Below the pieces are notes generated by a model. It had not been told where the DNA came from. It worked only from the letters and a program-made list of their open reading frames with translations, and did not search any database. From Macrostomum lignano (lineage: Eukaryota): 64,000 nt of DNA. Positions 1 to 64,000 of this stretch are shown piece by piece. The stretch spans positions 1-64,000 of the forward strand of contig NIVC01003121.1 in the NCBI GenBank assembly GCA_002269645.1, written 5' to 3'. A program made the position numbers and the translations under genes. The first letter of the stretch is position 1. Each line of letters starts with the position of its first letter.

Positions 1-390
1 TCGTAAAGCAAAATTGCGCGGTCTAATAATTGAACCGCCTCTCCTCCTTTTCTCTGTTTCTGTTTCTTAGCATCCGAATCTGTGGCTTTTCAAAGCGTGA
101 TGTCGGTTCGGCCAGTTTCGCAAGAAACTGGCACAGCTGCTGCTGCCTGCATCACCTGCACACAGTGCAAGTTCAAGCGACGAAGTCAATCAAAGCATTG
201 TGTTGCCAAGTGCAGGGGGCGCTAATAGTCGGTAGTCGGATCCCGCATGCCAATCAGTACATGCGAGTCTGGATCCCATCTGGACGGCTAGAGACAGACG
301 GGCACCAGTCAATCCTCAATCTTCATTTAATGACGAGGCCCCTGGATATCAACGATAGGCAAAGTTACTCTCACCGTTTACCTTACGCAG

Positions 391-3300
391 GTGCTTCAAG
401 AAGTGCGCGCAATGGCGGCCTACTGACGCGGCCGCTGGGCCTGACCAGGGCATGTTTTGTTGGCACCTTCTCCAGCAACAGCGCCAGCCTGGTTGTCCTG
501 GAGCTTGCCTGCTACTCCAGCGGCCTGGTCATTGTGCCGCTGTACGACACCTTGGGCCGGGAGGCCTGCAGCCACATTCTGCAGGTGAGAAATGGCCTCG
601 GATTTGATGAATTATTTAACTGACCATTTTCTATGTACTCTACTTGTCAATAAGTAGTCTTTCACGGTTTTAAGCCACTTAGCCACTGGTCCTACAGGCC
701 ACCTCAGCCTTGATCCTTCAGGCCACCTCAGCCCTGATCCTTCAGGCCACCTCAGCTCTGATCCTTAGGCCACCTCAGCCCTGATCCTTCAGGCCACCTC
801 AGCCCTGATCCTTTAGGCCACCTCAGCCCTGATCCTTTAGGCCACCTCAGCCCTGATCCTTTAGGCCTCAGCCCTGATCCTTTAGGCACCTCAGCCCCTG
901 ATCATTTAGGCACCTCAGCCTGATCCTTTAGGCCACCTCAGCCCTGATCCTTCAGGCCACCTCAGCCCTGATTTTCAGGCCACCTCAGCCCTGATCCTTC
1001 AGGCCACCTCAGCCCTGATCCTTCGCACCACTCAGCCCTGATCCTTCAGGCCACCTCAGCCCTGATCCTTCAGGCCACCTCAGCCCTGATCCTTCAGGCC
1101 ACCTCAGCCCTGATCCTTCAGGCCACCTCAGCCCTGATCCTTCAGGCCACCTCAGCCCTGATTTTTCAGGCCACCTCAGCCCTGATTTTTCAGGCCACCT
1201 CAGCCCTGATCCTTCAGGCCACCTCAGCCCTGATCCTTCAGGCCACCTCAGCCCTGATTTTTCAGGCCACCTCAGCCCTGATTTTTTAGGCCACCTCAGC
1301 CCTGATTTTTCAGGCCACCTCAGCCCTGATTTTTCAGGCCACCTCAGCCCTGATCCTTCAGGCCACCTCAGCCCTGATTTCAGGCCACCTCAGCCCTGAT
1401 TTTTCAGGCCACCTCAGCTGATCCTTCAGGCCACCTCAGCCTGATTTTTAGGCCACCTCAGCCCTGATTTTTCAGGCCACCTCAGCCCTGATTTTTCAGG
1501 CCACCTCAGCCCTGATTTTTCAGGCCACCTCAGCCCTGATTTTTCAGGCCACCTCAGCCCTGATTTTTCAGGCCACATCAGCCCTGATTTTTCAGGCCAC
1601 CTCAGCCTGATTTTTCAGGCCACATCAGCCCTGATTTTTCAGGCCACCTCAGCCTGATTTTCAGGCCACCTCAGCCCTGATTTTTCAGGCCACCTCAGCC
1701 CTGATCCTTCAGCCCCCCTCAGTCTATCCCAGGCCGGTTCCCCCCAGCAACTAAACCAGTTCCTTCTGCCCCTGCCTGCCGTAGGAGACGCAGCTCAGCG
1801 TGGCGTTCTGCCGCTCGGACAAGCAGGCCGCCACAGTGTCCGAGCTGGGGTCGGCCGAACAGGCCATCCGGCTGATTGTGGCCGAGCCGTCGGAGGCGGA
1901 GCAGCCGGCCGGTGCGGCGGTTATCAGCTACGTTGATGCGATTGCCAAGGGCCGGGAGTTGCTTCAGCAGCGGCGGGAGCAGAAGGAGAACAGCGGTGAT
2001 GGGCAGCAGCAGGAGGACGCTGACGCCAACAGGAGGCCGCAGCCCAGCGACTTGGCTGTGATCTGCTACACCAGCGGCACCACTGGTCTGTTGGGAACGA
2101 GGGGCTTAAGTCGGAATTCGTATAGTCAAATGCTTTAATCCAATGATTTGCTAATTTATTTTTAACGTTATTTTTTTCGTTTTCAATCAAGGCCAACCCA
2201 AAGGCGTCATGCTGACAAATGACAACCTTGTCAAGGGCGTGCACCTGGTCACGGATACTATTAAAGAGGACACTTTTAAGGTGAAAACACGATAAAATTT
2301 GACCCCATCCCAACATCAAAATTCCCATCCCCAACATCACAATCCCCATCATCGGAATCCCCATTCCCAGCATCAGAATCCCCACCCCAACATCAGAATC
2401 CCCACCACCAGCATCAGAATCCCCATCCCCAGCATCAGAATCCCCACCACCAGCATCAGAATCCCCACCCCCAACATCAGAATCCCCACCACCAGCATCA
2501 GAATCCCCACCCCAACATCAGAATCCCCACCACCAACATCAGAATCCCACCCCAACATCATCCCATCCCCAGCATCAGAATCCCCATCCCCAGCATCAGA
2601 ATCCCCATCCCAGCATCAGAATCCCCCACCAGCATCAGAATCCCCATCACCAGCATCAGAATCCCCACCACCAGAATCAGAATCCCCACCCCCAACATCA
2701 GAATCCCACCACCAACATCAGAATCCCCACCCCCAGCATCAGAATCCCACCACCAGCATCAGAATCCCCATCCCCAGCATCAGAATCCCCATCCCCAGCA
2801 TCAGAATCCACCACCAGCATCAGAATCCCCATCACCAGCATCAGAATCCCCATCACCAGCATCAGAATCCCCATCCCCAGCATCAGAATCCCCACCACCA
2901 GCATCAGAATCCCCATCCCCAGCATCAGAATCCCACCACCAGCATCAGAATCCCCATCCCAGCATCAGAATCCCCACCCAGCATCAGAATCCCCATCCCC
3001 AGCATCAGAATCCCACCACCAGCATCAGAATCCCCATCCCCAGCATCAGAATCCCTATCCACAGTGTCAGAATCTCCATCCCCAGCATCAGAATCCCTAT
3101 CCACAGTGTCAGAATCTCCATCCCCTATTCCCCAATTCGCAGCACCCGGTGGAGTTGAACAGCTCGGACCGCTACTTCAGCTACCTGCCGATGGCGCACA
3201 TCCTGGAGCGAATGTGCCAGCTGTTCGCCTTCGCCCACGGCCTGTCCATGGGATTCTTTCGCGGCGATCGGGCCGGCCTCATGGACGACCTGCGCGAGTG

Positions 3301-6300
3301 TCAGCCCACCTTCATGGCTGCCGTGCTAAGGTGGGCGGCTGCGGGATCGGGCGATGGATTAAGGAGGAGAGAGAGGCGGATCAGGAGGGAGGAGAGGGGC
3401 AGATCAGGGAGGAGAGAGGGCGGATCAGGGAGGGACAGAGGAACGGATCAGGGAGGGACAGAGGGGCGGATCAGGGAGGGACAGAGGGGCGGATCAGGGA
3501 GGGACAGAGGGGCGGATCAGGGAGGGAAAGAGGGGCGGATCAGGGAGGGAAAGAGGGGCGGATCAGGGAGGAACAGAGGGGCGGATCAGGGAGGGACAGA
3601 GGGGCGGATCAGGGAGGGACAGAGGGGCGGATCAGGGAGGGACAGAGGGGCGGATCAGGGAGGACAGAGGGCGGATCAGGGAGGGACAGAGGGCGGATCA
3701 GGGAGGGAAAGAGGGGCGGATCAGGGAGGGACAGAGGGCGGATCAGGGAGGGAAAGAGGGGCGGATCAGGGAGGGACAGAGGGGCGGATCAGGGAGGGAC
3801 AGAGGGCGGATCAGGGAGGGACAGAGGGGCGGATCAGGGAGGGATAGGGGCGGATCAGGGAGGGATAGGGGCGGATCAGGGAGGGATAGGGGCGGATCAG
3901 GGTGGGATAGGGGCAGATCAGGAAGGGATGGTTGATTCAGCAGTGTAGAGAGACAGGAGTAAAGTTTCCAATCATCATCCAATCAGCTGTCACTGGCCGC
4001 CGCCCGCAGGTCCTGAGCCGCATTCGCGAGCGCGCCCTGACAGCGGTGTCGGGCAGCCGGCTGAAGTCGGCCATCCTTGACACGGCGCTGTCCGCAAGAG
4101 CCGCCGGCTGTCGCAGCTCCGGGTTGACAAGGACACGCTGTGGGATCGGCTGGTGTTCCGCCGCGTCCAGGAAGGCCTGGGCGGCCGCGTCCGCTTTGTA
4201 GCCGTTGGCGGGGCGCCGATTTCTGCGGACACGCTGAACTTTGTGAAGGCGCGCTGGGCTGCCCGGTGGTGCAGGTGAGAGAGCTGGGCGAACTTTTGGA
4301 GGACCAGCGCTGCACTTCTTGTGTTGAAGAATTCGGCGACTTAATAGGGGGACAGTGCTTTGGGGCTGACGTTTTTAAACTACTGGTGCACTTCTCTACA
4401 GTCTTCCGTAACTCTACTTCTTCCTCTCCCTCGCCTACTTTTCCCTACCTATATCCTCCCTCTACTTCTCCGCTCCCTCTCCATCCTCCCTCTACTTCTC
4501 CCGCTCCCTCTCCATCCTCCCTCTACTTCTCCCGCTCCCTCTCCATCCTCCCTCTACTTCTCCCGCTCCCTCTCCATCCTCCCTCTACTTCTCCCGCTCC
4601 CTCTCCATCCTCCCTCTACTTCTCCCGCTCCCTCTCCATCCTTCCTCTACTTCTCCCGCTCCCTCTCCATCCTTCTGTCGCTCCCATTTTGATCTCCCCT
4701 TTACTCCTTTTAACTCCCGTCTCTCACCCCTCGCTCCCACTCTTCCTGCAACCTCTCTGCTATCGATCCATCCGAGCGTCCCTCACCTCCCCGACCCCCG
4801 CAGGGTTTCGGCCAGACGGAAACCTGCGGCCTCGGCCTGTGCCAGCGGCCCGGCGACCCGGCCAGCAACCACACCGGCCGGCCGATGCTGGGCATTGAAG
4901 TCCGCCTCGCTGACGCCCCCGACGCCGACTGTCCGAATGCGGAGGCTGACGGTCGCGGCGAGTTGTGCATCCGCGGCCCGACCTGCTTCGCTGGCTACTT
5001 CAAGCAGCCGGAGCGCTCGGCCGAGACTCTTGACTCCGACGGCTGGGTGCACACCGGCGACATCGCCCAGCTGCTCCCCGGCGGCTCCTACCGCATCGTT
5101 GACCGGGTCAAGCACCTGTTCAAGCTGGCCCAGGGCGAGTACATCGCGCCGGAGAAGATCGAGCTGGTGTACTGCCTGAACCCGGCCATCGATCAGGTCT
5201 TTGTTGATGGCCGCAGCGAGCGCTCCTGCCTGCTCGGCGTCGTGGTGCCAACGTTGGACGCCACCAAGGCCTGGCTGGCCAAGAATCCCGCGGACACGGC
5301 GGCTGCGGCTGGCGATTCGCCTCCAGAGCTGCTGGCCGCGGCCTGCGGCAGCGCCGGATTCAAGGCGCACCTGCTGGGCGAGCTGCAGCAGCTGGGCAAG
5401 CAGAAGGGGCTGCAGAGCTTCGAGCAGGTTGGTTGCTGGATTTGCTGGCTGACTGGGCTGCCGCTTCCAGTAGCTTGGACTGACGGGTGATATCATGTGG
5501 TCTAAAGTGATGATCTTAGGTGACCTTGAATGGTGATCTGAGGTAACCTTGAATGGTGATCTGAGTTGATCTTGAATGATGATCTGAGGTGACCTTGAAT
5601 GGTGATCTGAGGTGACCTTGAATGGTGATCTGAGGTGACCTTGAATGGTGATCTGAGGTGACCTTGAATGGTGATCTTAGGTGACCTTGAATGGTGATCT
5701 TAGGTGACCTTGAATGGTGATCTGAGGTGACCTTGAATGGTGATCTGAGGTGACCTTGAATGGTGATCTTAGGTGACCTTGAATGGTGATCTGAGGTGAC
5801 CTTGAATGGTGATCTTAGGTGACCTTGAATGGTGATCTGAGGTGACCTTGAATGGTGATCTTAGGTGACCTTGAATGGTGATCTGAGGTGACCTTGAATG
5901 GTGATCTGAGGTGACCTTAGGTTTTCTCCGATAACCTTCAGTGTTCACAGGGTGGCTGGCTTTCGGTGATCTGATAAGTTTAACCCTATCGAACCCGGTA
6001 CCATGGCCCACAGCTTTGCCGGCTTGCTATCATAGACAACTTTTTTAAGCCTGCAGAAATCTTAGCCGCAAGAACACAGACTTACAGGTGACGGATTTGA
6101 ATCGTAGTCTAAAAAAAGTATAAAAACACGAGAAAGGTAACCATTTTTTGCAGGAGGTATGGAAAAAAGAACTGATATTTGACGTTTTGAAGAATTTGTT
6201 TCCTGTGTTTCGACCCCATCTGACATTGGAACGAGAAGAAGAAACGGATACGTACTCAAATTTCGTACACTGCACAGGATAAGTTGCGCAAACTTGTGCA

Positions 6301-6936
6301 AACTCTGAACACTGGCTGAGGAGTCACAGGGAACAGGGAGTGCACTTAAACAAATAAACTGCATGGCCATATTGGATACCAAAAGCTCTAATTTAAATAA
6401 CTTGTAATGTAACAGCGATACAAAATAAAGCCTAATAAAGCCTTACAAACAGGATATATACACAAATGGAAAGCGTACTAAAATGTATAATACACAAAAT
6501 AGTATATAAGGTAACACAGAAAAAGAAAAAAATAACGGCAATAAAGAAACACACAAACCAGGCGGTCAATCGGTGGAGCTGTGAATTAAAGAAGAACGAA
6601 ATGAAGCAATTATAAACGCTGTAAAATAAGAAGCGTGAGTGAGACCCAAAGGCATCAAGTCTCAGTTAACTTTGAGACCATTTTAGGTTTCCGTTGAGAT
6701 ATCTTGAGTGATTCTGAGTGTCTTAACTTCAATTCATGCCTAAGCTTTTTAAAATATAAACTCAACATCGCCTCCACCTCAACAACCCTCGCCAGGTGAA
6801 GGCCATCCTGCTGCACCCCGAGCCTTTCAGCGCCGAGAACGACCTGATGACGCCCACGATGAAGCTGAAGCGGCCGCAGTTGCGCAAGCGGTTCGCCGAC
6901 GCCTTCGACGCCATGTACGCAGAGGTGGAGCCGTGA
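391..6936 (+). CDS. ACSL: Long-chain fatty acyl-CoA synthetase (ACSL1/5/6-like), 5'-incomplete; exons ~391-584, 1785-2085, 2192-2280, 3143-3330, 4010-4274, 4804-5427, 6796-6936
   Basis: Spliced translation gives VPLYDTLG, the AMP-binding loop YTSGTTGQPKGV (split by intron 2086-2191), SYLPMAHILER, GFGQTET, GELCIRGP, DGWVHTGD, IVDRVKHLFKLAQGEYIAPEKIE and LMTPTMKLKR; GT-AG introns; TGA at 6934-6936. Apparent 1-bp deletions at ~422, ~3326, ~4092 and ~4249 (the last two are intact in the mirror copy). Confidence 0.93.
690..1712. repeat. Intronic minisatellite, ~24-bp unit CAGGCCACCTCAGCCCTGAT(CC/TT)TT
   Basis: About 40 tandem units in an ACSL intron. Confidence 0.95.
2305..3122. repeat. Intronic minisatellite, ~21-bp unit CAGCATCAGAATCCCCATCCC
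   Basis: Variant tandem units filling an ACSL intron. Confidence 0.93.
3350..3930. repeat. Intronic G-rich minisatellite, ~22-23-bp unit GGCGGATCAGGGAGGGACAGAGG (mirror 63770-64000)
   Basis: Tandem units visible directly. Confidence 0.93.
4450..4675. repeat. Intronic pyrimidine-rich 31-bp minisatellite CTCCCTCTACTTCTCCCGCTCCCTCTCCATC (mirror 62925-63230, longer)
   Basis: About 7 units on the left versus about 10 on the right. Confidence 0.92.
5512..5920. repeat. Intronic 23-bp minisatellite GAGGTGACCTTGAATGGTGATCT (mirror 61675-62090)
   Basis: About 18 tandem units in the last ACSL intron. Confidence 0.95.
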
Positions 6937-7176
6937 GGCGCCGTGTCGCCTGATCACCCCATTGCCTCATTAATCAGAGGAGATTATTTAAAAACTCCCT
7001 AAACTTCCCACTAGATATCCTGTTGACTCTACTGTTAGTAGCGTGCAAAGTCTGTCATTTTTTGCAGTTGATGGACAATCAAAGTAGAAAGACGCTGCAC
7101 TCACAAATCCTGCAACATTCGACAGTATGATGATGAGAAAGACGCTGCACTCACAAATCCTGCAACATTCGACAGT

Positions 7177-7945
7177 ATGATGATGATGGTGATGATCATG
7201 ATGATGATGGTGATGATCATGATGATGATGGTGATGATCATGATGATGATGGTGATGATCATGATGATGATGGTGATGATCATGATGATGATGGTGATGA
7301 TGATCATGATGATGGTGATCATGATGATGATGGTGATGATGATCATGATGATGATGGTGATGATGATCATGATGATGGTGATCATGGTGATGATGGTGAT
7401 GATGATAATGATGATCATGATGATGATGGTGATCATGATGATGATGGTGATGATGATCATGATGATGGTGACCATGATGATGATGGTGATGATGATCATG
7501 ATGATGATGGTGATGATGATCATGATCATGGTGATCATGGTGATGATGATCATGATGATGATGGTGATGATGATCATGATGATGATGGTGATGATGATCA
7601 TGATGATGGTGATCATGATGATGATGGTGATGATGATCATGATGATGGTGATCATGATGATGATGGTGATGATGATCATGATGATGATGGTGATAATGAT
7701 AATGATGATCATGATGATGATGGTGATCATGATGATGATGGTGATGATGATCATGATGATGGTGATCATGATGATGATGGTGATGATGATCATGATGATG
7801 GTGATCATGATGATGATGGTGATGATGATCATGATGATGGTGATCATGATGATGATGGTGATGATGATCATGATGATGATGGTGATGATGATCATGATGA
7901 TGGTGATCATGGTGATGATGATGATGATGATGGTGATCATGATGG

Positions 7946-7978
<33 letters not shown>
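7177..7978. repeat. Compound trinucleotide array (ATG/GTG/ATC)n (mirror 59640-60418)
   Basis: About 800 bp of ATG triplets punctuated by GTG and ATC. Confidence 0.95.
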
Positions 7979-8529
7979 GGACTCAGCCTCCGAACTCGCA
8001 ATTGAAGTTCAGTAAATAATAAAGTTTAAAAAATGGTGATTAGAGATCATATCTGAAGTTAAATGTATTTTTTGAAACTAATGCTAGACTTGCGAGTGCA
8101 GCGTCCCTGTACTTTAGAGTTGTCCGTGATGCAGTGTTGTGGAAACTTGAGTTTATTCCCCTACCAAAAAAGGCTCGCTGCGCATTAATTCCGTTTTTTG
8201 TTTCTTAGAAAAGCCGCGCAAGTTCCTGCCGAGCATTTACCGTATTCCGCTGTTTGCAATATTCGGCTCTATAAACATTTTAAACAACTTCCAAATCATT
8301 AAAATTGGTTGTTTTGCTAATATTAATTAGACACTTTGACCGCTTGGAGCTGTTCATCGAATGCTTTAATAACAATGTGTAAGAAATATTATATAATACT
8401 AGCACAATACACTTTTTGCTATCCAGTCTGATCGAACTGCCGCTTCTGTGGATTGAAAGTACCGTTTCGAATTTTGTTTCGTTTGGGCTGGCGTTTTTAT
8501 TATTTCCGGCCCTTTAAACAGATCCCGGC

Positions 8530-9645
8530 TGAAGCACATGTAGCTCCCGAAATTCGGAATCCCACAATCCTGAATTCTTGAATCCTATCCTGCATTTCTG
8601 AATCCAATCCCAAATTTCCGAATTATACAATCCCGAATTTCCGAATCCTATAATACTTAATTTCCGAATCCTACAATTCTGAATTTCGGAATCCACCCCG
8701 AATTTTCGAATTATACAATCCCGAATTTCTGATCCTACAATCCTGAATTTCCGAATCCAATCCTGAATTTCTGAATCCAATCCCGAATTTTCAAATGCAA
8801 TCCTGAATTTTGGAATTCAATTCCGAATTTCCGAATTATACGATCCTTAATTTCCGAATCCTAAATCCGGAATTTCCAAATCCTACAATCCTGCAATCTG
8901 CAGTACTGCAATCATGAATTTCGGAATCCTGCAATCCAGAATTTCTGAATCAGACATGTAAAATTCTGAATTTCCAAATCCCACAATCCTGAATTTCCGA
9001 ATCCTAAAATCCTGAATTTCCGAATCCCACAATCCTGAATTTCCGAATCCCACAATCCTGAATTTCCGAATCCTACAATCCTGAATTTCCGAATCCTACA
9101 ATCCTAAATTTCCGAATCCTACAATCCTGAATTTCCGAATCCCACAATCCTGAATTTCCGAATCCTACAATCCTGAATTTCCGAATCCTACAATCCTGAA
9201 TTTCCGAATCCTACAATCCTGAATTTCCGAATCCTACAATCCTGAATTTCCGAATCCTACAATCCTGAATTTCCGAATCCCACAATCCCGAGTTTCCGAA
9301 TCCTACAATCCCGAGTTTCCGAATCCTACAATCCCGAGTTTCCGAATCCTACAATCCCGAGTTTCCGAATCCTACAATCCTGAATTTCCGAATCCTACAA
9401 TCCTGAATTTCCGAATCCTACAATCCTGAGTTTCCGAATCCTACAATCCTGAGTTTCCGAATCCCACAATCCCGAGTTTCCGAATCCTACAATCCCGAGT
9501 TTCCGAATCCTACAATCCCGAGTTTCCGAATCCTACGAGTACAATCCCGAGTTTCCGAATCCCACAATCCCGAGTTTCCGAATCCCACAATCCCGAGTTT
9601 CCGAATCCTACAATCCTGAATTTCCGAATCTCACAATCCTGAGTC
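8530..9645. repeat. 23-bp minisatellite GAATTTCCGAATCCTACAATCCT (mirror ~58165-59075, shorter)
   Basis: Degenerate 5' part, homogeneous core. Confidence 0.93.
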
Positions 9646-10290
9646 TCCGTATCCCGAATATCTGACTGTGTTTTGGGGGTTTCCGAACACAGAATTCTCA
9701 AATCCGGGCCGAGATTTGATCTAAGCCGTTAATTCCTGCATCCGCCTGCCCTGAGTCGCATTGGCCATGACTTCTCATCATGAATTCTACACATGGCGTC
9801 CAGCTATGTACGAATTAGTCTGCGCATGCGGAACACACCAACCAGCCTTCCAACTGTAATCCTTTGTCTGTTAATATTTAATGCCTGCAATGCTTGCACA
9901 TGCAGCGGGTCGCAGGTCACGTAAGTTTGCAGTCCGCTGTAATTAATAATCTCTCACACCTGTGTCAGGTTTTTCATTTGCTACACGCGCGCCCATGCAA
10001 CAAACGCACCGTGAGCTGGCGTTTCTATAGCAACATTCAGTACAATTGATACAATATATATTTCTGTGTATACACATATTATGGTTAGCACATATATTTT
10101 AACTTAGCTATTCCTTCCATCGATAAATACATGCATTCGCGATTGTGAGAAGCGTCATCTGCAGCGATAATGTCAGAGTTTGTACAGTAATAAGCGGTAT
10201 ATGTACCTGCGCGCCAGCGCTTATTCAACTCGCCGGCCAAATTAATCTTTCATCGCGTTCTCGGCTTGCCGCAGTGTCCATATAGCCAGC

Positions 10291-11004
10291 ATGCAACAGC
10301 AGCATCTGCGGCTGAGCTCTGCTGGGCATGGCAGAAAGCCGAATCATCATCGGAGGCGGCAGCACCACCAACTGCATCGGCTGCTAGAGCTGCCTGAACA
10401 GCAGCAGAGCTCGGCCATAGACAATGGGATCAGTAAACCGTCGGAGGATTTCGGAGCGGCGGGCAGCGTCCTCTGGCAGAACTTTAGCCGGAATTTCCGA
10501 AGCGCTCTGATTGAAACTCGCCTGCGGGCCAAGCGGCAGGAGGCTGCAGAGGCGCCGGAGGCAGCGGGGACGGCAGCGACGGCGGCGACGGCATCGACGG
10601 GTCCGGATGGCACGGAGAGCTGCAGCGTTAAGAAGAGTCCCGGAGTGCAGCAGCAGCAGCTCAGGTATCAGCAGCTTCGAGCCCGCCGACGCTGGCATCT
10701 GCTGCGGCAGAACCTGGGCCGCGTGGTGCAGGCGGCGCAACAGAAAGACGACCTATCTGTCCGGATTGCAAAGCCCCAGCAACAGCAGCAGCTCACCGGC
10801 TGGGAGCTGTTCAGCCGCACCGGACCGAGAATCCGTCAGCAGCTCTACTCGCGCTACAGTTGCGGCCACGGCGGAGTGACCGCCGCCTCCGCCGCGGTTA
10901 TCGCGAACCTGCCGAGCGCTCCCGACCAGCCGATGGCAACTGTCGGCCTTCCAGCGCTGCCAGCAGCGTCGCGTAGTAGGAATCGTCGAGGCAATCAGCA
11001 GTGA
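10291..11004 (+). CDS. Orphan single-exon Q/A/R-rich protein, 237 aa, no recognisable domain
   Basis: ATG-to-TGA ORF with GC-rich coding-like composition; all five indels against the mirror copy are multiples of 3 nt. Confidence 0.6.
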   Translation: MQQQHLRLSSAGHGRKPNHHRRRQHHQLHRLLELPEQQQSSAIDNGISKPSEDFGAAGSVLWQNFSRNFRSALIETRLRAKRQEAAEAPEAAGTAATAATASTGPDGTESCSVKKSPGVQQQQLRYQQLRARRRWHLLRQNLGRVVQAAQQKDDLSVRIAKPQQQQQLTGWELFSRTGPRIRQQLYSRYSCGHGGVTAASAAVIANLPSAPDQPMATVGLPALPAASRSRNRRGNQQ

Positions 11005-11610
11005 ATTTGGAGTAATCACGAGTAACTTCGACTCATGCTCATCAATGCTCATCGACTCGTTCTAAACTCATGAAGTTTTTTTACACCGTACATTGTAATG
11101 CTAAATAAGAACGCGCATTGTTAAAAGCTCTAGAAAATGATAATTGCACTAAAAACTGCCAAGCTGCGCGCCGACAGCTCTGTCTGCCTGTCTGTCTTTC
11201 CCCCCCCTAGTGTCAGAACTGTGGCACAGTTGGCAGGGCTCCCTACTGGCCAAAGTGCTAAGCTACTGCTAGCAATTTCTCACTCGCTCTTGCTCTGCAA
11301 GTGGCACACTGGCGGCAGCTGAGGGCGAACGCATTGTACAAGAGCTGCTGCTGCACTGCTATTCGGCGGGCGGACTGTTAAGGCACTCTGTAGACAATGA
11401 AAATGTCTACTTAGCAACGGGTCTCTCTCCCATCTTTTTCTACACCTTTCTATCACTTACTCTAAGTCTTAGTCCGAGTATTTTTGCCTTAGGAAGCTCA
11501 ACTTCATCGGAACGAGAAACTGTTTCGAGTAGATTAAACTGAAAGCTAGCGGCGAGGCTTTTGAATAAGTCACTGAGAATCAAATCAAGGTCACCGTATA
11601 ACTGGGCAAA

Positions 11611-14458
11611 ATGGACGGAGAAGCAGTGGAAGCTGCTCAAGAAACAGCAGTTGAAGAAGCAGCCGAAGGAACAGCCGAAGAAGCGGGTGAAGCAGCAGAT
11701 AAAGCAGGTAAAGCAGCAGATGAAGCAGCAGATGAAGCAGGTAAAGCAGCAGATGAAGCAGGTAAAGCAGCTGAAGAAACAGGTGAAGCAGCTGAAGAAG
11801 CAGCAGAAGAAGCAGGTAAAGCAGCTGAAGAAGCAGCTGAAGAAACAGGTGAAGCAGCTGAAGAAGCAGGTGAAGCAGCAGAAGAAGCAGCTGAAGAAGC
11901 AGGTGAAGCGGCTGACGAAGCAGCTAAAGAAGCAGGTGAAGCGGCTGAAGAAGCAGGTGAAGCGGCTGAAGAAGCAGCTGAAGAAGCAGGTGAAATAGCC
12001 GAAGAAGCAGCAGATAAAGCAGCTGAAGAAGCAGCTGAAGAAGCAGGTGAAGAAGCAGGTGAAGCAGCCGAAGAAGCAGCTGAAGCAGCTGAAGAAGCAG
12101 CTGAAGAAGCAGCTGAAGCAGCCGAAGAAGCAGCTGAAGAAGCAGCCGAAGAAGTAGCCGAAGAAGCAGCTGAAGAAGCAGCTGAAGAAGCAGCCGAAGA
12201 AGCAGCTGAAGAAGCAGGTGAGAAAGGTGATGGGAACAGGAGGTCAAGCAGGATCATAGCGATAGCAAAACGAGGATTATATATGATTTTATTATAATTT
12301 TATTAAAGGAAATTAGGAAAAGTAAAAACACTAGGGATTAAAAGTGAAGCTCCACATCGCCATCAATTCTCCCCTCACCCCCGCCCGACCGCAGAGCCGC
12401 CCCCGGACTACGAGGTCACCCGGGCGCGCATCGACGAGCTGAACGCCCAGCTGGAGAGCGAGCCGCTGCCGGAGGAGGAGACCCAGCGCAGGCCGACGCG
12501 AATCCGCTTCCAGGAAGGGACGGACAGCTTTGAAGTGCCGGAGCACTACCACGAGGCGCTTTCAGCAGCGGGCGTGTCGGCGGAGGAAGCGAAGAAGTAC
12601 TATCGCACATTCAAGCTATTCGACGCGGATGGATCCAACAGCATCGATGCCGGAGAGCTTTACAGCTGTCTGCAGGTTTCAGGCCAGGTGAGAGTGCAGT
12701 TGGAGCTCACCTATGCTCGTAGCCTAGCGTGTGTGTGTGCTCAGGTTACCGATATTCGTAATTCTCTCCTGTCTGAAGTTGTCCCCGAAAACCTGACCAA
12801 CTAACGCCAAGCAATCCATGACTTCCACCAGGCACCGGAAAGCCAGGAGGAAATCCAGCAGATGCTGTCGGAGAGCGACACGGACGCCAGCGGCAGCATG
12901 GAATTTGTGGAATTCGCCTCGCTGATGTCGCGTCTTTGCAAGCCGGAGGCGGACGTGCGCCAGCAGCTGGTGAGCAGCTTCCAGGTGTTTGACAAAGACC
13001 AGAGCGGCTACTTGGACCGGGAGGAGCTGCGCGACGCCATCTACAGCATGGGGCCGGTGGAGCTTTCCGAGGAGGAGTTCGACGAACTGCTCAGCGCGGT
13101 GGACAAGAACGGAGACGGCCGCATCGACTATGAAGGTGAATTTTAGTGCGCAAGAACACCTTGCTTGCATTGCATTTGTTCGCGAAATAAAAGTTCGAGT
13201 AAGAATATAGGCTGGTCTAGTTTGTGCATTCAATTGATTTCTTTTCAGAGTTTGCCGCGATTCTTTTAACTGACATCAATCAGCTGATTCAGACTACAAA
13301 AGAAGAGATGCAACGGAAAGGGTGAGATTTAAATAGAAATTTATGTTTTGAAAAGTGACCATGGCTTTACTTGTAGTTTAAAGTACGAGTACGCTCTTTT
13401 GCAGGCATCCAGCACACCCGGAACATCCGGAACATCCTGAGCACCCTGAGCATCCTGAGCATCCTGAGCACCCTGAGAATCCTGAGCATCCTGAGCATCC
13501 TGAGCACCCTGAGCATCCTGAGCATCCTGAGCATCCTGAGCATCCAGACCAATCAGACAAAGAGAAAAGTCGCGGGAATGGAAGGAAGGGGGCTGGAGCA
13601 GCTGCAGTTTCAATCTCTAGGTCTGGTGGAGCTGAAGGAGCTGATGCCGCGACTATAGGTGAAGCTCCAGTGGAGGAACCATCAGCTGAAGAAGAACCAC
13701 CCATTGAGGAACCTCCTGCTGAAGAGCCGCCAGCTGAAGAGCCACAAGCTGAAGAGCCGCCAGCTGAAGAACCACAAGCTGAAGAACCACCAGCTGAAGA
13801 ACCACCAGCTGAAGAACCACCAGCTGAAGAACCACAAGCTGAAGAACCACCAGCTGAAGAACCACCAGCTGAAGAACCACCAGCTGAAGAACCACCAGCT
13901 GAAGAACCACCAGCTGAAGAACCACCAGCTGAAGAACCACCAGCTGAAAAACCACCAGCTGAAGAACCACCAGCTGAAGAACCACCAGCTGAAGAAGAAC
14001 CACCAGCTGACGAAGAACCACCAGCTGAAGAACCACCAGCTGAAAAAGATCCACATCTTGAGGAAAAACCAGTTGAAGCACCGCAAAGTCAGGAACCACA
14101 TGTTGTACCCGCTGGGCAACCAGGTGTTTTTGTTTCTGTACAGCCAGGTGCTGTGCAAGTTGAACAGCCAGTGGTGGTACCAGCAAATCAGCAATCGGAT
14201 GAGAAATCGCATGCCTCAGGTGGCATCCAACTTCAATTCAATGCTGGGGATGATTCACAGAAGCAGAATCAAGTACAGGCCGATGTGAAACAGAAGGACG
14301 CTCATGGTCAGCATCAAGTTAAAATTAAAAGACAGTCTGCCAAGTCTCGAGATGACCGATCTAGGCAGTCATCCGGTCATAGCTTCAAATCAGGCTCTCG
14401 GAAGTCGGCATCAAAGCCAAATTCAAAATCAGGTGGCGGTTCCAGTGACTCAGACTAA
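11611..14458 (+). CDS. Calmodulin-like 4-EF-hand protein with acidic repeat arms, chimeric left version; predicted exons 11611-12217, 12395-12687, 12832-13135, 13249-13321, 13405-14458 (~776 aa)
   Basis: EF loops DADGSNSIDAGE, DTDASGSMEFVE, DKDQSGYLDREE and DKNGDGRIDYEE; all proposed introns are GT-AG with phases that add up to 2331 nt (777 codons); N-terminal EEAA/GKAADEA repeats, then HPE and EEPPA repeats. Confidence 0.72.
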
Positions 14459-15960
14459 ATAGTTTTGAGAAAAAATGTACGGTAAAAACAGTGAGCGCTG
14501 TTTCTTAATTACGAATATATGCGCCATATTTATGAGACTGACAATTTAGTTTTTTGACGACTCAGATATAATTAAAGCGCTTTATGATCTTTAATCCAAC
14601 CGCAGAAGCCAAAACACAGTTTCAAAGAATCGCTCTGTTATATTTTTAGCGGCTAAATACTCAATTATATAAACATTCTGTGTGTTGATAAAATTGCTTG
14701 TTATACATGTACATTAATTTGGGTCAGAGCTGTATAAATTTGACTAAAAATGATATTGTAACTTTATTGATATTTTAACTTTTTTGATAAATTTGTTGAG
14801 ATAGTCTTCACCTTAATGGAATTAAAACTGATAAGTTAAGTCTTATGGCTTTTTGAATAGCTTTTAAAAAAGAACTAATTTTACGCAACACCGGAACAAT
14901 GATTGTTGTCATGGTAATTTGTTTAACTATGCAGAGACAAATTTAACGTTGAAAAATGAGCTAATTTTGCAAAGGGTGTGCACTGCTCTGAAAACATTTT
15001 TGTACTATTGAATGCTTTCTTGCTGATAGCTTACTTCTTGTTGTTGGCATTTTTTAAAAATGCAACAAAAATGACGCACAAACTAATAACATACAAATAA
15101 ACTATCATTAAAATAATAGCGTTGGCATCACTTTTAAATGAAAACCTGCCAAATGAGTCAATGACAAGTAGTCATAGGGATTCAAAGGATTTTTCACTGA
15201 AGTACGATTGTAATCACTCATTGATCTTCATCTATGCTTAATAAATAGTTTTATACTAGTTTTGATTAGGTGAATAAAATACGATTAGGATAAAATAAAT
15301 ATATAATAGGTGTGAATTTTTTATTTCGAGACAGTACATTATTACAACAAATAGAACAGACTTTGAAGTTAGGATGAAAGCAAAGCTGTAATTCTAAATA
15401 ACAACTATGTTGATCTATCAATTTTCTAAATATTTTGTTCTTATAATAATTTCCAGTGACTAAGGCCAATCAGATGTCTATTAAATATTCTGAGTGCTGA
15501 TTCACTGCCATGTCATTGAATGGATTTCACACACACACACACACATATATATATGTATATTTACTCCTGTACTATATAGTGTTCTTTTCTACTAGAAAAC
15601 TTTAGCAAAAAATAATAAAATATTACTTATATTACTTATGAGATATGAATAAACTAATAGATAAATTATTTGCTATCAGTTTAAAGAAAATATCATTTAA
15701 GTCTTTTTTATTATTTAGGTGACAATTTTTTCAAGTAAACATTGCAGAACAGATAAAACCTTTTTTATGCTTAAAAATACCATCTAGAACTTGTTAATCT
15801 GTTATCTGTTGAGTCCAGAAGGTTATTGTAAATTCTAGCAAAGTGACTAACACATTGTTTTGATATTGAAATTTCAGCTCAAAATCAACTTTTTGAACTG
15901 TTTTTTAACCAAAACATCTTCCAGACCGCCGAGCCCCAGCAGCCGCCCCCATCGGCAGGC

Positions 15961-18661
15961 ATGCCGCAGACCGGGGAGTCCGACGACTTCGGCATGCGAG
16001 ACGATCAGCGCGCCGCCATGGCGGAGCTCGAGCGGCTGCAGAGCACCAGACCGGAGGACTGGAACGGTGAGTAGCGCTTCCTTGGCTGCGTGCGACTTAC
16101 ATTTGAATTTTTAAAGATTTTCATCGCATTTTGAGCACCGCCGCCCCGCACCCCGCAATTCCGCATTGCAGAGGAAAAGGACGCCGAGTTCTTGCAGCTG
16201 CTCATGGGTGAGTCTGCGAGTTGATCCGGTCTCGAGCAGAGGTCAAGCAGGATCATAGCGGTAGCAAAACTAGAATTAGAAATGATTTTCAGCTTCAGCT
16301 TTGAGGGGTTGGCCCTCATGGGCACGAGATGCAAGACAAACCCGTTGCATTACTGCTGTGAGCTACTCAGCTCCTTGATGTACTCGTGGAAGCTTTTTTC
16401 AAGTATTTTGAGAACGTTAAACAGAGAGGCACGGCAGTTTCCATATCCTCTCAGTGTAATTCCAAAAAAAGTCAGGGGCGTCGCCACAGGGGACAGGGGG
16501 AGATGTCCCCCAAGTGAAAGCAATGGTTTGTCCCCTCCGCCCCACCTTGTGACCCCGTTATGGAAATCAACAATTTTGCTTCAGGGCGCCGCAATAAGGG
16601 TCTGCGGCGCCGAAATGAGTGTCTGCGGCGCCAAAATGAGTGTCTGCGGCGCCGAAATGAGTGTCTGCGGCGCCGAAATGAGTATCTGCGGCGCCGAAAT
16701 GAGTGTCTGCGGCGCCGAAATGAGTGTCTGCGGCGCCAAAATGAGTGTCTGCGGCGCCAAAAAAATGTAGGATTTTATTTCATGGTAGAATTCTTGGCTT
16801 TGCCCCCTCACCATAAAATCCATGGTGACGGCCGAGGCAATTTTCAGGGAATTTAAACCGAAAACGTTAGAAGCTAATCATTAAAGGTGAAGCTGCACAT
16901 CGCAAACGATTCTCCTCCAACCCGCCCGGCCGCAGAGCCGCCCCCGGACTACGAGGTCACCCGGGCGCGCATCGACGAGCTGAACGCCCAGCTGGAGAGC
17001 GAGCCGCTGCCGGAGGAGGAGGCCAAGCGCAGGCCGACGCGAATCCGCTTCAGCGAGAATCTCGTCAGCGTGGCGCCCGAGCCCGAGCCGCCGGCTGGTG
17101 AGCTGCATGAGGACACGAGCGACGAGGCGGAGGACGAGGAGGAGGACAGTGAAGAGGAACAGCAGCAGCAGCAGCAAGAAAGCGGCGATGCGGACGGGCT
17201 GGGCGAAATGCCGCAACCGGCCGCCAACCAAGACGATGTTGATGAAGCACCACCTTCCAGATTGCCTCCCGCCACCACTGCTGAGCAGCAACAACAGCAG
17301 CCGCAGCAAGAGAAAGAAGCATCACAGAAGGTTGTCGTTGTAAACGGCGGTCGGATTCGGTTTGTCGACAGCTCCGACTTCGAGGCGAAGAACTCGCCGT
17401 CGCCCAGGCCGGCAAGTCGGCGCCCGAAATCAGCCGCCGCCTCCGAGTCCCGCCGGCAACCGCAGGCGCAGCAGCAGCCGCAGTCCCAGCGCCGGAAGAA
17501 CCGGCAGCAGGCGGCCGCTCGGCCGACCAGCGCCCCGCAGGCCTCCTTCAGCAGGCAGCAGCAGGAGGAGGAGCAGCAGAGGCTCGAGCTGCAGCAGCCG
17601 CAGCAGCAGCACAGCCGCGAGGAGAACGAGGCCGCCTTCCAGGCCTGGCTGGCCAAGAAGCGTCGGGAACGCGGTGGCAGCGGGCGAAAGTCGTCCGCCT
17701 CAACATCTGGCGGCGGCGGCGGCTCGAAGGCGGAGGACAGCGAGGCCGCCTTCCAGGCCTGGCTGATCCGCAAGCGGCAGCAGTCGGAGGCGGAGCAGCG
17801 CCGGGCGGAGGCGGCGCGCCGCGCCGAGACTGATCGGCGCCGGGACGCAGCGGCCGAGCGCGACGGCGTCAGCTTCGAGCGCTGGCTGGAGGCGAAGCGG
17901 GCGCAGCTCCGCCGCGAGGCCGACCTGCAGCAGCGGCGGCGGACGGAAGAAGACCCGCCGCCTGAGGCGATCCACTCGCCGGAGGAGTGTCGCAAGGCAT
18001 TCAGGAGGTGAGTCGCGGGCCTGGAGCAAGGGAGGTCCTGGAGCCCCCGTTCTGCTGACCCCTGGAGGGCTGACACGTCTCGGCGAGTCGCCAGCAGCTG
18101 CGTAATCCCTACCTGAGATTACCCACCTGAGGCTACCCACTTGAGGTTTCCCACCTGAGATTACCCACCTGAGGCTACCCACTTGAGGTTTCCCACCTGA
18201 GATTACCCACCTGAGGCTACCCACTTGAGGTTACCCACCTGAGATTACCCACCTGAAGTTACGCACCTGAGGTTAACCACCTGAGATTACCCACCTGAGG
18301 TTACCCACCTGAGGTTACCCACCTGAGGTTACCCACCTGAGATTACCCACCTGAAGTTACCCATCTGTAATTAGCCACCTCAAGGTAACCTGAGGTCAGT
18401 TACTCTGGTTAGTTCACAGAGTTAAAAGCGCTGGTGGCACAGTCCAGAGTTCGAATCCTAGTCCATCCCGAACCCCCCCCCCACCCCGCCAGCTGGCTCA
18501 AGAGGAAGGAAGAGCAGCGGCGCCAGGAGGAGAAGCTGGAGCGCCAGAGGGCGCGCATCACTCGCCTGGCGCTGCGCCGCTCACGCAAGTCGCAGGCCCT
18601 GGCCAGCGCGTTGCTGGCCGCAAACTCCTACAGGTACATGGACTACTATGGTTATCGATAG
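15961..18661 (+). CDS. Coiled-coil protein, tentatively CCDC181-like; exons 15961-16066, 16172-16207, 16936-18007, 18493-18661 (~460 aa)
   Basis: GTGAGT donors and CAG acceptors give 1383 nt in frame; repeated AFQAWLxxK / FERWLEAK / AFRSWLKRK helices and a C-terminal YMDYYGY. The family name is from recalled motif resemblance only. Confidence 0.7.
16473..16833. mobile_element. Possible MITE-like insert with internal 21-bp array CGGCGCCGAAATGAGTGTCTG in intron 2 of the CCDC181-like gene (mirror ~50700-51303, expanded array)
   Basis: Starts CAGGGGCGTCGCCA; imperfect inverted counterpart TGGTGACGGCC at ~16823-16833 (9/11 match); no clear TSD. Confidence 0.35.
18110..18395. repeat. 14-bp intronic minisatellite ACCCACCTGAG(G/A)TT (mirror ~49225-49405)
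   Basis: Tandem units in the last intron of the CCDC181-like gene. Confidence 0.9.
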
Positions 18662-19059
18662 ATAGTTTTTCATGATAACAACTGGACTGGCGACTTGGGT
18701 TTGAGCTGCGACTCAGGCTGTAAAGCTGTCCGATTGCAAACTGCCAGCTCATCCTGCAACTCTTGCAGATTTGTTTGCTCCTAGAAGATTTCTGATTTTA
18801 TTTCTATTTTTCTTTTTGACTATATAATTTTGGCAATCAGTGCTTAGCCCATCATATTTTCCTTCTTTGTAGGCTCTTTTACCTGTGATTTATAAATGCT
18901 ACTCAGATTTATTGTTTGTTTCACGGATTCTAAACTCGCATATCAGCACTTGTCTCTGTGGCTCTGTGCACTTTTATATGACCCACGCACTGCCTTTTGT
19001 GAGCTGCCTGTCCTCTGCTTGCGATCCTCTTCTCGATCTCCAATTCTGTCACTGCCCTG

Positions 19060-20580
19060 TCACTCTCTCCGCCTTCTACCTCTTCGCTCACTGTCACACT
19101 CTCTCCGCTCTTTGTCACTCTCTATCCGCTCTCTGTCACACGCTCTCCGCTCTCTGCCCCACTCCCTCCGCTCTCTGCCCCACTCTCTCCGCTCTCTGCC
19201 CCACTCTCTCTCCGCTCTCTGCCCCACTCCCTCCGCTCTCTGCCCCACTCCCTCCGCTCTCTGCCCCACTCCCTCCGCTCACTGTCACACTCTCTCCGCT
19301 CTTTGTCACTCTCTCTCCGCTCTCTGCCCCACTCTCTCTCCGCTCTTTGCCCCACTCCCTCCGCTCTCTGCCCCACTCCCTCCGCTCTCTGCCCCACTCC
19401 CTCCGCTCTCTGCCCCACTCCCTCCGCTCTCTGCCCCACTCCCTCCGCTCTCTGCCCCACTCCCTCCGCTCTCTGCCCCACTCCCTCCGCTCTCTGTCAC
19501 TCTCTCTCCGCTCTCTGCCCCACTCCCTCCGCTCTCTGCCCCACTCCCTCCGCTCTCTGCCCCACTCCCTCCGCTCTCTGTCACTCTCTCTCTCCGCTCT
19601 CTGCCCCACTCTCCGCTCTCTGTCACTCTCTCTCCGCTCTCTGTCACTCTCTCCGCTCTCTGTCACTCTCTCCGCTATCTGTCACTCTCTCTCCGCTCTC
19701 TGTCACTCCCTCTCTCCGCTCTCTGTCACTCTCTCCGCCTTCTACCTCTTCGCTCACTGTCACACTCTCTCCGCTCTTTGTCACTCTCTATCCGCTCTCT
19801 GCCCCACTCCCTCCGCTCTCTGCCCCACTCTCTCTCCGCTCTCTGCCCCACTCTCTCTCCGCTCTCTGCCCCACTCCCTCCGCTCTCTGCCCCACTCCCT
19901 CCGCTCTCTGCCCCACTCCCTCCGCTCTCTGCCCCACTCCCTCCGCTCTCTGCCCCACTCCCTCCGCTCTCTGCCCCACTCCCTCCGCTCTCTGCCCCAC
20001 TCCCTCCGCTCTCTGTCACTCTCTCTCCGCTCTCTGCCCCACTCCCTCCGCTCTCTGCCCCACTTCCTCCGCTCTCTGCCCCACTCCCTCCGCTCTCTGC
20101 CCCACTCCCTCCGCTCTCTGTCACTCTCTCTCCGCTCTCTGTCACTCTCTCTCTCCGCTCTCTGCCCCACTCTCCGCTCTCTGTCACTCTCTCTCCGCTC
20201 TCTGTCACTCTCTCCGCTATCTGTCACTCTCTCTCTCTCCGCTCTCTGTCACTCCCTCTCTCCGCTCTCTGTCACTCTCTCCGCTCTCTGTCACTCTCTC
20301 TCTCTCCGCTCTTTGTCACTCTCTCTCCGCCCTCTGTCACACTCTCTCCACCCTCTGCCCCACTCTCTCCGCCTTCTGTCACACTCTCTCCACCCTCTGC
20401 CCCACTCTCTCCGCCTTCTGTCACACTCTCTCCACCCTTTGCCCCACTCTCTCCGCCTTCTGTCACACTCTCTCCGCCCTCTGCCCCGCTCTCTCAGCCC
20501 TCTGTCACACTCCCACCACCCTCTGTCACTCTCTCTCCGCTCTCTGCCGCACTCTTTGCCACACTCTCCCCGCCCGCTCT
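19060..20580. repeat. CT-rich ~21-bp minisatellite CTCCGCTCTCTGCCCCACTCC with GTCAC variants (mirror ~47020-48540)
   Basis: About 1.5 kb of tandem units with higher-order blocks that differ between arms. Confidence 0.95.
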
Positions 20581-21149
20581 TTTTTAACAAGCAAGCATTT
20601 ATGGTATTAAAATTCAGACCAAGTGACCCGTTCAGCTTCAGTTTAGCTGGTTTGTTTCCCTCCTAACTTTGCAGCTCGTTTTTCTTCTGTTGGCAACAGG
20701 TCGCAATTTCTGTCTCTGTCAGACCTCTCTCTAGTTAGCAGGGCTCTAGCGGACTGTGCAATTAATTAAGCTGGTACATGCTTACAGTTCGGCTTTGTGT
20801 CTGATTTGCCCCTGGTCCTTTTCTGCCTTGCGCGCACCTTACTTTGCCTCCGGCTTATCTGTTCCTATGTTATATATTTATTATTTTTATATAATATACA
20901 TATTTTTATCCGATAACTCAGCGGTGTAAACGTGCAACAGATATGAACCCTCTTGTGTTTATTGCATATTTTGCCTGCGTATGAATAAACTCTAATTTGT
21001 ACACACTTTGAAAACACTGCGCAGCAAACTGCAATTACAAGACTGACAGCTCGGCTTCTCAACACTTCATTGCATCAAATTTCTCCATCTGAACGCCACC
21101 GATGACCATCTGGAAAGCAAATTCCAACCACTTATGGCAACTAGATGAA

Positions 21150-23690
21150 TCTACTAGAATATTCACAAGCTATGGAATCTTCACAAACTAGAATCTTCAC
21201 GAACTATAATCTTCACAAACTATAGAATCTTCACCAACTAGAATCTACAAAAACTGGAACATTCAAAAACTAGAATCTTCCCAAACTAGAATCGTCACAA
21301 ACTAGAATCTTCAAAAACTAGAATCTTCCCAAACTAGAATCTTCAAAAACTAGAATCTTCACCAACTAGAATCTACAAAAACTAGAACATTAAAAAAACT
21401 AGAATCTTCCCAAACTATAATCTTCACAAACTACATGTATAATCTTCACAAACTAGAATCTTCACAAACTAGAATCTTCACAAACTAGAATCTTCACAGA
21501 CTAGAATCTTCACGAACTATAATCTTCACAAACTAGAATCTTCACAAACTAGAATCTTCACAGACTAGAATCTTCACGAACTATAATCTTCACAAACTAG
21601 AATCTTCACAGACTAGAATCTTCACAAACTAGAATCTTCACAAACTAGAATCTTCACAGACTAGAATCTTCACAAACTATAATCTTCACAGACTAGAATC
21701 TTCTCAAACTAGAATCTTCACAGACTAGAATCTTCACGAACTATAATCTTCACAAACTAGAATCTTCACAAACTAGAATTTTCACAAACTAGAATCTTCC
21801 CAAACTAGAATCTTCAAAAACTAGAATCTTCCCAAACTAGAATCTTCACAAACTAGAATCTTCACAAACTAGAATCTTCACAAACTACATGTATAATCTT
21901 CACAAACTAGAATCTTCACAAACTAGAATCTTCACAAACTAGAATCTTCACAGACTAGAATCTTCACGAACTATAATCTTCACAAACTAGAATCTTCACA
22001 AACTATAATCTTCACAAACTAGAATCTTCACAAACTACAATCTTCACAAACTAGAATCTTCACAAACTAGAATCGTCACAAACTAGAATCTTCACAAACT
22101 AGAATCTTCACAAACAAGAATATTTACATACTATAGAATGTTCACAGACTAGAATCTTCAGAAACTATAGAATCTTCGCAAATTGGAATCTTTTAATTAG
22201 AATACTGCCTGAGATGTTTGTAAAGAATCTAGTTTCTGAAGATTTTAGCTTGTAAAGATTATAGCTGGTGAATCTTATTTTTTGTAAATATAGTTCTAGT
22301 TTGTGAAAATTCTAGTTTGTGAAGATTCTACGAGTAGTTTGTGAAGATTCTAGTTTGTGAAGATTATAGTTTGGGAAGATTATAGTCTGTGAAGGTTATA
22401 GTTTGCGAAGATTTTTATAGTTTGTGAAGATTATAGTTTGTGAAGATTTTTATAGTTTGGGAAGATTGTAGTTTGTGAAGATTATAGTTTGTGAAGATTA
22501 AAGTTTGTGAAGATTCTAGTTTAGGAAGATTATAGTTTGTGAATATTATAGTCTGTGAAGATTCTAGTTTGGGAAGATTATAGTTTGTGAAGATTATAGT
22601 TTGTGAAGATTCTACGAGTAGTTTGTGAAGATTCTAGTTTGTGAAGATTATAGTTTGGGAAGATTATAGTCTGTGAAGGTTAAAGTTTGCGAAGATTTTA
22701 TAGTTTGGGAAGATTTTTATAGTTTGTGAAGATTATAGTTTGTGAAGATTTTTATAGTTTGTGAAGATTCTAGTTTGTGACGATTCTAGTTTGTGAAGAT
22801 TCTAGTTTGTGAAGATTCTAGTCTGTGAAGATTCTAGTTTGTGAAGATTATAGTTTGTGAAGATTCTAGTTTGTGAAGATTATAGTTCGTGAAGATTCTA
22901 GTCTGTGAAGATTCTAGTTTGTGAAGATTCTAGTTTGTGACGATTCTAGTTTGTGACGATTCTAGTTTGTGAAGATTCTAGTTTGTGAAGATTTTTATAG
23001 TTTGTGAAGATTCTAGTTTGTGAAGATTCTAGTTTGTGAAGATTATAGTTTGTGAAGATTCTAGTTTGTGAAGATTATAGTTCGTGAAGATTCTAGTCTG
23101 TGAAGATTCTAGTTTGTGAAGATTCTAGTTTGTGACGATTCTAGTTTGTGACGATTCTAGTTTGTGAAGATTCTAGTTTGTGAAGATTTTTATAGTTTGT
23201 GAAGATTATAGTTTGTGAACATTATAGTTTGTGAAGATTATAGTTTGTGAAGATTATAGTTTGTGAAGATTATAGTTCGTGAAGATTCTAGTCTGTGAAG
23301 ATTCTAGTTTGTGAAGATTCTAGTTTGTGACGATTCTAGTTTGTGACGATTCTAGTTTGTGAAGATTCTAGTTTGTGAAGATTTTTATAGTTTGTGAAGA
23401 TTCTAGTTTGTGAAGATTCTAGTTTGTGAAGATTATAGTTTGTGAAGATTCTAGTTTGTGAAGATTATAGTTCGTGAAGATTCTAGTCTGTGAAGATTCT
23501 AGTTTGTGAAGATTCTAGTTTGTGACGATTCTAGTTTGTGACGATTCTAGTTTGTGAAGATTCTAGTTTGTGAAGATTTTTATAGTTTGTGAAGATTATA
23601 GTTTGTGAACATTATAGTTTGTGAAGATTATAGTTTGTGAAGATTATAGTTTGTGAAGATTATAGTTTGGGAAGATTATAGTTTGGGAAG
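21150..23690. repeat. 16-bp satellite ACTA(G/T)AATCTTCACAA, forward to ~22193 then reverse-complement from ~22216
   Basis: Array polarity flips around AATTAGAATACTGCCTGAGATG. Confidence 0.95.
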
Positions 23691-24296
23691 CTGCCCAGAA
23701 AAGTGCAGATTTTCCGAAAGATGTCAGTTGAACACCTGCACAGAATGTACGCTCGTATTGCAGGCTCGTACAATTTAAGCACTGGCCTGAGGCTTTGACG
23801 AGAATTATAAAGTGTCTCGGAATCACGCGCAGCCCTGCACGCTACGTAAGAGCTGGAATTATAGATGAGGCACCGCACGGATCCCTGATTTTAATTGCCT
23901 TCATCTGCGAGATGGAGATCCGCAAATCCACCAGAGACTTCGCAAGATACCCGGTTGCATACAGTAAAATTTGAGTCGCAAATCCAATTCCACTTGAGCC
24001 AGGCATGAGGACTGGCTGAGCTGGGGTTGGTAATGAAATTGCTCAGTCACGTGATAGCAGGTGGGCACTGGAAGAGCCAGTGCTGGATAGTCACTCGCGC
24101 ACATCAGCCCCTCAAAAAGTGGGGCAAGGGAGCCGGTGTACATTTACTCAGTTTAACAAGCCCCACCCCACCTGTACTCACCGCTCCAACTTGGAGGCAG
24201 GCAAGAAAGGAGAGAGAGAGAGTGTGTATGCGTGTGTATAGAAGCCAGACCGCTAGAAGCCACCCAGGCAAAAGCAACACTCAAGCAAGCCAGGAA

Positions 24297-26502
24297 ATGT
24301 CAAAGAAGCATCTGGAACACGCACTGCAGGCTGGGCACAGAATCTCGGCCGGGCAGCCGCATCACCAGCCCCGGGGTCCCGTCCGGCTGGAGGCTGGGCC
24401 GTCCATCGCCGGCTCCCCAGAGGACGAAGGCCTGTTCGCCCTCTGCTACGTTGACGGCGACCGTCGGCTGGTGCTGGGCACCGGCTCCGAAGGAATTCGC
24501 TGCCTGGCGGCTGACTTCGCGGCGGGCGGCGAGGCGGCCGTTCTGGCCGAGGCGGTGACGGTGAAGCAGAACCAGCCATTTGGCGGGCTGGCGGTGGCCT
24601 GCGTGCGCGGGGTGAGGGCGGGCGATTGCGGGACTCGATGAGCTTCGGGCTGTAATATGCTGTAATTTGCTGCGACGATGCTGTAATGATGCTGTGATGA
24701 TGCTGTAATTTGCTGCGACGATGCTGTGATGATGCTGTAATTTGCTGCGACGATGCTGTAATGATGCCGTGATGATGCTGTAATTTGCTGCGACGATGCT
24801 GTAATGATGCTGTGATGATGCTGTAATTTGCTGCGACGATGCTGTAATGATGCTGTGATGATGCTGTAATGACTCTGTAATGGTGATGTAATATGCTGTA
24901 ATGGTGATGTAATATGCTGTAATGGTGCTGTAATATGCTGTAATGATGCTGTAATATGCTGCAATAATGCTGTAATATGCTGTAATATGCTGTAATGATG
25001 CTGTAATATGCTGCAATAATGCTGTAATATGCTGTAATGATGCTGTAATATGCTGCAATAATGCTGTAATATGCTGTAATGATGCTGTAATATGCTGCAA
25101 TAATGCTGTAATATGCTGTAATGATGCTGTAATATGCTGTAACATGCTGTAATGATGCTGATGCTGTGATGATGCTGTCATAAAATGGCATTTCCCGCAG
25201 ATCCGCAGCCACCCCGACGTCATCCTGGCCGCCGCCACTTCCGGCTACGTTTACAAGGCCGACTGGAGCAGCCCGGGCTTCAGCACCGTCGTCACCGAGC
25301 GGGGCAACCATCTGTCAGCAGTGGACACCTCGGACGAGCACCTGGCCACGGTTGGCTCGGACTGCAGCGTCCGAGTTTACGACCTGCGCACCTGCCAGCC
25401 CGTCCGGCAGTACAGCGGTTACCGGGATCTCGACCCCGACTGTCCCGAAGGCCACGCCACTCGCCTGTTCGCCGCCAGGTTCAACGCCGACGGCCTTCTG
25501 CTGACCTCCGGCTGGGACGACTGCGTCAAGTTTTGGGACCTCCGCCTGGCCAGCGGCGACCCCGTCAGGCGCCTGTCCGGGCCGCACATCTGCTGTCCAG
25601 ACGGGCTCGACGTGAAAGGCGACCGCGTGCTCACTGGTGAGCTACGGTCTCTCAGAGTCTGCGATTGGGGATTCCCGAGTCTGCGATTGGGGATTCCCGA
25701 GTCTGCGATTGGGGATTCCCGAGTCTGCGATTGGGGATTCCCGAGTCTGCGATTGGGGATTCCCGAGTCTGCGATTGGGGATTCCCGAGTCTGCGATTGG
25801 GGATTCCCAGAGTCTGCGATTGGGGATTCCCGAGTCTGCGATTGGGGATTCCCGAATCTGCGATTGGGGATTCCCCAAGTCTGCGACTGGGGATTTCCCC
25901 AGTTTACGACTAGGATTCCCAGAGTTTACGACTGGGAATTCCCCACTTACCGACTTTGCGACTGGGGATTCCCCACTCCCCGAGTTTGTGACTGGGGGAT
26001 TCTCCGAGTCTGCGGCTGGGGATTCCCGAGTCACTGTTAGGGATTCCTGACTCTGGTTAAATTCCTCGAGTCTTTGAGTGAAATTCACGCAGTCTTTGGC
26101 AGGGTTTCTCGAATATTTGATTGTGAACATGGGATTACCCACTCTCTGATTTGCCTGTGCTGGCAGCCCTGAAACCATGCCAACCATTCGCTCCGCAGGC
26201 TCCTACCGCGCCGGCTCGGCTCTACAGCTTTGGGACGCCAGGCAGTGCGAGGCCCCCTCACCAGCTGGCCAGCCGACCACGTCTACTGCGCCCGGTTCAC
26301 CGCCAAATCCACCGTGGCCTCGGCCGGCGCTCTCAGCCGCTGCCTGACTGTATGGCCCGCCGCGGTGACCAGCGAGACGTCGCCGGAGCCGCTGGCCCGG
26401 CTGGAGCTGGACTCGGCGGTGTACAGCATGGCCGCGGCTGAGGATGGACGGCTGGCCGTCGGGTGCCGCAGCGGGAGGCTGCAGCTGGCGAGACTGCGGT
26501 GA
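24297..26502 (+). CDS. WD40-repeat protein (~351 aa); exons 24297-24611, 25201-25636, 26199-26502
   Basis: WD motifs LATVGSDCSVRVYDLRT, GHATRLFAARF...SGWDDCVKFWDLR, GPHIC and LQLWDA; GT-AG introns; a 1-C deletion at ~26255 is intact in the mirror copy. Confidence 0.85.
24650..25180. repeat. Intronic 10-11-bp repeat TGCTGTAAT(G)A with GCTGCGACGAT variants (mirror ~41835-42400)
   Basis: Fills WD40 intron 1. Confidence 0.9.
25650..26040. repeat. Intronic 22-23-bp minisatellite GATTCCCGAGTCTGCGATTGGG (mirror ~41070-41365); related array at 26630-26850 (mirror ~40255-40480)
   Basis: Tandem units in WD40 intron 2 and downstream of the gene. Confidence 0.92.
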
Positions 26503-27347
26503 TCGGAGAGACCAGCAGATGAAGTTTGTCTTCAATCGGCACATGCTTGAGTTTACCGTGATTGACTGTTTGGATTTCCGAGTCGGATTTTTATTTCTAA
26601 AAGCAGAGACTTTTTGGTATTCCCTTTGTCTGCGATTGTGGATTCCCTCGTCTGCGACCCGGGATTCCCTCGTCTGCGACCCGGGATTCCCTCGTCTGCG
26701 ATTAAGAATTCCCTAGTCTGCGATTGGGGATTCCCTCGTCTGCGATTAGGTATTCCCTAGTCTGCGATCGGGGATTCCCTTGTCTGCGATTGGGGATTCC
26801 CTCGTCTGCGATTGGGGATTCCCTCGCCTGCGATTGGGGATTCCCGAGTTTGTGATTTTGGTACGCTCGTTGGGAAGATTGAATAGCTACATCGTATTGA
26901 ATAGCTAAGCTATTCAATACGATGAAACACAGCAGTTTCAGGACTGTGGGGACAAAAGTCTCACGAATGCTTACAAATTTCGGTCTGCCATATTTTTAGA
27001 CAACTGGCTTCTCGTCCGTCCTTTAGCTCACTCGCCTCACTTATCCTGCTGTTTCCGCAGGATGAATTCAAATTCAAATGCCAATCCAATATTCCTTCCA
27101 GTCTAAATTAACCATGCAGGAATTCATGTATTTTCACGAATTCTCATTTCGTTTTAACATTTGACTTCAATTATTTTCAATCGAGAAAAATAAAATTTTA
27201 TTTACAAGTGTAATTTTAGCTCACTGTTGTCCGATATTTACTGCTTTGAAAATCTTCTAATAGGTTGAAAGTAGTATGAACCCTTGGCACTTAGAGTCCA
27301 GTTTGAGTTCAATTTCTGTAACCTGTGAACTCGATATCTAAAACCGC

Positions 27348-27552
27348 TGGTTGCACTGGTCAGTGACCGGTGATTGCACTGGTCAGTGATCGGTGATTGC
27401 ACTGGTCAGTAACCGGTGATTGCACTGGTCAGTGACCGGTGATTGCACTGGTCAGTGACCGGTGATTGCACTGGTCAGTAACCGGTGATTGCACTGGTCA
27501 GTGACCGGTGATTGCACTGGTCAGTGACCGGTGATTGCAATGGTCAGTAACC
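27348..27552. repeat. 23-bp minisatellite GCACTGGTCAGT(G/A)ACCGGTGATT (mirror ~39330-39695, longer)
   Basis: About 9 units on the left versus about 15 on the right. Confidence 0.93.
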
Positions 27553-27759
27553 AGGGATCCCGCTGTTAAACCATAAAACCCCTAGCTTGTATAGTACAAT
27601 ATGCGGCAGTGCTACAGACTGTTAGCTCATGCTTCAAACCAAGATCTACTCAGAGGCCGCACCTGTCCCGTAATTATGAGCGCATTCTCATGGATCCGCT
27701 CCTCTCTCTGGACGTCTTCTGTGATAGAGAGGCTACCAAAACTACCTCTTCAACTCATC

Positions 27760-28800
27760 GATGCCGCCATCATGGCGCTGTATCAGGACACCACCGCCGC
27801 GGTAGCGACGCTAGACGGACCGTCGGACCTGTTTAGCACGACGTCCGGAGTGCTGCAGGGTGACACTCTGGCGCCCTTTCTCTTCGTGCTGGTGATGGAC
27901 TGGGTGCTCAGGACCGGCCTGCCGACATCAGAGGACGGCTTTCTGCTGCAAAGGCGCACCAGTAGACGGCACCCGGAGAAGAAACTGTCTGTCCTTGGCT
28001 ACGCGGACGACCTCGCCCTGCTGTCTTCGACGGCCGAAGGCGCCCAACGGCTGCTGGACGGCCTGACTGCGGCGGCGGCGAGGGTCGGTCTCGTCTTCAA
28101 CGCCAGGAAGACCGAGGTGCCGACGGTGCTGCATGATCTACCCGCCGAGATTCGACTTCAAGACGGCGACGGCCCCGGGACGGCGCTCCCGAAGTGCCTT
28201 CAGTTCGTCTACCTCGGCGGACTGGTGCCGGACGTCGGCGACGACCTAGCGAGACGGCGCGGCAAGGCCTGAGCTGCCTTCCGATCTATGCGGGCGTTGC
28301 TGCTCTCCGAGGCTCTGTCCGACGGCGCCAGGTCCCAGCTGTTCCAGGCGGTTGTTGAGACCGCCCTGCTGTACAATGCTGAGACCTGGACGCTGACCGG
28401 GGCGCTTGGGGCGCAGCTCGATGCGGCGCATGCGGCCCTAGTCCGCGCCGCTTTCGGCGCCCGCCGCGGCCCTGGTAGCGAGACAACCGAGTCCCTGTAC
28501 AAGCGCACAGGCCTGACGCGGCCTTCTGCCCTGCTGAGTCAGCGGCGTCTGCGGCTTGCCGGACATGTCATCCGGGCCGAAGCCTACTGCCCAGAGCCGC
28601 TGCAGGACGTCCTGCTGTGGACCCCGCAGGGACCGCGCAGGCGTGGCCAGGGACGATCAGCCCGCTACGTCGACCGCCTTTTTGAAGATGCGCGAGCACC
28701 CAGCCAGGCGGCCGGGTGTGAAGCACGTTAGAGACCTAACTCTGAAACGCGCGATTTGACGCTCCCCCCTCTTGGCCACTCCCGTGGCTATTATTATTAT
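27760..28800 (+). mobile_element. 5'-truncated non-LTR retrotransposon (RTE-like reverse transcriptase) with (TAT)n tail
   Basis: GVLQGDTLAPFLF and YADD motifs, RTE-like C-terminus RLRLAGHVIR, TATTATTATTAT at 28789-28800; in-frame TGA at 28270-28272; no endonuclease domain. The 5' boundary is approximate. Confidence 0.88.
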
Positions 28801-29507
28801 GCTGGCATCAACTCCAAACCTTATGTCCTTAACAACTGCGATCGCCCCACCATAACCTTCACCAGCATCCCAACCTCATGAAGCCGTGAAAGACCACTGG
28901 GCTCTGTAGTAAACCCAACAACGTCCTCATCAACGACAGCCCTGCAACTACTCGTAAGAAAGTCGACTCGAGAAATGACAATGTGAAACGGTAGAATAGA
29001 AATCTGACCTTCGAAAATAATCATTTTTTACGACTTGGACAGACAACTTGCATGATGGCCGTGATGGCCAACTGCAGCTTCAAAGCAACTCAAAGCTTTC
29101 TAGTCAGAGAAAGTCTCTTGGAGTCACCTCACTGAGTCACTACCTGCACAGTTGAAAATTCACACGGCGCACCGATAGTCGCTGCTAATGCCAGATAAAG
29201 CAGCGCAAGGCATAGCATACCCTTGAAAAAACTTTCTAAAATTTTAATGAATTTCAATGCTACTGAGTCACTGCTGTGGTCACCCGCTGGGGTCACCTGT
29301 GATCGGGCATGAAACTGACTCGGAAAGCAAAAAGAAGGCAGCTCGTGATATCGGCCTACTTGAAAGGGGTGTGGTATCGGGTGGACAACAACATTGGTAT
29401 AAAAAAACTAAATTGCTGGGTGAAAAAAATGAGCAAGCGCGATTGAGCACGAAAGTGACGAAATTGACGAGTGCAGTAGTGCCAACTAAACCAACGGCGA
29501 ACAACAA

Positions 29508-31205
29508 ATGGCGAAAGCAAAGTTCTTCTTAGCGAGCATTCTGCTTGGCAGTCTTCTGGCTACGGTTTGCAAAAGCTTTCCGGATGGCGATTTCATCAAG
29601 CTGCTGCCGGAGACTCGACCGCAGCCAGGGCAGAGCTCCGACCCGAGCCACTGGGCCAAGATAGCCAAGCAGGACCTGCAGACCGCTACTGACGTCTTGC
29701 GCCAGACCAAGGAGAACAGAGCGAAGAACGCCATTCTCTTCCTCGGAGACGGCATGGGAGTGCCTTCGATCACTGTGGGACGCATCCTCAAAGGTCAGCT
29801 CGCAGGAAACAGCGGCGAAGAGGAGATACTGGAGTTCGAGAGGTTCCCACACACTGGTCTTTCAAAGACGTACAACACGGACATGCAGACTCCGGACAGC
29901 GCCGGGACGGCCACCGCCTTCCTGTGCGGCGTGAAGGCCAAGTCTGGAACCATGGGAGTGAACGAGCAGGTAATTAGTCGCAACTGCACTTCCCAGCTCA
30001 AAGAGCGCAACGTGATGTCGTTTCTGAATGAGGCTCAGCAGCTCGGCAAGTCGGTCGGCATCGTCACCACCACAAGGATCACTCACGCGACTCCGGGAGC
30101 TGCGTACTCGCACACGGCTTCAAGGGACTGGGAGGACGACACGGAAAGGAACAGCGACGTGCCGAATGTTAATGAGCGTTCGATGTGCCCGGACATTGCC
30201 GAGCAGCTGGTTGAGTACGCCATCAACTATACCGTCATATTCGGAGGCGGTCGGCTGAAGTTTCTACCAAAGAACGAAATAACAATCGATCCCATTACTG
30301 GAAGAAACGTCAGCGGAAGCCGAAGCGACTCGGTAAACCTCATCAACAAATGGAAGCAGCGACAGGAAGGCTATGGACGTCGTCCGGTCTACCTGGAGAC
30401 TCGCAAGGAGCTGCAAGACACTCCGACGGATCCCAACGCTGCATACTTTGGACTGTTCGCAATGAGCCATCTTCGCTACGACCTGGACAACCAAAAGGAT
30501 GGGAAGGAGCCGACTCTGGAGGAGATGACGAGAAAGGCGATTGAGATTTTGAGTCAGAACCCGAACGGGTTCGCTCTGCTTGTCGAAGGAGGTCGAATTG
30601 ATCACGGCCATCATGAAAACTTGGCGCAGAAGTCGATGCACGATCTTTTGGCGTTCGAAAAGGCCATCAAGGCGGCTGGCGAGTTGACGAAACCGGATGA
30701 CACATTGACAATTGTGACAGCCGACCACAGTCACGTGTTCTCCATCGGAGGCTGGGGTCGCAGAGGCCAGCCAATCTTCGGCAAGGTGAAGTTCTCCTAT
30801 TTCAATAGGTTCAACAGCAAGGGCGAAGCGCTCGGCTTCGACGATCTTCCTTACACACCCCTGTTCTACGGCGACGGGCCCGGCGCACCGGTCGGTCGGC
30901 CCGGGCGAACATCACGGATGTTGACACGAGCAGGAAAACTACAAGCAGCAAGCTGTTGTGAATTTTCCAATCGAATCGCACGCCGCAGAGGACGTCCCCA
31001 TCTACGCTCGGGTCCCGGGTCGCACCTGTTCCACGCTACCCATGAGCAGTCGTACATTGCTCATGTCATCAAGTATTCGCTCTGCGTCGGCTCGTACAGG
31101 GCGGAGAACTACTGCCTGAGCAGTTCAGTGGGTTTTGTCTCTCCTTCGATTCCCGCCACACTGCTGCTGTCGGTTGTGGCGGCTTTGATTGGCAGATTCT
31201 GCTAA
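29508..31205 (+). CDS. ALP: Alkaline phosphatase (metazoan type), intronless, signal peptide and GPI-type C-terminus; three 1-bp deletions at ~30900-31011
   Basis: LFLGDGMG, TPDSAGTATAFLCGVK (catalytic Ser), VEGGRIDHGHH and TADHSH motifs; a ~37-aa segment is out of frame relative to the mirror copy. Confidence 0.95.
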   Translation: MAKAKFFLASILLGSLLATVCKSFPDGDFIKLLPETRPQPGQSSDPSHWAKIAKQDLQTATDVLRQTKENRAKNAILFLGDGMGVPSITVGRILKGQLAGNSGEEEILEFERFPHTGLSKTYNTDMQTPDSAGTATAFLCGVKAKSGTMGVNEQVISRNCTSQLKERNVMSFLNEAQQLGKSVGIVTTTRITHATPGAAYSHTASRDWEDDTERNSDVPNVNERSMCPDIAEQLVEYAINYTVIFGGGRLKFLPKNEITIDPITGRNVSGSRSDSVNLINKWKQRQEGYGRRPVYLETRKELQDTPTDPNAAYFGLFAMSHLRYDLDNQKDGKEPTLEEMTRKAIEILSQNPNGFALLVEGGRIDHGHHENLAQKSMHDLLAFEKAIKAAGELTKPDDTLTIVTADHSHVFSIGGWGRRGQPIFGKVKFSYFNRFNSKGEALGFDDLPYTPLFYGDGPGAPVGRPGRTSRMLTRAGKLQAASCCEFSNRIARRRGRPHLRSGPGSHLFHATHEQSYIAHVIKYSLCVGSYRAENYCLSSSVGFVSPSIPATLLLSVVAALIGRFC

Positions 31206-33592
31206 TTCTTACCTGTAGAACCCGTTCCAGCTAATGTCACACGGCGAAAGCTGCTACAGTTTTCAGGTTCAACTTGGGTAACTACTTTATCTGGTTTTTA
31301 GATCTGGTAGCGGCGTTTCAAATTTTCTTGAGTCGGAGACCATTGTTCAAGTGACACGTTAAATCCCTTACATACCTTCAAGTATAACTACGTGTTCCTA
31401 TTTGGTCTGCAAGTAATTTTGAGTAAATCATTTCAAGGAAAATTTAACTTTGTAGTGAAAAACTACGCAACAATAGTTATCTCTGCAAAGCTCCTTCATT
31501 CGTATTGTTTTGTATTGCAGTCTGGCTAGTGTAAAATGGTTTGCAAAATTTTTCTTAAAAAACTCCCTAACTTCTACTTACAGTAGCTGCTTATGAGACG
31601 CTTGTAAAATTAAATAAAGTCGGTAGCTTTTCTGTAGTGACTTAGTTTGTGTTGTGTGGGGTGCTGGGGGGTTGTTGCGTACACTTTACCATCCGTGCTA
31701 TGCTTTAACTCTCTCCTTCGTTTGCTCTTTTGTGCGAAACGCGCGTGACTAATATGTCTACTAAATGCTATTTCGATAAACACATGTAATGGACGATTTT
31801 ATCATGCTATCGCTAAGCATCGTTCTGCGACACAAACTAAGTGAAGTCTTTACATTTTTCATCACTATTTTCAACTGTTTTAATAAATAAAATGCAAGCG
31901 TATGTTTGAAGGACCTTGCGTATTTTTGCTCCTTGCCATTCTGCGCAATTTTCACATTAAATTGGGACAATTTAATTTGGACAATTTTCGGGACAATTGT
32001 TAATCCCATTTCGCAGTTCTGAACTGTGAAAAGAGATGCAAGGCACAAGTTAGCATTAGCATTGCAAACACACACAACAAGGCAGACCGAGTGCAAAAGC
32101 CGGGGCCGAATTGAAAAGGTTGAACCAATCGTGAATTTTAGGCGAATTTCTCTGCTGCTGTCATTGAGAGCTACGTGAGAGTCCACGCAAACTTAACTGA
32201 CATTTTTGGTTAGTCTTAAAGACTCAAGAAGGCGCTGATCGGAGTTGAGGCTCGAGAAGTGCAGAAAATTGAAGTTCCTAACTGCATTTTGTTCATCCCA
32301 TGCTGGTCTGTGGCTTTTTATTCCTTGTTAATCGACCTCCAAGTAAACCATGCTAGACTTATGAGCGCATTGAAGTCAGGAAGGTGAGGTGAAATGCCAA
32401 ACAGTGCGAAGTGGTGGTTGCTGCACCACAAACAGTGCCTCTACAGTTTCGGTTGAGAAAAAATCCCTACACAAAAACCAAACCAGGCCGGTTACGCAAC
32501 CAATTCAACAAGCGTTCAGAATAATTGGCCTTAAATCAACTCTGTCCAAAGAATTGGCATTCGCTAAGTCAGGGAGTTATTCGCCTCATTTGGTATGCTG
32601 CATTTTGATATTCAGCTCGTGCTAACTAAGGTTTAGAATTCCAGCTCGTGCGATCACGGGACAAGAGAGGTTCTGGAAGCGATAATTAGTACGTTGATTA
32701 TCAACAGATGTTGTTGGAACCGGAAATGCCTCAGTAGAGTGGCCAGCAATTTTAAGTGCAGTATTTCGCCTCTGCTACTCCATGTGTACGCGAATGGAGT
32801 AAATTTTTATACCTTTAACTCATACCAGAAACTCGATAACAGACGAATTCTCTACCTATAGCGGAGACCTACACGACGGCATGAAGCAGCGCAAGTTACC
32901 AACTTTACACCCTAGCAGCGTGCGCGTCTTAAGCTAGTCTTTCTTTGCAGGTAAGAACAGCATTGACGCATGTAGCTGCACATGCAGAATAAATATTAAC
33001 GTATTATCATTTCAATCTACACAGACAGTAGAATATCTGCAAAGTAGCAAAGAGTCGCTTTAGCCGTCATGAAAATTGCCAACAACTCCGACATTTCGCT
33101 TCAACATTCCGGGGCTCTAAGCTACTCCAAAAGCTTTCCAGTTAAAAACCAAACCTTGAATGCCTGAAAAAACAGCAAATCGCCGCACTGCAATGTAAAT
33201 TGCATTTATTTTTTCAGCTTTTGCTTGCCAGTGCGAGGTCCCCCCCCCGAAATTCGCGGGAACCGCAAGTCACGAACGCCAATAGGCCTTTCTGCAGCCT
33301 GTCACCTCGGGTTTATGATTCAGGCGGACCATTTCGGTGCACGATAAATTTATTCAGCCTACAAATTCGATAAACATAGGCTGAAGACCCAGGGAAAGAC
33401 GGGCACTGCGCGTCCAGCGGATGCTTGGTTTAGCTTTGGCAAAGCGTACAGTCTTATCAACGGCGCACAGATGCGACGCCGGTCAGTCAAGGACTTCCAG
33501 ATCGGGCAACATCTGGATTGGAGCGGGCATCAATTCTGAATAATCGTTACGTATTTTTCAGAGGCAAGCTGTTTGTGTTAGAGTTAAATGCA

Positions 33593-33634
33593 NNNNNNNN
33601 NNNNNNNNNNNNNNNNNNNNNNNNNNNNNNNNNN
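33593..33634. other. Assembly gap (42 N) at the symmetry centre
   Basis: Ns in the sequence; the right contig begins at the complement of the poly-C run at ~33240-33248. Confidence 0.99.
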
Positions 33635-35674
33635 GGGGGACCTCGGCACTGGCAAGCAAAAGCTGAAATAAATGCAATTTACATTGCAGTGCGCGCATTT
33701 GCTGTTTTTTCAGGCATTCAAGGTTTGGTTTTTAACTGGAAAGCTTTTGGGGTAGCTTAGAGCCCCGGAATGTTGAAGCGAAATGTCGGAGTTGTTGGCA
33801 ATTTTCATGACGGCTAAAGCGACTCTTTGCTACTTTGCAGATATTCTACTGTCTGTAGATTGAAATGATAATACGTTAATATTTATTCTGCATGTGCAGC
33901 TACATGCGTCAATGCTGTTCTTACCTGCAAAGAAAGACTAGCTTAAGACGCGCACCTCTAGGGGTGTAAAGTTGGTAACTTGCGCTGCTTTCATGCCGTC
34001 GTGTAGGTCTCCGCTATAGGTAGAGAATTCGTCTGTTATCGAGTTTCTGGGTATGAGTTAAAGGTATAAAAATTTACTCCATTCGCGTACACATGGAGTA
34101 GCAGAGGCGAAATACTGCTTAAAATTGCTGGCCACTCTACTGCTGAGGCATTTCCGGTTCCAACAACATCTGTTGATAATCAACGTACTAATTATCGCTT
34201 CCAGAACCTCTCTTGTCCCGTGATCGCACGAGCTGGAATTCTAAACCTTAGTTAGCACGAGCTGGAATATCAAAATGCCAGCAACCAAATGAGGCGAATA
34301 ACTCCCTGACTTAGCGAATGCCAATTCTTTGGACAGAGTTGATTTAAGGCCAATTATTCTGAACGCTTGTTGAATTGGTTGCGTAACCGGCCTGTTTGGT
34401 TTTTGTGTAGGGATTTTTTCTCAACCGAAACTGTAGAGGCACTGTTTGTGGTGCAGCAACCACCACTTCGCACTGTTTGGCATTTCACCTCACCTTCCTG
34501 ACTTCAATGCGCTCATAAGTCTAGCATGGGTTTACTTGGAGGTCGATTAACAAGGAATAAAAAGCCACAGACCAGCATGGGATGAACAAAATGCAGTTAG
34601 GAACTTCAATTTTCTGCACTTCTCGAGCCTCAACTCCGATCAGCGCCTTCTTGAGTCTTTAAGACTAACCAAAAATGTCAGTTAAGTTTGCGTGGACTCT
34701 CACGTAGCTCTCAATGACAGCAGCAGAGAAATTCGCCTAAAATTCACGATTGGTTCAACCTTTTCAATTCGGCCCCCGGCTTTTGCACTCGGTCTGCCTT
34801 GTTGTGTGTGTTTGCAATGCTAATGCTAACTTGTGCCTTGCATCTCTTTTCACAGTTCAGAACTGCGAAATGGGATTAACAATTGTCCCGAAAATTGTCC
34901 CAAATTAAATTGTCCCAATTTAATGTGAAAATTGCGCAGAATGGCAAGGAGCAAAAATACGCAAGGTCCTTCAAACATACGCTTGCATTTTATTTATTAA
35001 AACAGTTGAAAATAGTGATGAAAAATGTAAAGACTTCACTTAGTTTGTGTCGCAGAACGATGCTTAGCGATAGCATGATAAAATCGTCCATTACATGTGT
35101 TTATCGAAATAGCATTTAGTAGACATATTAGTCACGCGCGTTTCGCACAAAAGAGCAAACGAAGGAGAGAGTTAAAGCATAGCACGGATGGTAAAGTGTA
35201 CGCAACAACCCCCCAGCACCCCACACAACACAAACTAAGTCACTACAGAAAAGCTACCGACTTTATTTAATTTTACAAGCGTCTCATAAGCAGCTACTGT
35301 AAGTAGAAGTTAGGGAGTTTTTTAAGAAAAATTTTGCAAACCATTTTACACTAGCCAGACTGCAATACAAAACAATACGAATGAAGGAGCTTTGCAGAGA
35401 TAACTATTGTTGCGTAGTTTTTCACTACAAAGTTAAATTTTCCTTGAAATGATTTACTCAAAATTACTTGCAGACCAAATAGGAACACGTAGTTATACTT
35501 GAAGGTATGTAAGGGATTTAACGTGTCACTTGAACAATGGTCTCCGACTCAAGAAAATTTGAAACGCCGCTACCAGATCTAAAAACCAGATAAAGTAGTT
35601 ACCCAAGTTGAACCTGAAAACTGTAGCAGCTTTCGCCGTGTGACATTAGCTGGAACGGGTTCTACAGGTAAGAA

Positions 35675-37375
35675 TTAGCAGAATCTGCCAATCAAAGCCG
35701 CCACAACCGACAGCAGCAGTGTGGCGGGAATCGAAGGAGAGACAAAACCCACTGAACTGCTCAGGCAGTAGTTCTCCGCCCTGTACGAGCCGACGCAGAG
35801 CGAATACTTGATGACATGAGCAATGTACGACTGCTCATGGGTAGCGTGGAACAGGTGCGACCCGGGACCCCGAGCGTAGATGGGGACGTCCTCTGCGGCG
35901 TGCGATTCGATTGGAAAATTCACAACAGCTTGCTGCTTGTAGTTTTCCTGCTCGGTGTCAACATCCGTGATGTTCGCCCGGGGCCGACCGACCGGTGCGC
36001 CGGGCCCGTCGCCGTAGAACAGGGGTGTGTAAGGAAGATCGTCGAAGCCGAGCGCTTCGCCCTTGCTGTTGAACCTATTGAAATAGGAGAACTTCACCTT
36101 GCCGAAGATTGGCTGGCCTCTGCGACCCCAGCCTCCGATGGAGAACACGTGACTGTGGTCGGCTGTCACAATTGTCAATGTGTCATCCGGTTTCGTCAAC
36201 TCGCCAGCCGCCTTGATGGCCTTTTCGAACGCCAAAAGATCGTGCATCGACTTCTGCGCCAAGTTTTCATGATGGCCGTGATCAATTCGACCTCCTTCGA
36301 CAAGCAGAGCGAACCCGTTCGGGTTCTGACTCAAAATCTCAATCGCCTTTCTCGTCATCTCCTCCAGAGTCGGCTCCTTCCCATCCTTTTGGTTGTCCAG
36401 GTCGTAGCGAAGATGGCTCATTGCGAACAGTCCAAAGTATGCAGCGTTGGGATCCGTCGGAGTGTCTTGCAGCTCCTTGCGAGTCTCCAGGTAGACCGGA
36501 CGACGTCCATAGCCTTCCTGTCGCTGCTTCCATTTGTTGATGAGGTTTACCGAGTCGCTTCGGCTTCCGCTGACGTTTCTTCCAGTAATGGGATCGATTG
36601 TTATTTCGTTCTTTGGTAGAAACTTCAGCCGACCGCCTCCGAATATGACGGTATAGTTGATGGCGTACTCAACCAGCTGCTCGGCAATGTCCGGGCACAT
36701 CGAACGCTCATTAACATTCGGCACGTCGCTGTTCCTTTCCGTGTCGTCCTCCCAGTCCCTTGAAGCCGTGTGCGAGTACGCAGCTCCCGGAGTCGCGTGA
36801 GTGATCCTTGTGGTGGTGACGATGCCGACCGACTTGCCGAGCTGCTGAGCCTCATTCAGAAACGACATCACGTTGCGCTCTTTGAGCTGGGAAGTGCAGT
36901 TGCGACTAATTACCTGCTCGTTCACTCCCATGGTTCCAGACTTGGCCTTCACGCCGCACAGGAAGGCGGTGGCCGTCCCGGCGCTGTCCGGAGTCTGCAT
37001 GTCCGTGTTGTACGTCTTTGAAAGACCAGTGTGTGGGAACCTCTCGAACTCCAGTATCTCCTCTTCGCCGCTGTTTCCTGCGAGCTGACCTTTGAGGATG
37101 CGTCCCACAGTGATCGAAGGCACTCCCATGCCGTCTCCGAGGAAGAGAATGGCGTTCTTCGCTCTGTTCTCCTTGGTCTGGCGCAAGACGTCAGTAGCGG
37201 TCTGCAGGTCCTGCTTGGCTATCTTGGCCCAGTGGCTCGGGTCGGAGCTCTGCCCTGGCTGCGGTCGAGTCTCCGGCAGCAGCTTGATGAAATCGCCATC
37301 CGGAAAGCTTTTGCAAACCGTAGCCAGAAGACTGCCAAGCAGAATGCTCGCTAAGAAGAACTTTGCTTTCGCCAT
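35675..37375 (-). CDS. ALP: Alkaline phosphatase, intact 566-aa mirror copy
   Basis: All motifs present including ESHAAEDVPIYARGPGSHLF; hydrophobic N- and C-termini. Confidence 0.97.
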   Translation of the reverse strand: MAKAKFFLASILLGSLLATVCKSFPDGDFIKLLPETRPQPGQSSDPSHWAKIAKQDLQTATDVLRQTKENRAKNAILFLGDGMGVPSITVGRILKGQLAGNSGEEEILEFERFPHTGLSKTYNTDMQTPDSAGTATAFLCGVKAKSGTMGVNEQVISRNCTSQLKERNVMSFLNEAQQLGKSVGIVTTTRITHATPGAAYSHTASRDWEDDTERNSDVPNVNERSMCPDIAEQLVEYAINYTVIFGGGRLKFLPKNEITIDPITGRNVSGSRSDSVNLINKWKQRQEGYGRRPVYLETRKELQDTPTDPNAAYFGLFAMSHLRYDLDNQKDGKEPTLEEMTRKAIEILSQNPNGFALLVEGGRIDHGHHENLAQKSMHDLLAFEKAIKAAGELTKPDDTLTIVTADHSHVFSIGGWGRRGQPIFGKVKFSYFNRFNSKGEALGFDDLPYTPLFYGDGPGAPVGRPRANITDVDTEQENYKQQAVVNFPIESHAAEDVPIYARGPGSHLFHATHEQSYIAHVIKYSLCVGSYRAENYCLSSSVGFVSPSIPATLLLSVVAALIGRFC

Positions 37376-38083
37376 TTGTTGTTCGCCGTTGGTTTAGTTG
37401 GCACTACTGCACTCGTCAATTTCGTCACTTTCGTGCTCAATCGCGCTTGCTCATTTTTTTCACCCAGCAATTTAGTTTTTTATACCAATGTTGTTGTCCA
37501 CCCGATACCACACCCCTTTCAAGTAGGCCGATATCACGAGCTGCCTTCTTTTTGCTTTCCGAGTCAGTTTCATGCCCGATCACAGGTGACCGCAGCGGGT
37601 GACCCCAGCAGTGACTCAGTAGCATTCAAATTCATTAAAATTTTAGAAAGTTTTTTCAAGGGTATGCTATGCCTTGCGCTGCTTTATCTGGCATTAGCAG
37701 CGACTATCGGTGCGCCGTGTGAATTTTCAACTGTGCAGGTAGTGACTCAGTGAGGTGACTCCAAGAGACTTTCTCTGACTAGAAAGCTTTGAGTTGCTTT
37801 GAAGCTGCAGTTGGCCATCACGGCCATCATGCAAGTTGTCTGTCCAAGTCGTAAAAAATGATTATTTTCGAAGGTCAGATTTCTATTCTACCGTTTCACA
37901 TTGTCATTTCTCGAGTCGACTTTCTTACGAGTAGTTGCAGGGCTGTCGTTGATGAGGACGTTGTTGGGTTTACTACAGAGCCCAGTGGTCTTTCACGGCT
38001 TCATGAGGTTGGGATGCTGGTGAAGGTTATGGTGGGGCGATCGCAGTTGTTAAGGACATAAGGTTTGGAGTTGATGCCAGCAT

Positions 38084-39122
38084 AATAATAATAGCCACGG
38101 GAGTGGCCAAGAGGGGGGAGCGTCAAATCGCGCGTTTCAGAGCTAGGTCTCTAACGTGCTTCACACCCGGCCGCCTGGCTGGGTGCTCGCGCATCTTCAA
38201 AAAGGCGGTCGATGTAGCGGGCTGATCGTCCCTGGCCACGCCTGCGCGGTCCCTGCGGGGTCCACAACAGGACGTCCTGCAGCGGCTCTGGGCAGTAGGC
38301 TTCGGCCCGAATGACATGTCCGGCAAGCCGCAGACGCGGCTGACTCAGCAGGGCAGAAGGCCGCGTCAGGCCTGTGCGCTTGTACAGGGACTCGGTTGTC
38401 TCGCTACCAGGGCCGCGGCGGGCGCCGAAAGCGGCGCGGACTAGGGCCGCATGCGCCGCATCGAGCTGCGCCCCAAGCGCCCCGGTCAGCGTCCAGGTCT
38501 CAGCATTGTACAGCAGGGCGGTCTCAACAACCGCCTGGAACAGCTGGGACCTGGCGCCGTCGGACAGAGCCTCGGAGAGCAGCAACGCCCGCATAGATCG
38601 GAAGGCAGCCCAGGCCTTGCCGCGCCGTCTCGCTAGGTCGTCGCCGATGTCCGGCACCAGTCCGCCGAGGTAGACGAACTGAAGGCACTTCGGGAGCGCC
38701 GTCCCGGGGCCGTCGCCGTCTCGAAGTCGAATCTCGGCGGGTAGATCATGCAGCACCGTCGGCACCTCGGTCTTCCTGGCGTTGAAGACGAGACCGACCC
38801 TCGCCGCCGCCGCAGTCAGGCCGTCCAGCAGCCGTTGGGCGCCTTCGGCCGTCGAAGACAGCAGGGCGAGGTCGTCCGCGTAGCCAAGGACAGACAGTTT
38901 CTTCTCCGGGTGCCGTCTACTGGTGCGCCTTTGCAGCAGAAAGCTGTCCTCTGATGTCGGCAGGCCGGTCCTGAGCACCCAGTCCATCACCAGCACGAAG
39001 AGAAAGGGCGCCAGAGTGTCACCCTGTAGCACTCCGGACGTCGTGCTAAACAGGTCCGACGGTCCGTCTAGCGTCGCTACCGCGGCGGTGGTGTCCTGAT
39101 ACAGCGCCATGATGGCGGCATC
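38084..39122 (-). mobile_element. Mirror copy of the RTE-like fragment, RT frame open
   Basis: ORF 38151-39281 contains the same motifs with TGG (Trp) where the left copy has TGA. Confidence 0.88.
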
Positions 39123-40600
39123 GATGAGTTGAAGAGGTAGTTTTGGTAGCCTCTCTATCACAGAAGACGTCCAGAGAGAGGAGCGGATCCATGAGAATGC
39201 GCTCATAATTACGGGACAGGTGCGGCCTCTGAGTAGATCTTGGTTTGAAGCATGAGCTAACAGTCTGTAGCACTGCCGCATATTGTACTATACAAGCTAG
39301 GGGTTTTATGGTTTAACAGCGGGATCCCTGGTTACTGACCATTGCAATCACCGGTCACTGACCAGTGCAATCACCGGTCACTGACCAGTGCAATCACCGG
39401 TTACTGACCAGTGCAATCACCGGTCACTGACCAGTGCAATCACCGGTCACTGACCAGTGCAATCACCGGTTACTGACCAGTGCAATCACCGGTCACTGAC
39501 CAGTGCAATCCCGGTTACTGACCAGTGCAATCACCGGTTACTGACCAGTGCAATCATCGGTCACTGACCATTGCAATCACCGGTCACTGACCAGTGCAAT
39601 CCCGGTTACTGACCAGTGCAATCACCTGCTCACTGGTCAGTGCAATCACCGATCACTGACCAGTGCAATCACCGGTCACTGACCAGTGCAACCAGCGGTT
39701 TTAGATATCGAGTTCACAGGTTACAGAAATTGAACTCAAACTGGACTCTAAGTGCCAAGGGTTCATACTACTTTCAACCTATTAGAAGATTTTCAAAGCA
39801 GTAAATATCGGACAACAGTGAGCTAAAATTACACTTGTAAACAAAAATTTATTTTTCTCGATTGAAAATTATTGAAGTCAAATGTTAAAACGAAATGAGA
39901 ATTCGTGACAATATATGAATACCTGCATGGTTAATTTAGACTGGACGGAATATTGGATTAGCATTTGAATTTGAATTTATCCTGCGGAAATAGCAGGATA
40001 AGTGAGACGAGTGAGCTAAAGGACGGACGAGAAGCCAGTTGTCTAAAAATATGGCAGACCGAAATTTGTAAGCATTCGTGAGACTTTTGTCCCCACAGTC
40101 CTAAAACTGCTGTGTTTCATCGTATTGAATAGCTTAGCTTGAAAAGAACTCATGTCGCAGACATGGGAATTCCCTATCAAAGACATGGAAATCCCCACCA
40201 AAGACATGGAAATCACAATCAAAGACATAGGAGTACGAGCGTACCAAAAATCACAAACTTGGGAATCCCCAATCGCAGGCGAGGGAATCCCCAATCGCAG
40301 GCGAGGGAATGCCCAATCGCAGACGAGGGAATCCCCAATCGCAGACAAGGGAATCCCCGATCGCAGACTAGGGAATACCTAATCGCAGACGAGGGAATCC
40401 CCAATCGCAGACTAGGGAATTCTTAATCGCAGACGATATCCCGGGTCGCAGACGAGGGAATCCACAATCGCAGACAAAGGGAATACCAAAAAGTCTCTGC
40501 TTTTAGAAATAAAAATCCGACTCGGAAATCCAAACAGTCAATCACGGTAAACTCAAGCATGTGCCGATTGAAGACAAACTTCATCTGCTGGTCTCTCCGA

Positions 40601-42752
40601 TCACCGCAGTCTCGCCAGCTGCAGCCTCCCGCTGCGGCACCCGACGGCCAGCCGTCCATCCTCAGCCGCGGCCATGCTGTACACCGCCGAGTCCAGCTCC
40701 AGCCGGGCCAGCGGCTCCGGCGACGTCTCGCTGGTCACCGCGGCGGGCCATACAGTCAGGCAGCGGCTGAGAGCGCCGGCCGAGGCCACGGTGGATTTGG
40801 CGGTGAACCGGGCGCAGTAGACGTGGTCGGCTGGCCAGCTGGTGAGGGGGGCCTCGCACTGCCTGGCGTCCCAAAGCTGTAGAGCCGAGCCGGCGCGGTA
40901 GGAGCCTGCGGAGCGAATGGTTGGCATGGTTTCAGGGCTGCCAGCACAGGCAAATCAGAGAGTGGGTAATCCCATGTTCACAATCAAATATTCGAGAAAC
41001 CCTGCCAAAGACTGCGTGAATTTCACTCAAAGACTCGAGGAATTTAACCAGAGTCAGGAATCCCTAACAGTGACTCGGGAATCCCCAGCCGCAGACTCGG
41101 AGAATCCCCCAGTCACAAACTCGGGGAGTGGGGAATCCCCAGTCGCAAAGTCGGTAAGTGGGGAATTCCCAGTCGTAAACTCTGGGAATCCTAGTCGTAA
41201 ACTGGGGAAATCCCCAGTCGCAGACTTGGGGAATCCCCAATCGCAGATTCGGGAATCCCCAATCGCAGACTCGGGAATCCCCAATCGCAGACTCTGGGAA
41301 TCCCCAATCGCAGACTCGGGAATCCCCAATCGCAGACTCGGGAATCCCCAATCGCAGACTCTGAGAGACCGTAGCTCACCAGTGAGCACGCGGTCGCCTT
41401 TCACGTCGAGCCCGTCTGGACAGCAGATGTGCGGCCCGGACAGGCGCCTGACGGGGTCGCCGCTGGCCAGGCGGAGGTCCCAAAACTTGACGCAGTCGTC
41501 CCAGCCGGAGGTCAGCAGAAGGCCGTCGGCGTTGAACCTGGCGGCGAACAGGCGAGTGGCGTGGCCTTCGGACAGTCGGGGTCGAGATCCCGGTAACCGC
41601 TGTACTGCCGGACGGGCTGGCAGGTGCGCAGGTCGTAAACTCGGACGCTGCAGTCCGAGCCAACCGTGGCCAGGTGCTCGTCCGAGGTGTCCACTGCTGA
41701 CAGATGGTTGCCCCGCTCGGTGACGACGGTGCTGAAGCCCGGGCTGCTCCAGTCGGCCTTGTAAACGTAGCCGGAAGTGGCGGCGGCCAGGATGACGTCG
41801 GGGTGGCTGCGGATCTGCGGGAAATGCCATTTTATGACAGCATCATCACAGCATCAGCATCATTACAGCATGCTACAGCGTATTACAGCATCATTACAGC
41901 ATATTACAGCATTATTGCAGCATATTACAGCATCATTACAGCATATTACAGCATTATTGCAGCATATTACAGCATCATTACAGCATATTACAGCATATTA
42001 CAGCATTATTGCAGCATATTACAGCATCATTACAGCATATTACAGCACCATTACAGCATATTACATCACCATTACAGCATATTACATCACCATTACAGAG
42101 TCATTACAGCATCATCACAGCATCATTACAGCATCGTCGCAGCAAATTACAGCATCATCACAGAATCATTACAGCATCGTCACAGCAAATTACAGCATCA
42201 TCACAGAATCATTACAGCATCGTCACAGCAAATTACAGCATCATCACAGCATCATCACAGCATCATTACAGCATCATCACAGCATCATTACAGCATCGTC
42301 GCAGCAAATTACAGCATCATCACAGCATCGTCGCAGCAAATTACAGCATCATCACAGCATCATTACAGCATCGTCGCAGCAAATTACAGCATATTACAGC
42401 CCGAATCTCATCGAGTCCCGCAATCGCCCGCCCTCACCCCGCGCACGCAGGCCACCGCCAGCCCGCCAAATGGCTGGTTCTGCTTCACCGTCACCGCCTC
42501 GGCCAGAACGGCCGCCTCGCCGCCCGCCGCGAAGTCAGCCGCCAGGCAGCGAATGCCTTCGGAGCCGGTGCCCAGCACCAGCCGACGGTCGCCGTCAACG
42601 TAGCAGAGGGCGAACAGGCCTTCGTCCTCTGGGGAGCCGGCGATGGACGGCCCAGCCTCCAGCCGGACGGGACCCCGGGGCTGGTGATGCGGCTGCCCGG
42701 CCGAGATTCTGTGCCCAGCCTGCAGTGCGTCTTCCAGATGCTTCTTTGACAT
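40601..42752 (-). CDS. Mirror copy of the WD40 gene; exons 42438-42752, 41380-41814, 40601-40905
   Basis: Reverse complement of 24297-26502; a 1-C deletion at ~41571 is intact in the left copy. Confidence 0.85.
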
Positions 42753-43344
42753 TTCCTGGCTTGCTTGAGTGTTGCTTTTGCCTGGGTCGCTTCTAGCGGT
42801 CTGGCTTCTATACACACCCTCTCTCTCCTTTCTTGCCTGCCTCCAAGCTGGAGCGGTGAGTACAGGTGGGGTGGGGCTTGTTAAACTGAGTAAATGTACA
42901 CCGGCTCCCTTGCCCCACTTTTTGAGGGGCTGATGTGCGCGAGTGACTATCCAGCACTGGCTCTTCCAGTGCCCACCTGCTATCACGTGACTGAGCAATT
43001 TCATTACCAACCCCAGCTCAGCCAGTCCTCATGCCTGGCTCAAGTGGAATTGGATTTGCGACTCAAATTTTACTGTATGCAACCGGGTATCTTGCGAAGT
43101 CTCTGGTGGATTTGCGGATCTCCATCTCGCAGATGAAGGCAATTAAAATCAGGGATCCGTGCGGTGCCTCATCTATAATTCCAGCTCTTACGTAGCGTGC
43201 AGGGCTGCGCGTGATTCCGAGACACTTTATAATTCTCGTCAAAGCCTCAGGCCAGTGCTTAAATTGTACGAGCCTGCAATACGAGCGTACATTCTGTGCA
43301 GGTGTTCAACTGACATCTTTCGGGAAATCTGCACTTTTCTGGGC

Positions 43345-46300
43345 AGCTTCACAAACTATAATCTTCACAAACTATAATCTTCACAAACTATAATCTTCAC
43401 AAACTATAATCTTCACAAACTATAAAAATCTTCACAAACTAGAATCTTCACAAACTATAAAAATCTTCACAAACTAGAATCTTCACAAACTATAAAAATC
43501 TTCACAAACTAGAATCTTCACAAACTATAATCTTCACAAACTATAATCTTCACAAACTATAAAAATCTTCACAAACTATAATCTTCACAAACTATAATCT
43601 TCACAAACTATAATCTTCACAAACTATAATCTTCACAAACTATAAAAATCTTCACAAACTATAATCTTCACAAACTATAATCTTCACAAACTATAATCTT
43701 CACAAACTATAATCTTCACAAACTAGAATCTTCACAAACTACTCGTAGAATCTTCACAAACTATAATCTTCACAAACTATAATCTTCACAAACTATAATC
43801 TTCACAAACTATAATCTTCACAAACTATAATCTTCACAAACTATAATCTTCACAAACTATAAAAATCTTCACAAACTATAATCTTCACAAACTATAATCT
43901 TCACAAACTATAATCTTCAAAAACTATAAAAATCTTCACAAACTATAATCTTCACAAACTATAATCTTCACAAACTATAATCTTCACAAACTATAAAAAT
44001 CTTCACAAACTATAATCTTCACAAACTATAATCTTCCCAAACTATAAAATCTTCGCAAACTTTAACCTTCACAGACTATAATCTTAACAAACTATAATCT
44101 TCACAAACTAGAATCTTCACAAACTACTCGTAGAATCTTCACAAACTATAATCTTCACAAACTATAATCTTCCCAAACTAGAATCTTCACAGACTATAAT
44201 ATTCACAAACTATAATCTTCCCAAACTAGAATCTTCACAAACTATAATCTTCACAAACTATAATCTTCCCAAACTAGAATCTTCACAAACTATAATCTTC
44301 ACAAACTAGAATCTTCAAAAACTATAATCTTCACAAACTATAAGAATCTTCACAAAGTATAATCTTCACAAACTATAATCTTCACAAACTATAATCTTCA
44401 CAAACTAGAATCTTCACAAACTAGAATCTTCCCAAACTATAATCTTCACAAACTATAATCTTCCCAAACTAGAATCTTCACAGACTATAATCTTCACAAA
44501 CTAGAATCGTCACAAACTACAATCTTCACAAACTATAATCTTCACAAACTTTAATCTTCACAAACTATAATCTTCACAAACTATAATCTTCACAAACTAT
44601 AATCTTCACAAACTATAATCTTTACAAACTATAATCTTCACAAACTATAAATATCTTCACAAACTATAATCTTCACAAACTATAAAAATCTTCGCAAACT
44701 ATAACCTTCACAGACTATAATCTTCCCAAACTATAATCTTCACAAACTAGAATCTTCACAAACTACTCGTAGAATCTTCACAAACTAGAATTTTCACAAA
44801 CTAGAACTATATTTACAAACAATAAGATTCACCAGCTATAATATTTACAAGCTAAAATCTTCAGAAACTAGATTCTTTACAAACATCTCAGGCAGTATTC
44901 TAATTAAAAGATTCCAATTTGTGAAGATTCTATAGTTTGTGAAGATTCTAGTCTGTGAACATTCTATAGTATGTAAATATTCTTGTTTGTGAAGATTCTA
45001 GTTTGTGAAGATTCTAGTTTGTGACGATTCTAGTTTGTGAAGATTCTAGTTTGTGAAGATTCTAGTTTGTGAAGATTATAGTTTGTGAAGATTCTAGTTT
45101 GTGAAGATTATATTTCGTGAAGATTCTAGTCTGTGAAGATTCTAGTTTGTGAAGATTCTAGTTTGTGAAGATTCTAGTTTGTGAAGATTATACATGTAGT
45201 TTGTGAAGATTCTAGTTTGTGAAGATTCTAGTTTGTGAAGATTCTAGTTTGGGAAGATTCTAGTTTTTGAATATTCTAGTTTGGGAAGATTCTAGTTTTT
45301 GAATATTCTAGTTTGTGAAGATTCTAGTTTGTGAAGATTCTAGTTTGTGAAGATTATAGTTTGTGAAGATTCTAGTTTGTGAAGATTATATTTCGTGAAG
45401 ATTCTAGTCTGTGAAGATTCTAGTTTGTGAAGATTCTAGTTTGTGAAGATTCTAGTTTGTGAAGATTATACATGTAGTTTGTGAAGATTCTAGTTTGTGA
45501 AGATTCTAGTTTGTGAAGATTCTAGTTTGGGAAGATTCTAGTTTTTGAAGATTCTAGTTTGGGAAGATTCTAGTTTTTGAATATTCTAGTTTGTGACGAT
45601 TCTAGTTTGTGAAGATTCTAGTTTGTGAAGATTCTTATAGTTTGTGAAGATTATAGTTCGTGAAGATTCTAGTCTGTGAAGATTCTAGTTTGTGAAGATT
45701 CTAGTCTGTGAAGATTATAGTTTGTGAAGATTCTAGTCTGTGAAGATTCTAGTTTGTGAAGATTCTAGTCTGTGAAGATTATAGTTTGTGAAGATTCTAG
45801 TCTGTGAAGATTCTAGCTTTTGAAGATTATAGTTTGTGAAGATTATAGTCTGTGAAGATTCTAGTTTGTGAAGATTCTAGTTTGTAAAGATTCTAGTTTG
45901 TGAAGATTATACATGTAGTTTGTGAAGATTCTAGTTTGGGAAGATTCTAGTTTTTGAATGTTCTAGTTTTTGTAGATTCTAGTTGGTGAAGATTCTATAG
46001 TTTGTGAAGATTATAGATTATAGTTCATGAAGATTCTAGTTTGGGAAGATTCTAGTTTTTGAAGATTCTATAGTTTGGGAAGATTCTAGTTTGTGAAGAT
46101 TCTAGTTTGGGAAGATTCTAGTTTTTGAATGTTCTAGTTTTTGTAGATTCTAGTTGGTGAAGATTCTATAGTTTGTGAAGATTATAGATTATAGTTCATG
46201 AAGATTCTAGTTTGGGAAGATTCTAGTTTTTGAAGATTCTATAGTTTGGGAAGATTCTAGTTTTTGAAGATTCTAGTTTGTGACGATTCTAGTTTGGGAA

Positions 46301-46445
46301 GATTCTAGTTTTTGAATGTTCCAGTTTTTGTAGATTCTAGTTGGTGAAGATTCTATAGTTTGTGAAGATTATAGTTCGTGAAGATTCTAGTTTGGGAAGA
46401 TTCTATGGTTTGTGAAGATTCCATAGCTTGTGAATATTCTAGTAG
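43345..46445. repeat. Mirror copy of the internally inverted 16-bp satellite (pivot ~44884-44905), ~3.1 kb
   Basis: Same unit and pivot; longer than the left copy. Confidence 0.95.
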
Positions 46446-48941
46446 ATTCATCTAGTTGCCATAAGTGGTTGGAATTTGCTTTCCAGATGGTCATCAGTGG
46501 CGTTCAGATGGAGAAATTTGATGCAATGAAGTTTTGAGAAGCCGAGCTGTCAGTCTTGTAATTGCAGTTTGCTGCGCAGCGTTTTCAAAGTGTGTACAAA
46601 TTAGAGTTTATTCATACGCAGGCAAAATATGCAATAAACACAAGAGGGTTCATATCTGTTGCACGTTTACACCGCTGAGTTATCGGATAAAAATATGTAT
46701 ATTATATAAAAATAATAAATATATAACATAGGAACAGATAAGCCGGAGGCAAAGTAAGGTGCGCGCAAGGCAGAAAAGGACCAGGGGCAAATCAGACAAA
46801 GCCGAACTGTAAGCATGTACCAGCTTAATTAATTGCACAGTCCGCTAGAGCCCTGCTAACTAGAGAGAGAGGTCTGACAGAGACAGAAATTGCGACCTGT
46901 TGCCAACAGAAGAAAAACGAGCTGCAAAGTTAGGAGGGAAACAAACCAGCTAAACTGAAGCTGAATGGGTCACTTGGTCTGAATTTTAATACCATAAATG
47001 CTTGCTTGTTAAAAAAGAGCGGGCGGGGAGAGTGTGGCAAAGAGTGCGGCAGAGAGCGGAGAGAGAGTGACAGAGGGTGGTGGGAGTGTGACAGAGGGCT
47101 GAGAGAGCGGGGCAGAGGGCGGAGAGAGTGTGACAGAAGGCGGAGAGAGTGGGGCAGAGGGTGGAGAGAGTGTGACAGAAGGCGGAGAGAGTGGGGCAGA
47201 GGGTGGAGAGAGTGTGACAGAGGGCGGAGAGAGAGTGACAAAGAGCGGAGAGAGAGAGAGTGACAGAGAGCGGAGAGAGTGACAGAGAGCGGAGAGAGGG
47301 AGTGACAGAGAGCGGAGAGAGAGAGAGTGACAGATAGCGGAGAGAGTGACAGAGAGCGGAGAGAGTGACAGAGAGCGGAGAGAGAGTGACAGAGAGCGGA
47401 GAGTGGGGCAGAGAGCGGAGAGAGAGAGTGACAGAGAGCGGAGAGAGAGTGACAGAGAGCGGAGGGAGTGGGGCAGAGAGCGGAGGGAGTGGGGCAGAGA
47501 GCGGAGGGAGTGGGGCAGAGAGCGGAGGGAGTGGGGCAGAGAGCGGAGAGTGACAGAGAGCGGAGGGAGTGGGGCAGAGAGCGGAGGGAGTGGGGCAGAG
47601 AGCGGAGGGAGTGGGGCAGAGAGCGGAGGGAGTGGGGCAGAGAGCGGAGGGAGTGGGGCAGAGAGCGAAGGGAGTGGGGCAGAGAGCGGAGAGAGAGTGG
47701 GGCAGAGAGCGGAGAGAGAGTGGGGCAGAGAGCGGAGGGAGTGGGGCAGAGAGCGGAGAGCGTGTGACAGAGAGCGGATAGAGAGTGACAAAGAGCGGAG
47801 AGAGTGTGACAGTGAGCGGAGGGAGTGGGGCAGAGAGCGGAGGGAGTGGGGCAGAGAGCGGAGGGAGTGGGGCAGAGAGCGGAGAGAGTGGGGCAGAGAG
47901 CGGAGAGAGAGTGGGGCAGAGAGCGGAGGGAGTGGGGCAGAGAGCGGAGAGCGTGTGACAGAGAGCGGATAGAGAGTGACAAAGAGCGGAGAGAGTGTGA
48001 CAGTGAGCGGAGGGAGTGGGGCAGAGAGCGGAGGGAGTGGGGCAGAGAGCGGAGGGAGTGGGGCAGAGAGCGGAGAGAGAGTGACAGAGAGCGGAGGGAG
48101 TGGGGCAGAGAGCGGAGGGAGTGGGGCAGAGAGCGGAGGGAGTGGGGCAGAGAGCGGAGGGAGTGGGGCAGAGAGCGGAGGGAGTGGGGCAGAGAGCGAA
48201 GGGAGTGGGGCAGAGAGCGGAGAGAGAGTGGGGCAGAGAGCGGAGAGAGAGTGGGGCAGAGAGCGGAGGGAGTGGGGCAGAGAGCGGAGAGCGTGTGACA
48301 GAGAGCGGATAGAGAGTGACAAAGAGCGGAGAGAGTGTGACAGTGAGCGGAGGGAGTGGGGCAGAGAGCGGAGGGAGTGGGGCAGAGAGCGGAGGGAGTG
48401 GGGCAGAGAGCGGAGGGAGTGGGGCAGAGAGCGGAGGGAGTGGGGCAGAGAGCGGAGAGCGTGTGACAGAGAGCGGATAGAGAGTGACAAAGAGCGGAGA
48501 GAGTGTGACAGTGAGCGAAGAGGTAGAAGGCGGAGAGAGTGACAGGGCAGTGACAGAATTGGAGATCGAGAAGAGGATCGCAAGCAGAGGACAGGCAGCT
48601 CACAAAAGGCAGTGCGTGGGTCATATAAAAGTGCACAGAGCCGCAGAGACAAGTGCTGATATGCGAGTTTAGAATCCGTGAAACAAACAATAAATCTGAG
48701 TAGCATTTATAAATCAACAGGTAAAAGAGCCTACAAAGAAGGAAAATATGATGGGCTAAGCACTGATTGCCAAAATTATATAGTCAAAAAGAAAAATAGA
48801 AATAAAATCAGAAATCTTCTAGGAGCAAACAAATCTGCAAGAGTTGCAGGATGAGCTGGCAGTTTGCAATCGGACAGCTTTACAGCCTGAGTTGCAGCTC
48901 AAACCCAAGTCGCCAGTCCAGTTGTTATCATGAAAAACTAT

Positions 48942-51816
48942 CTATCGATAACCATAGTAGTCCATGTACCTGTAGGAGTTTGCGGCCAGCAACGCGCTGG
49001 CCAGGGCCTGCGACTTGCGTGAGCGGCGCAGCGCCAGGCGAGTGATGCGCGCCCTCTGGCGTTCCAGCTTCTCCTCCTGGCGGCGCTGCTCTTCCTTCCT
49101 CTTGAGCCAGCTGGCGGGGTGGGGGGGGTTCGGGATGGACTAGGATTCGAACTCTGGACTGTGCCACCAGCGCTTTTAACTCTGTGAACTAACCAGAGTA
49201 ACTGACCTCAGGTTACCTTGAGGTGGCTAATTACAGATGGGTAACCTCAGATGGGTAATCTCAGGTGGGTAACCTCAGGTGGGTAACCTTAGGTGGGTAA
49301 CCTCAGGTGCGTAACCTCAGTTGGGTAATCTCAGGTGGGTAATCTCAGGTGGGTAATCTCAGGTGGGTAATCTCAGGTGGGTAACCTCAGGTGGGTAACC
49401 TCAGGTAGGGAGCAACACAGCTGCTGGCGACTCGCCAAAACGTGTCAGCCCTCCAGGGGTCAGCAGAACGGGGGCTCCAGGACCTCCCTTGCTCCAGGCC
49501 CGCGACTCACCTCCTGAATGCCTTGCGACACTCCTCCGGCGAGTGGATCGCCTCAGGCGGCGGGTCTTCTTCCGACCGCCGCCGCCGCTGCTGCAGGTCG
49601 GCCTCGCGGCGGAGCTGCGCCCGCTTCGCCTCCAGCCAGCGCTCGAAGCTGACGCCGTCGCGCTCGGCCGCTGCGTCCCGGCGCCGATCAGTCTCGGCGC
49701 GGCGCGCCGCCTCCGCCCGGCGCTGCTCCGCCTCCGACTGCTGCTGCTTGCGGATCAGCCAGGCCTGGAAGGCGGCCTCGTTGTCCTCCGCCTTCGAGCC
49801 GCCGCCGCCAGATGCTGAGGCGGACGACTTTCGCCCGCTGCCGCCGCGTTCCCGACGCTTCTTGGCCAGCCAGGCATGGAAGGCGGCCTCGTTCTCCTCG
49901 CGGCTGTGCTGCTGCTGCGGCTGCTGCAGCTCGAGCCTCTGCTGCTCCTCCTGCTGCTGCTGCCTGCTGAAGGAGGCCTGCGGGGCGCTGGTCGGCCGAG
50001 CGGCCGCCTGCTGCCGGTTCTTCCGGCGCTGGGACTGCGGTTGCTGCTGCGCCTGCGGTTGCCGGCGGAACTCGGAGACGGCGGCTGATTTCGGGCGCCG
50101 ACTTGCCGGTCTGGGCGACGGCGAGTCCTTCGCCTCGAAGTCGGAGCTGTCGACGAACCGAATCCGACCGCCGTTTACAACGACAACCTTCTGTGATGCT
50201 TCTTTCTCTTGCTGCGGCTGCTGCTGTTGTTGCTGCTCAGCAGTGGTGGTGGGAGGCAATCTGGAAGGTGGTGCTTCATCAACATCGTCTTGATTGGCGG
50301 CCGGTTGCGGCATTTCGCCCAGCCCGTCCGCATCGCCGCTTTCTTGCTGCTGCTGCTGCTGCTGCTGCTGTTCCTCTTCACTGTCCTCCTCCTCGTCCTC
50401 CTCCTCCTCGCTCGTGTCCCCGTGCAGCTCACCAGCCGGCGGCTCGGGCTCGGGCGCCACGCTGACGAGGTTCTCGCTGAAGCGGATTCGTGTCGGCCTG
50501 CGCTGGGCCTCCTCCTCCGGCAGCGGCTCGCTCTCCAGCTGGGCGTTCAGCTCGTCTATGCGCGCCCGGGTGACCTCGTAGTCCGGGGGCGGCTCTGCGG
50601 CCGGGCGGGGTGGAGGAGAATCGTTTGCGATGTGCAGCTTCACCTTTAATGATTAACTTTTAACGTTTTCGGTTTAATTCACCATAAATTGGATTTTATG
50701 ATGAGGGGGCAGAGCCAAGAATTCTGCCATGACTAGATTCCTAGATTTTTTTGGCGCCGCAGCCAGGCACACATTTTGGCGCCGCAGCCAGGCACACATT
50801 TTGGCGCCGCAGACACTCATTTCGGCGCCGTATACACTCATTTTGGCGCCGCAGCCAGACACACATTTTGGCGCCGCAGGCACTCATTTTGGCGCCGCAG
50901 CCAGGCACTCATTTCGGCGCCGCAGACACTCATTTTGGCGCCGCAGCCAGACACACATTTTGGCGCCGCAGACACTCATTTCGGCGCCGCAGCCAGGCAC
51001 ACATTTTGGCGCCGCAGCCAGACACACATTTTGGCGCCGCAGACACTCATTTCGGCGCCGCAGACACTCATTTCGGCGCCGCAGACACTCATTTTGGCGT
51101 CGCAGCCAGGCACTCATTTTGGCGCCGCAGTCAGGCCACTCATTTCGGCGCCGCAGACACTCATTGCGGCGCCCTGAAGCAAAATTGTTGATTTCCATAA
51201 CGGGGTCACAAGGTGGGGCGCGGGAGACAAACCATTGGCATGTCCCCCCCCATAGCTTTCACTTCGGGGACATCTCCCCCTGTCCCCCGTGGCGACGCCC
51301 CTGACTATTTCTTGGAATTACACTGAGAGGATATGGAAACTGCCGTGCCTCTCTGTTTAACGTTCTCAAAATACTTGAAAAAGCTTCCACGAGTGCATCA
51401 AGGAGCTGAGTAGCTCACAGCAGTAATGCAACGGGTTTGTCTTGCATCTCGGGCCCATGAGGGCCAACCCCTCAGAGCTGAAGCTAAAAATCATATCTAA
51501 TTCTAGTTTTGCCACCGCTATGATCCTGCTTGACCTCTGCTCGAGACCGGATCGACTCGCAGACTCACCCATGAGCAGCTGCAAGAACTCCGCGTCCTTT
51601 TCCTCTGCAATGCGGAATTGCGGGGTGCGGGGCGGCGGGTGCTCAAAATGCGATGAAAATCTTAACAAATTCAAATGTAAGTCGCACGCAGCCAAGGAAG
51701 CGCTACTCACCGTTCCAATCCTCCGGCCTGGTGCTCTGCAGCCGCTCGAGCTCCGCCATGGCGGCGCGCTGATCGTCTCGCATGCCGAAGTCGTCGGACT
51801 CTCCGGTCTGCGGCAT
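48942..51816 (-). CDS. Mirror copy of the CCDC181-like gene; exons 51711-51816, 51569-51604, 49511-50594, 48942-49110 (~464 aa)
   Basis: Same splice sites, 1395 nt in frame; differs by substitutions and in-frame Q/G/R tract indels. Confidence 0.7.
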
Positions 51817-53335
51817 GCCTGCCGATGGGGGCGGCTGCTGGGGCTCGGCGGTCTGGAAGATGTTTTGGTCGAAAAAAATTTGATTTGGAGCTGAAATTTC
51901 AATTTCAAAACAACGTGTTCGTCACTTTGCTAGAATTTATTGTACAATAAACTTCTGGATACAGCATATTAGCAAGATCTAGATGGTCTTTCTAAGCATA
52001 AAAAAGTTTTTTTATCTGTTCTATAATCTTTAATTCAAAAAAATTGTCACCTAAATAATAAAAATAAAGATTTAAATGATATTTTCTGTAAACTGGTAAC
52101 AATCAACTTATATATTAGTTTATTCATATAGTTATGACAAGATACAGTAGAATCTTGTAAGTAATATAAGTAATATTTTTAATATTTTATTGATAACGTA
52201 GTTTTTCTAGTAGAAAAGGTTACTTTCTAGTAAAGGAGTAAATATATTTGTGAAATCAATGCTACATTCAATGGCATGTCAGTGAATCAGCACTCAGAAT
52301 ATTTAATAGACATCTGATAGGCCCTAGTAACAGGAAATTATTGTAAGAACAAAATATGTAGAAATGGATAGATCAAAATAATTGTTATTTAAAATTACAG
52401 CTTTGCTTTCATCCAAACTTCAAAGTCTGTTATATTTGATGTAATGATGTACTGTCGAATTAAAAAAATTCACACCTACTATATTTTTATTTTATACTAC
52501 GCTCGTATCATATTCAATTAATAAAAACTAGTACAAACTATTTATTAAGCATAGCTGAAGATCAGAAGATAGCTAAAAATATAGCAGTACTGTTGTGAAA
52601 AATCCCTTGAATCCCTATGAGCTATGACTACTTGTCATTTGGCAGGTTTTCATTTAAAAGTGATGCCAACGCAATTTTTTAATGATAGTTTCTTTGTATG
52701 TTATTAGATTGTGCGTCATTTTTGTTGCATTTTTAAAAATTCCAGCAACAAGAAGTAAGCCATCAGCAAGCAAGCATTCAATAGTACAAACATGTTTTCA
52801 GAGCAGTGCACACCCTTTGGAAAATTAGCTCATCTTTTGACGTTAAATTTGTCCCTGCATATTTAAACAAATTACCATGACAACAATCGTTGTTCCGGTG
52901 TTGCGTAAAACTCCTTTAAAAAGCTATTCAAAAAGCCATAGGAGTTAACTTATCAGTTTTAGTTCCATTTAAGTAAAGATTATCTCAACAAATTTATCAA
53001 AAAAGTAAAAATAAACACACAAAATATCATTTTTAGTTGAATTTATACAGCTCTGACGCAAATTCATGTATAATAAGCAATATTACCAGCACACAAAATG
53101 TTTATATAATTTTGTATTTAGCCGCTTAAAATATAACAGAGCGACGATTTGAAGAAAAGCCATACGTATTGTAACTGTGTTTTGGCTTCTGCGGTTGGAT
53201 TAAAGATCATACGCTTTATATCTCAGTCCTCAAAAAACTAAATTGTTAGTCTCATAAATATTGGCGCCGATAAATTACAGTAAAAAGAAACAGCGCTTTC
53301 TGTTTTACGGTACACTTTTTCTCAAAACTAAATAT

Positions 53336-56185
53336 TTAGTCTGAGTCACTGGAACCGGAACCGCCATCTGATTTTGAATTTGGCTTTGATGCCGACTTCC
53401 GAGAGCCTGATTTGAAGCTACGACCAGATGACTTCCTAGATCCGTCATCTCGAGACTTGGCAGACTGTCTTTTAATTTTAACTTGATGCTGACCATGAGC
53501 GTCCTTCTGTTTCACATCGGCCTGTACTTGATTTCGCTTCTGTGAATCATCCCCAGCATTGAATTGAAGTTGGATGCCACCTGAGGCATGCGATTTCTCA
53601 TCCGATTGCTGATTTGCTGGTACCACCACTGGCTGTTCAACTTGCACAGCACCTGGCTGTACAGAAACAAGAACACCTGCTGGTTGCCCAGCGGGTACTA
53701 CATGTGGTTCCTGACTTTGCGGTGCTTCAACTGGTTTTTCCTCAAGATGTGGATCTTTTTCAGCTGGTGATGGTTCTTCAGCTGGTGGTTCTTTTTCAGC
53801 TGGTGATGGTTCTTCAGCTGGTGGTTCTTCGGCTGGTGGTTCTTCAGCTGGTGGTTCTTCGGCTGGTGGTTCTTCGGCTGGTGGTTCTTCGGCTGGTGGT
53901 TCTTCAGCTGGTGGTTCTTCGGCTGGTGGTTCTTCAGGTGGTGATGGTTCTTCAGCTGGTGGTTCTTCGTCTGGTGGTTCTTCAGGTTGTGATGGTTCTT
54001 CAGCTGGTTCTTCAGCTGGTGGTTCTTCAGCTGGTGATGGTTCTTCAGCTGGTGGTTCTTCGGCTGGTGGTTCTTCAGCTGGTGATGGTTCTTCAGCTGG
54101 TGGTTCTTCGGCTGGTGTCTCTTTAGCTGGTGGTTCTTCAGTGGCTGGCTCTTCGGCTGGTGGTTCTTCAGCTGGTGATGGTTCTTCAGATGGTGGTTCT
54201 TCAGCTGGTGGCTCTTCAGTGGGTGGCTCTTCAGCAGCAGGTTCCTCAATGGGTGGTTCTTCTTCAGCTGATGGTTCCTCCACTGAAGCTTCACCTATAG
54301 TCGCGGCATCAGCTCCTTCAGCTCCACCAGACCTAGAGATTGTAACTGCAGCTGCTCCAGTCCCCTTCCATCCATTCCCGCGACTTTTCTCTTTGTCTGG
54401 TTGGTCTGGATGCTCAGGGTGCTCAGGATGTTCCGGGTGTGCTGGATGCCTGCAAAAGAGCGTACTCGTACTTTAAACTACAAGAAAACCCATGGTCACT
54501 TTAAAAAAAATAAATTTCTATTTAATCTCACCCTTTCCGTCGCATCTCTTCTTTCGTAGTCTGAATCAGCTGATTGATGTCAGTTAAAAGAATCGCGGCA
54601 AACTCTGAAGAGAAATCAATTGAATGCACAAACTAGACCAGTCTATATTCTTACTCGAACTTTTATTTCGCGTACAAATGCAATGCAAGCAAGGTGTTCT
54701 TGCGCGCTAAAATTCACCTTCATAGTCGATACGGCCGTCTCCGTTTTTGTCCACAGCGCTGAGCAGTTCGTCGAACTCCTCCTCGGAAAGCTCCACGGAC
54801 CCCATGCTGTAGATGGCGTCGCGCAGCTCCTCCCGGTCCAAGTAGCCGCTCTGGTCTTTGTCAAACACCTGGAAGCTGCTCACCAGCTGCTGGCGCACGT
54901 CCGCCTCCGGCTTGCAAAGACGCGACATCAGCGAGGCGAATTCTACAAAGTCCATGCTGCCGCTGGCGTCCGTGTCGCTCTCCGACAGCATCTGCTGGAT
55001 TTCCTCCTGGCTTTCCGGTGCCTGGTGGAAGTCATGGATTGTTGACGTTAGTTGGTCGGGTTTTCGGGGACAACTTCAGACAGAAGAGAGAGAATTACTA
55101 ATATCCGTAACCTGAGCACACACGCACACGCTAGGCTAAGAAGATTAGGTAAGCTCCAACTGCACTCTCACCTGGCCTGAAACCTGCAGACAGCTGTAAA
55201 GCTCTCCGGCATCGATGCTGTTGGATCCATCCGCGTCGAATAGCTTGAATGTGCGATAGTACTTCTTCGCTTCCTCCGCCGACACGCCCGCTGCTGAAAG
55301 AGCCTCGTGGTAGTGCTCCGGCACCTCAAATCTGTCCGTCCCTTCCTGGTGGCGGCCGGAGCCTGCTCTGCTGCCGCTTGCCTTGCTGCCGTCCCTGCCA
55401 CCTTCTCTGTAACCCTTTTTTCGATTGGCGCTTCCCTTCCGACTGTCTCCGTCACCGAATTTTTCTCTTGCGCTGCCTTTCCTGCTGCCTCCTCTGCCTT
55501 GTCCGTCACCGTTTTGCTCTCTTGCGCTGACTTTCCTGCTGCCTCCTCTGCCTTGTCCGTCACCGTTTTGCTCTCTTGCGCTGACTTTCCTGATGCCTTT
55601 CTTCCCGTCACCTTTCTCACCTGCTTCTTCAGCTGCTACTTCGGCTGCTTCACCTGCTTCTTCGGCTGCTTCTTCAGCTGCCTCACCTGCTTCTTCGGCT
55701 GCTTCCTCGATTGCTTCTTCGGCTGCTTCACCTGCTTCTTCAGCTGCTTCTTCGGCTGCTTCACCTGCTTCTTCAGCTGCTTCTTCGGCTGCTTCTTCGG
55801 CTGCTTCTTCGGCTGCTTCACCTGCTTCTTCAGCTGCTTCTTCGGCTGCTTCACCTGCTTCTTCAGCTGCTTCTTCGGCTGCTTCTTCGGCTGCTTCACC
55901 TGCTTCTTCAGCTGCTTCTTCGGCTGCTTCACCTGCTTCTTCAGCTGCTTCTTCGGCTGCTTCACCTGCTTCTTCACCTGCTTCTTCAGCTGCTTCTTCG
56001 GCTGCTTCTTCGGCTGCTTCACCTGCTTCTTCAGCTGCTTCTTCGGCTGCTTCACCTGCTTCTTCGGCTGCTTCACCTGCTTCTTCAGCTGCTTCTTCGG
56101 CTGCTTCTTCGGCTGCTTCTTCGACTGCTTTTTCAACTGCTTCGTAAGCTGTTTCTTGAGCAGCTTCCACAGCTTCTCCGTCCAT
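53336..56185 (-). CDS. Calmodulin-like 4-EF-hand protein with acidic repeat arms, non-chimeric version; exons 55172-56185, 54718-55021, 54532-54604, 53336-54449 (~834 aa)
   Basis: Continuous ORF from ATG 56185 through EEAAEEAG repeats and a K/R/G/S linker into EF1; exon lengths total 2505 nt (835 codons); four canonical EF loops. Confidence 0.82.
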
Positions 56186-56797
56186 TTTGCCCAGTTATAT
56201 GTTGACCTTGATTCGCAAGTGACTTATTCAAAAGCCTCGCCGCTAGCTTTCAGTTAAATCTACTCGAAACAGTATCTCGTTTCGGTGAAGTTTTTTGCGC
56301 AAAGTTGAGCTTCCTAAGGCAAAAATACTCTAAGACTAAGAGTAAGAGATAGAAAGGTGTAGAAAAAGATCGGAGAGAGACCCGTTGCTAAGTAGACATT
56401 TTCATTTTCTATAGAGTGCCTTAACAGTCTGCCCGCCGAATAGCAGTGCAGCAGCTCTTGTGCAATGCGTTCGCCCTCAGCTGCCGCCAGTGTGCCACTT
56501 GCAGAGCAAGAGCGAAGTGAGAAATTGCTAGCAGTAGCTTAGCACTTTGGCCAGTAGGGAGCCCCGTCAACTGTGCCACAGTTCTGACACTAGGGGGAAA
56601 GACAGACAATCAGAGCCTGCACTACCTTCGCGCTGAGCTGTCGGCGCGCAGCTTGGCAGTTTTTAGTGCAATTATCATTTTCTAGAGCTTTTAACAATGC
56701 GGCGTTCTTATTTAGCATCACAATGTACGGTGTAAGCAACTTCATACGAGCGTAAGTTGTTGAGCATGAGTCCAAGTTACTCGTGATTATTCCAAAT

Positions 56798-57511
56798 TCA
56801 CTGCTGATTGCCTCGACGATTCCTACTACGCAACGCTGCTGGCAGCGCTGGAAGGCCGACAGTTTCCATCGGCAGGTCCGCGATAACCGCGAAGGGGGCG
56901 GTGGTCACTTCGCCGAGGCCGCAGCTGTAGCGCGAGTAGAGCTGCTGACGGATTCTCGGTCCGGTGCGGCTGAACAGCTCCCAGCCGGTGAGCTGCTGCT
57001 GTTGCTGGGGCTTCGCAATCCGGACAGATGAGTCATCTCTCTGTTGCGCCGCCTGCACCACGCGGCCCAGGTTCTGCCGCAGCAGATGCCAGCGCCGGCG
57101 GGCTCGAAGCTGCTGATACCTGAGCTGCTGCTACTGCTGCGCTCCGGGACTCTTCTTAACGCTGAAGGTCTCCGTGCCATCCGGACCCGTCGATGCCGTC
57201 GCCGCCGTCGCCGCTGCCTCCGGCGCCTCTGCAGTCTCCTGCCGCTTGGCCCGCAGGCGAGTTTCAATCAGAGCGCGTCGAAAATTCCGGCTAAAGTTCT
57301 GCCAGAGGACGCTGCCGCCGGTGCCGACGCCGCTGCCCGCCGCTCCGAAATCCTCCGACGGTTTACTAATCCCATCGTCTATGGCCGAGCTCTGCTGCTG
57401 TTCCGGCAGCTCTAGCAGCCGATGCAGTTGGTGGTGCTGCCGCCTCCAATGATGATTCGGCTTCGATCTGCCATGCCCAGCAGAGCTCAGCCGCAGATGC
57501 TGCTGTTGCAT
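56798..57511 (-). pseudogene. Mirror copy of the orphan Q/A-rich ORF with a premature stop
   Basis: Same 714-bp span and frame as 10291-11004, but an in-frame TAG (CTA at 57131-57133) sits inside the poly-Gln CAG run. Confidence 0.55.
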
Positions 57512-59640
57512 GCTGGCTATGGACACTGCGGCAAGCCGAGAACGCGATGAAAGATTAATCTGGCTGGCGAGTTGAATAAGCGCTGGCGCGCAGGTACATG
57601 TACCGCTTATTACTGTACAAACTCTGACATTATCGCTGCAGATGACGCTTCTCACAATCGCGAATGCATGTATTTATCGATGGAAGGAATAGCTAAGTTA
57701 AAATATATGTGCTAACCATAATATGTGTATACACAGAAATATATATTGTATCAATTGTACTGAATGTTGCTATAGAAACGCCAGCTCACGGTGCGTTTGT
57801 TGCATGGGCGCGCGTGTAGCAAATGAAAAACCTGACACAGGTGTGAGAGATTATTAATTACAGCGGACTGCAAACTTACGTGACCTGCGACCCGCTGCAT
57901 GTGCAAGCATTGCAGGCATTAAATATTAACAGACAAAGGATTACAGTTGGAAGGCTGGTTGGTGAGTTCCGCATGCGCAGACTAATTCGTACATAGCTGG
58001 ACGCCATGTGTAGATGAGAAGATGATGAGAAGTCATGGATAATGCGACTCAGGGCAGGCGGATGCAGGAATTAACGGCTTAGATCAGATCTCGGCCCGGA
58101 TTTGAGAATTCTGCGGTGGGAAACCCCCAAAAACACAGTCAGATATTCGGGATACGGAGACTCAGGATTGTGAGATTCGGAAATTCAGGATTGTAGGATT
58201 CGGAAACTCGGGATTGTGGGATTCGGAAACTCGGGATTGTACTCGTAGGATTCGGAAACTCGGGATTGTAGGATTCGGAAACTCGGGATTGTAGGATTCG
58301 GAAACTCGGGATTGTAGGATTCGGAAACTCGGGATTGTGGGATTCGGAAATTCAGGATTGTAGGATTCGGAAATTCAGGATTGTAGGATTCGGAAATTCA
58401 GGATTGTAGGATTCGGAAATTCAGGATTGTAGGATTCGGAAATTCAGGATTGTAGGATTCGGAAATTCAGGATTGTGGGATTCGGAAATTCAGGATTGTA
58501 GGATTCGGAAATTTAGGATTGTAGGATTCGGAAATTCAGGATTGTAGGATTCGGAAATTCAGGATTGTGGGATTCGGAAATTCAGGATTGTGGGATTCGG
58601 AAATTCAGGATTTTAGGATTCGGAAATTCAGGATTGTGGGATTTGGAAATTCAGAATTTTACATGTCTGATTCAGAAATTCTGGATTGCAGGATTCCGAA
58701 ATTCATGATTGCAGTACTGCAGATTGCAGGATTGTAGGATTTGGAAATTCCGGATTTAGGATTCGGAAATTAAGGATCGTATAATTCGGAAATTCGGAAT
58801 TGAATTCCAAAATTCAGGATTGCATTTGAAAATTCGGGATTGGATTCAGAAATTCAGGATTGGATTCGGAAATTCAGGATTGTAGGATCAGAAATTCGGG
58901 ATTGTATAATTCGAAAATTCGGGGTGGATTCCGAAATTCAGAATTGTAGGATTCGGAAATTAAGTATTATAGGATTCGGAAATTCGGGATTGTATAATTC
59001 GGAAATTTGGGATTGGATTCAGAAATGCAGGATAGGATTCAAGAATTCAGGATTGTGGGATTCCGAATTTCGGGAGCTACATGTGCTTCAGCCGGGATCT
59101 GTTTAAAGGGCCGGAAATAATAAAAACGCCAGCCCAAACGAAACAAAATTCGAAACGGTACTTTCAATCCACAGAAGCGGCAGTTCGATCAGACTGGATA
59201 GCAAAAAGTGTATTGTGCTAGTATTATATAATATTTCTTACACATTGTTATTAAAGCATTCGATGAACAGCTCCAAGCGGTCAAAGTGTCTAATTAATAT
59301 TAGCAAAACAACCAATTTTAATGATTTGGAAGTTGTTTAAAATGTTTATAGAGCCGAATATTGCAAACAGCGGAATACGGTAAATGCTCGGCAGGAACTT
59401 GCGCGGCTTTTCTAAGAAACAAAAAACGGAATTAATGCGCAGCGAGCCTTTTTTGGTAGGGAATAAGCTCAAGTTTCCACAACACTGCATCACGGACAAC
59501 TCTAAAGTACAGGGACGCTGCACTCGCAAGTCTAGCATTAGTTTCAAAAAATACATTTAACTTCAGATATGATCTCTAATCACCATTTTTTAAACTTTAT
59601 TATTTACTGAACTTCAATTGCGAGTTCGGAGGCTGAGTCC

Positions 59641-59673
<33 letters not shown>

Positions 59674-60658
59674 CCATCATGATCACCATCATCATCATCA
59701 TCATCACCATGATCACCATCATCATGATCATCATCACCATCATCATCATGATCATCATCACCATCATCATCATGATCACCATCATCATGATCATCATCAC
59801 CATCATCATCATGATCACCATCATCATGATCATCATCACCATCATCATCATGATCACCATCATCATGATCATCATCACCATCATCATCATGATCACCATC
59901 ATCATCATGATCATCATTATCATTATCACCATCATCATCATGATCATCATCACCATCATCATCATGATCACCATCATCATGATCATCATCACCATCATCA
60001 TCATGATCACCATCATCATGATCATCATCACCATCATCATCATGATCATCATCACCATGATCACCATGATCATGATCATCATCACCATCATCATCATGAT
60101 CATCATCACCATCATCATCATGATCACCATCATCATGATCATCATCACCATCATCATCATGATCACCATCATCATCATGATCATCATTATCATCATCACC
60201 ATCATCACCATGATCACCATCATCATGATCATCATCACCATCATCATCATGATCATCATCACCATCATCATCATGATCACCATCATCATGATCATCATCA
60301 CCATCATCATCATGATCATCACCATCATCATCATGATCATCACCATCATCATCATGATCATCACCATCATCATCATGATCATCACCATCATCATCATGAT
60401 CATCACCATCATCATCATACTGTCGAATGTTGCAGGATTTGTGAGTGCAGCGTCTTTCTCATCATCATACTGTCGAATGTTGCAGGATTTGTGAGTGCAG
60501 CGTCTTTCTACTTTGATTGTCCATCAACTGCAAAAAATGACAGACTTTGCACGCTACTAACAGTAGAGTCAACAGGATATCTAGTGGGAAGTTTAGGGAG
60601 TTTTTAAATAATCTCCTCTGATTAATGAGGCAATGGGGTGATCAGGCGACACGGCGCC

Positions 60659-63600
60659 TCACGGCTCCACCTCTGCGTACATGGCGTCGAAGGCGTCGGC
60701 GAACCGCTTGCGCAACTGCGGCCGCTTCAGCTTCATCGTGGGCGTCATCAGGTCGTTCTCGGCGCTGAAAGGCTCGGGGTGCAGCAGGATGGCCTTCACC
60801 TGGCGAGGGTTGTTGAGGTGGAGGCGATGTTGAGTTTATATTTTAAAAAGCTTAGGCATGAATTGAAGTTAAGACACTCAGAATCACTCAAGATATCTCA
60901 ACGGAAACCTAAAATGGTCTCAAAGTTAACTGAGACTTGATGCCTTTGGGTCTCACTCACGCTTCTTATTTTACAGCGTTTATAATTGCTTCATTTCGTT
61001 CTTCTTTAATTCACAGCTCCACCGATTGACCGCCTGGTTTGTGTGTTTCTTTATTGCCGTTATTTTTTTCTTTTTCTGTGTTACCTTATATACTATTTTG
61101 TGTATTATACATTTTAGTACGCTTTCCATTTGTGTATATATCCTGTTTGTAAGGCTTTATTAGGCTTTATTTTGTATCGCTGTTACATTACAAGTTATTT
61201 AAATTAGAGCTTTTGGTATCCAATATGGCCATGCAGTTTATTTGTTTAAGTGCACTCCCTGTTCCCTGTGACTCCTCAGCCAGTGTTCAGAGTTTGCACA
61301 AGTTTGCGCAACTTATCCTGTGCAGTGTACGAAATTTGAGTACGTATCCGTTTCTTCTTCTCGTTCCAATGTCAGATGGGGTCGAAACACAGGAAACAAA
61401 TTCTTCAAAACGTCAAATATCAGTTCTTTTTTCCATACCTCCTGCAAAAAATGGTTACCTTTCTCGTGTTTTTATACTTTTTTAGACTACGATTCAAATC
61501 CGTCACCTGTAAGTCTGTGTTCTTGCGGCTAAGATTTCTGCAGGCTTAAAAAAGTTGTCTATGATAGCAAGCCGGCAAAGCTGTGGGCCATGGTACCGGG
61601 TTCGATAGGGTTAAACTTATCAGATCACCGAAAGCCAGCCACCCTGTGAACACTGAAGGTTATCGGAGAAAACCTAAGGTCACCTCAGATCACCATTCAA
61701 GGTCACCTCAGATCACCATTCAAGGTCACCTCAGATCACCATTCAAGGTCACCTCAGATCACCATTCAAGGTCACCTAAGATCACCATTCAAGGTCACCT
61801 CAGATCACCATTCAAGGTCACCTAAGATCACCATTCAAGGTCACCTCAGATCACCATTCAAGGTCACCTCAGATCACCATTCAAGGTCACCTAAGATCAC
61901 CATTCAAGGTCACCTAAGATCACCATTCAAGGTCACCTCAGATCACCATTCAAGGTCACCTCAGATCACCATTCAAGGTCACCTCAGATCACCATTCAAG
62001 GTCACCTCAGATCATCATTCAAGATCAACTCAGATCACCATTCAAGGTTACCTCAGATCACCATTCAAGGTCACCTAAGATCATCACTTTAGACCACATG
62101 ATATCACCCGTCAGTCCAAGCTACTGGAAGCGGCAGCCCAGTCAGCCAGCAAATCCAGCAACCAACCTGCTCGAAGCTCTGCAGCCCCTTCTGCTTGCCC
62201 AGCTGCTGCAGCTCGCCCAGCAGGTGCGCCTTGAATCCGGCGCTGCCGCAGGCCGCGGCCAGCAGCTCTGGAGGCGAATCGCCAGCCGCAGCCGCCGTGT
62301 CCGCGGATTCTTGGCCAGCCAGGCCTTGGCGGCGTCCAACGTTGGCACCACGACGCCGAGCAGGCAGGAGCGCTCGCTGCGGCCATCAACAAAGACCTGA
62401 TCGATGGCCGGGTTCAGGCAGTACACCAGCTCGATCTTCTCCGGCGCGATGTACTCGCCCTGGGCCAGCTTGAACAGGTGCTTGACCCGGTCAACGATGC
62501 GGTAGGAGCCGCCGGGAGCAGCTGGGCGATGTCGCCGGTGTGCACCCAGCCGTCGGAGTCAAGAGTCTCGGCCGAGCGCTCCGGCTGCTTGAAGTAGCCA
62601 GCGAAGCAGGTCGGGCCGCGGATGCACAACTCGCCGCGACCGTCAGCCTCCGCATTCGGACAGTCGGCGTCGGGGGCGTCAGCGAGGCGGACTTCAATGC
62701 CCAGCATCGGCCGGCCGGTGTGGTTGCTGGCCGGGTCGCCGGGCCGCTGGCACAGGCCGAGGCCGCAGGTTTCCGTCTGGCCGAAACCCTGCGGGGGTCG
62801 GGGAGGTGAGGGACGCTCGGATGGATCGATAGCAGAGAGGTTGCAGGAAGAGTGGGAGCGAGGGGTGAGAGACGGGAGTTAAAAGGAGTAAAGGGAGATC
62901 AAAATGGGAGCGACAGGAAGGATGGAGAGGGAGCGGGAGAAGTAGAGGAAGGATGGAGAGGGAGCGGGAGAAGTAGAGGAGGATGGAGAGGAGCGGGAGA
63001 AGTAGAGGAGGATGGAGAGGGAGCGGGAGAAGTAGAGGGAGGATGGAGAGGGAGCGGGAGAAGTAGAGGGAGGATGGAGAGGGAGCGGGAGAAGTAGAGG
63101 GAGGATGGAGAGGGAGCGGGAGAAGTAGAGGGAGGATGGAGAGGGAGCGGGAGAAGTAGAGGGAGGATGGAGAGGGAGCGGGAGAAGTAGAGGGAGGATG
63201 GAGAGGGAGCGGGAGAAGTAGAGGGAGGATATAGGTAGGGAAAAGTAGGCGAGGGAGAGGAAGAAGTAGAGTTACGGAAGACTGTAGAGAAGTGCACCAG
63301 TAGTTTAAAAACGTCAGCCCCAAAGCACTGTCCCCCTATTAAGTCGCCGAATTCTTCAACACAAGAAGTGCAGCGCTGGTCCTCCAAAAGTTCGCCCAGC
63401 TCTCTCACCTGCACCACCGGGCAGCCCAGCGCGGCCTTCACAAAGTTCAGCGTGTCCGCAGAAATCGGCGCCCCGCCAACGGCTACAAAGCGGACGCGGC
63501 CGCCCAGGCCTTCCTGGACGCGGCGGAACACCAGCCGATCCCACAGCGTGTCCTTGTCAACCCGGAGCTGCGACAGCCGGCGGCTCTTGCGGGACAGCGC

Positions 63601-63675
63601 CGTGTCAAGGATGGCCGACTTCAGCCGGCTGCCCGACACCGCTGTCAGGGCGCGCTCGCGAATGCGGCTCAGGAC
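60659..63675 (-). CDS. ACSL: Mirror copy of the ACSL gene, last three exons only (63409-63675, 62167-62788, 60659-60799); the rest lies beyond the window
   Basis: Near-identical reverse complement of 4010-6936; exon 63409-63675 is intact; two 1-C deletions (~62305, ~62513) in the exon that is intact in the left copy. Confidence 0.92.
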
Positions 63676-64000
63676 CTGCGGGCGGCGGCCAGTGACAGCT
63701 GATTGGATGATGATTGGAAACTTTACTCCTGTCTCTCTACACTGCTGAATCAACCATCTCCCTTCCTGATCTGCCCCTATCCCACCCTGACCCTATCCCT
63801 CCCTGATCCGCCCTATCCCTCCCTGATCCGCCCCTATCCCCTGATCCGCCCCTCTGCCCCCTGATCCGCCCCTCCCTCCCTGATCGCCCCTCTGTCCCTC
63901 CCTGATCCGCCCCTCTTTCCCTCCCTGATCCGCCCCTCTGTCCCTCCCTGATCCGCCCTCTTTCCCTCCTGATCCGCCCTCTGTCCCTCCCTGATCCGCC

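What the first reader, a model, noticed from the sequence alone, without database searches (positions are those of the whole stretch)
12218..12510. Exon capture from the neighbouring gene predicts a new intron and an in-frame chimeric EF-hand protein
Seen: in the left copy, 12237-12509 replaces ~252 bp of native exon (55350-55601 in the right copy). The replacement is homologous to intron 2 / exon 3 of the CCDC181-like gene ~4 kb downstream (~16240-16290 and ~16850-17050). It carries an intact acceptor (CCGACCGCAG|AG at 12394) and 115 nt of exon (2 mismatches to the left donor gene) fused in frame to the EF-hand region (RPTRIRF-QEGTDSF). Just upstream, CAG|GTGAGA at 12217/12218 is a consensus donor in the matching phase 1. 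Splicing 12218-12394 (177 bp) restores a full ORF of 777 codons in which ~39 aa (EPPPDYEVTRARIDELNAQLE...) replace the basic K/R/G linker. The captured intronic part is far more diverged (~84%) than the exonic part (~98%). Inference: intron gain plus exon shuffling caught in one copy only; the conservation reflects selection or a diverged donor copy.
Basis: partly seen in the sequence, partly recalled or inferred. Interest (0 to 1): 0.85.

Follow-up and report, generated by a model that had tools for sequence, protein, structure and literature searches.

The report
Chimeric EF-hand gene with new intron
In one of two copies of a flatworm calcium-binding gene, part of a coding exon has been replaced by a piece of intron plus exon copied from a CCDC181-like gene next door, which very probably created a new intron and a hybrid protein; this is a rare but not unprecedented snapshot of how introns and mosaic proteins arise.

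Summary
The window is Macrostomum lignano. It holds two ~30-kb copies of one region, head to head, separated by a 42-N scaffold gap. In the left copy of an EF-hand gene, 252 bp of exon 1 (a K/R/G-rich linker, intact in the right copy) are replaced by 273 bp. These match two pieces of intron 2 and the first 115-116 nt of exon 3 of the adjacent CCDC181-like gene (E 7e-58). Read through, the gene stops at 12295-12297. Spliced 12217^12395, it gives an in-frame 776-aa chimera. Donor (CAG|GTGAGA) and acceptor (CAG) fit the species' motifs. A UniProt M. lignano gene model, apparently from another assembly (A0A1I8FI97), threads onto the left copy and crosses exactly this junction. The EF-hand domain shows pN/pS 0.12 between copies. 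The chimera and its intron are therefore probably real, but I could examine no RNA data, and that gene model is frameshifted. Two things are unexplained: the captured intron part is 18% diverged against 0.9% for the exon part, and the insert is no closer to the left donor than to the right. The captured 39 aa are the most conserved CCDC181 motif and end in an RVxF-like RIRF. This is a good, not unprecedented, case of exon shuffling with intron gain.

The parts
11611..12217 (+). Exon 1 of the left EF-hand gene. It runs from the ATG through the acidic E/A/G repeat and ends at CAG|GT.
   Evidence: An in-frame TAA lies 12 nt upstream of the ATG. Translation. The region contains 14 CAG|GTRA donor-like sites, all phase 1.
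12218..12394 (+). Proposed new intron: 177 nt, phase 1, 41% GC, GTGAGA...CCGCAG.
   Evidence: Removal restores the frame. The donor fits the M. lignano motif GT[G/A]AG and the acceptor fits CAG (PMC8629364). It is identical to this gene's own next donor, CAG|GTGAGA at 12687/12688. The junction is used by gene model P0002.
12218..12236 (+). Former coding sequence (GTGAGAAAGGTGATGGGAA = G-E-K-G-D-G) that now forms the 5' end of the intron. This part is 'intronized'.
   Evidence: The same 19 nt are read through as codons in the right copy...AEEAGEKGDGKKG....
12237..12290 (+). Captured piece A. It is homologous to donor intron 2 starting 29 nt after that intron's 5' splice site.
   Evidence: 12240-12290 matches 16239-16289 and 51537-51487 at 90.2%, E 7e-12.
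12291..12302 (+). AT-rich filler. It stands where the donor copies carry about 550 bp, including a 21-bp minisatellite.
12295..12297 (+). First in-frame stop (TAA) if the segment is retained.
12303..12394 (+). Captured piece B. It is homologous to the 3' end of donor intron 2: polypyrimidine tract, CTCAC at -21, and the CAG acceptor.
   Evidence: There are 20 insert-specific differences in 89 aligned columns.
12395..12510 (+). Captured exon part. It encodes (E)PPPDYEVTRARIDELNAQLESEPLPEEETQRRPTRIRF, 39 aa. The last base is shared with native sequence.
   Evidence: There is 1 insert-specific difference in 114 columns. It is read in the donor's native frame. It covers 5 of the 6 invariant columns of the CCDC181 alignment, including [RK][VI]xF.
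12511..12687 (+). Native continuation of the exon (QEGTDSFEVPEHY... and the first EF-hand).
   Evidence: Colinear with the right copy from 55349 downwards. Pfam EF-hand hits.
12832..14458 (+). Remaining exons of the left gene: 12832-13135, 13249-13321 and 13405-14458, with the stop at 14456-14458.
   Evidence: The exon junctions match models P0001 and P0002.
15961..18662 (+). Left CCDC181-like gene, the candidate donor. Exons: 15961-16066, 16172-16207, 16936-18007, 18493-18662.
   Evidence: M. lignano CCDC181 models P0023-P0026. The LLM|EPPPDY junction is as in P0023.
16208..17051 (+). Donor intron 2 (16208-16935) and the first 116 nt of exon 3 in the left copy.
50479..51537 (-). The same donor segment in the right copy.
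53336..56185 (-). Right EF-hand gene: 834 aa in 4 exons, with no intron in the linker.
   Evidence: P0001 is identical to its C-terminal part.
55350..55601 (-). Native K/R/G-rich linker (252 bp, with an internal 54-bp tandem repeat). It is missing from the left copy.
33593..33634 (.). Run of 42 N, a scaffold gap, exactly between the two inverted copies.

Best explanation
The window is Macrostomum lignano. One of two diverged copies of an EF-hand (calmodulin/troponin-C-like) gene suffered a non-homologous replacement inside its long first exon.

What changed. 252 bp encoding a K/R/G-rich linker were lost. They were replaced by a 273-bp patchwork copied at the DNA level from a CCDC181-like gene, whose nearest copy lies 4.4 kb downstream on the same strand. 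The patchwork has four parts:
- about 54 nt from near the 5' end of that gene's intron 2;
- 12 nt of filler;
- the last 92 nt of intron 2, with its polypyrimidine tract and CAG acceptor;
- the first 115-116 nt of exon 3.

Likely mechanism. The patchwork, the 1-2-nt junction microhomologies and the accompanying deletion point to repair of a break by end joining with copied filler DNA, or to replicative template switching.

Consequence. The imported acceptor pairs with a latent 5' splice site that was already present as codons (GCA G|GT GAG A) at the end of the acidic repeat. Together they define a 177-nt phase-1 intron. Splicing removes all in-frame stops and yields a 776-aa protein. In it, 39 aa of the most conserved CCDC181 N-terminal motif, ending in the RVxF-like RIRF, replace the basic linker immediately upstream of an intact EF-hand domain.

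Shown:
- the genomic structure and the homologies;
- frame restoration;
- the fit of the splice signals to the species' motifs;
- a separate gene model that uses the junction;
- purifying selection on the EF-hand domain between the copies.

Inferred: that the intron is actually spliced in vivo; the repair mechanism; the direction of the event (linker ancestral); the functional meaning of the captured motif.
For: Structure and homology.

Frame restoration and the 777-codon ORF.

The right copy reads the same GTGAGA as codons within an uninterrupted 834-aa ORF.

Splice signals.
- The donor GTGAGA matches the M. lignano cis-donor motif GT[G/A]AG, and the acceptor matches CAG (PMC8629364).
- The donor 9-mer is identical to the gene's next donor.
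- The acceptor region has 29/40 pyrimidines and a YTNAY (CTCAC) at -21.

Separate gene model. UniProt A0A1I8FI97 (P0002) reads PKKQLKKQ|SRPG..ESEPLPEEETQRRPTRIRFQEGT.. and threads onto the left copy in shifting frames.
- It carries left-specific residues (TALK, RRF, GPVELS, ETQ).
- It uses 12217^12395 and the next two introns.
- Its single-base frameshifts indicate that its source sequence differs from this window.

The right-type model A0A1I8HPY9 also exists.

Selection. The EF-hand segment has pS 0.074 and pN 0.009 between left and right. The 4 nonsynonymous differences compare with about 15 expected if one copy had drifted neutrally for the whole left-right divergence (P = 0.001).

The donor gene is intact in both arms, so the event was a copy and not a move.

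The captured segment is read in its native frame and covers the conserved CCDC181 motif.
Against: - I could examine no transcript data.
- P0002 is 5'-partial and frameshifted at five or more places. I could not establish how it was made (Wasik et al. 2015 is not held). The same proteome contains mis-fused models (P0027).
- No NCBI-annotated or transcript-derived protein in the 5.8-billion-cluster database carries the junction, other than P0002.
- The selection argument needs the event to be old. If it is recent, an intact downstream ORF says little.
- Frame restoration alone has a chance probability of roughly 0.2-0.3.
- The captured intron part is unexpectedly diverged, and the donor's CTAAT at about -60 is lost, so splicing efficiency is uncertain.
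- The ancestral state was not verified in an outgroup. The native linker has no hit in the protein database.
Confidence: 0.6

Rival explanations
1. The rearrangement is real, but the left copy is a damaged paralogue. The segment is not spliced, or only inefficiently. Transcripts then end at the TAA at 12295-12297, giving a 228-aa acidic protein or nonsense-mediated decay. On this view the in-frame 'intron' is a coincidence that a gene predictor exploited.
For: - No RNA evidence is available.
- P0002 could be an ab initio model on an error-rich assembly.
- Chance of frame restoration is about 0.2-0.3, because every GGT-based donor of the repeat is phase 1 and two of the three frames of the captured exon are open.
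- M. lignano has redundant paralogues (PMC10733133; PMC10468722), so loss of one copy is tolerable.
- The donor's CTAAT branch-like motif is lost in the insert.
Against: - The splice signals are consensus-grade and identical to sites this gene already uses.
- The downstream 560 codons are intact, and pN/pS is 0.12.
- The acceptor region has become more pyrimidine-rich, not degraded.
- In a cis context, a strong acceptor with 14 upstream donor-like sites is expected to be spliced.
Confidence: 0.22
2. This rival concerns origin only and is compatible with the best explanation. The template was not the adjacent gene copy but another, unseen copy of the CCDC181-like gene with a short, diverged intron 2. 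Alternatively, the capture is older than the left/right split, and the GC-rich exon part was later homogenised by gene conversion from the gene 4.4 kb away.
For: - Insert-specific differences are 25/140 in the intron part against 1/114 in the exon part (Fisher p = 3e-6).
- Neutral left-right divergence is only 6.5%. The binomial p for the intron excess is 4e-12.
- The insert shares variable sites equally with the left and right donors.
- The insert lacks the roughly 550-bp block present in both donors.
- M. lignano has up to three paralogous copies of most regions (PMC10733133).
Against: - A paralogue diverged by 18% at neutral sites should also show about 5 synonymous differences in the 38 captured codons. 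None is insert-specific.
- The other CCDC181 paralogues found (P0024-P0026) are only 37-44% identical and cannot be the source.
- Published paralogue identity at small scale is about 98%.
- Physical proximity to a copy of the very gene that was captured is hard to credit as coincidence.
Confidence: 0.3
3. Assembly artefact: the chimeric segment is a consensus or mis-join error of a long-read assembly of a highly repetitive neopolyploid genome.
For: - The region lies at the edge of a 576-bp coding tandem repeat.
- The scaffold contains at least one doubtful join.
- Published assemblies of this genome have many errors. REAPR scored 64% and 32% of bases as error-free (PMC5730564).
Against: - The same chimeric junction (RIRF|QEGT, with the insert-specific Thr) occurs in a protein model whose underlying sequence differs from the window by several indels. 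That points to a different assembly.
- The insert is not identical to either donor copy in the window, as a mis-join would be.
- The junctions are clean, and the result is in frame with consensus splice sites.
- The assemblies do share part of their PacBio data, so independence is incomplete.
Confidence: 0.06
4. The imported acceptor is used for spliced-leader trans-splicing. This would split the locus into an upstream acidic-repeat cistron and a downstream EF-hand cistron.
For: [quoted passage not shown]
Against: - The acceptor CCGCAG does not fit the trans-acceptor motif [T/C]TNCAG.
- Good cis donors lie upstream.
- The SL ends in ATG. Joined to AGCCGCCCC..., it opens a frame that stops after 15 codons (frame 0).
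- P0002 shows a cis junction.
Confidence: 0.04

Closest known systems
[quoted passage not shown]
   Same: Foreign DNA is inserted at a break inside an exon and ends up being spliced out. The junctions are non-homologous with 1-2 nt of microhomology, and the gain is imprecise, accompanied by a deletion.
   Different: The source of the filler is identifiable and is itself part of an intron with a working 3' splice site, plus 39 codons of exon that stay in the mRNA. The 5' splice site is not imported. No flanking direct repeats were seen.
Intronization of exonic sequence / activation of latent splice sites (Irimia et al. 2008, as reviewed in PMC3443670)
   Same: A donor-like codon run (GCA G|GT GAG A), read as codons in the sister copy, becomes the 5' splice site. 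Nineteen nt of former coding sequence become intronic.
   Different: No point mutation creates the sites. Most of the intron and the whole 3' splice site are imported.
Intron transfer / intron transposition
   Same: Sequence of a pre-existing spliceosomal intron is re-used in a new position.
   Different: Donor and recipient are unrelated genes, not paralogues. Only part of the intron (without its 5' splice site) was copied, together with exon. The copy is at the DNA level, with no sign of reverse splicing.
Exon shuffling that creates chimeric genes after duplication (for example jingwei and Sdic in Drosophila; named from my own knowledge, not checked here)
   Same: After gene duplication, one copy acquires an exon fragment of another gene in frame while the sister copy keeps the old structure.
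   Different: The captured piece is short (39 aa, a linear motif rather than a domain) and was copied from an adjacent gene as genomic DNA. The same event supplies the acceptor of a new intron.
Templated insertions of polymerase-theta end joining / microhomology-mediated break-induced replication (from my own knowledge)
   Same: A patchwork of nearby sequence in the same orientation, template jumps, tiny microhomologies, and a deletion at the target.
   Different: A length of 273 bp is large for theta-mediated inserts. The mechanism cannot be tested from one sequence. Error-prone synthesis would not spare the exon part.

Membership tests
U2-type GT-AG spliceosomal intron (segment 12218-12394) | 5' splice site matching the species' consensus | tested here: met
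   CAG|GTGAGA fits the M. lignano motif GT[G/A]AG (PMC8629364). It is identical to the donor at 12687/12688 of the same gene.
U2-type GT-AG spliceosomal intron (segment 12218-12394) | 3' splice site with a polypyrimidine tract and a branch-point-like motif | tested here: inconclusive
   The CAG acceptor, 29/40 pyrimidines and CTCAC at -21 are present. No branch-point model for this species is available, and the donor gene's CTAAT at about -60 is lost.
U2-type GT-AG spliceosomal intron (segment 12218-12394) | Removal from mature mRNA | not testable with these tools
   The only evidence is indirect. Gene model A0A1I8FI97 uses the junction. No RNA-seq data are accessible, and the junction 31-mer is absent from metagenome contigs.
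U2-type GT-AG spliceosomal intron (segment 12218-12394) | Absence of the intron at the homologous position in a sister or ancestral gene (that is, a gain) | tested here: inconclusive
   The right copy has an uninterrupted exon there. No outgroup orthologue could be retrieved, so polarity rests on parsimony: the neighbour-derived intron sequence marks the left copy as derived.
Chimeric gene by exon shuffling | Captured segment homologous to an exon of an identifiable, unrelated donor gene | tested here: met
   Identity is 98.3% over 115 nt to exon 3 of the CCDC181-like gene. The donor family is confirmed by P0023-P0031.
Chimeric gene by exon shuffling | Reading frame kept across both junctions, in the donor's native frame | tested here: met
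   Both the donor intron and the new intron are phase 1.
Chimeric gene by exon shuffling | Chimeric product expressed | not testable with these tools
   Neither transcript nor proteome data are available.
Intron transfer between paralogues by recombination | Donor and recipient are paralogues and the intron lands at the homologous position | tested here: not met
   An EF-hand gene and a CCDC181-like gene are unrelated. The similarity of the native linker to the donor intron is not above shuffles (42 of 500 reach it).
Intron gain by DSB repair with filler DNA | Insertion with non-homologous or microhomologous junctions, often with short flanking direct repeats | tested here: inconclusive
   There are 1-2 nt of microhomology at both junctions, no flanking direct repeat, and a 252-bp deletion at the target.
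EF-hand calcium-binding protein (recipient gene) | EF-hand domain pairs above Pfam thresholds | tested here: met
   PF13499 at E 4.9e-30 and PF00036 at E 1.1e-25, tested on the right-copy protein. The domain is unbroken in the left copy.
CCDC181 (donor gene) | Full-length similarity to proteins named CCDC181, including the C-terminal SY.Y.DYYGYR end and F..WL..K repeats | tested here: met
   Hits named CCDC181 in M. lignano and Haliotis, with Saccoglossus kowalevskii weak at E 5e-4. Alignment A1. Pfam gives only a sub-threshold CCDC34 hit.
RVxF-type PP1 docking motif (captured RIRF) | Pattern [RK]-x(0,1)-[VI]-{P}-[FW], conserved among homologues | tested here: met
   RIRF/RVRF in the M. lignano copies, KVGF in Haliotis and Saccoglossus, and KVNF in Apostichopus. 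The F is invariant in alignment A1. The pattern definition is from my own knowledge.
RVxF-type PP1 docking motif (captured RIRF) | Binding to PP1 | not testable with these tools
   CCDC181 is mentioned as a possible PP1gamma2 partner in PMC9737803. The primary paper is not held.

The most novel reading that the evidence does not exclude
A single repair event in one paralogue of a neopolyploid flatworm did two things at once. It made a new, efficiently spliced intron, combining an imported 3' splice site with a latent exonic 5' splice site. It also grafted the conserved PP1-docking (RVxF-type) motif of CCDC181 onto a calcium sensor, giving a selected neofunctional protein that links Ca2+ sensing to PP1 recruitment. 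The roughly 5-fold excess divergence confined to the new intron would then record rapid adaptive tuning of its splicing signals. The unchanged sister copy in the same genome would serve as a built-in control.
Probability: 0.2. Interest if true: 0.7.

Novelty: new variant of a known kind. Interest (0 to 1): 0.55.

Why it matters
How new spliceosomal introns arise is still largely unsolved. A 2012 review counted only 5 unambiguous cases of gain by break repair and 3 of intron transfer (PMC3443670).

- Here the source of the new intron's 3' half is identifiable.
- The 5' splice site can be seen functioning as plain codons in the sister copy.
- The same event shuffled a conserved short linear motif into another protein.

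If RNA data confirm splicing, the locus shows that coding repeats full of GGT-GAR codons are latent donor arrays. Such arrays would need only an imported acceptor to become introns.

It would also provide a matched pair, ancestral-like and derived, in a flatworm that can be made transgenic. That would allow minigene and functional tests. If splicing is not confirmed, the locus is simply a paralogue being lost after polyploidy.

Tried and rejected
1. Ancestral state from homologues. A protein search with the native right-copy linker gave no hit, so no outgroup is available.

2. Fetching more M. lignano DNA.
- Exact look-ups of P0002, P0023 and two window ORFs found nothing.
- The spliced chimera was not accepted as a query.
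- The loci of the distant paralogue P0025 (L001-L003, Mlig_3_7 contigs) carry no EF-hand neighbour and have no similarity to the window.

3. Transcript-like evidence. The junction 31-mer and the chimeric junction 29-mer are absent from metagenome contigs.

4. How A0A1I8FI97 was predicted. Wasik et al. 2015 is not held, and other papers do not say.

5. Homology-driven recombination. The similarity between the native linker and the donor intron or exon is not above shuffles. Rejected.

6. The roughly 550-bp block missing from the insert, as a transposon inserted later into the donors. There are no terminal inverted repeats. The 8-bp repeat ATTTTCAG flanks the block only in the left donor, and the insert keeps both ATTTT copies. 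Not supported.

7. The upstream ORF 10291-11004 as a first exon of the EF-hand gene. An in-frame TAA at 11599-11601 lies just before the ATG at 11611, with no acceptor in between. It is treated as a separate gene.

8. SL trans-splicing at the new acceptor. Disfavoured.

9. Protein-level purifying selection as the reason for the exon/intron divergence contrast. Rejected, because synonymous sites are equally unchanged.

10. tRNA and Rfam scans of the window: nothing found.
Full report
- The C-terminal half of the right-hand EF-hand gene is identical to UniProt A0A1I8HPY9 (P0001).
- The neighbouring gene matches M. lignano proteins named coiled-coil domain-containing protein 181.

A self-comparison shows that about 3.4-33.2 kb (plus strand) and 33.6-64 kb (minus strand) are two copies of the same region. 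They are 87-99% identical. Exactly between them lies the only N run of the window, 42 N at 33593-33634, and the right copy starts immediately after it.

The 'palindrome' is therefore two separately assembled contigs joined by a scaffolder. The copies may be paralogues of this neopolyploid genome, which has up to three copies of most regions (PMC10733133; excess paralogues in PMC10468722). They need not be a local inverted duplication.

The copies are real, diverged sequences and not noise.
- Indels inside coding sequence are multiples of three, while those in flanking DNA are not.
- Non-coding divergence is 6.5% (58/899).

**The observation.** The two copies are colinear through the EF-hand gene except for one stretch.

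In the right copy, exon 1 is an uninterrupted ORF. It runs ...AEEAGEKGDG-KKGIRKVSAREQNGDG...GSGRH-QEGTDRFEVPEHY....

In the left copy the 252 bp after GEKGDG (right-copy coordinates 55601-55350) are missing, and 273 bp (12237-12509) stand in their place. BLAST of this stretch against the window gives three matches (alignments):
- 12303-12510 against 16843-17051, 86% over 212, E 7e-58;
- 12303-12510 against 50668-50479, 89% over 193, E 2e-57;
- 12240-12290 against 16239-16289 and 51537-51487, 90% over 51, E 7e-12.

I built the neighbouring gene's model: exons 15961-16066, 16172-16207, 16936-18007 and 18493-18662. Its LLM|EPPPDY junction agrees with the M. lignano model P0023. The two matched pieces lie in its intron 2, starting 29 nt after the 5' splice site and then at the last 92 nt. 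The rest is the first 115-116 nt of its exon 3.

**Consequence for the gene.** Read through, the left gene ends at TAA 12295-12297 after ...GEKGDGNRRSSRIIAIAKRGLYMILL.

Removing 12218-12394 (177 nt, 41% GC) joins GCA G|AG CCG and gives a 776-aa protein. In it, EPPPDYEVTRARIDELNAQLESEPLPEEETQRRPTRIRF (39 aa, in the donor's own frame) replaces the basic linker. It sits 30 residues upstream of the first EF-hand.

The 5' splice site is not imported. GTGAGAAAGGTGATGGGAA is native sequence that the right copy translates as G-E-K-G-D-G.

The splice signals look sound.
- CAG|GTGAGA fits the published M. lignano cis-donor motif GT[G/A]AG (122,399 of 187,627 sites).
- The acceptor fits CAG (PMC8629364).
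- The donor 9-mer is identical to the next donor of the same gene.

The acidic repeat contains 14 CAG|GTRA sites. All are in phase 1, because they are GCA-GGT-GAR codons. Phase compatibility with the phase-1 acceptor was therefore almost guaranteed. I estimate the chance probability of frame restoration at 0.2-0.3, so it is only weak evidence on its own.

**Independent support.** The search with the chimeric peptide returned UniProt A0A1I8FI97 (P0002), a 209-aa M. lignano 'EF-hand domain-containing protein'. Threaded onto the window, it follows the left copy through three reading frames:
- PKKQLKKQ, the +1 frame of the 24 nt that precede 12217;
- then SRP-GLRGHPGAHRRAERPA-ESEPLPEEETQRRPTRIRFQEGT-TALKCRSTTTRRF..., jumping 12217 to 12395, 12688 to 12833 and 13135 to 13249.

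It carries left-copy-specific states: ETQ, TALK/RRF, GPVELS. The frame changes are single-base indels relative to the window. The model therefore comes from a different, more error-prone sequence, probably the ML2 assembly; that attribution is from my own knowledge.

This shows two things. The chimeric junction is not peculiar to this assembly, and a gene model with exactly the proposed intron exists.

There are caveats.
- I could not find out whether that model rests on transcripts.
- The two published assemblies share part of their PacBio data.
- Models from the same source can be wrong. P0027 fuses the CCDC181 C-terminus to a WD-repeat gene.

**Selection.** Over the 193 codons from QEGTD to RKG, the copies differ by 9 synonymous and 4 nonsynonymous changes (pS 0.074, pN 0.009). 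If one copy had been free of constraint for the whole left-right divergence, about 15 nonsynonymous changes would be expected on that branch alone (P = 0.001). This argues that the left copy stayed functional, and hence spliced, provided that the capture is not very recent.

**Origin and an unexplained pattern.** A three-way comparison of the insert with both donor copies shows a sharp step at the splice site.
- There are 25 insert-specific differences in 140 intronic columns, against 1 in 114 exonic columns (Fisher p = 3e-6).
- The two donors differ from each other at 9/140 intronic and 3/114 exonic columns.

The intronic excess is far above the neutral left-right level (p = 4e-12 against the per-branch rate).

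Protein-level selection does not explain the contrast. No synonymous site of the captured exon changed, and the two differences from the left donor are both nonsynonymous.

At sites where the donors differ, the insert agrees about equally often with either, so it cannot be assigned to the adjacent copy.

Other findings bear on the origin.
- The roughly 550-bp middle of the donor intron, including a 21-bp minisatellite, is absent from the insert and replaced by a few AT-rich bases.
- Junction microhomology is 1-2 nt, and the native linker has no significant similarity to the donor. Homologous recombination is therefore excluded.

I consider three options open:
- rapid remodelling of the new intron, whose pyrimidine tract is stronger (29/40 against 25-26/40) and which has gained a CTCAC at -21;
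- an older capture followed by gene conversion of the GC-rich exon part from the gene 4.4 kb away;
- an unseen donor copy.

The other CCDC181 paralogues in the database are only 37-44% identical and are excluded as donors.

**Mechanism proposed.** I propose a break, or a stalled fork, in the tandemly repeated linker of exon 1, which has a 54-bp repeat. It was repaired by end joining or template switching that copied a patchwork from the nearby CCDC181-like gene in the same orientation.

The copy happened to include a 3' splice site. Combined with a latent donor at the end of the GGT-GAR-rich acidic repeat, this converted the inserted intron fragment and 19 nt of former exon into an intron. It left 39 foreign codons in frame. 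Only the end state is observed; the repair pathway is inference.

**What the captured peptide is.** I aligned M. lignano, mollusc, echinoderm and hemichordate CCDC181 proteins. The captured segment is the best conserved N-terminal block and contains five of the six invariant columns. It ends precisely at the invariant Phe of an [RK][VI]xF motif: RIRF, RVRF, KVGF, KVNF.

That pattern matches the RVxF docking motif of protein phosphatase 1 (definition from my own knowledge). CCDC181 is cited as a possible PP1gamma2 partner (PMC9737803). The chimera may thus have gained a PP1-docking motif next to a calcium sensor. This is a hypothesis only.

**Comparison with known mechanisms.** Of the seven mechanisms of intron gain listed in PMC3443670, this case combines two.
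- The other is 'intronization', because a latent exonic donor is used and former codons become intron.

It is not 'intron transfer', which requires recombination between paralogues; that feature was tested and not met. It is at the same time a small-scale exon-shuffling event.

Each component is known. The combination, with an identifiable source and an unaltered sister copy, is unusual. I therefore rate it a new variant of a known kind, with moderate interest.

**Verdict.**

| Claim | Probability |
|---|---|
| The genomic structure is real | about 0.9 |
| The intron is spliced and the chimeric protein is made | about 0.6 |
| The event copied the immediately adjacent gene copy | about 0.5 |
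| The captured motif confers a new function | about 0.2 |

Junction-level RNA evidence and outgroup orthologues are the decisive missing data.

Noticed in passing
window 33593-33634, and arms 3400-33244 / 33635-64000: The roughly 30-kb 'palindrome' is two contigs joined head to head across a 42-N scaffold gap. The right arm begins at the first base after the gap. Arm identity varies from 99% (27.3-33.2 kb and 4.5-9.5 kb) to about 87-93% in between. The inverted adjacency may be a scaffolding artefact between paralogous contigs.
   Followed up: partly
window 10291-11004 (+) and its right-arm counterpart at about 57500-56800 (-): A 237-aa ORF about 600 bp upstream of the EF-hand gene. It has no Pfam hit. 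The five indels between the two copies inside it are all multiples of three (3, 21, 9, 3, 18 bp), whereas most indels in the flanking DNA are not. It is probably a separate small gene, possibly co-transcribed with the EF-hand gene in this operon-rich, trans-splicing species.
   Followed up: partly
window 11646-12221 (+); 55608-56177 (-): The acidic E/A/G coding repeat contains 14 consensus donor-like CAG|GTRA sites, all in phase 1. The right copy reads all of them as codons. This is a latent array of 5' splice sites inside an exon.
   Followed up: yes
window 12395-12510; 16936-17051; alignment A1: The conserved N-terminal CCDC181 block ends in an [RK][VI]xF motif (RIRF/RVRF/KVGF/KVNF across four phyla). 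This fits the PP1 RVxF docking pattern.
   Followed up: partly
window 16285-16847 (left donor intron 2): The roughly 550-bp block absent from the insert is bounded by ATTTTCAG at both ends in the left donor only. It holds a 21-bp minisatellite (16585-16762, 8.5 copies). No terminal inverted repeats were found.
   Followed up: partly
window 18440-18470 and 18111-18367 (intron 3 of the CCDC181-like gene): A tRNA-like B-box sequence (AGTTCGAATCCTAG) lies next to a 14-bp minisatellite (18 copies). ARAGORN and Rfam find nothing. It may be a SINE remnant.
   Followed up: partly
window, whole: The density of minisatellites with 11-69-bp units is extreme. Examples: 674-1722, 2303-3125, 3366-3928, 5511-5918, 7177-7978, 8545-9654, 19080-20555, 21153-23690 (two arrays of the same 16-bp unit in opposite orientation) and 24649-25160. 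Several generate long spurious ORFs, for example 18885-20666.
   Followed up: no
protein P0027 (UniProt A0A1I8JPK1) against window 17500-18662: An M. lignano database model fuses a frameshifted C-terminus of this CCDC181-like gene to a downstream WD-repeat protein. Gene models from that source can be unreliable, which limits the weight of P0002.
   Followed up: no
window 13424-13545 against 54411-54439, and 13691-14077 against the right copy: The coding HPE(9-bp) and PAEEP(15-bp) repeats of the EF-hand gene differ strongly in copy number between the two copies: about 14 against 4 HPE units, and proteins of 776 against 834 aa overall. The frame is kept.
   Followed up: partly
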